A DNA stretch of 64,000 nucleotides from an uncultured Planctomycetota bacterium (GCA_963823665.1 CAWGMQ010000008.1:288001-352000); one strand, 5' to 3'; counted from the first letter of the stretch, positions 1-64,000 are shown. A program made the numbers and translations. Notes: generated by a model from the letters alone, not told the origin.

Positions 1-2
1 GC

Positions 3-197
3 CGTGTCTCGGACCTGCGGGCCGAGATCGCACGGCGCGTGCCCGAGCTGGCCCCGCTCATGAAGAACGTGATGATTGCCGTCGATGAGGAGTATGCGGA
101 TGACGACGCACCGGTCAAACCGGGCGCACGAATTGCGGTGATCCCACCGGTGAGCGGCGGGGCAGCGGCACTTTCGCGGAGATCACGACGGCCATGA
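3..197 (+). CDS. moaD: MoaD/ThiS sulfur carrier, 5'-truncated by the window edge; 11 residues follow the GG motif
   Basis: Frame 3 translates ...VMIAVDEEYADDDAPVKPGARIAVIPPVSGG-AAALSRRSRRP*; its stop overlaps the moaE ATG (ATGA at 194-197). Confidence 0.9.
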   Translation, partial: RVSDLRAEIARRVPELAPLMKNVMIAVDEEYADDDAPVKPGARIAVIPPVSGGAAALSRRSRRP

Positions 198-634
198 TCG
201 AGATCACCTCGTCGCCGATTGACCATTCCGCCCTCACCGAGCGGGTTCGAGCGGCGCACGCGGGGGCCGTCTGCACGTTTCTGGGAACGGTGCGTGACCT
301 GACGGGCGACCGCCAGACGGTCGCGCTCGAGTATGAAGCGTATGGGGAGATGGCGCTCAAAAAGCTCGCCGAGCTCGAGAGTGAAGCCCGCAGGCGCTGG
401 CCGATCATCGATCTGGCGCTCGTGCACCGCACGGGCAAGCTTGAGCCGGCCGAAGTCAGCGTTGTCGTCGCGGTCAGCACGCCGCACCGCCATCAAGCGT
501 TCGAAGCATGCCGGTGGCTGATCGACACGCTCAAGGAAGTGGTGCCGATCTGGAAAAGAGAGCGCTGGTCCGACGGACAGGAGGAATGGATCCACCCGGG
601 ACTGAAGCCTTCAGGGGGTGCAGAAAAGGTATGA
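194..634 (+). CDS. moaE: Molybdopterin synthase catalytic subunit
   Basis: GAVCTFLGTVR, LEYEAY, HRTGKL, HRHQAFEAC and LKEVVPIWKRE motifs. Confidence 0.95.
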   Translation: MIEITSSPIDHSALTERVRAAHAGAVCTFLGTVRDLTGDRQTVALEYEAYGEMALKKLAELESEARRRWPIIDLALVHRTGKLEPAEVSVVVAVSTPHRHQAFEACRWLIDTLKEVVPIWKRERWSDGQEEWIHPGLKPSGGAEKV

Positions 635-776
635 CGCGGCAGAATCGCGGTCAGCCAGGTATAATGCAGCACGTGACGGAGGGGATGGACTGCCTTCGCA
701 GGATTCAGCGCGACAGCGCCGCTCACGCGCCCGAACGAAGGCAACGCCTACGTCACAAGCCATCAAGCAGGCATCG

Positions 777-1778
777 ATGACATCCAGACCGAACCAGCTT
801 ATAGACGGATGGGGACGGCCGCATAACAACTTGCGGATCAGCGTCACCGACCGTTGCAACATCCGTTGCGTCTACTGCATGCCCGAGGAGGTTCGGTTTC
901 AGCCCCGTGCGGCCCTGCTGACGTTTGAGGAAATTGAGCGGGTGGCACGCATTTCGGTGACGCTCGGGATCGACAAGGTGAGATTGACCGGCGGTGAGCC
1001 GCTGGTACGCCGCGACCTGCCGAAGCTGGTCGAGAAGCTGGTGGCGATCGAGGGGCTCGACGACGTCGGCTTGACGACCAACGGGATGTTGCTGGCCCCG
1101 GTTGCAAAAACGCTGCGACGAGCCGGTCTTAAAAGGATCAACGTCAGCCTGGACACGCTCGACCCCGCGCGGTTCGAGCGTCTGACCCGGCGCCCCGGTC
1201 TCGAGCAGGTGATCGAGGGGATTCTGGCGGCGAAAGAAGCGGGATTCGAGCCGGTGAAGATCAACGCGGTTGCGATTCGAGGCGAGACTGAAGAGGACGT
1301 CGTGCCGCTGGCCTGCTTCGCACGCGAGCACGGGCTCGAGCTGAGGTTCATCGAGTACATGCCGCTCGACGCCGGTCATCGCTGGGAACGCCAAAAAGTG
1401 CTGTTCGCGGCCGATATCATCGATTTGATCACGGCCGGGATCGGCGAGCTCGTGCCGGTGAGCGACCCGGACCCGCGGGCGCCTGCGGTCGATTATGAGT
1501 ATGCCGATGGAGGTGGGACGCTTGGGATCATTGCTTCGGTGAGCCGCCCGTTCTGCATGAGCTGCAACCGGCTGCGGCTCACATCCGACGGCAAGCTGCG
1601 CAACTGTCTGTTCTCGCTTGATGAGAGCGATGTGCGGGGGCTCTTGCGCGGTGGCGGAAGCGATGAGGAGATCGCCCTGACTTTTCGCGAGTGCGTGGCC
1701 TCGAAGTGGGAGGGCCACGAGATCAACACCTCGCGTTTTATCCAGCCGGAACGGCTGATGCACTCGATTGGAGGCTGA
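777..1778 (+). CDS. moaA: GTP 3',8-cyclase (radical SAM)
   Basis: LRISVTDRCNIRCVYCMP, RLTGGEP, FCMSCNRLRL..C and C-terminal MHSIGG; ATG 777 preferred over the ORF-track start at 618. Confidence 0.95.
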   Translation: MTSRPNQLIDGWGRPHNNLRISVTDRCNIRCVYCMPEEVRFQPRAALLTFEEIERVARISVTLGIDKVRLTGGEPLVRRDLPKLVEKLVAIEGLDDVGLTTNGMLLAPVAKTLRRAGLKRINVSLDTLDPARFERLTRRPGLEQVIEGILAAKEAGFEPVKINAVAIRGETEEDVVPLACFAREHGLELRFIEYMPLDAGHRWERQKVLFAADIIDLITAGIGELVPVSDPDPRAPAVDYEYADGGGTLGIIASVSRPFCMSCNRLRLTSDGKLRNCLFSLDESDVRGLLRGGGSDEEIALTFRECVASKWEGHEINTSRFIQPERLMHSIGG

Positions 1779-1788
1779 AAGTCGCTCG

Positions 1789-2217
1789 ATGAGCACCCCG
1801 GAATCCGAATCGCCCTGGTACCGCGATGGACTGGCCTTCTCGTGCACTCGCTGCGGCGCTTGCTGCACGGGAGCACCAGGTTACGTGTGGGTCTCACCCG
1901 AAGAGATCGAGGCGCTCGCGTCCTATCGCGGCCAGAGCGTCCAGGAGTTTTCGGCCCGGTTCGTCCGCAAGGTGGGCCATGGATTTAGCCTGGTCGAGAG
2001 GCCCGGCGGCGACTGTATCTTCTGGGACAAGAAGGCGGGATGCACCGTCTACCCCGCGCGGCCGGTTCAGTGCCGGACATGGCCATTCTGGCCGGAAAAT
2101 GTGGAATCGCCCGAAGATTGGGAGCACGTTCAATCAGTTTGCCCGGGGTCGGGCAAGGGCCGCGTGTACACGGTGGACGAGATTGTCTCGTCAATTTCCA
2201 GGCATCAAGATGATTGA
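1789..2217 (+). CDS. YkgJ-family CxxCxxCC cysteine-cluster protein
   Basis: CTRCGACC, CIFW, CTVYPARPVQCRTWPFW. Confidence 0.85.
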   Translation: MSTPESESPWYRDGLAFSCTRCGACCTGAPGYVWVSPEEIEALASYRGQSVQEFSARFVRKVGHGFSLVERPGGDCIFWDKKAGCTVYPARPVQCRTWPFWPENVESPEDWEHVQSVCPGSGKGRVYTVDEIVSSISRHQDD

Positions 2218-2692
2218 GTCTATTGGTATGAGTGAAGAACCCGGCCCGGTGGAGCTCGGCTGGGAAGACGAGCTTCGCGCGCTCTACACGGACCTGGATC
2301 GGGAGGTTGCCGCGATCGGGCCGGTATGCGAGTTGAGCGGACGATGCTGCCGCTTCCTGGAGTACGGTCACACCCTCTTCGTCTCGACCGCCGAGGTCGG
2401 TTATCTACTCGAGCTGGCCCCGCCCCCGGCCCGGCCGCTCGACCAGGGCGCGAGCTGTCCGTGGCAGGATTCGCGTGGGCACTGCACGGCGCGCGATGCT
2501 CGGCCGCTGGGTTGCCGTATCTATTACTGTGATCCCACGTTTCAGGAGGCAGCCCACCGGCTTTCCGAGCGATTCATCGCTCGCATGAAGAGGTTCTCTA
2601 GCGATTATGGGATTTCATGGAATTATGCACCACTGCATCGGCACCTCCAGGACGAGCAACGGCTAGGGCGATTCCCTCGGAATCCTTCTTGA
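2210..2692 (+). CDS. YkgJ-like cysteine-cluster protein
   Basis: CELSGRCC, CPW, CTARDARPLGCRIYYC; start overlaps the end of the upstream gene. Confidence 0.75.
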   Translation: MIESIGMSEEPGPVELGWEDELRALYTDLDREVAAIGPVCELSGRCCRFLEYGHTLFVSTAEVGYLLELAPPPARPLDQGASCPWQDSRGHCTARDARPLGCRIYYCDPTFQEAAHRLSERFIARMKRFSSDYGISWNYAPLHRHLQDEQRLGRFPRNPS

Positions 2693-2717
2693 CACTACTC
2701 TAAGCCACCAATACACT
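2689..2717 (+). promoter_or_regulatory. Sigma70-type promoter for the HU/IHF gene
   Basis: TTGACA-N17-TACACT, about 50 bp upstream of the GGAG RBS and GTG start. Confidence 0.7.
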
Positions 2718-2769
2718 TGAGCCACTTCGTGCCCCTGGGGCCGATCGCGCAATCGTGGAGACAGCAATC

Positions 2770-3153
2770 GTGACCAAGAAAGAAATCGTCAAACGGATCT
2801 CCGAAGACATCGGTCTGACTCAGCTCAAGACCAAGGACATCGTGCAGCGAACGCTCGACGCCATCATCCACACCCTGGTCTCGGAGGGTCGGATCGAGCT
2901 GCGCAATTTCGGTGTCTTTGAGGTTAAACAGCGTGCCCCGCGGAAGGCACGTAATCCGCGCACCGGAGACAAGGTGTACGTCCCGTCGAAGAACGTGGTG
3001 ACGTTCAAGCCGGGTAAGGAAATGGAAGAATTGGTTCGAAAGATAGATCCGTCAAAACTTCCGCTATTGGAAGAGGGCTCGGATGCCGATTTAGAGAACG
3101 ACGGACCTGTGGAAGGGGTCTCGGAAGCGGAAGCCAAGGCCTCCGCCGATTGA
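2770..3153 (+). CDS. HU/IHF-family DNA-binding protein with acidic C-terminal tail
   Basis: MTKKEIV...[30 protein letters not shown]...[15 protein letters not shown] at 2757. Confidence 0.92.
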
Positions 3154-3429
3154 GGCCGGCCCTCAGGACGCAAGCCACCACCGCCGTAAAGTGCAAATCT
3201 CTCGTCAGAAAGACGCGAGGGCCATGAACTTGCGAAGGAAAGCTCGGATGCAGCTTTCCGATGGCTGTTCGGGTGAGAGACCGGCCAGTCGTCTTCCGGC
3301 GGCGGCGAACGGAATCGGGCTCGGGGCGCTTGGGCAGGAGCCCGCGCGGCGAGTCCCCCCGGAAGAGACCCGAGCAAGGATGGCACGGGTGCTCTGAACG
3401 GGCGGTCACCAAGACGGGAGGAGCCCGAC

Positions 3430-3663
3430 ATGCGGAAACTGTGCGCGGCCTTGGCGATCACGGCTGCGTCCCTCGCCATTTTCGAGGGATGTGCACCGGT
3501 CCCGCTGCCGCATTACGCAGCGTACAAGCCAAGACGAGTCGAAGAGTTGCTGGTTGATTCAGAAAACCTGCGCCAGGCCGGCGACGAATGGGAGCGGTTC
3601 TGGCTGCTCGACCAGCCCTCGCACATGACGCCGTTCCGAACGCACGGCGGTAGCGGTCCCTGA
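3430..3663 (+). CDS. Small putative lipoprotein (planctomycete-type hypothetical)
   Basis: GGAG RBS, hydrophobic leader ending FEGC, then SENLRQAGDEWERFWLLDQPSHMTP. Confidence 0.65.
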   Translation: MRKLCAALAITAASLAIFEGCAPVPLPHYAAYKPRRVEELLVDSENLRQAGDEWERFWLLDQPSHMTPFRTHGGSGP

Positions 3664-3892
3664 TCCGAACGCAAGCCCGGCGCGGGCGTATGCGGTAGAG
3701 ACCGATCACACCGTGCCCTCGCCCTGCCTTCTGCGCTCGTGCAAGGATTTCTGGAAGCGGCCGTCCGGGCTTTTCACCGCCCGGACGCGGCCGCTTCGTC
3801 GTTGTGGCGTGGCGGTCGCGGGTCGAAAAGCTCGATCACGCCGCGATCGCACCTCCGGTCCGTGCTCGCTCCAAGGACGCTCCGCGAATTCA

Positions 3893-4501
3893 TTACGGCT
3901 TGCCTGCCTCGAACTTTTCAAGCTCGAGTGTGGCGGTGCTGCCCCCCACCGCCATCGTTTGCTTGACAACGCCGACATCCGGGGCGAACCACGAAGTCGC
4001 GCTCGCCTGCATCCCTGCGACGGTTCGGTCCATGTCGACTTTGAGGGCCTTGTACTTACCGGCCGGAACCGTGACTTCCTCGCTGTCGCCCGCCTTCATC
4101 TTGACGGTCATCTTCTCGGCGCCCAACGTGGTTTCGACTTCCCACGTCTCGTCTTTCTTGTACGGATACTTGAGGACACAGATCGGCGGCGATAGCTCGA
4201 CACCGTTCATCCGGTGGCACATCACTCCCTTGTCGGTCACCGCGATGTGCGCGGTTCCTGTGACCGTGCCGTCCATGAGCGTCTCGACCACTGCCAGCTT
4301 CTTCCCGTCGATCGTCTCGATCTTGGCAACCTGGTTGGTAAGCTTCTTCTTCTGGCCGTCGCCGCGCAGCTCGTAGATCCACTTCGTGCCAAGCGTCAGG
4401 GGATAGTAGTTCGGCGCCTTCTCCTTGTCGGTTGCCTCATCCTGGGCCACCGCGGCGCTGCTGATCATGAGCACGAGAAACAGTCCCCTTGCATGCTTCA
4501 T
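3893..4501 (-). CDS. Exported hypothetical beta-rich protein
   Basis: Signal peptide MKHARGLFLVLMISSAAVA; NYYPLTLGTKWIY, EEVTVPAGKY and WFAPDVGVVK motifs. Confidence 0.75.
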   Translation of the reverse strand: MKHARGLFLVLMISSAAVAQDEATDKEKAPNYYPLTLGTKWIYELRGDGQKKKLTNQVAKIETIDGKKLAVVETLMDGTVTGTAHIAVTDKGVMCHRMNGVELSPPICVLKYPYKKDETWEVETTLGAEKMTVKMKAGDSEEVTVPAGKYKALKVDMDRTVAGMQASATSWFAPDVGVVKQTMAVGGSTATLELEKFEAGKP

Positions 4502-4821
4502 CTTCTTCACTCCGCTTGCAGAAGTAGTTCCACGATCGACTCGAGCCGGCCTCGATCTATCCGCCGTCTGTTGAAGCGAGAATTTCCATCTGTTTCCTGA
4601 CACCGAACGACGGAACATCCTAACCGATGGGACGGCGATGCGTCATCGAGCGCGAAAAGGCGAGCTCGAGATTCCGGAAAGCACAGCCGGCGCGCGACCC
4701 ACAAATCTGCGATGTGAACCGAGCATCGCCACGATGTCTTGCTCGCTCAATCGGTGGTATGATGAGGTTAGAGAAGAGGGGGGCGAGCGCACGAAACGGC
4801 CGCTCGCCGCGGAGAACCGCC

Positions 4822-5600
4822 ATGACTACAAATCAGTCGCAACCCCGCCAGTGGATGCGGAAACCGATGGCCGCGCTCGGCCTCCTGGGCATCACCGCCG
4901 CGATGGCCACCGCGACTCTGCTGGCCAGACAATCACAAGGCGTCTACGAGGCGCGCCGTGAGCACATGGTGCACGAACAGATCGAGGCGCGAGGAATCAA
5001 GGATAAAGCCGTCCTCGCGGCCTTTCGCAAGGTGCCGCGACATCGCTTCGTGCCGGAGCGCTTGCGGGCGGAGGCATACGACGACGGGCCGCTCCCGATC
5101 GGAGAAAGCCAGACCATCTCGCAGCCTGAGATCGTGGCGATGATGACCGAGCTGATCAAGCCGGACAAGAAGTTCCGCGTCCTGGAAATCGGAACGGGCT
5201 CCGGCTACCAGGCGGCGATCCTCGCCGAGTGCGTCAAGGAAGTCGACTCGATCGAAGTCGTGCCCTCTCTCGGCAAGAAGGCCGAGGTTGTGCTTCGCGA
5301 CCTCGGCTACAAGAATATCAAGCTCCGGATCGGAGACGGCTACCAGGGCTGGAGCGAACGAGCGCCCTATGACGCAATCATCCTCACAGCGGCGCCGCCC
5401 GAAAGAAGTGCCCCGTCCGCTGCTCGAGCAGCTCAAGGTTGGCGGACGTCTCGTCGCGCCGGTCGGGAAGTCCGTCCAGAAGCTCGTTCGCATCACCCGC
5501 ACCGAGGCCGGCTTCGAGCAGGAGTTGATCACCGACGTCCGGTTCGTCCCCATGACCGGCAAGGCACAGGACCACGACCAGGCCGGCGCTGACGATCAGC
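4822..5600 (+). CDS. pcm: Protein-L-isoaspartate O-methyltransferase with N-terminal hydrophobic leader; frameshifted near 5400, 3' end uncertain
   Basis: VPRHRFVP, QTISQP, VLEIGTGSGYQAA, GDGYQGW, APYDAIILTAA; continues in the +1 frame as EVPRPLLEQLKVGGRLVAPVG...VRFVPMTG. Confidence 0.9.
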
Positions 5601-5636
5601 CGTTAAGTCTCGACATCAGAACTGGAGATTCGCACG

Positions 5637-6822
5637 ATGTTCGATCTGATTGCCGTTCAGGAAAGCCTGAAGGAATTCCGCCTCGATGGTTGGCTCTTTT
5701 ACGACTTTCGCGGGCGCAAACGTCCTGGCCAGACGGGTTCTGGGCCTGGACCAGAAGCCCGTGGGGAGCCGGCGGTTCTTTTATTACGTGCCGGCAAGTG
5801 GGCAGCCGCGGAAGCTCGTGCATCGGATCGAAACGGCGGCGCTCGATAGCCTGCCCGGAGAAAAGTCGATTTACCTGCGCTGGCAGGATCTCGAATCGGG
5901 TGTGGCGCGGCTGCTGGAAGGCAGCAAGCGAGTGGCGATGGAATACGCCCCTCGCGTCTCCAACCCGTACGTCTCACGGGTCGACGCCGGCACGATCGAT
6001 CTGGTTCGCAGTTGCGGTGTCGAAGTGGTCTCATCCGGTGACCTGATCCAGCGCTTCGAGGCAACTTGGGACGACGCCCAGTGGCAGATGCACAAGGATG
6101 CAGAAAAGGTGACAACCGCGGCATACGACGTGGCGTGGGGTTTGATCCGCGACCGCGTGCGCTCCGGCGGCACGATCCAGGAGACCGAAGTGCAATCGGC
6201 CATCATGGACCATTTCCACAGCCACGGCCTGACGACCTATAGCCCCCCGATCGTAGGCGTGGGACCGCACGCCGGCGACCCGCATTACGAGCCGATCAAG
6301 GGCAAAGACGCGGCCATCGGCAAGAACGACCTGGTGCTGGTCGACCTCTGGGCCAAACTCGATCGCCCAAGGTCGGTCTACAGCGACCTCACCCGGATGG
6401 GGTATGTCGCCGACACAGTACCCGAGAAATACGAGAAGATTTTCGCGATAGTCGCCGCAGTGCGCGATGCGGCGATCAAGTGCGTGCGCGACGCGTACGC
6501 CGCAGGCCGGCCGCTACATGGCTGGGAGGTCGACGCCGCCGGCCGCGCCGTGATCGACGCAGCAGGCTACGGCCCTCAGTTCATCCACCGGATCGGCCAC
6601 AACATCGGCCAGGAGGTCCACGGCAACGGCGCCAATATGGACAACCTCGAAACGCACGACGAGCGGCTGGTGCTGCGGCGAACCTGCTTCTCGGTCGAGC
6701 CGGGGATTTACTTCGATGAATTTGGAATGCGCAGCGAGGTGAATGTGTTCGTGGACGGGGATGGGAAGGTGCACGTGACGGGAGGGCTTCAAGAGAAAAT
6801 ATTGCCGATTCTTGCGGGTTGA
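5637..6822 (+). CDS. M24-family (Xaa-Pro) metallopeptidase; frameshifted near 5714
   Basis: GGAG RBS, MFDL..DGWLFYDFRG joins ANVLARRVLG; DPHY, DLW, SDLTR, HRIGHNIG, HG, FSVEPGIY and RSE metal-ligand motifs. Confidence 0.9.
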
Positions 6823-7006
6823 TCGCGGATCGCACGCGATTCATAAAACCATCGCGGCCGGCCGAGCCCCGGGGCCTGAGTAGCAATGGAACAGGCCTGC
6901 TCTCGTCGGGGCCCGGCCGGCCGGCGGCGTGTTGTCGCCGCAGTCAGAGAATCAGGGCCATGATTGGCATGATCAACCGCGAACAAGTCTCGAGGTCGCT
7001 TTTGCT

Positions 7007-7327
7007 TTACGGCCGGTTACCGTCTTGCGAGCGCTCGCTTGCTGGGAGGTTCTCGGCGATCTTTTTTCGCTGGCTCGCCTTGTAGAGTTGATAGGCGGCT
7101 TCCAGGTTCAACCACAACATGGCTGAAGTCCCGAACGCGTTTCCGAGATCAATGGCGGTATCGGCGGTGATCATCTTGTGGCCGTTGACAATTCCATTCA
7201 CCGTCTGATACGGCCGCCCCATTTTGGCGGCCAGTTTCTCTTGAGACCATCCCCGCGCTTCCAGCTCTTCTCGGATGAACTGACCTGGTGGGACTGCGAA
7301 TCGAATAGGAGTTTGCTTTGTGGCCAC
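7007..7327 (-). CDS. higA: HigA-family antitoxin (HTH-XRE)
   Basis: PPGQFIREELEARGWSQEKLA...ITADTAIDLGNAFGTSAMLWLNLEAAYQL. Confidence 0.88.
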   Translation of the reverse strand: MATKQTPIRFAVPPGQFIREELEARGWSQEKLAAKMGRPYQTVNGIVNGHKMITADTAIDLGNAFGTSAMLWLNLEAAYQLYKASQRKKIAENLPASERSQDGNRP

Positions 7328-7348
7328 CGTTCGCCCCTTTCTCCGGTT

Positions 7349-7645
7349 TCAGTGGTAATCCTCTATGCCGGTGATCACGAGTTGGTTGTGCTCGCCAGCC
7401 TTTTCGATCTGAAAAATCAAGCGAAACTGTTTGTTGACCCGCATGGAATACTCGTGCTTGCGCTTCCCCTTGAGTTTCTCGAAATGGAGCGACTTGAAGT
7501 GTCTCAGGTCGTTCTCGTCGTGGACTGACCGAATGAACTGCATGAGCGCTCGGAACGCGGTAACGATGTTTTCTCCGTAGCCTCCGTCGTATTCAGGATC
7601 ATCTTCGATCCGTCGCAAGGTCTTGTTGGTGTGCCGGGCCAGCAT
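7349..7645 (-). CDS. higB: HigB/RelE-like toxin (plasmid maintenance killer family)
   Basis: SLHFEKLKGKRKHEYSMRVNKQFRLIF...IEDYH; toxin lies upstream of the antitoxin. Confidence 0.88.
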   Translation of the reverse strand: MLARHTNKTLRRIEDDPEYDGGYGENIVTAFRALMQFIRSVHDENDLRHFKSLHFEKLKGKRKHEYSMRVNKQFRLIFQIEKAGEHNQLVITGIEDYH

Positions 7646-7670
7646 CGAATACCATCCTATCGCTGATTCG

Positions 7671-7700
7671 ACGATACCGGAGAGATTTACCAGTTGTCAA
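7671..7700 (-). promoter_or_regulatory. Putative sigma70 promoter of higBA
   Basis: Minus strand TTGACA-N18-TATCGT, about 25 bp before the higB start. Confidence 0.45.
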
Positions 7701-7900
7701 AGCGGTTAGTGAACAACGGCGGTGATGGACACCAAACCAGCAAGGCGAGCAACGCCACCGCAAGTGGAATATGCGCCCGATCTGTGCCTCGGATACGACG
7801 CGGCAACAAATCTGGCGGCAGACCACTGTCTTGAACTGGCGAGTCAGTGCCGAATGGATCGCGAACGATTGGCCGAATCACGGACAGGGTTCAGCACAGT

Positions 7901-8734
7901 TCACTCGCCGACAGATATCAATTGCATGTCTTCCACGTCGTCACCTTTGGTGTCTTCTGGTAAAGGGTCTAGAATCCAGTTCTCACGTTCGCGCCGTACT
8001 CCATCCTCGTCGCGGACCCAGGTCTCCTCTCGCAAGAGCACGCCGCTCCACAGACCATACGCTGCGAAGCACTCCCTGGCGCGTCAAAGGTTCGCACGAC
8101 GACAATTTGCGATCCAAGCGGTCCCCAGACGAGATCAGAATGGCCATTCCGAACCCCAACGGACCGAACGCTCGCCCCACCGACGACAGCACCATCGGCG
8201 CTAATGACCAGGTCGAGTAAGTCGTCCGACAGACTGCCGTCGTACCCACTCCCGGCAACCGGTTGCACCCGAGTCTTCCCGTCCGGTGAGATCAGAACAG
8301 GCCCGCCAGCGCGCAGGGTTTGCGGGGTTTCGATCCGCGACCGGACATCGAAGTAGCTCGCCAGATCGAACAGCTCTTTTTCCGATCGTTTGAGCGAATA
8401 CCCGGGCAGACCACGCCAGCGGATATACTGCATGACGTGATCATTGTGCCCCTGGATTTGCTGATCCTCCCCGGACTGGCGGACGCACCCACTGAACCTT
8501 GTGATCAGGAGTCCCGTGGCTCGATCGATGCGACAAATGTCGCCGAATCCCCCTCCTCCGACGTAACCATAGATCGTGAGCTCGCCGCGCCAGATTTCCC
8601 GCTCAGCTTCCCACCATCCAGAGTAATAATGAGACCCGCGCTGGTCAGCGCGCGATCGCCCAGCAAGCGAGCGCCACAACAGCAACCCTGACCATCATTG
8701 ATCGGATCCTGAACCTTGTCCATGGAATTGGCAT
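7901..8734 (-). pseudogene. Hypothetical membrane-anchored protein, paralog of 8764-9600, with two compensating frameshifts (~8645 and ~8078)
   Basis: MPIPWTRFRIRSMMVRVAVVALACWAIAR / QRGSHYYSGWWEAEREIWRGELTI...VVVRTFDA / RECFAAYGLWSGVLLREETWVRDEDG...ISVGE* aligns end to end with the neighbour; may be intact in vivo. Confidence 0.7.
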
Positions 8735-8763
8735 GGCAGGTCTCGTGGATGATTCGACAGAAT

Positions 8764-9600
8764 TCACTCGAACACAGCTATCGATTGCGCATCTTCTCCT
8801 TCGTGGCCATCGTTAATTTCTATTGGCAACGGGGGAAGCGAATCGGATCGTGTCCGCCGGATTCCATCCTTTTCGCGGACCCAGGTCTCCGATCGAAGGC
8901 ACCCGCCGTTCCATAGGCTGTACGCTTTGAAGGACTCCTCGTGCGCTTCAAGCGTTCGCACGACGACAAATCGCGATCCGGGTGGCCCCCAGACGAGTTC
9001 GGAATCGCCCTTTTCTGATCGAACGCACGGCTTGCCGACGACGTCATCGCCGGCGCTGATGACGAGGTCCAGTGCGTACTCCGACACGCTACCGTCGTCC
9101 CCCCTGCGAGAAAGCGGTTCTACGCGAGTTTTCCCGTCCGGTGCGACCAGAACAGTCCCACCTGCGCACAGTCTCTTCGGCGTTTCGATCCGCGACTGGG
9201 TGTCGAAGTAATTCGCCAAGTCGAACAGCTCTTTTTCCCAGCGCTTGAACGAATTCTTCGGCAGACCGTGCCAGCGGATGTATTGTGCGACGCGAAGGTT
9301 GTGTCCGTGGACTCGCTCCTGCTCCCCAGCCTCGATTTGGCACCCCCAAAACCATTTGACAGGTAGTCCCGTCACCCTATCAACGCCGTGGCCCTCGTCG
9401 GAGCTGCAGTGTTCGCAATCGCAGTGTTCGCTCCTGAAAACTGTCAACTCCCCACGCCAGATTTCCCGCTCAGCCTCCCACCATCCAACGTCGTAATACG
9501 ACCACCGCTGGTATCGCACATAAGCCCACGAGCCGACCGCCAGTACAACGACCCAAACCATCATCGATCGTAGTGTGAATCGCATCCGCGGAAGTCGCAT
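8764..9600 (-). CDS. Hypothetical protein with planctomycete-type RFTLRSMM N-terminal membrane anchor
   Basis: RBS GAAGGAG, MRLPRMRFTLRSMMVWVVVLAVGSW; 278 aa open frame. Confidence 0.75.
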   Translation of the reverse strand: MRLPRMRFTLRSMMVWVVVLAVGSWAYVRYQRWSYYDVGWWEAEREIWRGELTVFRSEHCDCEHCSSDEGHGVDRVTGLPVKWFWGCQIEAGEQERVHGHNLRVAQYIRWHGLPKNSFKRWEKELFDLANYFDTQSRIETPKRLCAGGTVLVAPDGKTRVEPLSRRGDDGSVSEYALDLVISAGDDVVGKPCVRSEKGDSELVWGPPGSRFVVVRTLEAHEESFKAYSLWNGGCLRSETWVREKDGIRRTRSDSLPPLPIEINDGHEGEDAQSIAVFE

Positions 9601-9684
9601 GGCACGGTCTCCTTCCCGCCGTCTCAAAACGCAACAGCGCGTTCGGAACTCCTCAACGTCTTTCCAAGCGTCAACCCGTCCAAA

Positions 9685-9755
9685 CTACCCGGCCAGGATT
9701 CGAACCTGGAAAAACAGGACCAAAACCTGTTGTGATACCGTTTCACCACCGGGTA
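9685..9755 (-). tRNA. tRNA-Gln(TTG), CCA not encoded
   Basis: Acceptor stem TACCCGG/CCGGGTA, anticodon arm ACAGG-TTTTGGT-CCTGT, T-arm CCAGG-TTCGAAT-CCTGG. Confidence 0.95.
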
Positions 9756-9982
9756 AGGCTGGGTGTATTCTAGCGGGTCAAGCACGGCGCGAAAAGTCGA
9801 GAAGAGCTCCGTGATCGCGATGTGGAGGCTCTTCGCATCGCTTCTGGATTCGTCTAGATTCTTGACTTCAAGCATTTTGAGGCGAGCGCTGGCTTGGCGA
9901 GAGGCGATGTGTGGCCACCGCTCCGCTCGATCTTCGGCGCCGAATTTGGGAAGAAGCAGCACTTAATGCGGAGGCTCCGAAG

Positions 9983-10243
9983 ATGGACTTCCCCGCGGAA
10001 CACTACTTCCAGACGGCGACGCAGCGGATGCGACAGGCGCAGTATCTCTATGCTGTGAACGAAATATATAAGCTATGGGCGAACAATTACAGGTTCGCGT
10101 CCGAAGAGCGCCTTCGTTCTCACTTGAAGCGAATCACCGGGTACCAGAAAATCAAGGGCAACTACTTGAAGGAGCAGACGCGACAGTTCCTGAGTTCGGC
10201 TCAAAAGTTTATCGACAAGCGGGTAGTACAGTGGCAAGCGTGA
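9983..10243 (+). CDS. Short helical protein resembling an internally deleted HEPN-like protein
   Basis: GGAGG RBS; AEHYFQTATQRMRQAQYLY directly followed by AVNEIYKLWANNYRFASE; family assignment tentative. Confidence 0.45.
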   Translation: MDFPAEHYFQTATQRMRQAQYLYAVNEIYKLWANNYRFASEERLRSHLKRITGYQKIKGNYLKEQTRQFLSSAQKFIDKRVVQWQA

Positions 10244-10500
10244 AGACCCCACTCGTGCGGAAACTGGAGAGGGTTTTGACCAAACGCTTCCCTGCGCCAG
10301 CCACAGTAAAGCTCGAAGACCTCGACGGAATCATCGGCGTGATCACGTCCGCCAAATTTGCTCGGATGGACACCATCGACCGCCAGAACCTGATCGGCGA
10401 GATTCTAGCGATAGATCTGAACCCGGAAGAACGGAGGCGTGTGCAAGTCATCGTCGCTGTAACGCCGGAAGAAGGAACCGGCTACTTGGCCGGAGTGTGA
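10240..10500 (+). CDS. Small BolA-like hypothetical protein translationally coupled to the upstream gene
   Basis: GTGA overlap; IIGVITSAKFARMDTIDRQNLI...IVAVTPEE resembles the BolA S..F....RQ pattern. Confidence 0.5.
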   Translation: MKTPLVRKLERVLTKRFPAPATVKLEDLDGIIGVITSAKFARMDTIDRQNLIGEILAIDLNPEERRRVQVIVAVTPEEGTGYLAGV

Positions 10501-10525
10501 AGGCCCCCTCCCACCCGATCACGCG

Positions 10526-11206
10526 TCACCCCGCGCAGGAAGACGACACCTCTCCCATCGTCTTCTGCACCTTGTACGCCAGGTTCTCGAGCTGAACGCT
10601 CAGGTCCACAGGGACCAGACTCACGTGCGGGGGCACGGAGAGTGGAACCGGCGCGAAGTTCAGGATGCCGCCAATTCCGCTCGAAACGAGAAGATCGGCC
10701 ACACGCTGCGCCGCCTCCGTGGGAACGCACAAGAGCGCCAGCTTGATCTTGCGCATCGCGACAACCTTGCGCAGGGCATCAATCGGCTCGACGACGAGAC
10801 CATCATGCTTCTGGCCGATCTTGCTCGGGTCGTTGTCGAAGAGAGCCACGACGTGGAACCCGCGTGTTCTGAATCCGCGGTAGCGCAACAGCGCGCGGCC
10901 CAGATTTCCCAGACCGACCAGCGCCAGCGGCCAGTCGTGGTCGATGCCGAGAATGTGCCGGAGCGTACCGATCAGCTCTTCGATCGAGTACCCAACACCC
11001 GGATGCCCGAACTGGCCGAAAAAAGCGAGATCCTTCCGAACCTGGGCGTTCTTGATCGAGAGCGGCTCACCGAGCTGGCTGCTGGAGATCGTCTTGTGAC
11101 CCTGCCGCTGATAAGCTTCGAGCTGCCGCAAGTAGAGGCTCACCCGGCCGACAACGGCCTTGGGCGCCATCTTTACTCCCGTAGGCTCGCGCTCGGGGTC
11201 GCTCAC
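10526..11206 (-). CDS. rex: Redox-sensing transcriptional repressor Rex
   Basis: RVSLYLRQL, ISSSQL, QVRKDLAFFGQFGHPGVGY, VGLGNLGRAL, ILNFAP. Confidence 0.95.
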   Translation of the reverse strand: MSDPEREPTGVKMAPKAVVGRVSLYLRQLEAYQRQGHKTISSSQLGEPLSIKNAQVRKDLAFFGQFGHPGVGYSIEELIGTLRHILGIDHDWPLALVGLGNLGRALLRYRGFRTRGFHVVALFDNDPSKIGQKHDGLVVEPIDALRKVVAMRKIKLALLCVPTEAAQRVADLLVSSGIGGILNFAPVPLSVPPHVSLVPVDLSVQLENLAYKVQKTMGEVSSSCAG

Positions 11207-11295
11207 CTGAGAGCCTCCAAGGCGGAGTCGTGGGTGGCACTACAAGGTACACCCAACCAGACCCGATTTCCGAAGTGCATGCACCTTTATGAGAG

Positions 11296-11325
11296 ACTTT
11301 AACGCCCCGCCGATCGGGTGGTCAA
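11296..11325 (-). promoter_or_regulatory. Putative sigma70 promoter of rex
   Basis: Minus strand TTGACC-N18-TAAAGT in the ribD-rex gap. Confidence 0.4.
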
Positions 11326-11327
11326 GG

Positions 11328-12473
11328 TCACTCAACCCCCTGGAAAACCGGCAAGCTGCGCCAGAGTCGGGTCATCCACCCGCGCATCCGCAAATCGCCG
11401 CCAACCTGCGTGATCGTAACCTCTTTCAGCCGCAGCGCGTCGCTCATGGCCTCGCACCCCACGCCACGGATTGGCGTATTCGGATGATCACCGCCCTCGA
11501 CGATGGGCGCGATGAAGACGTCGACGGCGTCGACCTGTTGCGCATCGAAGAACGAGCCCAGCACATGCCCGCCCCCTTCAACCAGCACATTGGTCATCGC
11601 GCGCCTGGAAAGCTCTTCGAGCAAAGCGACGATCGGAATGCGCGACGAGTCTGGAAACGAAACGACTTCACAGCCGTGTTCCCGAAGCGTCGCGCATCGA
11701 ACCGGGTCGGCCGAGCTTGCGACTGCGACCAGAACCGGGCACTCGGCGGCTGTCTGAACCAGGCGGGATGAGACCGGTAACTGGGCCTGGCTATCGAGGA
11801 TAACGCGAGTCGCCGACCGCGGGCCGGGAGGCCGGGCGGTCAAGAGCGGGTCATCCGCGAGGACCGTGCCGATTCCCGCCACGATGGCGTCCACCTTGCC
11901 GCGCACCTGGTGCACCAGTTGCCTCGATGACTCGGACGAGATCCATCGGCTGTCACCGGTCTTGACCGCGGTCTTGCCGTCCAGGGTCATGGCCCATTTC
12001 GCGGTAACGTAGGGGAGGCCCGTCGTCACGCGCTTCAAGTACGGGGCGTTCAGGCTTCGGGCGGCTTGCTCCTGGCAGCCTGATTCAACCGCGACTCCGG
12101 CGGCCCGGAGAAGGTCGAAGCCTCCTCCGTTCACCTGGTGAAACGGATCGCGAATCGCCGCGACAACCCGCCCGATTCCCGCCGCAAGTATTGCCGAGGT
12201 GCACGGGGGGGTTTTGCCGTGGTGGCAGCACGGCTCGAGCGTGACGTAGAGCGTGGCCCCCTTTGCTTCGCCTCCCGCTTGCTCCAGCACGACGATTTCC
12301 GCATGCGGCCCACCAAACCGCTGGTGGTGACCGGTTGCGAGCAAGCGCTCGTCCTTCATCAGGACCGCGCCCACGAGCGGATTGGGCTCGACGCGGCCTC
12401 TCCCGCGCTCGGCCTGCTCGAGCGCACACTTCATCCAGGGAATATCTGCCTCTTCGGAAACCGTCGGCGCCAC
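11328..12473 (-). CDS. ribD: Riboflavin biosynthesis deaminase/reductase
   Basis: PNPLVGAV, HAE, TLEPCCHHGKTPPC, KWAMTLDGK, TVLADDPLLTAR, VEGGG. Confidence 0.96.
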   Translation of the reverse strand: MAPTVSEEADIPWMKCALEQAERGRGRVEPNPLVGAVLMKDERLLATGHHQRFGGPHAEIVVLEQAGGEAKGATLYVTLEPCCHHGKTPPCTSAILAAGIGRVVAAIRDPFHQVNGGGFDLLRAAGVAVESGCQEQAARSLNAPYLKRVTTGLPYVTAKWAMTLDGKTAVKTGDSRWISSESSRQLVHQVRGKVDAIVAGIGTVLADDPLLTARPPGPRSATRVILDSQAQLPVSSRLVQTAAECPVLVAVASSADPVRCATLREHGCEVVSFPDSSRIPIVALLEELSRRAMTNVLVEGGGHVLGSFFDAQQVDAVDVFIAPIVEGGDHPNTPIRGVGCEAMSDALRLKEVTITQVGGDLRMRGWMTRLWRSLPVFQGVE

Positions 12474-12488
12474 GAGGGCCCCCTCGAT

Positions 12489-13520
12489 TCACAAGGGATT
12501 AGGGCGGCCGCGGGACGCCGGTGCGCGACCGGGAGCAGTCGGCCCTCCGGCCGCAGGCGGCGCCGACGCTGGCGCGGAGGCACGCTTCTGCGCCGACTTG
12601 ATTTCGGCCGGGTGCGGAAAGACAAGCCGGTAAACAACCGTCAGCCGGCGCTGCGCCTCTTCGGGCGGATGCGGGTCAAGCGCCGACTGCAACCATGGTG
12701 GAAACGCTGCCAGGAAGTCCGAGAGCCGTTCGGGTGTCGCACTTTTCGGCTGATGTTCACTAAAGTAATAGTTGATTGCCTGGCGGCGTAAGATATCGCG
12801 AGCCAGCTCAGCCCCGATTCCTTCTTTTTTCTTGCGCAGCTCGGCGGGCAGCAGCATCGGACGGTTGGCACGCGCGAATTCTTCAAACCGCTGGATGGCG
12901 CCGGCCTCATCAAAACCGGAAATCGTGACCTCGTGAGGAATGCTCTGGGTTTCCGCCAGCTTGTAGATCGCTTCGTGCCGCTTCGGGATTGCCGGCATAC
13001 GCTCGATCTCACGGCGCTGCGCCTGGGAGAGGCCCTGCCAGATCGTGTAGAGCGACGCCAGCTCGATCGGCGAATACTCTCCCAGATCAACTCGCCTCAA
13101 GAAGCGCGAAGTCGCCGGCTTCGAGAGTGGATAATCACGGATCAGCTTCTTCACCGCGGCAATGCGATCCGCAGGCTCGAGCGCACTCAACTCCTCCTGC
13201 TTGTTTTCGGGGAGCTGATTGAGCCAGTTGTGATAGCGATTCAGCACGTCGAGATACCCGGCGCGAGTCTCGCCCGGAAGTTCGTTGATCCGGCGATCAA
13301 GCTCTCGCAAAGACTGTTGTTGCCCTTGAGTATAGAGCAAATCGAACTTCTTCACATTCTCAGCCAGCTTCGCCCGGCGAGCATCGGGTAGAGTACGGAG
13401 CCGCGCCCAGTTGGCTTCGGAATCGAAGGCTACGGCAGCCAGCAGCATCACCGCCGCCGAAATGACCGGCAAACACACTTTCCGGATCGAGCGATGGTTG
13501 ACGGATTCAGTCATGGACAC
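12489..13520 (-). CDS. Exported helical hypothetical protein (DUF3106-like)
   Basis: Hydrophobic leader; repeated W/F..L....R helical segments; follows the anti-sigma-like gene. Confidence 0.6.
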   Translation of the reverse strand: MSMTESVNHRSIRKVCLPVISAAVMLLAAVAFDSEANWARLRTLPDARRAKLAENVKKFDLLYTQGQQQSLRELDRRINELPGETRAGYLDVLNRYHNWLNQLPENKQEELSALEPADRIAAVKKLIRDYPLSKPATSRFLRRVDLGEYSPIELASLYTIWQGLSQAQRREIERMPAIPKRHEAIYKLAETQSIPHEVTISGFDEAGAIQRFEEFARANRPMLLPAELRKKKEGIGAELARDILRRQAINYYFSEHQPKSATPERLSDFLAAFPPWLQSALDPHPPEEAQRRLTVVYRLVFPHPAEIKSAQKRASAPASAPPAAGGPTAPGRAPASRGRPNPL

Positions 13521-13626
13521 GTCAGTAGTGCGGCTTTCGTGATCGCGTCAAATCGCGAATCGGATGTCGGAGAGGCTCCCGCACGCGCAGGGAACCAATC
13601 GCACTTCGCCCGCAACCGCTCAAACG

Positions 13627-14178
13627 TTAGCGGGCAACGGACCCGAACTCGTTCGAGTCAACCAGATTCTTCAGAAACTCGAACGAGCCGACCTCTAGAT
13701 ATTCGTCGAGGTGTTCCGCCAGCGTCAAGTCTTCTACCAACCGCCTGGTTGGATCGGGCCAGGCCACTCGGGTGAGCGCAAACCCGGCGCCCAGTGAGAT
13801 CGTACCCAGCAGAAGGTAAACCATGACCCGGGCCAGCCGCGCCGACCAGACGGCAACCGCCGGCTCCCAGGCATGCTCTTTCATCTCGAGCCGGCGAATG
13901 TGCGAGATCGTCTTTTCCGAAAACTGCTCGGGTGCCTGCGGCCGCGGCAAGTGATCCAGCAACTCCCACGTCTTCTGAAGCATCTCGACTTCACGGCGCG
14001 CCGTCGCGCTGTGCGTCAGCTTGGTCGCCATCAACCTCGAATGACCTTCCGGCAACTCACCATCAACATAAGCGACCAGGTCGGCCCGCTCATCCGGCGT
14101 GAGACGCAATTGTTCAGGGCGATTGGCCACGCCGTCAGCCTCGGTGAAATCGTCAATCGTTGCGGTCGTGCGCTCCAC
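13627..14178 (-). CDS. Anti-sigma-factor-like membrane protein
   Basis: DLVAYVDGEL...ARREVEMLQKTWELLDHLPRP plus one TM helix. Confidence 0.65.
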   Translation of the reverse strand: MERTTATIDDFTEADGVANRPEQLRLTPDERADLVAYVDGELPEGHSRLMATKLTHSATARREVEMLQKTWELLDHLPRPQAPEQFSEKTISHIRRLEMKEHAWEPAVAVWSARLARVMVYLLLGTISLGAGFALTRVAWPDPTRRLVEDLTLAEHLDEYLEVGSFEFLKNLVDSNEFGSVAR

Positions 14179-14262
14179 CGGGGAAAGCCAGGCGACGGAC
14201 CGAACCTTCAGCGGCGGATGATCAATGCCCGATTAGCAGCAAACGGTCGGCTTGAATCATGG

Positions 14263-14859
14263 TCACATCATGCCGCCCATGCCGCCCATGCCACCGCCCA
14301 TGCCGCCCATGCCGCCCATGCCACCACCGAACCCACCGCCGCCACCACCGCCGCGACCCAGGGCGCGGGGAGTGCCGAGCGCACGACTGGTCCGCCCAGT
14401 GACGTTGGAATTTGGTGCGCGGCCCGATCGCAAACCCGGAAAGAACGAAGCTGCGCGGCCGTAATAGAGTGACGGTCCACTGCCATCAAGATTCGACGGG
14501 TCTTGGGCGAACCGAAAAGGTCGAGCGAGGCGTTCTTGATTCTGGCCGGAGTAGGGATGCAGCGGGTCGAAGCTCTGGTCCTCGCGGGCGGAAATGGGGT
14601 TGTACAATCCGCGTTTGTCCATCTGGGAGTAGTACTGTCGCTGTGCAACCGCCTGATTCAGCGTGTCAATCGGGCGGGGTCGCATTGATTGCAACTGCTG
14701 GTTAGGCAGATAAAACGCGTAGTAAAACGTAAACGGGTCGCTCGTGATATCGCCGCCTCCGAGGCCGAGCCCCTGCGCCTGTACACGAGACGCAGGCGAC
14801 AGCAGTGCGCCGCTTGCCACGATCAAACCCACCATCACACGCAGTAGATGCCGGAACAT
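14263..14859 (-). CDS. Exported hypothetical protein with Gly/Met-rich tail
   Basis: GAGGAGG RBS, signal peptide ending VQA, C-terminal GGGMGGMGGMGGGMGGMGGMM. Confidence 0.7.
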   Translation of the reverse strand: MFRHLLRVMVGLIVASGALLSPASRVQAQGLGLGGGDITSDPFTFYYAFYLPNQQLQSMRPRPIDTLNQAVAQRQYYSQMDKRGLYNPISAREDQSFDPLHPYSGQNQERLARPFRFAQDPSNLDGSGPSLYYGRAASFFPGLRSGRAPNSNVTGRTSRALGTPRALGRGGGGGGGFGGGMGGMGGMGGGMGGMGGMM

Positions 14860-15042
14860 GATAGCGACCCTCCTCGGTTCGGCTGTGGAGGCTCAGACCC
14901 TTTGCGTGATTTCGGATCGCGGGGCCTGCGGACGCGAGCGGAAGTCGAGCCTGCTTTCCTCCACCCGCCGAATTTACTATCATAATCGAGACAAGCGGAC
15001 GTTCAAGACGCAACTCGTCAAAAGCCGAGGAGTCAGACGAGG

Positions 15043-15417
15043 ATGTTGAGCTGGGCAAGGCCGCTGCTGGATTCGTGTATCGCGTTCGCTGAGCTTCCGT
15101 CCCGCGAATCGTTGCGCACGAAGTACATTCCGCTGGCACTGCTCACGGTGTTGCTTGCGGCCTTGCTCTGGAAGGCTGTGCGAGTGTGGAGCGAGATTCA
15201 CGACGTGGAAGAACCCGATTCGCCGACCGATCTGCTCGCTTCATTCGAGCAAGCTCACGCCACAGGCGAGCTGGACGACGCCGAGTTTGCTCGTGTACGT
15301 GCGCAATTCGGCGGCCCCGCCAGGTCCGCCCTGCCACCGGCAGACGATGCCGCTGCCCGCCTGACGGTTTCCCTCGAGGGCAGCCATCCGCAGTTGCCGG
15401 CCCCGTCGCAGGAATGA
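15043..15417 (+). CDS. Small membrane hypothetical protein (SHOCT-like)
   Basis: One TM helix followed by AHATGELDDAEFARVR. Confidence 0.55.
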   Translation: MLSWARPLLDSCIAFAELPSRESLRTKYIPLALLTVLLAALLWKAVRVWSEIHDVEEPDSPTDLLASFEQAHATGELDDAEFARVRAQFGGPARSALPPADDAAARLTVSLEGSHPQLPAPSQE

Positions 15418-15479
15418 TCTTCTGATGAGGCTGCAAGCCAATCACCCCGGCTCGGGACTGCTTGGAGGAGCCAGACCGT

Positions 15480-16301
15480 TCACATCGAGATATTCGCGCG
15501 TTCCCAGGAGCGCATCGGGTTGATGCCGGTCTTCGACTCGCGGATGAAGGCGAGGAACTCAGCGACCTCGCAGACGGCGCCCAACGTCGACTCGATCTCT
15601 TCGAGAGCCGCGTTCTGCGCCATTCCCTCGCGATAGAGCAGCCGGAATGCCCGCCGCATTCCGTCGATCGCGGATGCAGAGAGACCCGCACGGCGCATCC
15701 CGATCAAATTCAACCCCGTGACGCAGTTCTGTCCCTGCTGGAGAATGAAAGGGGGGATGTCCTTCGTGCTCGAGCCCATGCCGCCGAGCATGGCAAGCCG
15801 TCCGACCCGCACGCGTTGTTGAATCGCCGTCTGACTCGAGATGACGCAGCCGTCGTGAAGGATCACGTGCCCGCCGATCTGGGCGTTGTTCACCACCGTG
15901 CAGTCATTACCAACCTGCACGTCGTGCCCGAGGTGACAGCCGATCATGAACATGTTGCGGTCGCCGATGCATGTGCATCCGCGGCCGTCCGGAGTTCCAC
16001 GGTGAATCGTGACGTATTCCCGAAAAACGTTCCGGTCGCCGATTCGCACCGATGTCATCTCGCCCCGGTAAGCTCGGTGCTGCGGGCTCTTGCCGAGAAT
16101 CGCCCCATGCGCGACGAAGTTCTCAGCCCCCATCGTGAGCGGGCCGGTCAGGCTGGCGTGGGCTTCGATGATGCATTCCGGCCCGATCTCGACCGCGCCC
16201 TCAATGATCGCATAAGGTCCGACCTGGACGTCGGGCGCCAGCGTCGCTTCGGGGTCGATGACGGCAGTCGGGTGGATCAATTCCGAAGCGGCGAGCGTCA
16301 T
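15480..16301 (-). CDS. lpxA: Acyl-ACP--UDP-N-acetylglucosamine O-acyltransferase
   Basis: IHPTAVIDP, hexapeptide repeats, REYVTIHRGT, HLGHD, GGHV, KDIPPF, GLNLIGMRR. Confidence 0.9.
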   Translation of the reverse strand: MTLAASELIHPTAVIDPEATLAPDVQVGPYAIIEGAVEIGPECIIEAHASLTGPLTMGAENFVAHGAILGKSPQHRAYRGEMTSVRIGDRNVFREYVTIHRGTPDGRGCTCIGDRNMFMIGCHLGHDVQVGNDCTVVNNAQIGGHVILHDGCVISSQTAIQQRVRVGRLAMLGGMGSSTKDIPPFILQQGQNCVTGLNLIGMRRAGLSASAIDGMRRAFRLLYREGMAQNAALEEIESTLGAVCEVAEFLAFIRESKTGINPMRSWERANISM

Positions 16302-16456
16302 CTGCAAACTCCTTCTGCCCCGCCAGATGAAATGGACCTCCAGTCCTCTCATGGTGATCGGATAACGACCTCACAAGATTTAAGAAATCACTTTCGACGA
16401 ATTCGTCCATTCCAAAAACCGTTCGGCGACCGGAATGCGCACGTGATTGCAATCAC

Positions 16457-17503
16457 TCAAGCAATCTCGATTGGTCGCTTGGATTGGACGCTCGCGATCT
16501 CTGCCAGGCAAAGTTTCAGCGCCTGTCGCGCGAGACCTCCCGAGAGCTGGTCGGCTTCTGTCGTGGTTGCGACCGCCCCAGCGGCGACGGAGAGCTCGCG
16601 CGCGAATGAGTCGATTGGATCGCCGCTTCCGAGGCTGGGGTGCTCGACCGAGCCATCGGGCAGGATCACGGACAGGGGCATCGCGAGGTGGCCTTCCCCG
16701 GCCAGGTTGGCGAATTCAAATGCGAGGGTAGCACGCTCGAGATAGAACTCGAACCCGTGGGCGAACGGCCGGCCAGGCTGGCTGAGCGCGCCCGAGGTGC
16801 AAGAGACGGTGAGGTCCGACCCGTCGTAGAGATACTGTGTGGTCAAGTGAACGACGGCGCCTTCCTGGACGATTCCCCTTGAATGAACGGCGCGGGGCGT
16901 GCCGCAGGCGAGCGCGACAAAGTGCGTGTCGTGGATATGCAGATCGACGGCCGGCCCGCCGCTGCGGCCGGCGTCGGCGATGCCGCTGGACCAGTCCGGC
17001 TTCGAGATCACGCGGTACAGGTGCGCGGCCTGAACCGCTCCGTAGCGGCCGGATCGAACGGCATCGAGGGCAAAGGCAAATTCGGGGAAGAAGGGGAGCA
17101 CATGCCCGACCATGAGCAGCTTTCCGGCCGACCTGGCGGCTTGCACCATCTCGTCCGCGGCACTGGTCGACAAGGCGATCGGCTTTTCGACCAGCACGTG
17201 CTTGCCGGCCCGCAGTGCCTGAATGGCCATCGGCGCATGCGAATCATTAGGAACGCACAGATCGACGAGGTCGACCGCGGGATCAGCCAGGAGCGCCTCG
17301 AAATCCCGGTAGCAGCTCAACCCCGAGAGGTCCATCTGGGTGCCGCGCGGCCCAAAATTGCCCTGAATGCTCGTCCAATCTCCAGCCAGCTTCTTCGCGT
17401 CACGGCTACACAAGGCGACGATCTTCAATCCGCTCGCACGCTGCGCGGCGAGGTAGTGGATCATGCCCATGAAGCCAACGCCGACGATTCCAACCCTTAC
17501 CAT
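16457..17503 (-). CDS. Gfo/Idh/MocA-family oxidoreductase
   Basis: VGIVGVGFMG, GKHVLVEKP, DLHIHD. Confidence 0.9.
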   Translation of the reverse strand: MVRVGIVGVGFMGMIHYLAAQRASGLKIVALCSRDAKKLAGDWTSIQGNFGPRGTQMDLSGLSCYRDFEALLADPAVDLVDLCVPNDSHAPMAIQALRAGKHVLVEKPIALSTSAADEMVQAARSAGKLLMVGHVLPFFPEFAFALDAVRSGRYGAVQAAHLYRVISKPDWSSGIADAGRSGGPAVDLHIHDTHFVALACGTPRAVHSRGIVQEGAVVHLTTQYLYDGSDLTVSCTSGALSQPGRPFAHGFEFYLERATLAFEFANLAGEGHLAMPLSVILPDGSVEHPSLGSGDPIDSFARELSVAAGAVATTTEADQLSGGLARQALKLCLAEIASVQSKRPIEIA

Positions 17504-17959
17504 GGCCGTAAATCCTTATCTAAATTTTCGTTTGCGGGATTTCATGGCTTTCATGATTTGTATTGTGTCGGATCACCCGGCGCTCGAGATCATAATCGAC
17601 CGCTCACCCTTGCTCAAACACTCGACCGGGAACCTTCGAGCGAACCGTGCCGGGAGGACATCCAAAAGATTCTTGGTCAAGCCGAGTCAGATCCACCGGG
17701 CAATACCGGTACATCCTCCATCGATCGGATTGAAGGTGTGTGTGTAGTCCCCCCAGGAGATGTCACCGCCAAGAGATTCGTTTCTCGGTGATTTTCGGAT
17801 CACGGTCGAGCGGATTAAGACGATCCAGCGTTCCGGCCGCTTAAGGTTCGTGCCGGACGGTCTGTTTCCGTTGGTCATCGTCGATGATCGGCGCGACTCT
17901 GTGCGCAGAAAAGGTGCTGAGAGCAGAGAGGCTCACCCTCTAATTCGAATGGAGCAGCC

Positions 17960-18085
17960 ATGCCACGCCGATGGGTGAAGATACTGTTCGCGCGGAATCG
18001 GCAGAGAACGCGAAAACGATTCTTGCCGTCGGACCGGCGCCGCTTGCTTGGGCTTGAGGTGCTGGAAGAAAAATAGCGCCCGCCA
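17960..18085 (+). other. LEPR-XLL-type N-terminal leader of the giant protein
   Basis: Arg-rich MPRRWVKILFARNRQRTRKRFLPSDRRRLLGLEVLEE(K/R)IAPA. Confidence 0.8.
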
Positions 18086-21000
18086 CTGTCACCTGGAACA
18101 ATCTCGCCGGTGGCGACTGGGACACTGCCGCCAACTGGACGGACAACCTGGGCACCCATCGGTTGCCTGGCGCCAGCGACGACGTCGTCATCGGCAGCCT
18201 GAACACCGGCGCCTCCGTCACACATGCGAGCAACGTTTCCGATTCCGTCAACAGCGTCACCGCGACCGCTCCGATCAGCCTCTCGAAAGGCACGCTGACC
18301 GTCGCGGGCAACTTCAGCGACAGCAGTACGGTAACGCTTGCCGGTGCGACTCTGGCAACCGCGACGGTCGCCGCGGGGACAGTCCTCAACAACACCGCCT
18401 CGAGCACCTTGCAGGATGTCATTCTAGAGAACTCGAGTGTCAATGTGACGTCGGGCAAACTGAGTTTGACTGGCGGCGGCAGCAGCACCGGCGGCAGCTT
18501 CAGCATCAGTTCCGGAGCCACGCTCGGATTCGATAGCGCCTATTCGCTCAACAGCACGTCCAGCGTTACCGGCGCCGGCACCAGCGAGTTCGGCTCCGGG
18601 GCCGTCAACTTCCAGACCAATCAGGCCGCCTACAACGTCACAGGTGCACTGACGGTGGACGGCGGCACGGTCACCTTCGGCAGCGGAGACAAGGTCGGCG
18701 GCACCGTGAGCGTATCGGGCGGTACGGCCGGTTTGAGCGCCGGCAGCGCGGCGACCTCCGTAGGAACAGTGAATGTCAGTGGCAGTGGCACGCTCAACTT
18801 CAGCACGGGATCGAGCGTCGCCGTCACCACGCTGAGCCTGACGGGCGGCACTCTGACCGGCACGGACGCCATCACGGTCAGCGGCGTGACCACCTGGTCG
18901 AGCCAGAGTACCCTGAGCGGCGCGGGCACGCTCATCGCTCAAGGGGGGCTGAACATCAGCGCGCCGGGCGGGACTGGCTTCGCCACGCTCAACACCCGCA
19001 CTCTGGAGAACTTCGGCACAGCCACCTTCACCGGCAGCGGTTTCTTTCAGATGCAGAGCGCCACCATCATCAACGAACCGGGGGCGACCTGGAACCTGGA
19101 GACCGAAGGTCTCTCCGTGAGCAGTGGCAGCGATACCTTCAATAACGAGGGCACGCTCAACAGCACCGGCTCGAGCGCGATCAATGTGACGTTCACCAAC
19201 AGCGGCAGCGTCGCGGTCAATTCCGCCACCCTCACCCTGGGCAGTGGCGGCAGCAGTAGCGGCGGCAGTTTCACCGTCCCTGCCACCACCACCCTCGACT
19301 TCGACAGCAGTTACGCCCTCAACGGCACCACCCAGGTCAGCGGCCTGGGCAGCGTGACGCTGGCCGCCGGCACCCTCACCCTGGCCAGCGGAGTCACCTT
19401 CGACGTCACCGGCGGCCTGACCGGCACCGGCGGGTCGGCCACGTTCGGCTCGGGAGATACTTTCGGGCCCAGCATCGTTCAAAAGGGTAGCGGCACCATC
19501 GTCTTCGGTGCCGGTACCAGCTTGCCCACACTCGGCACCCTGTCCGTCAGCAATGGCACGCTGAACTTCAGCACCGGTTCGAGCGTCACGATCACCACGC
19601 TGAACCTGACCGGTGGCACTCTGACCGGCACCGACACCATCACGGTCAGCGGCGTGACGACGTGGTCGAGCCAGGGTACCCTGAGCGGCGCAAGCACGCT
19701 CATTGCTCAAGGGGGGCTGAACATCAGCGCGCCGGGCGGGACTGGCTTCGCCACGCTCAACACCCGCACTCTGGAGAACTTCGGCACAGCCACCTTCACC
19801 GGCACCGGTTTCTTTCAGATGCAGAGCGCCACCATCATCAACGAACCGGGGGCGACCTGGAACCTGGAGACCGAAGGTTTCTCGGTGAGCAGCGGCAGCG
19901 ATACCTTCAATAACGAGGGCACGCTCAACACCACCGGCTCGAGCGCGATCAATGTGACGTTCACCAACAGCGGCACCGTCGCGGTCAATTCCGCCACCCT
20001 CACCCTGGGCAGTGGCGGCAGCAGTAGCGGCGGCAGTTTCACCGTCCCTGCCACCACCACCCTCGACTTCGACAGCAGTTACGCCCTCAACGGCACCACC
20101 CAGGTCAGCGGCCTGGGCAGCGTGACGCTGGCCGCCGGCACCCTCACCCTGGCCAGCGGAGTCACCTTCGACGTCACCGGCGGCCTGACCGGCACCGGCG
20201 GGTCGGCCACGTTCGGCTCGGGAGATACCTTCGGGCCCAGCATCGTTCAAAAGGGTAGCGGCACCATCGTCTTCGGTGCCGGTACCACCCTGCCCACACT
20301 CGGCACCTTGTCCGTCAGCAATGGCACGCTGAACTTCAGCACCGGTTCGAGCGTCACGATCACCACGCTGAGCCTGACCGGCGGCACTCTGACCGGCACG
20401 GACACCATCACGGTCAGCGGCGTGACCACCTGGTCGAGCCAGAGTACCCTCAGCGGCGCGGGCACGCTCATCGCTCAAGGGGGACTGAACATCAGCGCGC
20501 CGGGCGGGACTGGCTTCGCCACGCTCAACACTCGCACTCTGGAGAACTTCGGCACAGCCACCTTCACCGGCACCGGTTTCTTTCAGATGCAGAACGCCAC
20601 CATCATCAACGAACCGGGGGCGACCTGGAACCTGGAGACCGAAGGTTTCTCGGTGAGCAGCGGCAGCGATACCTTCAATAACGAGGGCACGCTCAACACC
20701 ACCGGCTCGAGCGCGATCAATGTGACGTTCACCAACAGCGGCACCGTCGCGGTCAATTCCGCCACCCTCACCTTGGGCAGTGGCGGCAGCAGTAGCGGCG
20801 GCAGTTTCACCGTCCCTGCTACCACCACCCTCGACTTCGACAGTGGTTACGCCCTCAACGGCACCACCCAGGTCAGCGGCCTGGGCAGCGTCACACTGGC
20901 CGCCGGCACCCTCACCCTGGCCAGCGGCGTCACCTACGACGTCACCGGCGGCCTGACCGGCAGCGGCGGGTCTGCTACGTTCGGGTCCGGAGATACGTTC

Positions 21001-24000
21001 GGCCCCAGCATCGTTCAAAGCGGTGGCGGCACGATCGTCTTCGGTGCCGGCACCAGCTTGCCCACACTCGGCACCCTGTCCGTCAGCAATGGCACGCTGA
21101 ACTTCAGCACCGGTTCGAGCGTCACGATCACCACGCTGAACCTGACCGGTGGCACTCTGACCGGCACCGACACCATCACGGTCAGCGGCGTGACGACGTG
21201 GTCGAGCCAGGGTACCCTGAGCGGCGCAAGCACGCTCATTGCTCAAGGGGGGCTGAACATCAGCGCCGGGCGGGACTGGCTTCGCCACGCTCAACACCCG
21301 CACTCTGGAGAACTTCGGCACAGCCACCTTCACCGGCACCGGTTTCTTTCAGATGCAGAGCGCCACCATCATCAACGAACCGGGGGCGACCTGGAACCTG
21401 GAGACCGAAGGTTTCTCGGTGAGCAGCGGCAGCGATACCTTCAATAACGAGGGCACGCTCAACACCACCGGCTCGAGCGCGATCAATGTGACGTTCACCA
21501 ACAGCGGCAGCGTCGCGGTCAATTCCGCCACCCTCACCCTGGGCAGTGGCGGCAGCAGTAGCGGCGGCAGTTTCACCGTCCCTGCCACCACCACCCTCGA
21601 CTTCGACAGCAGTTACGCCCTCAACGGCACCACCCAGGTCAGCGGCCTGGGCAGCGTGACGCTGGCCGCCGGCACCCTCACCCTGGCCAGCGGAGTCACC
21701 TTCGACGTCACCGGCGGCCTGACCGGCACCGGCGGGTCGGCCACGTTCGGCTCGGGAGATACTTTCGGGCCCAGCATCGTTCAAAAGGGTAGCGGCACCA
21801 TCGTCTTCGGTGCCGGTACCAGCTTGCCCACACTCGGCACCCTGTCCGTCAGCAATGGCACGCTGAACTTCAGCACCGGTTCGAGCGTCACGATCACCAC
21901 GCTGAACCTGACCGGTGGCACTCTGACCGGCACCGACACCATCACGGTCAGCGGCGTGACGACGTGGTCGAGCCAGGGTACCCTGAGCGGCGCAAGCACG
22001 CTCATTGCTCAAGGGGGGCTGAACATCAGCGCGCCGGGCGGGACTGGCTTCGCCACGCTCAACACCCGCACTCTGGAGAACTTCGGCACAGCCACCTTCA
22101 CCGGCACCGGTTTCTTTCAGATGCAGAGCGCCACCATCATCAACGAACCGGGGGCGACCTGGAACCTGGAGACCGAAGGTTTCTCGGTGAGCAGCGGCAG
22201 CGATACCTTCAATAACGAGGGCACGCTCAACACCACCGGCTCGAGCGCGATCAATGTGACGTTCACCAACAGCGGCACCGTCGCGGTCAATTCCGCCACC
22301 CTCACCCTGGGCAGTGGCGGCAGCAGTAGCGGCGGCAGTTTCACCGTCCCTGCCACCACCACCCTCGACTTCGACAGCAGTTACGCCCTCAACGGCACCA
22401 CCCAGGTCAGCGGCCTGGGCAGCGTGACGCTGGCCGCCGGCACCCTCACCCTGGCCAGCGGAGTCACCTTCGACGTCACCGGCGGCCTGACCGGCACCGG
22501 CGGGTCGGCCACGTTCGGCTCGGGAGATACCTTCGGGCCCAGCATCGTTCAAAAGGGTAGCGGCACCATCGTCTTCGGTGCCGGTACCACCCTGCCCACA
22601 CTCGGCACCTTGTCCGTCAGCAATGGCACGCTGAACTTCAGCACCGGTTCGAGCGTCACGATCACCACGCTGAGCCTGACCGGCGGCACTCTGACCGGCA
22701 CGGACACCATCACGGTCAGCGGCGTGACCACCTGGTCGAGCCAGAGTACCCTCAGCGGCGCGGGCACGCTCATCGCTCAAGGGGGACTGAACATCAGCGC
22801 GCCGGGCGGGACTGGCTTCGCCACGCTCAACACTCGCACTCTGGAGAACTTCGGCACAGCCACCTTCACCGGCACCGGTTTCTTTCAGATGCAGAACGCC
22901 ACCATCATCAACGAACCGGGGGCGACCTGGAACCTGGAGACCGAAGGTTTCTCGGTGAGCAGCGGCAGCGATACCTTCAATAACGAGGGCACGCTCAACA
23001 GCACCGGCAGCAGTACGATTAACGTGCCGTTTACGAACAGCGGCAGCGTCGCAGTCAATTCCGGCACGCTCATCCTGGCCGACGGTGGCAGCAGCAGCGC
23101 CGGCAGTTTCACCGTCCCCGCGGCCAGCACCCTCGACTTCGACAGTAGTTACGCCCTCAACGGCACCACCCAGGTGAGCGGCCTGGGAAGCGTGACGCTG
23201 GCCGCCGGCACCCTCACACTGGCCAGCGGCGTCACCTATGACGTCACGGGCGGCCTGACCGGCAGCGGAGGGTCGGCTACGTTCGGGTCGGGAGATACTT
23301 TCGGCCCCAGCATCGTTCAAAGCGGTGGCGGCACGATCGTCTTTGGTGCCGGTACCACCCTGCCCACGCTGGGCACCGTGTCCGTCAGCAGTGGCACGCT
23401 GAACTTCAGCACGGGATCGAGCGTCACGATCACCGCGCTGAACCTGACCGGTGGCACTCTGACCGGCGCGGACACCATCACGGTCAGCGGCGTGACCACC
23501 TGGTCGATCGCGAGCAACCTGACCGGCACGGGGACGCTCATCGCACAAGGGGGGTTGAATATCAGCTCGCCGAGCGGGAGTGGCTCCCCCACGCTCAACA
23601 CTCGCACTCTCGAGAACTTCGGCACAGCCACCTTCAGCGTCAGCAATCCCTTGGAATTGGAGAGCGCCACCATCATCAACGAACCGGGCGCGACCTGGAA
23701 CCTGCAAGCGGGAGGTCTCTCGGCGAATGGCGGCAGCGATACCTTCAGTAACGAGGGCATGCTCGCCAGCACCGGCACGAGCGCAATCAGCGTGACGTTC
23801 AATAACACGGGCACGGTCAATGTGCCTTCCGGCACGTTGAGCCTGACCGGCACCATCTCACAGTTCAGCGGCGGCACGCTGACCGGTGGTACCTGGGAAG
23901 CTTCCGGCGGCACCTTGCGCGGATTCTCCAGCGGCATCACGACCGACGCGGCCAGCATCATCGCCAGCGGGGCGGCGTCGAATTTCTACACGGGGACCAG

Positions 24001-27000
24001 CGGAACCACCAATGCCCTGACCACCTTGAGCAGCATCACCTCGACTGGAAGCGTGTCCCTTCAGAACGGCTTCAACCTCGCCGTCCAGGCGCCTCTTCTC
24101 AACGCGGGGGCGTTGACCCTCGGCTCCGCCAGCACGCTGACGGACAACAATCCAGTCCCACCAACCGGAGTGGCGCTGACCTTCAACGGCACCAGCGACT
24201 ACGTCCAGGTGCCCACCAGCCCCAGCCTGGACAGTGCGGCGTTGACCACAACGGCCACGTACGAAGCCTGGATCTATTTGAATCAACTGCCATCGACGGC
24301 CGGCCACATCATGGACATCGTGGCCAAGTCGGAAAACGGCAACGATCTGGACTTGCAGGTGGAGACCGACAACAAGGTCCATTTCTACGCGGGCAATGTG
24401 TCCCCCGACAGTGTCACCTCCAATACCGTTCTGCAAACCGGCCGTTGGTATTACGTCGCTGGCACTTTTCAGGCGGGGACGGGCACCTCGGGTTTGTTAC
24501 AGATCTACATCAACGGCAACCTCGATGCCAGCCAGTCCGGCCACTTCGCACGATCGACCAACTCGAACCCGCTCACTATCGGTATAAATTCCGTCGATCC
24601 GGGCCGCTACTTCAACGGCCTGATCGCCGGCACCAGTGTCTGGAACAACGTCCAGACGCAGGCCCAGATTCAGGCGTCCATGTCCAGCATCCAGAGCAAT
24701 GCGACCGGTCTGGTCGCTTACTTCCCAGGCAACCTTCCCGGCGACGGCGCGGGCACCACGCTCCATGATGCCACCGCCAACGCAAACAACGGCTTGCTGG
24801 GGAATGGAGTCCCTGCCAATGAACCGACCTGGACCATCCCCCCACCGGCCGGCATTTCAATCCTCGCGGGCGGCACGCTTTCGGGCACCGGAACGATCGT
24901 GGCCAACGTCACCAACAGCGGCACCATCATTCCGGCGACCAACGGCACGGCGGGAATCCTGCCCATCACCGGCAACTACGTGCAGACCTCCTCAGGCAAC
25001 CTGGATGTCGATCTCGGCGGCCTGACCGCCGGCAGCCAGTTCGACCAGCTAACCGTTTCCGGCAGTGCCAGCATCGCCGGCACGATGAACGTCGATGAAA
25101 TCAACGGTTTCGCGCCCACCAGCGGCAACAGCTTTCCGGTGCTCACAGCCGGCTCCACGTCCGGCCAATTCGGCAACATTAACGGCTTGCTGGCCGGTAA
25201 TCAGGTGTTGCTCGTCGCCAACTACAGTAACACGGCTGTGAGTCTTGTTGGCTACCAGGCCGGCGTTTTCGTCACTCCGACCGCCGGGCTCCAGACGACC
25301 CAGGCCGGCGGCACCGCCACCTTCACCGTCGTGCTCGACGGCCCTCCGGCGGCGAACGTCACCATCGGACTGTCCTCCAGCAACACGAGCGCGGGCGTGG
25401 TCTCACCCTCCCAACTGGTCTTCACGCCCCAGAACTGGAACATAGCCCAGTCGGTCACCGTGACAGGGGTCAATGATTTCATCGATCACGGCAGCCAGGG
25501 CCAGGCCTACACCATCATCACGGCCCCGGCGGTCTCCACCGATCCCGTCTACAGCGGTTTCGACCCCAGCGACGTGGCTGTCACCAATATCAGCACCATG
25601 ATCGCAGGCTTCGCCGTCACGCCGACCACCGGGCTGCAAACCAGCCAGGCCGGCGGTACCGCCGGCTTCACCGTCGCGCTCTCGTCCGAGCCGCTGGCCA
25701 ACGTCGTCTTCGCGCTGCTCTCCAGCAACACGAGCGCGGGAACCGAGTCGCCGGCCAGTCTGACGTTCACGCCGCAAAACTGGAACACGCCCCAACCGGT
25801 CACCGTGACCGGCGTGAACGACGGGATGGCAGACGGAAATGTTTCCTACACGATCGTCACCCAACCGGCGGTGAGCACGGATCCCCTGTACAACGCGCTC
25901 GACCCGCCGGACGTCGCGGTCACGAACCTGGGCACCAACCTGCTCGACTTGCAGGTGGCCAATCTCACCGAGACGCCATCAGCAAACTTGCAGTCCGGCA
26001 ACAACGTGACGGTAAGCTGGGACGACACAGTCACGGGCAACATCGCGACGCCGGCCGGCTTTTACGACAACGTCACCGTCACGAACACAACGACAGGGCA
26101 GACGCTGGTCAACACGCAGGTATTCTACAACCCTGCCACGGCGGGCAACGGCCCCATAGAGCCCGGTCAAGAGCGCGCCCAGCAGGACTCGTTCCAGTTG
26201 CCGAACGGGCCGGCCGGGGCCGGCCAGCTTCAGGTCACCGTGACCACCAACAGCACGAAGGCCTTCCCCGAATTCAACACGAGCGGGACTGCCTCCAGCA
26301 ACAACAGCGCCTCCCTCACCGTGACTTCGGCGCTGGCGCCATATCCGGATTTGCAGGTGACCAACCTGGCCGTGCAGCCTGCTACCGGCCTCCAGTCCGG
26401 CGGTAACCTGGTGGTATCGTGGAGCGACTCGAATACGGGCAACGGCTCCGTCGCCGGTTCGTTTGACGACAAGGTCACCATCACCAACCTGACCACGAAC
26501 CAGGTTCTGACCACCGGAACGGTACCGTACAATTTCAGTACCAGCGGCCCCATACTTGCCGGCGCTCTAGAGAACCAGCAGTTTTCCTACCGGCTGCCTG
26601 ACGGCACTCCCGGCGTCGGCCAGCTCCAGGTCACTGTCACCACCGACAGTGGCAACGCGATTTTTGAGTACAACTCGGCCGGGACCGCCGAGACGAACAA
26701 CACCACCAGCACCACCGTCACCTCCACCATCGCGCCCTATCCCGACCTGCAACCAACCAGCTTGCAACTGAGCAGCGCAACGGGCCTGCAATCCGGCCAG
26801 AACGTCACGGTCGAGTGGAACGATGCCAACACCGGCAACGGTGCCGCCGCTGGTTCCTGGACTGACACGCTCGTGGTCAAGAACACCACGACCGGCCAGA
26901 CCCTCGATACAGTCAACGTCCCTTACAACGGCACCGCTTCGGGCAACGGCCCGCTTGGCGCCGGAGAGTCCTACGCTCAGCAGACCACGATCCGCTTGCC

Positions 27001-30000
27001 GGATGGCGCCCCCGGTGTCGGCTCGATTCAGTTCACCGTGACGGTCGATTCGGCGAACACCATCTTCGAGTACAACAGCGCCGGAACCGCTGAGTCCAAT
27101 AATACCACAAGTATCACGCAGACCTCGACGCTTGCCGCTTACCCCGATTTGCAGGTGACGGGCTTGCAGCTCAGCCCCGCGACGGGCGTGCAGTCCGGCC
27201 AGAATGTCACGGTGCAGTGGAACGACACCAACACCGGCAACGCGGCGGCCGCAGGTTCCTGGACCGACAGCGTGGTCGTCATGAACACCACGACCGGGCA
27301 GGCCCTGGAGACCGTCACCGTTCCCTACAACGCGACTGCATCCGGCAACGGCCCACTCGGTGCCGGACAATCGAACACGCAGCAGTCCACGATCAGGCTG
27401 CCTGACGGTGCTCCGGGCATCGGCAGCATTCAGTTCACCGTGACCGTCAATTCGGCGAATACCATCTTCGAGTATAACTCGGCCGGGACCGCCGAGACCA
27501 ACAATACCGCGAGCACATCCGAAACCACCACTGCAGCTCCTTACCCCGACCTGCAGGTGGCGGGCTTGCAGCTCAACCCGGCGACCGGCCTGGAGTCCGG
27601 CCAGAATGTCACGGTGCAGTGGAACGACGCCAACACCGGCAACGGCGCGGCCACTGGCTCGTGGACCGACACGCTGGTGGTCAAGAACACCACCACGGGC
27701 CAGACGCTCGATACCGAGAGCGTTCCCTACAACGCGACCGCATCCGGCAGCGGCCCACTCGCTGCCGGACAATCGAACACGCAGCAGTCGACGATCAGGC
27801 TGCCTGACGGCACCCCGGGCATCGGCAGCATTCAGTTCACCGTGACCGTCAATTCGACGAATACCATCTTCGAGTATAACTCGGCCGGGACCGCCGAGAC
27901 CAACAACACCGCGAGCACATCGGAAACGGCCACCGCAGCCGCTTACCCCGACCTGCAGGTGATGGGCTTGCAGCTCAACCCGGCGACCGGTCTGGAGTCC
28001 GGCCAGAATGTCACGGTGCAGTGGAACGATGCCAACACCGGCAACGGCGCGGCTACTGGCTCGTGGACAGACACGCTGGTGGTCACGAACACCACCACCG
28101 GCCAGACGCTCGATACCGAGAGCGTTCCCTACAACGCGACCGCATCAGGCAACGGCCCACTTGCTGCCGGACAATCGAACACGCAGAAGTCGACGATCAG
28201 GCTGCCTGACGGCACCCCGGGCATCGGCGGCATTCAGTTCACCGTGACCGTCGATTCGGCGAATAACATCTTCGAGTATAACTCGGCCGGGACCGCCGAG
28301 ACCAACAATACCGCGAGCACATCGGAAACGGCCACCGCAGCCCCTTACCCCGACCTGCAGGTGATGGGCTTGCAGCTCAACCCGGCTACCGGCCTGCAGT
28401 CCGGCCAGAATGTCACGGTGCAGTGGAACGACGCCAACACCGGCAACGGCGCGGCCACTGGCTCGTGGACCGACACGCTGGTGGTCAAGAACACCACCAC
28501 CGGCCAGACCCTCGATACCGAGAGCGTTCCCTACAACGCCACCGCATCAGGAAACGGCCCACTTGCTGCCGGGCAATCGAACACGCAGAAGTCGACGATC
28601 ATGCTGCCTGACGGCACCCCGGGCATCGGCGGCATTCAGTTCACCGTGACCGTCAATTCGGCGAATACCATCTTCGAGTATAACTCGGCCGGGACCGCCG
28701 AGACCAACAACACCGCGAGCACATCGGAAACCGCCACCGCAGCCGCTTACCCCGACTTGCAGGTAACGGGCTTGCAGCTCAACCCGGCTACCGGCTTGCA
28801 GTCCGGCCAGAATGTCACGGTGCAATGGAACGACGCCAACACCGGCAACGGCGCGGCCTCCGGTTCGTGGACCGATACGCTCGTGGTCACGAACACCACC
28901 ACGGGCCAGACGCTCGATACCGAGAGCGTTCCCTACAACGCAACCGCATCAGGCAACGGCCCACTTGCTGCCGGACAATCGAACACCCAGCAGTCCACGA
29001 TCAGGCTGCCTGACGGTGCGCCGGGCATCGGCAGCATTCAGTTCACCGTCACCGTCAATTCGGCGAATACCATCTTCGAGTACAACTCGGCCGGGACCGC
29101 CGAGACCAACAATACCGCGAGCACATCGGAAACCACCACCGCGGCCCCTTACCCCGACCTTCAGGTGACGGGCCTGACCGCGACTCCTGCCACCGGGCTG
29201 CAGACGGGTAACACGGTCACGCTCAACTGGAATGACTCGAACACCGGCAATGCGGGCACTGGCACCTCCAGTTGGGTCGACGCGGTAGTCGTCACGAACC
29301 TGACCACCGGGGCAAAGTTGATCAATACGACCGTGCCTGGCGGCAACTCGATCAATGCCGGCCAATCGCAGGCCCTCAACGACACGTTGCGGTTGCCCGA
29401 CGGAAATGTGAGCGTGGGGCAACTTCAATTCACCGTTACCGTCGACGCGAACAACACGGTCTTCGAGTACAACGCCGCGGGCACCGGCGAAACCAATAAT
29501 TCCACCAGCATCACGCAGTCCGTGGCGCTGGGGCCTTATCCCGACCTGCAAGTCACCAACGTGGGGATCACCCCCTTGACCGGCATTCTCTCGGGCTCGA
29601 CCGTGCAGGTTGCCTGGGATGACGCCAACACCGGCAACGCCCCGACGACCGGACCGTGGTCCGACCGGCTCATTGTCGTTAACACGGCAACCGGCCAGAC
29701 CGTGTCCACCGCCACGCTGTATTACGACACGGGCGCCAATGGTCCACTCGCGGCGGGCGCCTCGGTCGCGCGGCAGTACGCGGTGAAGCTCCCCGACGGC
29801 GCTCCAGGCATTGGCCAGTTGCAGGCGACGATCCTGACCGACGTCTTCAACAACATCGCCGAATTTAATGCGGCGGGCACCGGCGAAACCAACAACTCCG
29901 CATCAGCCACCTTTACCTCGACCTCTGCCCTGTATCCCGACCTGCAACCAACCAATTTGCAGGTAAGCCCAGCGACGGGACTGCAGTCGGGCGACAAACT

Positions 30001-33000
30001 CACCGTCCAGTGGAACGACAGCAACTCCGGCACCGGGTCGGCGGCGACCGCCTGGACGGACACGGTCACGGTGCAGAACACCACGACCGGCGCGACGGTC
30101 GGCACCGTCAGCGCCGGGTATGATCCGACGGCAACGGGCAACAGCCCGCTGGCTTCCGGCCAGTCACTCGCGGAGAGCGCGCAGCTCACGCTGCCACAGG
30201 GCAACGCGGGTGTTGGAAACCTGCTGATCACGGTGACCGTGAACTCGACCAATTCCCTTTTTGAGGACAACGCGGCACACAACGCCCAGTCCAACAACAC
30301 GGCCAGCATCACGACTCTAAGTGGCCTGGCTCCCTATCCCGACCTGGCCGCCTCAGGCGTCACCTTCTCGCCGGCTTCGCCCATCGTCGGCGACCCGGCC
30401 CAGGTGACCGTCGGCTGGACGGTGACGAACCTGGGCACCGGACCGACGTCAGCCGGTTCATGGGTGGACGACGTTGTTTATTCCTCCGATGACAACCCGG
30501 CCGATGGTCACTTGCTCGCAAGTTTCACCCACACCGGCGACCTGGCTGTGAACGCGAGCTATACCCAGAGCCAAACGTTCCTGTTGCCGCCGGCCTTCGA
30601 GGGTCAGTACCACCTGTTCGTGGAAACCAACGCGACGAACACCGTTTTTGAGAACGGTTCCACGGCAAACAACGATGCGGAGGCGAGCAGCCTCTTCGAC
30701 GTGACGCCGACACTTTATGCCGACTTGATCGTCTCCTCCGTGACGGCCCCCTCCACGGCGGCCAGCGGTCAATCTCTTGCCGTGAACTGGTCGGTGGCCA
30801 ACCAGGGTATCGGCATCACCAATCCCGGCTCGTGGGACGACAGCGTGAGCCTGGCCACCGACCCGCTAGGCCAGCACATCGTCGCGGGCCTCGGCACCTT
30901 CGCCCACACCGGCGCGCTCTCCCCTGGCGGCAGCTATTCAACTTCCGGCGACGTGACCCTGCCCAACGGCATCAGCGGCACGTACTACGTCGTCGTCAGT
31001 ACCATCGGGCCATATGAATTCCTCTACACGAACAACAACACGACCGTCTCCGGCCCGATCAATGTCACGCTCACGCCGGCACCGAACCTGACGGTGACCA
31101 GCATAGCGGCCAGCGCCAGCACGGTGCCGTCCGGCTCGACCTTTGACGTGACCTGGACCGTGCAAAACGTCGGCGCCGGCGATGCCGACGGCTCCTGGCC
31201 GGACGTCCTCAACCTGGTGGAAGCCCCCGGCGGCTCCAACCGCACCATCGGCCTGGGCAGTTTTACCTTCAGCGGGACCCTGAGCGCCGGTAAATCGTAT
31301 ACGCGCACCGAGAAGTTTACGCTGCCCGCGGACTTCCAGGGTGTCTTCGAGGTGGTCGTCAGCACCGACCCCGCCGATCCTACCGGCCACCGCGCGCTCT
31401 ACGAAGGGACTACGGGCATCAACGAGACGACCACCGACCCCGATCCGATCGTCGTGACTCAGCCGCCGAACCCCGACCTGCAAGTGGAATCGATCACCCC
31501 CGCCGCGCCCACGTTCCAGGCCGGCGGCACCCTGGGACTGACGTTCGACGTCATCAATCAGGGGACCGTGGCCACCAGCACGCCCCACTGGACCGACAAC
31601 GTGTACCTGTCGCTGGACAACACGCTCAGCGAGGACGACATTTTGCTAACGTCCGTGGGCAATCAGTCGGCCCTTCAGCCCGGGGAAAGCTATCAGAGCA
31701 CCGTCTCCAACATTCCGATCTCCAAGGCCGATAGCGGCGCGTATTACTTGATCGTGGAGACCAACGCCAACAACGCCGTCGATGAGTACCCCAACGGCAA
31801 CAACGACACCCTGGCCGTTCCCATCACGATCAATCCCTTCCTCCCGTCCGACCTGGTTGTCTCGAATGTGATCGTCCCGACGCAGGCCATCGCCGGCAGC
31901 CAGGTGCAAGTCACCTGGACCGTGACCAACCTCGGGCTGGCGCCGACTGATCTATCGTCATGGACCGACGGCGTCTGGCTGGCCACCGACAAGACGAAAT
32001 ATCCCTATGTCACGGGCACTCTCCTGACGACCGCGGTCCACACCGGCGTCTTGAGTAACGACCCGCACGACCCTGACTTGCCCCAGAGCTACACCGAGAC
32101 GGCGACGGTCACCATCCCCGAGCACGACAACGGTCAGTATTACCTCGTGCCGCAGGTAGATATCTACCAGCAACTCGACGAGACCACGCTGGCCGCCAAC
32201 GTCAACCCCGACGACCCGAACGATTTTCGCAGCGACAACTTCAAGGCCGCCCCGATCACCATCCTGGCCGAGCCCCCTGCCGACCTGGTGGTCACTGCAA
32301 TTCAGGCGCCGGCCGTTGCCGCAGCCGGCACGCCCTACACACTGAGCTGGACGGTAGCCAACCAAGGCGCCGGCGCGACCGAGGGTTCCCAATGGTCCGA
32401 TTACGTTTACCTGTCAAACGTGCCGACCTGGATAGAGCCGGACACGACCATCCCGCCGGGGGTGACCCAGATTTTTCTCGGAGCGTTCCCGCACAACGGG
32501 GCGCTGGCCTCGGATCAGAGCTACTCCACAGAGCAGACCATTCTGCTCTCGCCTGCATACAGCGGCCAGTACGTGATCGTGGTGACCAACCCCCCGTCTA
32601 ATAGCACCATCTGGGAAGGACCGTACAGCAACAATAATGCCACGACTGCTCCCAGCGTGGTCACAACCGCGCCGGCGGATTTGCAAGTGACTTCGGTCGT
32701 CACCCAGCCAGTCGCTTACTCCGGGGAAAATACGACGGTGACGTGGACGGTGACCAATTTCGGCGCACCTGTCTGGAGCGGGACGCAGTTCTGGTACGAC
32801 GACGTCTGGGTCTCGCCCGACCCCACCTTCATCGCCAGCAGGGCCACGCTGCTGGGCCTGTTCACGCACACCGCCACGACACCGATGGGCACCGGCTCGA
32901 GCTACACCACCAGCCAGGTCGTCACCCTGCCGCCGGGAATTGGAAACAAGGTCAATCCACTTACTTACTACATCTACGTCGAGACCGATCTACCCCCAAA

Positions 33001-36000
33001 TAAGACCCCCGATTCGGACTTCCTTCACCTGGGCAACACCGGCGATTACGAGTCGACCGTTTTTGAAGGAGAGGGGCCCAACGAAACGAACAACATGAAC
33101 TCGGCGCCTCTGCCGGTCTATTACCGCGAGGCCGACCTGGTCGTCAGCAACCTGGTTGTGCCATCCACAGCGCCGCACTCAGGCGACACGATCCCGGTAA
33201 CCTGGACCGTCACCAACCAGGGCACGCGCAACACCCGGGTCGGCACCTGGTACGATGGCGTTTACCTCTCGCCCAACCCCTCCCTCGACCCCAACCAGGC
33301 CATTTTCCTGGGCGAATTTGAGCACTTCGGCGTCCTGAACATCGGCAGCTCGTACACCGAGACCCAGTCTGTCACGCTGCCATATGGTATCTCGGGCAAC
33401 TATTACCTCCTCGTCTTTGTCGACGACAACAGGTACCAGAACTATCAAGGGCCCGGTCTGGTGCTGGAATATCAGGACGAGGGCAACAACATCACCGCCG
33501 AGCCAATGCAGGTGCTGCCCACCGCACTGCCCGATCTGCAGGTCACGGCAGTCACTGTGCCAGAGCAGGTTACCGAGAACCAAACGCTCGCCATCTCATG
33601 GACGGTCAGCAACACCAGCCCGGCACCGACCCTTCCCGGGCAGACGACCTGGAATGATCTGGTCTACCTGTCGGTGGACCAGTACCTGGACTTGAACAGC
33701 GACATCTACCTCGGCACGGTAAAGCACACGGGCGCCCTGGGCGGAGACGGCGACCCGGTGACCGACCAGTACACCGTCAGCGACACCCTCCAGTTGCCGC
33801 GCGGCATCACCGGGCCTTACTACGTGATCGTCATCACCGACCCGATCACGGACCCGATGTCCCTTCCACGCGGCCAGGTCTACGAGGAGAATGAGAACAA
33901 CAACTCCTTGCCGAGCACGCTGCCGGTCATCATCAACCAACCGCCCCCCGCCGACCTCGTGGTGACCACGATCCAGGTTCCCCCAACCGGCCAAAGCGGC
34001 CAGCCGGTCACCGCGGCCTGGACCGTGGCCAACCAGGGCCAGTTCCCCGCCATTGGTACCTGGACCGATGCCGTCTATCTCGCGACCACGCCCGTCTGGA
34101 ACATCACCGATCCCATCATCGGCGAAGTTCAGCACTCCGACACGGGCCTCTCGACCGGCCAGTCGTACACCTCGACCCTGACGGCCATGCTGCCGCCGGC
34201 CATCCCGGGCCAGTATTTTCTGATTGTGCGCACCAATATCTTCGACGATGTCTATGAAGGCACAGCCGGCTTCGCGAATGACATCACTCCCTCCGCCGGC
34301 CAGATGACCGTAACGGTCCCCGCCCTGCAGCTCAACGTGCCGCTGGCGACGAAGCTCACCGAGGGCCAGAATCAGCTCTACCAGGTTACCGTGCCCGAGA
34401 ACCAAACGCTCCAGATATCGCTTTCGACTGCCGACGCGAGCGCGGCCAACGAGATCTACCTGCGTTACAACGCCGTGCCCACTGCCTTCCAGTACGACGC
34501 CATCGACAGCGGCCCATTGCAGGCCAACCAGACAGCCGTGATCCCCGGGACCCAGGCCGGCGTCTATTACGTGCTGGTGAACGGCACGGATAACCCGGTC
34601 AGTTTGCTGGCGCAGCTCTTGCCATTCGAGATCACGAATGTGACTCCCGACCAGGGCGGCGACAGCGCCTACGTCACGACCATCATCTCGGGCGCGCAGT
34701 TCGACCCCAATGCGGTTGTCAAACTGGTGATGCCCGGGTTCGCGGAATTTGAGCCGGTCAGCTACCAGGTGGTCAACAGCACCGAGATCATCGCCGTGTT
34801 CGACCTGACCGATGCGCCGCACGGTCAGTACGACGTGAGCGTCATCAATCCCGACGGGGCGGAGGCCGACGCGCCCTACAGCTACCTGGTCGAGCAGGCG
34901 CTGCCGCCCTCGATCACCCTCGGCCTGGGCGGCACGCGCGTCATGTATTCGGGCGATACCGGCTATTACGGCTTTTCGCTGCAGAATACATCGAATGTAG
35001 ACATTCCCTATGTTCAATTCGAGTTCGGCGTTCCCAGCCTGGGCACCAACATCACGGTCAACGCACCCTACGTATCCTTGAGCAGCAACGTGGCGGGCAG
35101 CCCCGACGTCGCCGGGGTGCCCTGGGCTGACCTGAGCTCCACCGTCGACACGAGCGGTTTCAACCTGGCCTCCGGTTACATCATGGACCTGGCCGATGGA
35201 GGTTACGTCGGACTCAATTTCACGGCCCAGACCTACCCGGGCGTACCCAAGCCCAACTATGGGCCCTATTTTCCGCCGCAGACGGTCGGATTCACCTTCA
35301 ACGTCGATGCCGCGGCGACGCCGCTCACCACGGCCCAGTATATCGATGAGCAGACGCAGCAGGCCGAGTTCCTGCGGCAGAGCATTCTGGCAGACCCCAC
35401 CGCCACGCCGGCCTTGGTCGTGCTGGCACAGAACGCGACGTCGTGGGACAATCTGTACCTCAATTCGCTCGAGCAGGCCGGCCTGCTGCGCCCGGTGGAC
35501 CTGCCTCCGGCCGCCCAGCAGGACCCGAACGTGACCAGCATGACGGCCACCCTGGCCGCGGGCATCCTGGCAGGCTCGGCCGGCGAACAGATCATCACCA
35601 GCGGCAACCTGCCCGCATTTTTCGCTCAGCTCACGCAGTGGTACGGCAGTGATCCGAATATCATCGAGCCGGGTGCCGTGCCGGACAGCATCCCCCTGAC
35701 CGCCCCGCTGCCGACAGCCAGCCAGTTCACCCTTGACGGCGCCAATCCGGATCAGTTTGAAGCCTTCAATGTCTACGTCCGCCAGATCTCCGTGGAAGGT
35801 GATGACGTCGCGATCTACTTCCCGGACTTGAACGGCAACACACAGGCGCAACCGGCAGACCTCGATCAGTACCTCGACAGCAGCGGGGCCGTCGCCGGGG
35901 GCGCCACGCTCGTCGGGCCAACCGCCTACGGCACCCAGCAGTTCCTGCCCGAGGGCCAGGACCTGCCGTACACCGTTCAGTTCCAGAGTCCGTCCGACGC

Positions 36001-39000
36001 CGGTACGCCGGTCGAGCAGGTGCGCATCACGCAGCAGCTCGACCCCAACCTCGACCCGCGCAGCTTCCGCCTGGGGGACCTGCAGCTTGGCGACCTCTCG
36101 ATCCAGATCCCCAGCGGTCTGGCCACGTTCCAGGGCGACTTCGATTACACCGAATCGAACGGTTTCATCCTGCGCGTCAGCGCCGGCATGGATCTGGACA
36201 CCGACACGGTCACCTGGCTCTTGCAGGCGATTGACCCCAACACCGGTGAGGTGCTGCAAAGCGCCACCGAGGGGCTGCTGCTGGCCGGCCAGACCGGCTT
36301 CGTCGGCTACACCATCGAGCCGCTCGCCGGTCTGGCCACCGGCACGCAGATCAGTGCCGACGCCACCGTGCTGTTCGACAACGCCCCGCCCATGGACACC
36401 GGAACGCTGACCCAGACCATTGACGGCACCGCCCCGACCACGACCTTGACTGCGACCCCGCTCACGCCCGGCAGTTCCAACTACCAGGTCACCTGGAATG
36501 CCGTGGATGATGCAGGCGGCTCCGGCGTCGCCAGCGTGACGGTCTACGTCGCCGAGGATGGCGGCGATTATCAGATCTGGCTCGACCAGACGCAGGACAC
36601 CACCGACGTGTTCCAGGGAGACCCCGGCCACACCTACCAGTTCCTGGCGCTGGCCACCGACAACGCCGGCAACATGGAGCAGCCGCCCAGTGGCGTTTCC
36701 ACACCTTCCGACGGCTCGCAGCCGAACCTGGGCGCGTTGCCCACCGTGCCCCAGACGCCGACCAATGTGCCGCCGGCCCCGCCCACGCCGCCGGTCACGA
36801 CCAATACGCCCAATCCGCTGTTCACCCAGGCGCAGCAGGGCATTCCATCGTCCCAGCCAGCCGGCAACCGATCGGAGTTCACGACCGTCCTGGCGCCGTT
36901 CCAGGCCGAGGCGTTCGCCACGGGCATCGCCCAGAGCCATGCCAACATCGGCCCGATGGCCATCGTCGTACTGCCCGATGGAAGCGTGCTGATCAGCGGC
37001 GGGCCCGATCGCAACGAGTTGTTCCACCTATCCCAGGAAGGCGGGGCCGTCGGGCGCCGCTCGCCACCCTGCCGTTCCCCATTTACGACATGGCCCTGGA
37101 TGCGCAAGGCAACCTGTGGGCGGCCACCGGCGGTGGCCCGCTGCTGGAAGTTGACCCGGCCACCGGAACCGTCCTGGGCCAGTTCGGCGATAGCCTGACG
37201 CAGGCACTTGCCATTGATCCCGCGTCGGGCCTGATCTACGTTTCCTCGGGCCAGGGCGTCGAAGTCTTCAATCCGGCCACGTCGAGCTTCACGCACTTCA
37301 GCGACTTGCGCGTCGGCAGCCTGGCGTTCAACCCCGCCGACGACAGCCTGTGGGCTGCCTTGTGGCCCGTGGATCAGGGCGACATTATTCGCTTCGACTC
37401 AAGCGGCCAGGCCGAGAAGATGCTGGAGTTCAGCGACGCCGTCAATTCCATCGCCTTCGGCCAGTCCTCGAGCGTCCTGGCCGGCTTGCTTTTCGTAACG
37501 CACGACCAGGACGCCGCCAACCCGACGGGAATTGGCAGTATCATCACGGATTCCAATCCTGCCTACGGGCCCACCGAACTGACCATGGTCGACCTGGCCA
37601 CCATGCAGACGCTGGCGGTGGCCACCGGCGGCACGCGCGGCGATGAGATCACGACCACGCCGGATGGCCGGGTGCTCTTGAGCCAGTCGCTCCAGGTGGA
37701 CGTGCTCGGCCCGATCGTCGCCCCGCGCGTCCTCGCCGTCGATCCACCGCCAGGCGCCGTCGTGGCCTTGCCGCTGGGCAGCATCAGCGTCAGCTTCGAC
37801 CAGGACATGCTGGCCGACAACGCCGCCGATCCCAGCTCGGTGCTCAACCCGAACAACTACGTGCTGGAAGGCAATTCGGCGGGCTATGTGCCCATCATTT
37901 CTGTCACGTACGACGCGAGCACCCGAACGGCCGTGCTGACTTTTAACGCGCTTGCCGCCGACCAGTACTCCCTGCGTGTGCTCACCGGCATGCGCAGCAC
38001 CGAGGGGATCAACCTGGCCCAGGAATACGACTCGACCTTCCTGGCCACCGCAGACCTCTCGTCGGTCATCAACCTCCAGTTCGGACTCTCCCGCAGCGAT
38101 CGCGAGACCGGGACGGTCTCCTTCCTGGTGACCATCACCAACACCAGCACGCACGACCTGCTGCTGCCGGTCGTCCTGCACCTGACGCCCGTGAACCAGT
38201 ACCCCGGCGAGCCGCAGGGCAACGAGGGCAGAGCCCCGGACGGCTCGTGGCTGATTGATCTGAGCGGCGATTTGCCCGCGAGCGGGATCCTGGAACCAGG
38301 GCAGAGCTCCGCCGGCCAGACAATTACCATCGATTCCCCCAATGGCACGCCGGTCGCGTACGATCCGTGGGCCAGCGGCGTGCTCGCCGGCAACGAGGCC
38401 CCGGTCTTTGTCACGAGCCCCGTGACCACGGCAACGGTGGGACAAGAGTATCAATATCAGGCGATTGGTTTTGATCCCGATGGCGACCAGCTCAGCTACC
38501 TGCTCGACGGCGGCCCCGCGGGAATGACGGTCGATCCCGCAACGGGGCTCCTGACCTGGACACCGACCCTCTCCAGCCCGGCTCTGGCCCAGGTGGTGCT
38601 GCAGGTCTACGACTCCTCGGGCACGCCCGCGACCCAGGCTTTCATCGTCCAGGTGCCGGGCGTGAACCCGCCGCCGGCGTTCAACGGTTTGCCGGCCGAG
38701 GTGGATGGCAAGGAAGGTGCGCCTCTGACCCTCGTGGTCCATGCCACCGATCCCAGCGGCGACCTTCTCGCGTACTTTGCCTCCAACCTGCCGCCGGGCG
38801 CGGCCTTCGACCCGACCCAGCAGACGTTCTCGTGGACGCCGGCTTTTGGAGCCGCCGGGACCTATCCCGACGCCGCGTTCACCGTCAGCGACGGCGTGAA
38901 CCAGGTGACTCAGGATGTCACCTTCGTGATCGCCCCGAACCCACAGCCGCCAACCCTGCTGCAACCGTCGCAGACCACCGGCGAGGAAGGCTCGCCCCTC

Positions 39001-42000
39001 CATATTCAGCTCCAGGCCACCGACTTGGGCGACAGCGCGCCGCTCGTGTATTCCAGCACGGACTTGCCCGCCGGTGCGAGTCTGGACCCGAATACCGGCC
39101 TGTTCACGTGGACGCCCGACTATACGCAGCATGGCATCTACCAGGTGGCGTTCACGGTCAGTAACGGACAGGCCAGCGCGACGCAGACGGCCGCGATCGT
39201 TGTGTTCAACGTGAACGCGCCGCCGGTGTTCCAGAATCTGCACGATTTCCAGGTGCTGGAGAACCAGCAGCTCGAGTTCCTGGCGATGGCGTATGACCCG
39301 AATAACCCCGGCTTCGTCGCGCCGACCCTCGACGCGAACGGAACGGTTGTGCCGGGAGACGGCACGCCGGCGACCGTCAGCTACACGGTCAGCGGGCTGC
39401 CGGCCGGAGCGACGTTCAATCCCACTACGCTGCTTTTCGACTGGACGCCGACCTATGAACAATTCGGGCCCTTCAATGTGACGTTCACGGCCACCAACAA
39501 CGGTGACGGCACCGGCGTGGATTTCGAGCGCGTCGGCGACCGTCACGGTTACCGTACTGCCGGTGGACCGTCCGCCGCAGCTCACGCCGATCCCCGACCA
39601 GTCGGTCCCGGGCGGCGCCACGCTGGCCGTGCCTGTCATCGCCACCGACCCGGACGCGGGCGACAAGATCACGCTCACGGTGACCGGATTGCCCTCGTTC
39701 GGCACCTTCACCGACCTGGGCAATGGCAACGGCAGCTTCCAGTTCGCACCGGGGCTCGCCGACAAGGGCAACTACACGATCACGGTGCAGGCAACCGATG
39801 ACGGCAAGGACGGCCTGACCGCGCCGCAGTCCACCCAGGAGAGTTTCGTTCTGGCCGTGCCGGTGGCCAGCGAGCCGCCGCACCTGGACTACGTCGGCGA
39901 CAAGGTGGCGGTCATCGGCAGCCCCTTCCAGTTGACCTTGCAGGCCACCGACCTGGACCAGCAGCCGCTCTCGTTCACAGCCATCGGCTTGCCGGCCGAC
40001 GCGACTCTCTTGCCCAGCTCGATCTACGGCCAGGCAAGTATCAACTGGGTGCCGACGGCCGCCGACGCCGGCGTGTACGGCGTCACGTTCGTGGTCACCA
40101 ACACCGGCAACGGCAATCCTGCCCTGGTCGCCTCCGATCAGCAGACCATCCACCTGGTGGTGCGCACCTCCAATCAGGCCCCGGTGCTGCAAGATCCCGG
40201 GACTCAAACCGTCGCCGAGGGCCAGACGCTCACAGTCAACTTGTCGGCCACCGATCCGGACGGAGACCCGCTGACCTACTCCGTGGCCAATCCGCCCCCC
40301 GGATCGACGTTCGACCCGGCTCACGGTATCTTCACCTGGAAAACCAACCTGATCCAGGCAGGGACATATCCGGACGTGGTATTTGGTGCCAGCGACGGCA
40401 ACAAGACCGCGCTCCAGACCGTCACAATCGACGTCACCGAGACGGACCAGCCGCCGGTCCTGCTTCCGGTCGGCACCCAGACGGGCCGCGAGAACGCTCC
40501 GGTGCAGTTCTCGTTGGCCGCGACCAGCCCGGACAACGACCCGATCACCTTCAGTGCGGCCACGCCGTTGCCCTCCGGCGCCGCGCTCAACCCGCAAACG
40601 GGGCAATTCAACTGGACGCCCGACTACACCCAGTCCGGCAACTACACGGTCACCTTTGCCGCAACCGTTCCCAGCGGTCTGAGCGATACCACGACCGTGT
40701 CCATCCAGATTGCCAACGTCGACCGGCCGCCAACCATCCAGGTGGCCGACCAATCGGTTCTGGTGGGAGTGCCGCTCAGCTTCACCGTCCTGGGCAGCGA
40801 TCCGGATGTGGGCGATGTGCTCTCCTATTCGGCCACCGGCCTGCCCGCCGGGGCCAGCCTGAACCCGAATACCGGCGCCTTCACCTGGACGCCGAGTGCC
40901 GGTCAAGCCGGCGTTTACCCGGTGGTCTTTTCGGTCTCTGACGGCCAGTTGTCGGTGTCGAAAACGGCCGTGATCGATGCCCTCCTGACCAGCCAGGCAC
41001 CGACCGTCACGGTTGAGCTGACGCCCAGCTTTCCGGCGGTGCCGGGCCAGCAGGTCCTGGTTCACGTCAGCGCAACCGGCGTGGCGGCCATCGCGAACTT
41101 GACCCTGACCGAGAACGGTCAGCCTGTGACGCTGGACGCGCAGGGTCGCTATTTCTACACGGCAACCACACCGGGACAGATCACGTTCAACGCGACCGCG
41201 ACCGATGTGGACGGAAATGTCGGCCAGGCCAGCACCGTGGTTCTGGTACGCGATCCCAACGACACCACCGCACCGATGGTGTCGCTCGATCCGGGCTTGA
41301 GTGGCATCGTGCTGACGGCGGCGACGAACGTTGTTGGCACGGTCGCCGACAGTAACCTGGATTCCTGGAGCTTACAGATCGCGCCGGTCGGCAGCTCGGA
41401 CTTCACCACGCTGGCGACCGGCAGCACGCCCGTGGCGAACGCGGCGCTGGCGACCATTGACCCCGGCTCGTTCTTGAACGGCGTCTATCAGCTTCAATTG
41501 ACGGCGACCGACATCGCCGGGCGGACCAGCACGGTTCAGACGACCCTGGAGGTCGACACGGCCACCAAGCCCGGGCAATACCTGCGCTCGGAAACCGATC
41601 TGACAGTCCAGCTTGGCGGCGCGACGGTCGACCTCACCCGCGTCTACGACTCACTGAATCGCAACACGTCGTCCTCGTTCGGCTTTGGCTGGAGCCTGGC
41701 CGTCGAGGACACGAACCTTCAGACCAGCGTGCCGCTCACGGGCAATGAATCCGAGGGCATCTTTAACCCCTTCATCTCGGGCACGCGCGTCTACTTGACG
41801 CTGCCGGACGGCCAGCGAGTCGGTTTCACCTTCACGCCGCAGCGCCACGACCAGACCGGCATCACCTGGTACACGCCCGCCTACACCGCTGATCCCGGCG
41901 TCGACTGGCAGCTCAGCTCGGCCAGTGCCGTCCTGATCCGGGGAGGCAACGGCTTCTACAGTGCCCAGACTGCGCTGCCCTACAACCCGGCCAGCGGCCA

Positions 42001-45000
42001 GTTCGGCGGGCCCCAGTACACGCTGACCGGCCCGGATGGCACGGTGTATCAACTGAGCGCCTCGAGCGGGGTGGTGCAAGAAAACCTGCCGGGCGGCCAG
42101 ATACTTTATTTTAGCGGCAGCGGCATCACGAGCTCCACGGGCGACGCGGTGCGGTTCATCCGTGACGCCGCCGGCCGGATCACGACCATCGAAGCGCCGA
42201 ACGGTGCGCAGGAAGTCTACGAGTACGACGCCCAGGGCAATCTCGTCGAAGCGCACAACACCGTTTCTGGCCAGAGCAGCAACTACGGCTACGCAGCCGG
42301 TGACCCGCACCTGCTGACGCTGGCCACCGCCTCGGCCACCGGCAGCGGTGCTGCCGTGTTCTACGGTCCCACGGTGCAGGTCGTGCCCCTGACTGCCAAC
42401 CTGGGCGGCACCAGTCAGTTCCTGGCCGGGAATTTTGCTGGCTCGCTGACGGCGGGCGCGACCGACTCGTTCGCCTTCCTGCTCACGGCCTCGGAAGTCG
42501 CCTCGACCAGCAACGGTACCGTACTGGTGGGAATCGACATCCAGGCTGCTTCCGGCAGTGCGGTGCAGCCGGCGGTACCGGCCATTGCCGGATTGACCAC
42601 CCTGGTCCAGCATACCGGCTCGGGCAGCGCCTTTGGCCTGTTTGCGATCAGCCGCGCAGGGTTAGAGCTGCTCCAGTTTGCGGGCGGAAGCGCGAGCACG
42701 GCGGGCGGGTACACACTGCAAGTGTTCATCGCAGGTGACGCCAACCAGGACGGGGACGTCAATGGTGCCGACGGCACGCTGGTCGCCGGTCTCGTCGGCA
42801 CGAGCGCCGGGCAATCAGGTTACATCCTGGCGGCCGACGGCAACCGCGACGGGGTCATCGACGCGGCCGACGTGCAGCTTGTGGCCGCCAACTTCGGCTT
42901 CCGGGCGACCCAGCCGCCGGTGGTCCAGGCCGGCGCGGTCATGACCCACGCCGGTCTGCCGGTCCAGTTTAACCTGGCGCCGCTGGCGACCGATCCGCAG
43001 GGCGAACCCGTCTTCTTTACCATCGTCGGGGCCGTCAACGGCACGGCGACGCTCAACCCCGACGGCAACACGGTCACGTTCATCCCAGCCTCCGGTTTCA
43101 CCGGCACTGCTCAATTCCAGTTCGAGGCTGATGACGGCCAGGAGGTGTCGACGCCGGCGACAATCACGGTGACCGTCAGCGCCGCGCCGCTCTTGAGCCT
43201 GGATTTCCAGACCCGCGAGCCGCGGCTGGGCTTGGGCGGCGGCACGCAGATCGTCGCGGTCGGCAATTTCGCGGACGAGCAGGGAGTGGTCCTGGACCCG
43301 TCCTACGTGAGCTTCCAGTCGACCAATCCCGCGGTGGCAACGGTAACGCCGCTGGGCGCGCTGGCCGGTCTGAGCGACGGAACGAGCATCCTCATCGTTT
43401 CCGCCCAGGGTTTGCAGGCCGAGACCGCCGTCACGGTGGGGCCCGTCACCAGCTTATCTCCTCTCGACCAGACGCTGTACAACGAAGGCATCAATACCTA
43501 CCCGCTGGCGGTGGCGCTGAGCGCCCTCGGCGGCACGCGGCAGTTCGACGTACATCCGGTGGGCGACATCAACCTGACGACGGACCTCAGCACGGCCAGC
43601 TCGGGCACGCAGTATTTTGTCAGCCCTCCCGGCATCGTGACGATCACGCCCGACGGGCTGATGTCCGCCGTGAGTCCCGGGCAGGCGACGGTGACGATCA
43701 TCAACGGCCCGGCCGAGACCGTCATCCCCGTGCTCGTGCAAACGCCCCACACCGGCACGGTGACGGTTGGCGCCGGCGGTGGCGTGGTGGAAGGCAGTGA
43801 CGGATCGATCGTCGCGGTCCCGCCCGGCGACCTGGCCACCGCCACGCCGGTCAGCATCACCCCGGCGACAGAGGCCAGCCTGCCCCAGATCTTGCCCGAC
43901 GGCATCACCTTCGCGGGCGCGTTCAACCTGAACATCGGCGACTCGGGTGTCAGCGTCCCCGTGCAGCTCGCCATCCCGGTGGCTCCGGGTACGCCGGTGG
44001 GCACGACCGTGTACTTCTATCGGGCCGGGCAATTCTTGAACGCCGACGGCACGACCCAGCCGATCTGGTGGCAGGTCGAGTCCGGAACGGTCGAGTCCAA
44101 CGGCATGGCCTACACGCACTCGCCGCCGGAACAGGGAGTCGCCAACAGCGGCTACTACCTGTTGGGCTACGGCACGGAAGAACTGTCCGACTTCGAAATG
44201 GAGCTCAACCAGGATCAGATCGAAGGCGCGGAGGCCGGCCAGCTCGACGTCAGCGTTGCCATCGACGGCGCCAACGGCTCGCTGACGGGGGCGATGGCAT
44301 CGGTGGACGAGAGCGACATCGATGCCACCCTGGCCGTGCCGGCCGAGCCCGAGCCGACGCCCGTCGTCATTTCCATCCTGGAGCAGGCTTCGTTGCCATC
44401 GATCACCACCTACGACGTTCAGCTCGAGCCCGGCCAGGTCAGCACCTTCTCGTCGTCGATCACCGTGCCGCCGCCGCTCGTCGTGAACGCCCCGAAGATC
44501 GACAATGTCTCGCTCGCCGGCACCACGCAAGCTCCCGAAGTCCAGATCGACGGCTCCGGTTTCGTGAGCGCGACCAGTTCATTGCCGCTAGAGGTCAATT
44601 TTGAACTGGCCAACGGTCAGACGATTATGGCGACCGCCGGCCAACCCGGGAACCCCGACCAGTTGACGCTTCCCGTGCCCGACGGAGTGACCCTGGGCAT
44701 CAGCCAGATTACCGTGTTGCTGCCCAACACGGTTTACGACCCCGACCCCAGCGCACTCAACGGTTCCATGGCGAGCGTCCAGTATATCGGCAGTAACCCG
44801 GCCCAGTTCAATCCGGCCGGCAATTACACCTTTGTGGCCTTGCCGGAGGGCAACAGCGGCGGGGGAGCGCTGGCGGTGCTCGACAACGATTCGACCGACG
44901 TCAATTCACCCAGCAGCGACTTTGGCAACGTCCTCACGGAAATCCCGCTCGGCACCAGCGAGCAACCCACGTCCCCACGCGATGTGGCCATCACACCGGA

Positions 45001-48000
45001 CGATAGCCGTGCCTATGTCACCCTGGAAGGGTCGGGGCAGGTCGCGGTCGTTGACACCATCACGCTCCAGGAAGTGAATGTCCACCCCGGCAATTCAGCC
45101 GCCGCGACGGCCAGCACTCAGTCGATTCCCGGGCCCGTGACCCTGGACCCATCCCTGAACCTGACCCAGATCACCGGCCCGACCGCCATTCGCGGCACCA
45201 TCACCGACGTGCCCGGTTTCGACCACTGGTCTCTGCAGCTAGGTCAATGGACCAGCACGTTCACACCAGTCGAGGGCATCCCGAGCCTCCCGAACGGATT
45301 GATACCGCTCGCTGCAGGCATAAGCAGTTCCTCGTCGCAATCGAGCGAAGTCCTGGCCAATCTCGATCCCACGGCACTTGGCATTCCGAATGGTTTCTAC
45401 GTGTTGCAGTTGACCGCCTTTGACGCGAACAACGACGCCATCGGCCAGCCGAGTCAGGTCTTGATCGGCGTGGACGCCAAGAGCACGGTGATCGACCTGC
45501 CGCTGGGCGCCGAACCTTATGGCATCGCCATCGATCCTCAGGGGAATTACGCCTACGTCGCCGACGCGCGGCCTTACGCCGTACCGGACGACTACGTGGC
45601 TCCCGAGGGTAACGTGGCTCCGCCGCCGGGTTCGCCGATGTCCCAGGTGTATGTCATCGACATCAACCCCGCCTCGCCAACGTACAACCAGGTCGTCGAG
45701 ACGATTCAGATCGTCGTGTCCGGACTACTGCCGGATGGCAGCGGTTTGCCGAACGTGGTCGGCGGCGTGAACGGCTTGATCGCGCCTGACGGCTTGCAGG
45801 AAATAACGGTCAGCCCGGATGGCAACCAAGTGGACGTGGCCGCCCCCAACTTCAGCCCCGATCCCAACGGTGGACCGTATGACGAGCTCGACGGCAATCT
45901 CATCGAGATCAACCTGACGACCGTAGGTAATTTTAAGCCCCCCACGTACAGCGTGATCGCGATCCCCGGGGGTGAGGGGACCTTCGGCGTGGCGGTCGCA
46001 CCGACGCCTGACGCGTCGCAGTCAGGTGAACCGCCCACGTACCCGGTCGCCTTCACCAACCCCGAGTCAGACGCCACGGGAGTCGAAGTGGTGGACCTGG
46101 CCGCCGACACCAAGACCGTGATCCCGCTCGATCTGGATCCAGCCGACGACCCCAACAACCCCTTGTACGATACGGTTCAGGATAACCCCGACTACTCCGA
46201 CGCCACCTATCTCGAAGCCCACAATGCCGGCGGCATTGTGTTCTACACGGCGCCGAATGGCACCCTTTTCGCCTTCGTGGCTGGGCGTGCCGATCAGGTG
46301 ACCTCGGTCGTCGGCGGCGGATTCGACGGCGACAACTTGAGCGCCTCAGTGGTCAGTGGTTACCTCGATCAGGATCAGAATCCGCTGTACGAAGACGGCA
46401 ACGTCGCCATTATCGAGAACCCCCTCGGCAATCCCACGGGCGATGTCAATCAGCGGCCGGTGGTCGTCGCGGCCACCCGCCCGGTTCCGTACGGCTATCC
46501 GGTGGACCTGGCCCTCACCCCGCCCGACGCCTCAGGTAATCAGTACCTCTATGTCAGCTACCAGGGACTGCCCACCGCGAGCGTGACCGGTTCAGGAACT
46601 TCTTTTGGCCTGGGTGCCGTGTTCGTCTTCAACGCCACGGCCATGATCGAAATGGTGACGACGCTGTCGCAAACGCAATCCGGCAGCCTGATCCTCGATC
46701 AGGTTCCGGTCGACAGTATCACGATGTTGGCGGACGGCGATTATGAAGAGGCGGTCAACACGACCATCGACGTCAGGGCCGCGTACGCGCAATATGACGC
46801 CCAGTTAACCGATTCCGACGGCAATCCGATCACCGAGGAGGTATTCGGCGTTCCTCCCGACGATACCGCCAACGCCCCGATCGCCACCGGCGGCTTCCCC
46901 GGCGGCATCGCCATCGAAACCGGACCCGCACCCGAGATCACGGTGCTTCAACCCACGCCCGTCGCCAGCGGCGGCAGCAGCACCATCGAGCTCGTAGCGA
47001 ACAACATCATTCAGATCACCACCACGGTGGACTCGATCAACAAGAGTGTATCCACCAGCGGCGGAACGTTTGATTTTTCGCTCGACACTCCGGCGGTGGT
47101 CACCCTCTCAATCCAGGACTCGACCACGGACGAAGACGTCGACGTCGAAAATATTCCAGATCCAACTGGCGGGAGCGAAGATTTCCAGGACGGAATATCG
47201 CTGACCGCGGGCACTTACAAAACTACCCTGGCGAGCCTTGGCGGACAGGAGACGCCGGGAACCTATGACTTTAGCCTGACGGCCACGGCCGCGAATGGAA
47301 AATCCACGACGGTCACCGGAACGATCATTCTCACATTCCAGGAGAATGCCAGCCTGCCGATCGGCCATACCATCATCGACGGCGTGGACATCTTCGACGG
47401 CCACTTGACCGTCTCCAGCACGGACGTCACGATTCCCGGGCGCGGGTTGGACCTGGATTTCACCCGCACCTATTCCAGCTCCGGCAACTCAAGCGCCGGG
47501 CCGCTCGGTGCCGGCTGGACCGACAGCTACAACGTCCAACTTGTCCAGAACAGCAGCGGCACCTACACCATCATCGGCGGCGACGGCAGCGGCAACACCT
47601 TCAGCGCCGCCTCGCAGTCCAACCCCACGCTGGCTCAGGAATTCGGCCTGCCTGCTGCCGATTGGAACGCCGCCCGCTTCTACGCGCCCCAGGTGGGCTA
47701 TCACTCGACGCTGGTACAACCCAACCCGGAACAGGACCCGACGAAGTTCTATTTCTACACGACCGACCACACGCTGTACGACTTCGAGCTGCAGCCCGGT
47801 CTGTCGGAGTCGCAGTCGGTCTACACCCTGCGCTACATCCAGGACTCGAACGGCAACCGCGTCAGCCTGTACTACAGCGACGACCCGACCGGTGCGCTCC
47901 CGGCAGACCCCAATCTGCAGGCCGATCTCAACGGGCCTCCGCTCACCTTGGCTGTAATCGAAGACTCCTCCGGCCGCGCTCTGGTTCTTACGTATAGTTA

Positions 48001-51000
48001 TATTGCAAATTCTTATCGCATCGTGCAACTCACCGGCTACGACCCGTCCGGCAGCAATTTGCTGGGGCTGGCGGTTGATTACGGCTACGACCAGTGGGGC
48101 AATCTGACCAGCGTCGTTCGTGTCGACCCCACAACGCCCGGCGACGTTCTTCAGAAAGAGAGCTACACCTACTCTCCCGGCCTGGGCGTCACCGGGCACA
48201 ACCTGCTGACCTATACCGCTCCCGACGGCTATGACGCGCACGGGGCCCCAGTCAGCGGGGGATCCAATCCGACTGCTGCCTTCGGCCTGGATATCGGCGC
48301 CGACGCGAGCGGCGACGGCGATTTCACCACGACCTATACCTGGTATAGCCTCGACGCTCTAGGCAAGCCAATCGTGGGGGAAGGCTTCGTCACGTCGAGT
48401 GACGGTATCAGTGCTTACACCGGTGGTTATTCTTTGCTGCCGTCCGGCTTTGCGCAGGTTCCCGGCTATAGCCAGTTCTTCGGCGTTCCCCTCTACGAGA
48501 TGGTTGAATCCGTGACGCAGCCGGGCGGAGTGACGAATGTCAGCACGCCCGATTCGTTCTCCACCATCACCTTTACGTACAACACGGACGCAGGTACGCG
48601 GGTCGTGACCAATCCGAACCCGACCATGATCCCGCCGACGACGTACACCGTGGACAGCTACGGCGCCACCACGGAAATCGATGCCCCGACAATTGCGAAT
48701 CAGGGCCCCAACATCACCAAAATGACCTGGGCGGACCCGGCTTCTCCTGATCCGGCCGCCTTTTGTGCTGTCGATGGCGCGCTCACCGCAAATGAATTGC
48801 AGGGCATCGATGTGGAAATGGTCTCGGAAACAGACGCCGAGGGCCAGATCACCTCGTACGTCTACGATGTCAACGGCAACATCGTGAAGACAACGATCAG
48901 CTTCGCGGGCATGAATGGTTCGACGTATCTGCCGGTCACCGAGGCCGATGGAACCACGCCGGTCGCCGGTAACGACGTCGTCACCAGTTACACCTACGAC
49001 CCCATCTTCAACGTGATGACCAGCGAAACGGACGCCGACGGCCACACAACGTACGATATCTACGACAGCACGTATGAGCAGATGAATTCGACCCAGCCGA
49101 CCGGGGCCCGGCCGCCCGGCTTCACGGGTCACGACACGGGCAACCTGCTCGAAACCATCGATGCCGTCGGCGATACGACCACCTACACCTACGCGACCGT
49201 CAGTGCCTACAACGGTACCGACGGACCGGGCGACTTGACGTCCGTTACAGACCCGCGCGGCCTCGTGACGACCTACCTGTCCTACGACGCTTACGGCAAT
49301 GCCACGAACATTGTCGATGCCAACGGGAACTACACCACGCAAACGTTTGACGTGCGCAGCCGGATGACCTCGCAGACAACCTTCGGCACGCAGACCATCT
49401 CGGGCCCGACCACGGTTTCTCCCGTCGACGCCGGCGGGGTCGCTCAGTCGACCACCGTCTACGTCTACGACGGCCTGGACCGAGTGGTTCGCCAGGTGGA
49501 GATCGACGACCTGGACCCGGCAGATAACGCGTTCTCGCGGCCGCAAGATTCAGGCTTGCCGGCAATGACTCTGCTTGGCGGCGAGGTGGCCCAGGCGACG
49601 AGCACCGTGCTGTCTCAAACCACGTGGGCCGAAGAGACCATCAACCAGTACCTGCCGGGCGGCCAGCTTGCGGAAACCATCAACGGGCTGGGATTGGTGA
49701 CCCAGTACCAGTATGACAACGGCAACCGAGTCCTCGTGGAAACCCAGAGCGGCTTCATGCTGGCGCCCAAACCGGTGCCCGTCCCGGTGGCGACGCAGTA
49801 CGTGACCACGTATGCCTACGACCAGAACAATAACGTAACGCAGGAAACCGATCCGCGCAAAATCACGACCATGTACTACTACGACAACTTGAATAACCTC
49901 TACCGCACCGACGTATACTCGGTGCCCGGCCAGAACGAAATGACCGAGACGACGTTGACCAGCTATGACCTTGTAGGCAACAAGCTCACCTCGTCCGACA
50001 TTCACGGCAATGTGACGACCTACGAATACGACCGTCTCTATCGCCTGGTAGCGACGGTGTTACCCGTGGATGGGCCGACACCAGGCCTGGCCGCCAAGGT
50101 CACGACGGCATACGACCCCGTCGGCAACGTGGTCATTCAGACCGACGCCAACGGCAAGGCGACCATCTCGGTGTACGATAACGCGAACCGACTGAAAATC
50201 CAGACCGACCCCCTGGGTAACGAGATCGAATACACTTATGATCAAGACGGCAATGTCACCCTGGAGGTTCACGAAAGCCCTCTAGACGAAACGCCCGAAG
50301 GTCCGAACAAGGGCGGCACGGACCAGGTCACTTCTGTTGTCTTCAACACGTACGACAATCTGAACCGTCCCCTCGAGATGGACCAGTACGTGGTTCTTGG
50401 CGACCCGACGGTCCTGGGTTCCCCGCCGATCCCAGCGGGGCCGGCAGGACACACCTCGATCGGCACTGACCAGGCAGTCTACGTGACGGCCTACCAGTAC
50501 GACGACCGTGACAACACGGTGCTCACCACGGACCCGCGCGGCAAAGAAACCCTGGACCAGGACGATGGACTCGACCGTCTCGAAAGCGAAATCGTGGACG
50601 ACGGCATCGGCGGTCTCAAGCTCAAGACGACTTACACGTACGACGCCGACGGTAACCAGGCTTCCGTGACGGACCCGACGGGCAGCACCACGGCGTCGCT
50701 CTATGACGGGCTGGACCGGCTGATCGTCACCACCTATCCAAAGCTGAGCAACGGTGTGCAATACACCGAGATGTACTATTACGACGGTGACAACTACCAG
50801 ATCGCGTATATTAACCAGCGCGGCATCATTTTCACCACCGGCTACGATAACCTCAACCGCGTGGTCGCCCAGAACGTCGTGGAATTTAGCGGAGTGCTGC
50901 AAACACTCACCGCCACAACGTACGACGACAAGGGCGTGCCGGCCGGCGCGTACATGACCTACAGCGTGACCGTGACCGACGCGAACGGCAACCCGACCAT

Positions 51001-54000
51001 CACGACCTACGACGGGCTCGATCGCCCGCTGCTCGTGACCGAGCCGGCCGTGCTGATAACCGACGCTTCCGGAAACTCAGAGTTCGTCAACCCGACGATC
51101 ATTTCTACCTATGACGGCGTGAACTTGCTGAGCCAGATTGATGCGAACGGTAACAAGACGGTCTTCGGCTACGATGCCGATAACCGCGTTATCGAAACGC
51201 AAGAATACGACGAATCCGAAGCGCTCCAGGCCACGACCGTTGACGTGTACAACGATGCCAAGAACCAGGTTGTCGAGGAAGGCCCGCGGACCGACGCCGG
51301 TGCCCTGATCGACACTATCACGCAGAACGATTCCCTGGGCCGCGTGATTTCCCAGTCCGTCGAAAACCTGTCTCTGTCCAGCGAGTACGGCACCAGCGTG
51401 GTTACGCTGGTCCAGAACCAGTACGACGGCGACGGCAACCTGATCGCGACCACCGACGCCGACAACAACGAGACCACCTACACCTATGACGGCGCCAACC
51501 GGCAGATCAGCATGACCGTGGCCGCCAATACCCCCTCGGTCGCTGCCACCACGAACTACGCTTACGATGCGGCCGGCGATTTGATCGCGGTTCAGGGGCC
51601 GCGCATCCACGCCGCGCCGACGCAGCCCTTCCCGCAAGATCCCAACAACCCAGTTCCCACCGAGTTCATCAACTATTTCGACGCTTACTACACCTACGAC
51701 GCCATGCACCGCCAGGTCACCGAAACCGACGGCGCGGGCGACACCACCTATCAAACCTACGACGGCGACAATAACGTCGTCAGCACAAAGACTCCAGATG
51801 GCAACATCACGACCTACACCTACGACGAGTTAGACACGCTGACCTCAGTGAACGAAAGCGCGGAAGGCGGCGGAATCACTTACTACGTTTACGACGCGAA
51901 TCGCAACAAGATCGCCCAGCAGGACGCCAACGGAAACCTGGTCACTTACAAGTACGACGCCTTGAACCGGCTCACGGACACCTACCAGTTCTTGACCCCG
52001 GGCTTTTTGCACGGCACGCTGGAGGGTTCCTCGCTCTCCGCGAGCGAGCTTTATCCGTCGAATCCATCGCCCACCTTGGTGATCCACTGGCAGTATGGCT
52101 ACGATGCCGACGGCAACCAGACCCTGGTCATCGACCCCAAGGGCCAGCAAACCCACATGGCCTATGACTTCCGCGACCGCCTGGTCTCGGTAGCCTACAC
52201 CAATGCCGCGGATCCCAGCCTCGCTTACCAACCGCTTTCGATCACGTACCAGTACGATCTGGACGACAACCTGACGCAGGCCACGGAAACGGAGACCGGC
52301 CCGTCCACCGCGGACATCACCGAGCAATACGTCTACGCCTACGATGCGCTCGACCGTCTGACCCAAACCACCCGGCACGACGACCTCGGTGCCAGCGATG
52401 ACATCGTGACCTACATCGGCTACACCTACGATGAGCAAGGCAACCTCAAGAGCGAGACAGTCCCGGCCGCCAACAATCCGCTGCCGACGGGCCCGCCGAT
52501 GCCCAGTACGATCACGACCACCTACGATTACGATGCCCAGAACCGCCTGACGGCGGTACACACGGGGTCGGGCACGACGAGCTACGCGTACTTCCCCGAC
52601 GGCCTGGTCGCCTCGATCCAGTACCCCAACGGCGTCGTCGCCGATTCGAGCTACGCCAATTCGTATGACGCCGCAGGCCGGTTGACCCTGCTGGTGAACC
52701 ACACCGGGCCAGCCGGAACGGACCCGTCGACCACGTCCCCGGCCTTCATTTCCAGTTTCCAGTACACCTACGATGCCGACGGCAATCGACTGTCCCAGAT
52801 GGAGGCCCACTCCTGGCCCACCAGCACGACGAACGAGCTGGTGCGCGAGGAAACGACCTACACCTACGACCAACTGGATCGGCTAAGCTCTGTCCAGTAC
52901 GTCAGCCTCCAGAACGGCGTGAGCGCCGGCCTGTCTTACACCTATGACGAGAACGGCAATCGCCTGAGCGAAACCGGGTTCGACCCCAGCAACCCGTCTC
53001 AGCCGGTCAACCTGACGTACGCCTACAACCGACTCAATGAGTTAATGAGCATCACCAATCATGTGGATGCCTCGCAAAGCACGGCGTTCACCTACGACGC
53101 CAACGGCAACCGGACGATGGAGACCATCGGCCAGTTCGACACCGGCACCGACGGCAACGGTAATCCCGTAGTGATGATAGTCGGGAACGCCAGCAGCATG
53201 ACGCCCTACTTCTACAACCTCAACGATGAGCTGGTGAAGACGACCGACGTCGCCAACGGCGGCGTGGTTACGTTCGACTATGACTACACCGGCACGCGCG
53301 ACAAGATGATTGACTCGACGGGCGACACCCGCTACCTCTACGACGGCAGCGGCAATCTGGTGCTGGAATACAACGGCGCAAGCGACGCGACGGTTTTCAG
53401 GTACAACTATGGCCTGGCGCTGGTTTCGAGCGTGGACGCTAGCGCCAGGCGCAATTCTACCTGTTCGATGCGTTGGGCAGCGTATCCGAACTCACCAACC
53501 TGACGGGACAGCTCGTCGCGGAAGGCATGCAGTACGATGCCTGGGGCAACGTGATTCAGTCTTATGCCGGTGGTTCCAGCCCCGTTGGATTCACCGGCCA
53601 GCTTGCTGACACGGATACCGGGCTCGACTACTTCGGGGCTCGCTACTACGACCCAAGCACCGGGACGTTCATCACCCAGGATAGCTACCTTGGTCAATCC
53701 GATACGCCGATAACGTTGAATCGCTATTTGTATGCCGCCGCCAATCCCTTGGCCAATACTGACCCGACGGGACATGCGGACGCACCTCAGAATCCCGCGA
53801 ACTGGGTCGAATCCGACCCTACACCGAGTACTTCACCCAATGCCGCACCGTCGGGACAATTCAACGTTACGGCTGATAATCCCCCGAACTGGGTCGAACT
53901 CGACGCGTCAGCGAATCCCGCACCCGGCGCCACTGGAAACGCGACTGAATCGTCAAACAGTCCTGGGACAGCCGTTGGACAGCCGGTCGCAAGTGCCGCC

Positions 54001-57000
54001 GAGCAGTTGAAGGATGACTTTGGCATCGATGTCAACGATCCCTTCTGGAAGTGGAACCCCAAGCTCCAGGACGCATTGGCTCAGATCCAGCAGACTGCCT
54101 TGGAAAAGAACATCCAAGGTATGGAGTGGTCCGCCGAAAATCTAGATAAATACGGCGGCTTTGGTACCGTACCAGGCCCTTCACTGCTTGCCGTATCGGA
54201 TAGTCCTTCTGGCGGCTCAGGTATGGAACACATGGCCACAGTCGGCGCTGGTTACGCGTATGCGGCCACTGGGGATAAAGATTTCAGTTATGCGGTTGGT
54301 CAAGCCTCACAATTCACGTTTGAAGTTGCCCAGGCCGCCCAGGGCACGGAAGAGGCGCGCTTCGCTAATGAGGCAGTTGGCTCTGCCTCCCCACTGACAT
54401 CCGTAGCGGCAAGTCCTTCACGCGAAGCGGCAAGTATAACGCCCGCAGAGGTTCCAACAGAAAGCGAATTGCACTCCCTGGTCGACATGTTGGAAGGTGC
54501 GCAGAGTGGTGTTCACATTTCCATGCCAGCTTACAGGCCTAATTCTCCGGACAGCAATTTCGCGGTAAGCAATGTTAATGCTGTTGATGCTTTCAAACTC
54601 GTTAGTCAAGAGTATACGACGGTAGGTAAGCCAGGTGGTGATGTCTGGCTATCGCCCGGAGTGGATTTTCCCAGTCAGACAAACGTCGAGGAGGTTCAGC
54701 GTCTAACTGGCAGGGCGCCGAGCATAACGCCGGACTTTAATGCCGCCAGTTACCCCGAAAACGATGATAAATCAGGCGTTGGGATTTATAGAGTGCTAAT
54801 TCCGTATGAGCTCGCGACGCTATCTACGCCGACCGAGGGCACCGCTGTCGATTTCTTGCAGGGCGGAAACACGGCTGTCCGTGGGCAAGACTTTTACTTG
54901 GTGAATCCTACGAGAGAATATACCTCGCCCAGCATTGATGTTGTCCCAGAAATGAGGTTACAACGACTTTCCCCCTCTCCACTCGGAGAATTCGGAGCGC
55001 CACATGGTTGGCAGAATGTCAATTTCAATGTTCCGAATCCTACCACGGTACGGCAAACGGGGTCGGTAATCCAAACTGATGTAGGGAACGAGTCCGGGAG
55101 CGAGATTGATCCTGAGAATCTTGATGACGCTCTTGAGCAGCAAGTGTGGGCTGACAGCCTCGGTACCCAACTGGTCCTCTCTACCAAGATCGAATTTACT
55201 ACGCTACCGGTTGGCGAACTTGGTGAATCCATAATCACCGAGATTAGTCCCGCTGGTCTGCCGACCGCAGGGACGATCCTCCTGAGCGCGAATGCCTTGG
55301 GTCTGGGCTGGTTCTTCGATCCGACGCAACAGGGCAACGCCGAATTCAGCCAGCAGGCCGGCCCGTATTCTTTTCAGGCAACTCCAGGCTCGCCGGCCGC
55401 GGGTAAGTACGATCTGGAAACCGTGCTGCTGCACGAAATCGGCCACTTGCTCGGCATCGATCCGCAAATCCCGGGTTTTGTGGCACACGTCGGCATGGTC
55501 GCCGGGTCCGCAGTGTTCGCCGACGGCGGAGTCTCGGCAACCTTCGTGCCGCAAGCCGATGACCTCGATCCGAACCTGTATCCCAACGACCTGATGAGCC
55601 TCGACCTCGCACCCGGCGAGCGACGTCTTCCTTCGGCGCTGGACGTGCAAATCATCGACGCCGTGCGCAGCACGTCGCTGGCCGAGATCGCCAGCGGGGT
55701 GATCAGCAATGATGCACAGGCAACATCGGGCGCGCCCGGGAGCTCCGCATTTCCAGGATCGTCCCAGCCGGCACGGCTGGGCGCCTGGGACGACGACAAC
55801 ATCATCAACGGCAACTTCGCCATCACGGATCCCACCGTTCCGCAGTTCGGCTGGACCGAACGCGGCTCCGTCACGGTCACGGGCGGCCAGGGAGTGTTAT
55901 CGGAGAACCCGAATGTCTTCAGCGAGCTGGCGCAGAGCTTCACCATCCCTGCCAATGTCACCGCCTTGCGCTTCACGGTGTATTCCCAGTTCAGCGACAA
56001 CCTGATCGGGCCACCCGATGCCTTCGAGGCGGCCCTGCTCAACACGGACACCGGCCAATCGGTGGTCAGCGCGCCGACGGGCTTGACCGACACCGACTCG
56101 TTCTTCAACCTCCAGACCTCCGACCAGACCTTCTTCAGCCCCGAGACGCAGGTGGTCGGCGTTTCGACCTCCGGCGACACGGCAACCCCCGGCTCGCCGC
56201 TGGTCGTCACCGTGAGCCTGGCGGGAGTCGCCACCGGTACCGAGGTCACGCTCGACCTGGACCTGCTCGGCTTCGGCCCGGCCGGTAGCCAAGTCGAAAT
56301 CGCCAACGTGCAATTTCTCGGCCCCCAAGGCAACCACGCTCCGGTCGCCAATCCCGACAGCTACACGACGCAGGAAGGCTCGCCCCTGCAGACCACTGCC
56401 GCGATCGGCGTCCTGGCCAACGACACCGACATGGAGAACGACCCGCTCACGGCCGTGTTGGTGAGCGGCCCGGCCGACGGCACATTGACCCTGAACGCCG
56501 ATGGCTCCTTCCTCTATACGCCGGGCGCCGGTTTTACCGGGACAGACACCTTTTCTTACGAGGCCAGCGATGGCCAGTTGCTCAGCCAACCGGCCACAGT
56601 GAGCATCCTCGTCAACGGGAATCGCAACGGCAAATCGAATCAAACGATCACCTTCGGTTCGCTGGCCGACCAGACCTACGGCGTTGCCCCGATCACCCTG
56701 AGCGCCACGGCGAGCTCAGGCGATCCTGTTTCTTTCAGCGTCATCTCTGGCCCGGCGACTGTCGTGGGCAACCTCCTGACCGTGACGGGCGCGGGGAACG
56801 TCGACGTGGAAGCGTCCCAGGCAGGAGACAGCAATTACAATGCGGCCCCCGTGGTTGATGAATCCTTCACTGTGGCGACGGCGCCGTTGTCCGTTACGAC
56901 CCAGGGCGCCAGCCGGGCGTACGGCACGGCCAACCCGTCGTTCGCCGTCACGTACTCGGGCTTTGTGAACACGGACGGTCCGGCTGCGCTCGGCGGCACG

Positions 57001-58701
57001 CTGACCTTCACCACGGCTGCGAGCGCTTCGACGGGCATCGGCCAGTACGCGGTGACTCCCGGCGGTCTTACGTCCGCCAATTACGCGATTGTGTTCGATT
57101 CCGGCATGCTGACGATCATCCAGGCGATGCTGACCGTCACGGCCACCGGCGTGGACAAGGTCTACGACGGGACCACCGCGGCGGAGGTGACCCTGTCCGA
57201 CAACCGCATCACGGGCGACATCCTCACGGTCAGCTTCGGAAACGCCTCGTTCGCCGACAAGAATGTCGGTACCGCCAAGACCGTCACCGTCAGCGGAATC
57301 ACAATCTCGGGCACGGATGCGGACGATTACGCGCTGCAAGACACCACCTTCACCACAACCGCCAACATCACCCGAGCGCCGCTCACGGTCAGCGCTGCCG
57401 GCGTGAACCGGGTCTACGACGCCAACACCGATGCCACAGTCACCCTTTCGGACAACCACCTCGGCAGCGACTCAGTCAGCGACAGCTACGGTAGCGCCTC
57501 GTTCGCCGACGCGAACGTGGGTACCGGCAAGACCGTGACCGTGACCGGCATCACGATCTCCGGCACGGACGCGGGCAACTACACGCTGCAGAACACCACG
57601 GCCACCACCACGGCCAACATCACCCCGGCGCCGACGACAGTCGGCGTCTCCGCTCCGAGCCCGTCCACGTACGGACAGTCAGTGAGTTTCACGGCCACGG
57701 TCACTTCAAGCGTGTCGGGCACCGTGCCGGCGAATTCCGTCCAGTTCCTGATCGACGGCGTCGACTTTGGGCCAGCCGTCTCGCTTGTCAGCGGCGTGGC
57801 CACCAGCCTTTCGATCGCGACGCTTGGCGCGGCCAGCCACGTGATCACCGCAGACTACCTTGGGGACCTGGACGACTCGCCAAACTCCGGAACCGGCACG
57901 CAGGTCGTGAATCAGGCCCCCTTGTACGTCACGGCCTCGAACTTCGACATCGCCCACGGCGACGTCATCCCGACACTCACGGACACGATCACGGGATTCA
58001 TTTCCGGCGAATCGTCGGGAAACGTCACGATCACCGGCTCGCCCGCCCTCGCCACGACGGCCACGAGCACCAGCCCGGCGGGCCGCTACGCCATCACGGT
58101 GAATTCCACGGGCATGTCCGCTGCAAACTATACTTTCGTGCCCGTGAACGGCACGCTCACCGTCCACCCGAAGGTTCTCGACGTGATCGTGCTATACGGC
58201 TCGCGCTCCATGTCGATCGAGAACCTGACGAGGGACCTCCCCTTCAGCGACATCAGCGCGATCGAGATTCTCTTCAGCGACAACGTCACGGCGACGGGCA
58301 GCTCGGCGACCCTGAAGAGCTCGACCTCGTCCGGTACCTTGTACAACCTGGGCACCTTCGGATACACTTCATCGAGCGACGAAGCGAAATGGACCCTTCC
58401 CTCGGCGCTGGGGATCGACAGGTATCTGTTGAATCTGGACAACACACTTGCGGCGGCCGTGGACCATACCATTAACATCATGGGCACGACGTCGTGGAAC
58501 TTCTCCGTGTTGCCGGGCGATTTCGATGGCGACGGGATCGTCGGAACCGCCGACCTTACCGGCGTCCACAGCCAGATGCCGCAATACCTCGGGACCACTC
58601 AGACGGCTTCGGTGTGGGCAGATATTAACGGAGACGGCGTCGTCGATGTGAACGACTACAACCTGGTCAAGAAATACTTGAACACAAAGCTCCCCCCGTG
58701 A
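17960..58701 (+). CDS. Giant (~13,580 aa) LEPR-XLL/CARDB/Ig/Rhs/dockerin surface protein, split into 6 frames by 5 small indels
   Basis: GGAG RBS at 17951 and ATG at 17960. Junctions at ~18073 (-1), ~21266 (-2), ~37053 (-1), ~39525 (+1) and ~53444 (-1) each fall inside a motif that reads through once corrected. Corrected length is 40746 nt = 13582 codons. Confidence 0.85.
18780..23850 (+). repeat. Tandem 768-bp (256-aa) Gly/Ser/Thr-rich beta-helix-like repeats, 6 full units plus a partial 7th
   Basis: NFSTGSSV marker at 18796, 19564, 20332, 21100, 21866, 22634 and 23402 (spacing 768, once 766). Confidence 0.95.
24170..24840 (+). other. LamG/concanavalin-A-like domain
   Basis: ALTFNGTSDYVQVP, TYEAWIY, GRWYYVAGTF, QIYINGNL, FNGLI...VWN, GLVAYF. 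Confidence 0.85.
25260..25935 (+). other. Two Calx-beta/cadherin-like Ig domains
   Basis: Twice GGTA.FTV.L...P.ANV...L.SSNTSAG..SP..L.FTPQNWN..Q.VTVTGVND. Confidence 0.7.
25945..34320 (+). repeat. About 21 CARDB domains, with near-identical 402-bp units at 27140-29150
   Basis: Repeated (Y)PDLQV...V.W...N.G...W.D...E..E.NN; YPDL at 26738, 27140, 27542, 27944, 28346, 28748 and 29150. Confidence 0.9.
36900..38050 (+). other. NHL-like beta-propeller followed by an SbsA/Big_5-like Ig domain
   Basis: PMAIVVLPDGSVLIS, DMALDAQGNLWAAT, ALAIDPASGLIYVS, SLAFNP; then APRVLAVDPP...ISVSFDQDM. Confidence 0.65.
38392..40990 (+). repeat. About 9 putative Ig (He_PIG/cadherin-like) domains
   Basis: Repeated N.PP...ATDPDGD.L.YS...LP.GA..DP.TG.FTWTP. 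Confidence 0.85.
41575..42330 (+). other. Short, incomplete Rhs N-terminal (DUF6531-like)/YD block
   Basis: ETDLTV...LTRVYDSL...FGFGWSL; RDAAGRITTI, YEYDAQGNL; ends after about 3 repeats. Confidence 0.7.
42734..42898 (+). other. Internal dockerin-like domain
   Basis: Two Ca-loop repeats: GDANQDGDVNGAD ... ADGNRDGVIDAADVQLVAANFG. Confidence 0.85.
44820..46920 (+). other. YVTN/YncE-like beta-propeller with insertions
   Basis: PRDVAITPDDSRAYVT, PYGIAIDPQGNYAYVA, ITVSPDGNQVDVA, PVDLALTP. Confidence 0.75.
47350..53775 (+). other. Full Rhs/YD shell: DUF6531-like start, many YD repeats, Rhs-associated core
   Basis: DVTIPGRGLDLDFTRTYSS...GPLGAGW; dozens of Y.YD..GN/R repeats; YDAWG, GFTGQ..D.DTGLDYFGARYYDPSTGTFITQD...NRYLYAAANPLANTDPTGH. 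Confidence 0.95.
53776..55100 (+). other. Variable, lower-GC toxin-like segment after the Rhs core, in frame with downstream domains
   Basis: Abrupt rise in A/T-ending codons after DPTG; no stop codon; globular-looking region ending FLQGGNTAV...NPTREY. Confidence 0.65.
55100..55670 (+). other. HExxH metallopeptidase-like (matrixin-like) domain
   Basis: GLGWFFDPT...YDLETVLLHEIGHLLG...NDLM...PGERRLPS. Confidence 0.7.
55790..58170 (+). other. C-terminal stalk: jelly-roll-like, Big_9/cadherin-like, MBG, 2x YDG, Big_3-like and MBG domains
   Basis: NHAPVANPDSY..GVLANDTD; SRAYGTANPSF; KVYDGTT and RVYDANT with NVGT.KTVTV; STYGQSVSFTATV. Confidence 0.75.
58516..58698 (+). other. C-terminal dockerin-like domain
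   Basis: GDFDGDGIVGTADL ... ADINGDGVVDVNDYNLVKKYL. Confidence 0.88.
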
Positions 58702-58756
58702 CTTTAGCGGGAGCCGGAACCGCCGCGAGCGTATCTCACAGAGGATCGCCTCGACC

Positions 58757-59464
58757 ATGAGCATGCATACAGAGCATCCCGCATTTTATGGGCAAATGCG
58801 TTCACTTGTCGTCGGAATCGTGATTGCGATTCTCGTTGCCGGGATGTCCGCCCCGCCCGCTTTCGCTGACCTGGTGATCGAAGCGCCGAACGTGATCGCC
58901 TCCGCTGGCGAGACCGCCTCCTTTGACGTCCTGCTCTTGAACAATGGCTCGACCAGCTATCAGATCGCGGGAGACGCGTTCACGCTGACGGTCTCGCCCT
59001 CCGGCGTGACCTTCACCGACGCCACGACGTTGACGACGACCGCTACCTACATCTACCAGGCCTCCTCCGACGTGGACCTGCCCACCACGCTGTACGACTC
59101 GCTCCCAGGCACATCGTTTACCGCAGCCGACACCGTGGACTTGCCGTACTTCTATCAGCAGGTCGATCCGGGCGCCACCTTCGGGCTGGCGCATGTCACC
59201 TTCTCGGTCGACCCGGGCGTTTTACCGGGCTCCGTGTTCCAGCTCACTCTGACTCCCTTCGCCGACTTTCCCGTGGCGCTCAACGATCAGTATGGAAATT
59301 ACCTTCCGTACGACGTCGAGAGCGGATCGATCACAATCGTGGCTGCGGCGGTTCCTGAGCCATCGAGCCTGCTCTTGGCCTGCGCCGGTGCGCTCTCCGT
59401 AACGGTCATCGGCTGGCATCGCACCCGTGCGGGCCGGCTCGAAGCGCAAGTTCGGCCATTTTAG
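58757..59464 (+). CDS. PEP-CTERM surface protein with a cohesin-like domain
   Basis: GAGGA RBS; signal peptide ending AFA; VPEPSS + TM helix + basic tail; mature part follows a cohesin-like strand pattern. Confidence 0.8.
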   Translation: MSMHTEHPAFYGQMRSLVVGIVIAILVAGMSAPPAFADLVIEAPNVIASAGETASFDVLLLNNGSTSYQIAGDAFTLTVSPSGVTFTDATTLTTTATYIYQASSDVDLPTTLYDSLPGTSFTAADTVDLPYFYQQVDPGATFGLAHVTFSVDPGVLPGSVFQLTLTPFADFPVALNDQYGNYLPYDVESGSITIVAAAVPEPSSLLLACAGALSVTVIGWHRTRAGRLEAQVRPF

Positions 59465-59729
59465 ACAGACTGGTCGCAGCAAGAACGACTTTTTAGTACA
59501 ATTCACGATCGCGGTGAGCACCCGAGGTTCTCGACGACGAAGCAATGGGATGCTGTCGTTACTCGGTTTGCCGCAAGAGCGTTCTCGTCTTCCGCTCAAC
59601 TCGTAGCCCCGCGGAAAACGGTGCTGAAGCGAAAATCGTGACGATCAAAGGATCTCGATCGAGCCGCATTCCGATAATGGCGACCTGTAAGCTAACGCCT
59701 GCGAAGCCGGGCGGGCCGGAGCGAGCACG

Positions 59730-62003
59730 ATGACATTTCAAGCCAATCCCGAAGCCATACCTTACCTCGTCGCCGCGATCGTTTCGGCGCTGCTGGCGGT
59801 CTTCGCCTGGCGAAGGCGCGGCCAGGCGATGGCGCCGGCGTTCGCCGTGATGATGACGGGCGAGGCTGCGTGGGCCCTGTTCGAGGCGCTCGAGCTTGTG
59901 GTCGTGGAGATTGCGGCCAAACAACCGTTCTTCGAGCTGAGGAACGCGGGCGCGGTCACGGCGATTCTCGGTCTGCTCGCGGTCGTGCTGCGCTATACCG
60001 GTCACGTCGAGTGGCTCAAGCTGCCCGTGTTCACCGCGATTTGCACGCCGGCCGTCGTACTCATTCTCTTCGCCTGGACGAACAACTGGCACCACTTCTA
60101 CTGGTATGGGCACATACCTGTCAGCGTGCGCGGCTTCGCTTTCGCCCGGCCGATCTACGGGCCGGGTTTCTGGGTGCATTTCACTTACTGCTACGGCCTG
60201 GTCGCGGCCTCAACGATCTTGCTGGCCCAGGCGGTGGTGACATCGGCCGGGCTATACCGCGTGCAGGCAGCCGTCATGCTCTTCGGGGTGCTCTTGCCGT
60301 GGTTCGTGAATATGCTCGACATGTCACAGGTTCTGGGCGTGATGTACACCGATACCGCGGCGATGACGTTCGCCGTCACAGGCCTGGCGTTTCTGCCGGC
60401 CGTGTTGCGCTACCGATTGCTTGAGCTCAAGCCGGTTGCCTGGGCGTCGGTGGTTCGCGAAATGAACGACCCCGTGCTCGTGATCGATGCCTCCGGCCAG
60501 CTCGTCGAGCTGAACCAGGCGGCACAGCGGCTCTCTGGCCGCCCGCTGAACGAATTGCTCGGCATCGACGTGGCCCGATCATTCTCGCGGTGGCCGGAGC
60601 TGCTGCAGCGGCTCAAGGTGATGCCCGAGCAAGGGGAATCGAGCTTCGAGCTTGCGGGGCCCGAGCCGCAGGCAACGGCGGCAGCCTTTGACGCCAGGAT
60701 CTCCCGGCTGGGGGGCCATGCCGAGCTCCTGGGCTGGGTGGTCGTGTTGCGTGACATCACCGAGCATAAACGTGCTGAGGAGGAACGAGTGCGCATGTTG
60801 TCGGAGCGGGCTGCCCGAGCCGAAGCCGAGGCCGCGAACCGCGCCAAGGATCGGTTCCTCGCGACGCTGAGCCATGAGCTGCGCACTCCGCTCACTCCGG
60901 TTCTCGCGGCAGTCACCGGCATGCTGGGCGACGCCGCGACGCCCGAGTCGCTGCGCGTCGTACTGGAAATGATTCGCCGGAACATCACGCTCGAGTCCCG
61001 GCTGATTGACGACCTGCTCGATCTGGCGCGAATTCGCAAAGGCGCGCTGGACTTGAAGCGCGAGAACATCGACGCCCACGACCTGATCAAGCACGTGATC
61101 GCGATCTGCGACGACGATTTTCGGCGAGCGGAAATCAAGCTGGGCCTCGACCTCGCGGCGAGTGAGCACCACGTGAGTGCCGACCCGATTCGCTTCCAGC
61201 AGGCACTGTGGAACCTGATCAAGAACGCGATCAAGTTCACCCCCGCAGGCGGCCGCGTGAGCGTGCGTACGGTCAATCGGCAGAACGGCCCGGGCTCGTG
61301 TGACGGCGCGGCCTTGCTGCTGGAAGTGAGCGACACCGGCATCGGCATCGAAGCGAACATGATCGACCGGATCTTCGACATCGCCGAGCAGGGGGGAACC
61401 GCCGCAAGCCGGCGGTTTGGCGGCCTGGGATTGGGGCTCCTGCTCAGCCGCTCGATCATCGAGGGCCACGGCGGCAAGATCATGGCGGCGAGTCGCGGCG
61501 CCGGGCTGGGTGCCACGTTCACGATCCAGATCCCGACGGTGTCTACGCCCGCGCCGGTTCCAGAACGCGAGTCTGGCCCGGTGGAATCGAGTGCGACCGC
61601 GACCAGAACGACTCCGCGCCGCCTGAAGATCCTGCTCGTCGACGACAACGCCGACACGCTCGTGTTCCTGTCGACAATGCTCGCTCGCCGGGGCCACGAC
61701 GTCGCCACCGCGAGCGAGATGGCCGAGGCGCTTCGGCTCGCGACCGAAGGCGATTGCGACTTGCTGATCAGCGACATCGAGCTCCCCGACGGCAGCGGCC
61801 TCGAGCTGATGGAATCCATCCGCTCCCGCAAGCCGATTCCGGGGATCGCCCTTTCGGGATTTGGTTCCGCGGGCGACATCGAGCAAAGCCTGGCGGCCGG
61901 GTTTGCCGTTCACCTCACCAAGCCCGTCGACTTCCGCCGGCTTGAACGAGTCATCGAGCAGATTGCCGCCGGCGCGGCAGCCGAAAGCGCGGTCAGCGGT
62001 TGA
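59730..62003 (+). CDS. Hybrid sensor kinase (HisKA_7TM - PAS - HisKA - HATPase - receiver)
   Basis: Multi-TM N-terminus, FLATLSHELRTPL, NLIKNAIKF, DTGIG, GLGLGL, ILLVDDN, SDIELP, HLTKP. Confidence 0.93.
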   Translation: MTFQANPEAIPYLVAAIVSALLAVFAWRRRGQAMAPAFAVMMTGEAAWALFEALELVVVEIAAKQPFFELRNAGAVTAILGLLAVVLRYTGHVEWLKLPVFTAICTPAVVLILFAWTNNWHHFYWYGHIPVSVRGFAFARPIYGPGFWVHFTYCYGLVAASTILLAQAVVTSAGLYRVQAAVMLFGVLLPWFVNMLDMSQVLGVMYTDTAAMTFAVTGLAFLPAVLRYRLLELKPVAWASVVREMNDPVLVIDASGQLVELNQAAQRLSGRPLNELLGIDVARSFSRWPELLQRLKVMPEQGESSFELAGPEPQATAAAFDARISRLGGHAELLGWVVVLRDITEHKRAEEERVRMLSERAARAEAEAANRAKDRFLATLSHELRTPLTPVLAAVTGMLGDAATPESLRVVLEMIRRNITLESRLIDDLLDLARIRKGALDLKRENIDAHDLIKHVIAICDDDFRRAEIKLGLDLAASEHHVSADPIRFQQALWNLIKNAIKFTPAGGRVSVRTVNRQNGPGSCDGAALLLEVSDTGIGIEANMIDRIFDIAEQGGTAASRRFGGLGLGLLLSRSIIEGHGGKIMAASRGAGLGATFTIQIPTVSTPAPVPERESGPVESSATATRTTPRRLKILLVDDNADTLVFLSTMLARRGHDVATASEMAEALRLATEGDCDLLISDIELPDGSGLELMESIRSRKPIPGIALSGFGSAGDIEQSLAAGFAVHLTKPVDFRRLERVIEQIAAGAAAESAVSG

Positions 62004-62004
62004 T

Positions 62005-63426
62005 CTACCGTACATAGATCGGATTCGAGTAAATCCAGCCGCGCGCTTCACCGGCGAGCTCGAGCCAACTCTCGACACGGTAGACTCCCGGGGAATCGAG
62101 GGCAAAGTCCATGTTCGTTCCAGATTGATCCGCGATGCACTTCCCGCCCTTGATCAAGCGAATGCGGCAAGGCGCGGGGAACTCCGCAACCAGCCGCATT
62201 TCGGGGGCGAACTTCACCAGATCTCCCATGACGGCGTGGCGCTCGCTCTTGGCGCTGGCACCATCGCGCGAGTGAACCGGGTCGATCAGCTCGAATCGAA
62301 TCCCGGTGGGGTCGCACATCCAGTCGTGGCTCACGTAGGCATGGCCGGCGCGGAGCGCGTCGCGAAGGGCCGTTTCGCTCAGCTCCGGCGCGAGAATGTG
62401 TGTGCTCACATTGAGGAACGAGCGGCTGTAGGGATCGAAGTCGATCCGCGCCAGAATATCGCCGCGCTCGTGCCCCTTCGTGAGCTCTCGGATCCCTGGG
62501 CGCAACGTGGCATTGACCGTACGCATCTCCTTGTCTGAATCGACATTTGTGCCGATCTTGACGCTATTTTCGTCGACCATCTTCACCAGGAGGATGTAGT
62601 TGTGATGGCAGTCGTTGGCGGCAACTCCGGTCAGGCGGCGAGTCTGCGTCTCGGCGTCCCACTTGGCCAGATAGTCAGCCGGGTATTGCACCTGTGACCC
62701 GAAAAGCTCAGCCGGGAAGAGCTTCAGGCTCTCCTCGAGCTCTCGGAGGCTGGCCGGGGCGGTGAGCTTGAGCATGATCGCGAGCAGTCCGGCCCCGTCT
62801 TTCTTGGCATCGAAGTGGCGGTTATAGATCTCCATGCCATCCAGGCCCGCCATGGAATGGTCCGGCCTTTCCTCGATATGCGACAGAAAGATCAGGCCGG
62901 CGTCGGCGCGGGTAGCCTCGATCAAGGCGGCCGTGGGGCCATTCATGTTTTCCATGATGGAACGGGTCGGATAAAGCAGGAATCCGTTTGCCTCGGATCC
63001 CGGCACGAAGAGCACTCCCTCGTGCAGGCCGCGCCAACTGTCGCGAATGAAGTCTCTGGGCGGCCGATGATGGTCGCTCAGGAAGATCGCCTGGACGCCG
63101 GCTTTCCTGGCTTCGGAAAGCATTTCCGGCCGCGTTCCACCCGTATGCGACGAGTCTTCGGCATGCGCGTGCAGGATTGCTCGATAGTCATTCAAGCCCG
63201 GTAGCGCCGGCAGCCCGCGCCTGGTTTTGCGGATACGCTCGACATCGTCGTGTGTTGCCTTCAGCCTCGCCGGCACCATCCGTTCGGTGGGAGTATACGA
63301 ACGGCGCGCGACTTGAGATAGACTGCCGCCGGTTGGGCCCTTACGCGTTGGCTGTTCCGACGCGGCGCTCACGGCGGCGAGGGAGCCAATCAGCCAGTAG
63401 ATCGAGGCCGGCACGCATCGTTTCAT
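62005..63426 (-). CDS. Exported PHP-family metal-dependent hydrolase
   Basis: Signal-like N-terminus; HAHAEDS, LSDH, GSE, LSH, GMEIYN and ANDCH motifs. Confidence 0.75.
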   Translation of the reverse strand: MKRCVPASIYWLIGSLAAVSAASEQPTRKGPTGGSLSQVARRSYTPTERMVPARLKATHDDVERIRKTRRGLPALPGLNDYRAILHAHAEDSSHTGGTRPEMLSEARKAGVQAIFLSDHHRPPRDFIRDSWRGLHEGVLFVPGSEANGFLLYPTRSIMENMNGPTAALIEATRADAGLIFLSHIEERPDHSMAGLDGMEIYNRHFDAKKDGAGLLAIMLKLTAPASLRELEESLKLFPAELFGSQVQYPADYLAKWDAETQTRRLTGVAANDCHHNYILLVKMVDENSVKIGTNVDSDKEMRTVNATLRPGIRELTKGHERGDILARIDFDPYSRSFLNVSTHILAPELSETALRDALRAGHAYVSHDWMCDPTGIRFELIDPVHSRDGASAKSERHAVMGDLVKFAPEMRLVAEFPAPCRIRLIKGGKCIADQSGTNMDFALDSPGVYRVESWLELAGEARGWIYSNPIYVR

Positions 63427-64000
63427 TCCGCACCTTGGAAAGTTAAGTGTTGCTGTAAAACAACGCGCCGTCCCCCGGAGTCAACGACACGGAACACAGC
63501 TTGTCCCGAAGTGACGTAGGTTTGCGTAGGAACATCGGTCGAGACGAAACGACAACCGCCTCGCCGGCAGACCAGACCGCGATCGGTCCTGAGCAATCCT
63601 GGTCGATCAAGCCGCGTCTTGGCGCTATCGCTCCTCGCAGGGGCGTCCGCACCGCTGGTACTCGAGGCACCTGTGCACGGTCCGGGCGTTCGGCGTGCGC
63701 GCCGTTGCCGGGATGTCCGGCTCATTATCGGGGACAGAGGTCAGCAATGCATCTACATTCCTGGGCGGAGTCGATCACCAAACCTGTCGGGCGAGTCGCC
63801 CGGGCACTCGGTCTTCGTGTGCTGGGATCGGAGTTTGTGATGGAGCGCGGGTTGCCGTTATGCGCTTTGCTCGTCCTCTGTCTTCGTCACGCGGTTGCTT
63901 CGATCAGCGTGTGAAATCAACATGTCGCGATGACGGATTCGCAAGAGCGGATCGCATCGGTCAGAGTTTGGTTGCAGGGGGGATGCCAGCGCCCGATCAA

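Follow-up and report, generated by a model that had tools for sequence, protein, structure and literature searches.

Polymorphic toxins are defined, in PMC3482391, as proteins in which the toxin is the C-terminal-most domain. Such toxins are mined by the domain that stands last in the chain. The locus described here raises the question of whether an Rhs payload can be placed inside the polypeptide instead, and of what would then become of the chain behind it. The window, by which the whole analyzed stretch of 64,000 nucleotides is meant, comes from a soil planctomycete whose 16.5 Mb genome contains 24 Rhs cores. Its features, counted from the first letter of the window, are the following:

17960..58701, + strand, giant gene of ~13,570 codons (leader at 17960, stop 58699-58701)
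44303..46933, + strand, part of the host scaffold with Ig-like domains and a YVTN-like beta-propeller (TIGR02276 E 3.8e-4, below cut-off)
47378..53472, + strand, YD/RHS shell of ~2,030 residues with DUF6531 at its start (PF05593 E 5e-97, PF20148, TIGR01643)
53533..53775, + strand, Rhs-associated core with the aspartyl autoprotease Arg and both Asp (TIGR03696 73.7 bits, cut-off 32.5)
53776..55203, + strand, exchangeable internal cassette, ~455 residues, 48 kDa, reaching to the start of the HExxH module (GC3, blastn borders)
53986..54175, + strand, helical pre-toxin-like stretch also present in the P0011 payload (blastp 30-33% over 63 residues, E ~1e-5)
54523..55010, + strand, unnamed toxin-tip domain with the conserved Glu in TREY at 54910 (relatives; model pLDDT 76.9)
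55141..55677, + strand, conserved HExxH zincin-like module (HEIGH at 55432, Met-turn-like DLM at 55588)
55792..56328, + strand, unnamed beta-rich domain, "jelly-roll-like" by look only, with no Pfam match
56332..58170, + strand, adhesin stalk (Big_9, MBG_2 x2, YDG x2, Big_3_5; Pfam)
58513..58683, + strand, C-terminal Dockerin type I (Dockerin_1, PF00404 E 5.6e-7, above cut-off)
58757..59464, + strand, next gene, secreted PEP-CTERM protein, not immunity-like (PF07589 E 1.4e-4)

Reading frame and integrity of the locus

From NPLANTDPTGH (DPTG at 53761-53772) the frame runs for 1,641 residues to the stop at 58699-58701. The original prediction had given this length of open frame, and it is confirmed: between 53773 and 55400 there is one open frame only, the other two being interrupted by 16 and 31 stops. 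In the assembly, the shell ORF (39503-53503) and the core and tail ORF (53473-58701) lie in different frames, and the break between them near 53448 had been missed. It is probably an assembly error, because an independent contig (run X2, depth 2) differs from the assembly there by a one-base indel, and the frame of the relative L032 is continuous through the equivalent site. A one-base difference from an independent contig of depth 2 was also found at 39525. Frame breaks interrupt the giant gene at five or more sites (near 18.1k, 21.4k, 37.1k, 39.5k, and 53.45k) and are probably assembly indels. In the read check proposed for 53776-55300, two pieces of the payload, 54159-54492 (run X2) and 54868-55130 (run X1), match low-depth contigs with 0 differences, and no indel is among the differences from such contigs listed between 53449 and 57613; however, the cover is thin, none of the listed pieces spans the whole segment, and X1 may be the source sample itself. 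Stronger evidence than read cover comes from the independent assemblies of P0008 (ENA) and P0009 (JGI), in each of which one protein comprises the core, a payload, and, as far as the dockerin, the tail known from the window; this supports a genuine fusion. The frame breaks and the thin cover of the payload by reads could still be taken to mean that, through a lost stop or an assembly error, a conventional Rhs toxin became joined to an adhesin gene lying downstream. This is very improbable and already largely refuted, since 16 further sequences, from different sources and assembled separately, have the same order in frame, two of these share the tail down to the dockerin, and the HExxH module has neither a leader nor a start ahead of it.

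The N-terminus of the giant gene carries the leader RRLLGLEVLE, which we take to belong to a planctomycete-type motif family. Near-identical, Thr/Gly-rich repeats of ~258 residues occupy 18163-23700 in the N-terminal part; they are beta-helix-like by look and have no Pfam match. At 41504-42600, far upstream of the main shell and ahead of an internal dockerin, a second, short stretch of DUF6531 with RHS repeats is present, and by eye a similar stretch occurs in L008 and L009.

The payload slot as an exchangeable cassette

The borders of the payload are visible at the DNA level. The GC3 value is 0.81 in the shell, falls to 0.53 in 53773-55140, and is 0.84 in the tail; in blastn, the likeness to L032 stops at 53775, with the His codon that follows DPTG, and restarts at 55204. 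Comparison with the orthologue P0008 gives the same picture for the protein. The cores are 73% identical and the tails 83-86% identical to the last dockerin residue, but the payloads cannot be aligned, that of P0008 being Hint-nuclease-like and unrelated to the one in the window.

Fifty frames or proteins that contain the HExxH module were compiled. An in-frame Rhs core lies 245-675 residues upstream of the module in 17 of them; in L032, L065, and L066 the core is in a frame adjacent to that of the module, four of the rest are N-terminally cut, and the others have no Rhs core. Among the 17 members all pairs can be aligned over the core (136/136) and over the HExxH module (136/136), and 13 of 136 over the payload. 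In a scan of 18 payloads or proteins, PT-HINT was found above cut-off in P0004, P0008, P0009, P0010, and P0017, Tox-REase-9 below cut-off in two (E 4.5e-5 and 0.011), and Endonuclea_NS_2 below cut-off in one (E 0.004), while 10 of the 18 inputs gave no toxin-type or Hint match. The ends of the Hint domains (Cys and His-Asn) look intact in the Hint members, as does, in three cases, a nuclease-like D...ExK motif. Taken together, the sequence comparisons confirm the slot as a true polymorphic cassette, swapped between the core and the HExxH module. The proposal that the Rhs toxin slot is internal is thus borne out, with ~1,190-1,200 conserved residues C-terminal of the payload. The recommended search for further Rhs cores followed by HExxH and dockerin domains returned the 17 in-frame core-payload-HExxH sequences, and P0008 and P0009 also have the dockerin. 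In wider samples, the HExxH profile was found at E<=1e-35 in at least 3 of 301 genomes of the phylum sample, all of the window's class, and at 1e-20 in at least 32 of 301 genomes of the class sample; both counts are lower bounds, at most 11 candidates per genome having been scored.

The payload domain

Behind the pre-toxin-like stretch shared with P0011, the two payloads continue with different domains. Neither Pfam nor NCBIfam contains a family for the window's payload, its Atlas matches are all below 0.8, and a second copy of its domain was not found in the same genome. A search without length restriction gave nine relatives of the toxin-tip domain (E 6e-6 to 1e-3), and a second search, started from one relative and made among proteins of 119-382 residues, raised the number to at least 56. 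They include the Rhs proteins P0033, P0036, and P0080 and one DUF6861 protein. In 51 of the 56 relatives, a count biased toward terminal forms by the limit of 119-382 residues, and in 8 of the 9 found without length restriction, the protein ends 40-60 residues past the GGxT motif; in the window 1,274 residues follow it. This position at the end of 51 of 56 relatives shows that the insert descends from a toxin tip. The relatives (P0032-P0087, at least 56 proteins) make up a toxin-tip family (GGxTA...NPTREF) that has neither a name nor a Pfam model and to which the locus points.

A late Glu (E132) is conserved in at least 90% of the 51 rows of the alignment from which the structure model was made (pLDDT 76.9). 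The model matches Tne2 with Z 5.9 (rmsd 3.1, 101 residues aligned), TreX with 5.6 (4.2, 108), EcPltA with 5.6 (4.7, 124), and SPN with 5.5 (4.2, 131), with no match at Z>=8. A second structure comparison placed SPN and Tpt1 on top; over both comparisons SPN reaches Z 5.5-5.8 and TreTu Z 3.9. Foldseek gave no match at E<=0.001, the best being E 0.22, and for the relative P0037 a TNT cluster appears at rank 13 with a score of 0.90. Middling as these scores are, nearly all the listed structure matches are proteins of the ART fold. The model therefore makes it probable that the payload domain has an ADP-ribosyltransferase/NAD+ glycohydrolase fold, in which the conserved late Glu would be catalytic. 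The ART-fold NADase toxins Tne2 and SPN and the Rhs tips TreX and TreTu give the best structure matches to the model and have a conserved late Glu in common with it, but the domain is only 6-14% identical to them, at an rmsd of 3-4 Å, and belongs to no Pfam or NCBIfam family. The window's own domain is 23-38% identical to its family and is a divergent member, with an insertion and differences at some conserved columns.

The host scaffold and comparison with known systems

The question of where the long tail comes from can be approached through relatives that have no Rhs shell. P0005 matches the pre-shell region of the window at 45.8% over residues 18-2477 of ORF-39503 (P0016: 40.3%) and the tail from the HExxH module to Big_9 at 43.8%. 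The section that separates propeller and tail is ~710 residues long in P0005 and contains an S8 peptidase; in the window it consists of shell, core, and payload, ~2,700 residues in all. P0013 and P0016 resemble P0005 in this, and in a tree of 33 HExxH modules all three nest among the Rhs-linked ones. Because these relatives keep propeller and tail without the Rhs shell, the two can be regarded as a scaffold, with an outer slot that would take the Rhs module or a subtilase, the Rhs module having in turn an inner slot for the payload. The scaffold may be older than, or independent of, the Rhs shell. Such a two-slot arrangement would explain the internal position of the payload without teneurin kinship. 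In P0019 the Rhs module as a whole is replaced by a NucA-like nuclease, which precedes the HExxH module, and by eye the L008 paralogue has Ig-like repeats and no propeller ahead of its shell. A cluster mate of P0005 is named Ca. Accumulibacter and P0013 is linked to the same name, which would place the scaffold outside Planctomycetota. Relatives of the window's protein include Urbifossiella and Gemmataceae proteins, which together with the leader motif point to a planctomycete as the source, and the database names of such proteins are RHS-repeat or tandem-95 proteins only.

With Rhs/YD-repeat polymorphic toxins (T6SS Rhs proteins such as Tse15, or the TcB-TcC shell) the window shares the YD shell, the Arg/Asp/Asp autoprotease core, the hypervariable toxin region after DPxG, and the optional Hint domain. 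It differs in that the toxin is not C-terminal-most, ~1,190 conserved residues lying beyond it, in a planctomycete leader, and in ~9,800 residues of adhesin ahead of the shell; no PAAR or TcB-type part and no downstream immunity-like gene were seen. It is a real form of Rhs polymorphic toxin in which the toxin is not terminal. Bacterial teneurin-like proteins (TLPs), as described in PMC13018210, have in common with the window the secreted adhesin domains, the beta-propeller near the YD shell, the DPxG autocleavage motif, and polymorphic payloads of ART, Hint, and nuclease types. Their payloads, according to the same source, are terminal, ~15 kDa in size, fully enclosed in the solved example, and accompanied by an adjacent immunity gene, whereas the post-core chain of the window is of 168 kDa and the FN-plug and NHL models have no match. 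In metazoan teneurins the chain runs past the shell to domains folded outside, as is proposed here for the window; however, they have no cleavage motif (stated for mammalian teneurins in PMC13018210) and a fixed tip, while the window keeps DPTG and exchanges its insert. The teneurin link that the original prediction drew from the propeller is not supported by these comparisons: the YVTN match lies below cut-off, Pfam gave no match to the teneurin NHL or FN-plug models in the pre-shell and shell region (44303-53437, E<=0.5), and the propeller belongs to the host scaffold. The propeller is also common to relatives without a shell, and membership among the teneurins was rejected. MARTX proteins carry variable effectors centrally between constant flanks (PMC2900308), as the window does, but this is an analogy only; in Pfam scans of the frames no RTX repeats and no cysteine protease domain were found, and a YD shell is present instead. 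A literature search that covered few subscription papers listed none on Rhs proteins in which the exchangeable payload is internal and a conserved tail follows, and the supplementary architecture lists of PMC3482391 may hold such proteins. The architecture is intermediate between Rhs/TLP shells, which are sealed, and the teneurin shell, which is open and uncleaved. It makes it testable how the chain enters and leaves a cleavage-competent YD shell, and also how planctomycetes antagonize their neighbors.

The HExxH module

The original prediction considered the adjacent HExxH domain as a possible source of the cut that releases the payload. In profile searches, the module gives Peptidase_M10 at E 0.0011 and NF038122 at E 1.9e-7, both below cut-off, and its match among solved structures is limited to 23 residues of karilysin (E 0.027). 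All 33 aligned copies keep the HExxH motif, and 31 of them the Met-turn-like Met. There is no His at +6 past HEIGH in the window's module, where a distant column, occupied by His in 18 of the 33 rows, has Asp. Among Rhs-linked copies (n=20), that column contains Glu in 10 and either His or Asp in 5 each, and among copies without Rhs linkage it is His in 13 of 13, eight of which come from one genus. Judging from the alignment, the column is the probable third zinc ligand, replaced in 15 of 20 Rhs-linked copies, and the replacement could mean a retuned or an inactive zinc site. Proteins that lack an Rhs core can end with the module as well, which then follows a dockerin-like, S8, or NucA-like domain. 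Self-release of the payload by the module is weakened by these two observations, the occurrence without an Rhs core and the loss of the probable third His in 15 of 20 copies. The possibility that the module serves as built-in immunity was rejected, as it stays constant while the payloads are unrelated.

Downstream of the module, the domain at 55792-56328 also exists as a separate downstream gene after L008, L063, L064, and L069 (also L066 and L014), these copies having their own leader or a PEP-CTERM end. The product of the next gene (58757..59464) is a possible candidate for a surface anchor; a model of the complex of the dockerin with the PEP-CTERM domain scored 0.29 against a mark of 0.34. 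By eye, no immunity-like gene was seen among the next ORFs, immediately downstream, at 12 loci.

Proposed release and delivery of the payload

The post-core chain has a mass of 168.5 kDa, and the largest natural Tc cargo mentioned in PMC6868009 is 35.1 kDa. Given this difference, part of the chain must lie outside the shell, even if the shell has 2,100 residues, and the earlier argument that the tail is too large to be fully encapsulated is supported. The explanation we favor, with a probability of about 0.5, is that a single autocatalytic cut takes place and the effector stays at the head of a tail that tethers or targets it. The Rhs shell-core-toxin module would sit within a giant secreted adhesin scaffold, with the payload flanked on both sides by constant sequence and, as the sequence comparison shows, exchanged through recombination in the interval that separates the core from the HExxH module. 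Autocleavage just past DPTG is to be expected from the conserved residues: the Arg and the two Asp, which PMC13018210 gives as the residues of autoproteolysis in the Rhs core, are kept by eye in 18 of 18 cores. Read directly from the sequence, this cut would free the N-terminus of the payload and leave it joined to the HExxH-Ig-dockerin tail. The 168-kDa fragment being too big for the shell, the chain may exit by a side opening, and at most the ~48-kDa payload would be shielded inside. A side cleft that holds a toxin helix is described for the Rhs effector Tse15 in PMC11461821. The effector, here a probable ART/NADase, would then stand at the head of a tail that tethers or adheres, like a toxin kept on a leash, and would be pulled out or shed upon contact with a neighboring cell, while the tail may bind the surface of the producer or the target. 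The explanation does without a second cut made specifically by the HExxH module. Several points speak against the single-cut explanation. With 120 kDa of Ig domains attached, a nuclease or NADase would not easily reach the inside of a cell unless cut once more, no immunity-like neighbor was seen, the fold match is weak, and the payload domain is divergent. That shell size predicts payload size is not claimed; the fit is loose in the seven cases compared, and in L068 605 residues stand behind a shell of 1,371 residues.

In an alternative, the core would cut on the N-side of the payload and the HExxH module, alone or together with Hint, on its C-side, freeing a small toxin from an anchored stalk in the manner of MARTX but with a metallopeptidase. 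We judge such a release by two cuts to be unlikely. It would account for the position of the module directly C-terminal of the payload in all 17 in-frame members, for the conservation of HExxH (33/33) and Met (31/33), and for the third-ligand column that is always His, Glu, or Asp, so that metal binding may persist. The Hint members keep their Cys and His-Asn ends, and a nuclease would still need a cut on its C-side; by eye, many members also have an LxA-like motif ~30 residues ahead of the module. However, the window has no clear LxA motif, the module ends proteins without an Rhs core as well, and the His is kept in all 13 non-Rhs copies but in 5 of the 20 Rhs-linked ones. In addition, the peptidases that release toxins sit upstream of the toxin in Zhang et al. 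(2012). It can also be asked whether the payload enters cells at all. It might act outside, in NAD+ or DNA breakdown at the surface or in kin recognition, or be a decaying passenger of the adhesin. The tip of animal teneurins provides a precedent, an extracellular enzyme, the subtilase, can occupy the scaffold slot, and many inserts in front of DUF7619 (see below) are short stretches of low complexity. With a pI of 4.1 the payload is acidic, and none of its segments reaches transmembrane strength (maximum 19-residue hydropathy 0.77); the divergence of the window's domain and its insertion, as well as the absence of an immunity-like neighbor from what was seen, fit the same reading. Against it, payloads have been repeatedly swapped for unrelated toxin-type domains with intact-looking motifs, and the autocleavage residues persist in 18 of 18 cores, unlike in mammalian teneurins, for which PMC13018210 reports loss of the motif. 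We regard this extracellular or domesticated role as improbable too.

DUF7619-type tails and the breadth of the class

The HExxH type accounts for three of the 24 Rhs cores of the window's own genome. Nine of the other 21 lead through a variable stretch into a DUF7619 domain above cut-off, and the genome thus has 12 internal-slot cores out of 24. The order in these proteins is Rhs core, 80-580 variable residues, DUF7619, and a tail of Fn3/Ig-like domains; the loci are L015, L017, L020-L022, L024-L026, and L029, and 14 more are found in relatives within L092-L120. The sample of the family consisted of the first 40 cores with open frames of >=1,500 residues, found among a listing of 150 of the 222 cores from 41 genomes of the same family, leaving out the own genome and the two HExxH cases already known. 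An in-frame DUF7619-like domain follows the core in 14 of these 40, as detected with our own profile, with tails of 610 to >1,944 residues, two of which end, by eye, with dockerin-like motifs. According to these sequences, Rhs cores followed by long, conserved tails are common in this family, which makes the locus less odd and the class weightier. Mining by the terminal domain would miss internal-slot toxins of this kind (12 of 24 cores in the own genome, 14 of 40 sampled in the family).

An Asp-Pro-Asn motif opens the core-linked DUF7619 in 22 of 23 cases, and the Asp-Pro bond at this border is a candidate self-cleavage site. DUF7619 is listed among the relatives of isopeptide-bond domains in 10.1101/2025.04.25.650565. 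The window itself has a DUF7619 match at ~36290, in the N-terminal part (ORF 21353-37198), seemingly without the Asp-Pro-Asn opening of the core-linked copies. A broader proposal can be built on both types, namely a large and so far undescribed planctomycete "sandwich" class of Rhs toxins in which two events would excise the payload from within a surface protein, the core acting on the N-side and an independently recruited HExxH zincin or DUF7619 on the C-side, together with a new NADase/ART family without an adjacent immunity gene. We put it forward as tentative and consider it doubtful.

Two further tails deserve mention. At L099:242-4060 (+), a core, a short insert, DUF7619, a dockerin-like repeat, and a short HExxH-type module occur in one tail, and the Rhs tail at L013:7713-9920 (-) ends with DDDCPPGMSG(N/S)-like units repeated in tandem over a long stretch.
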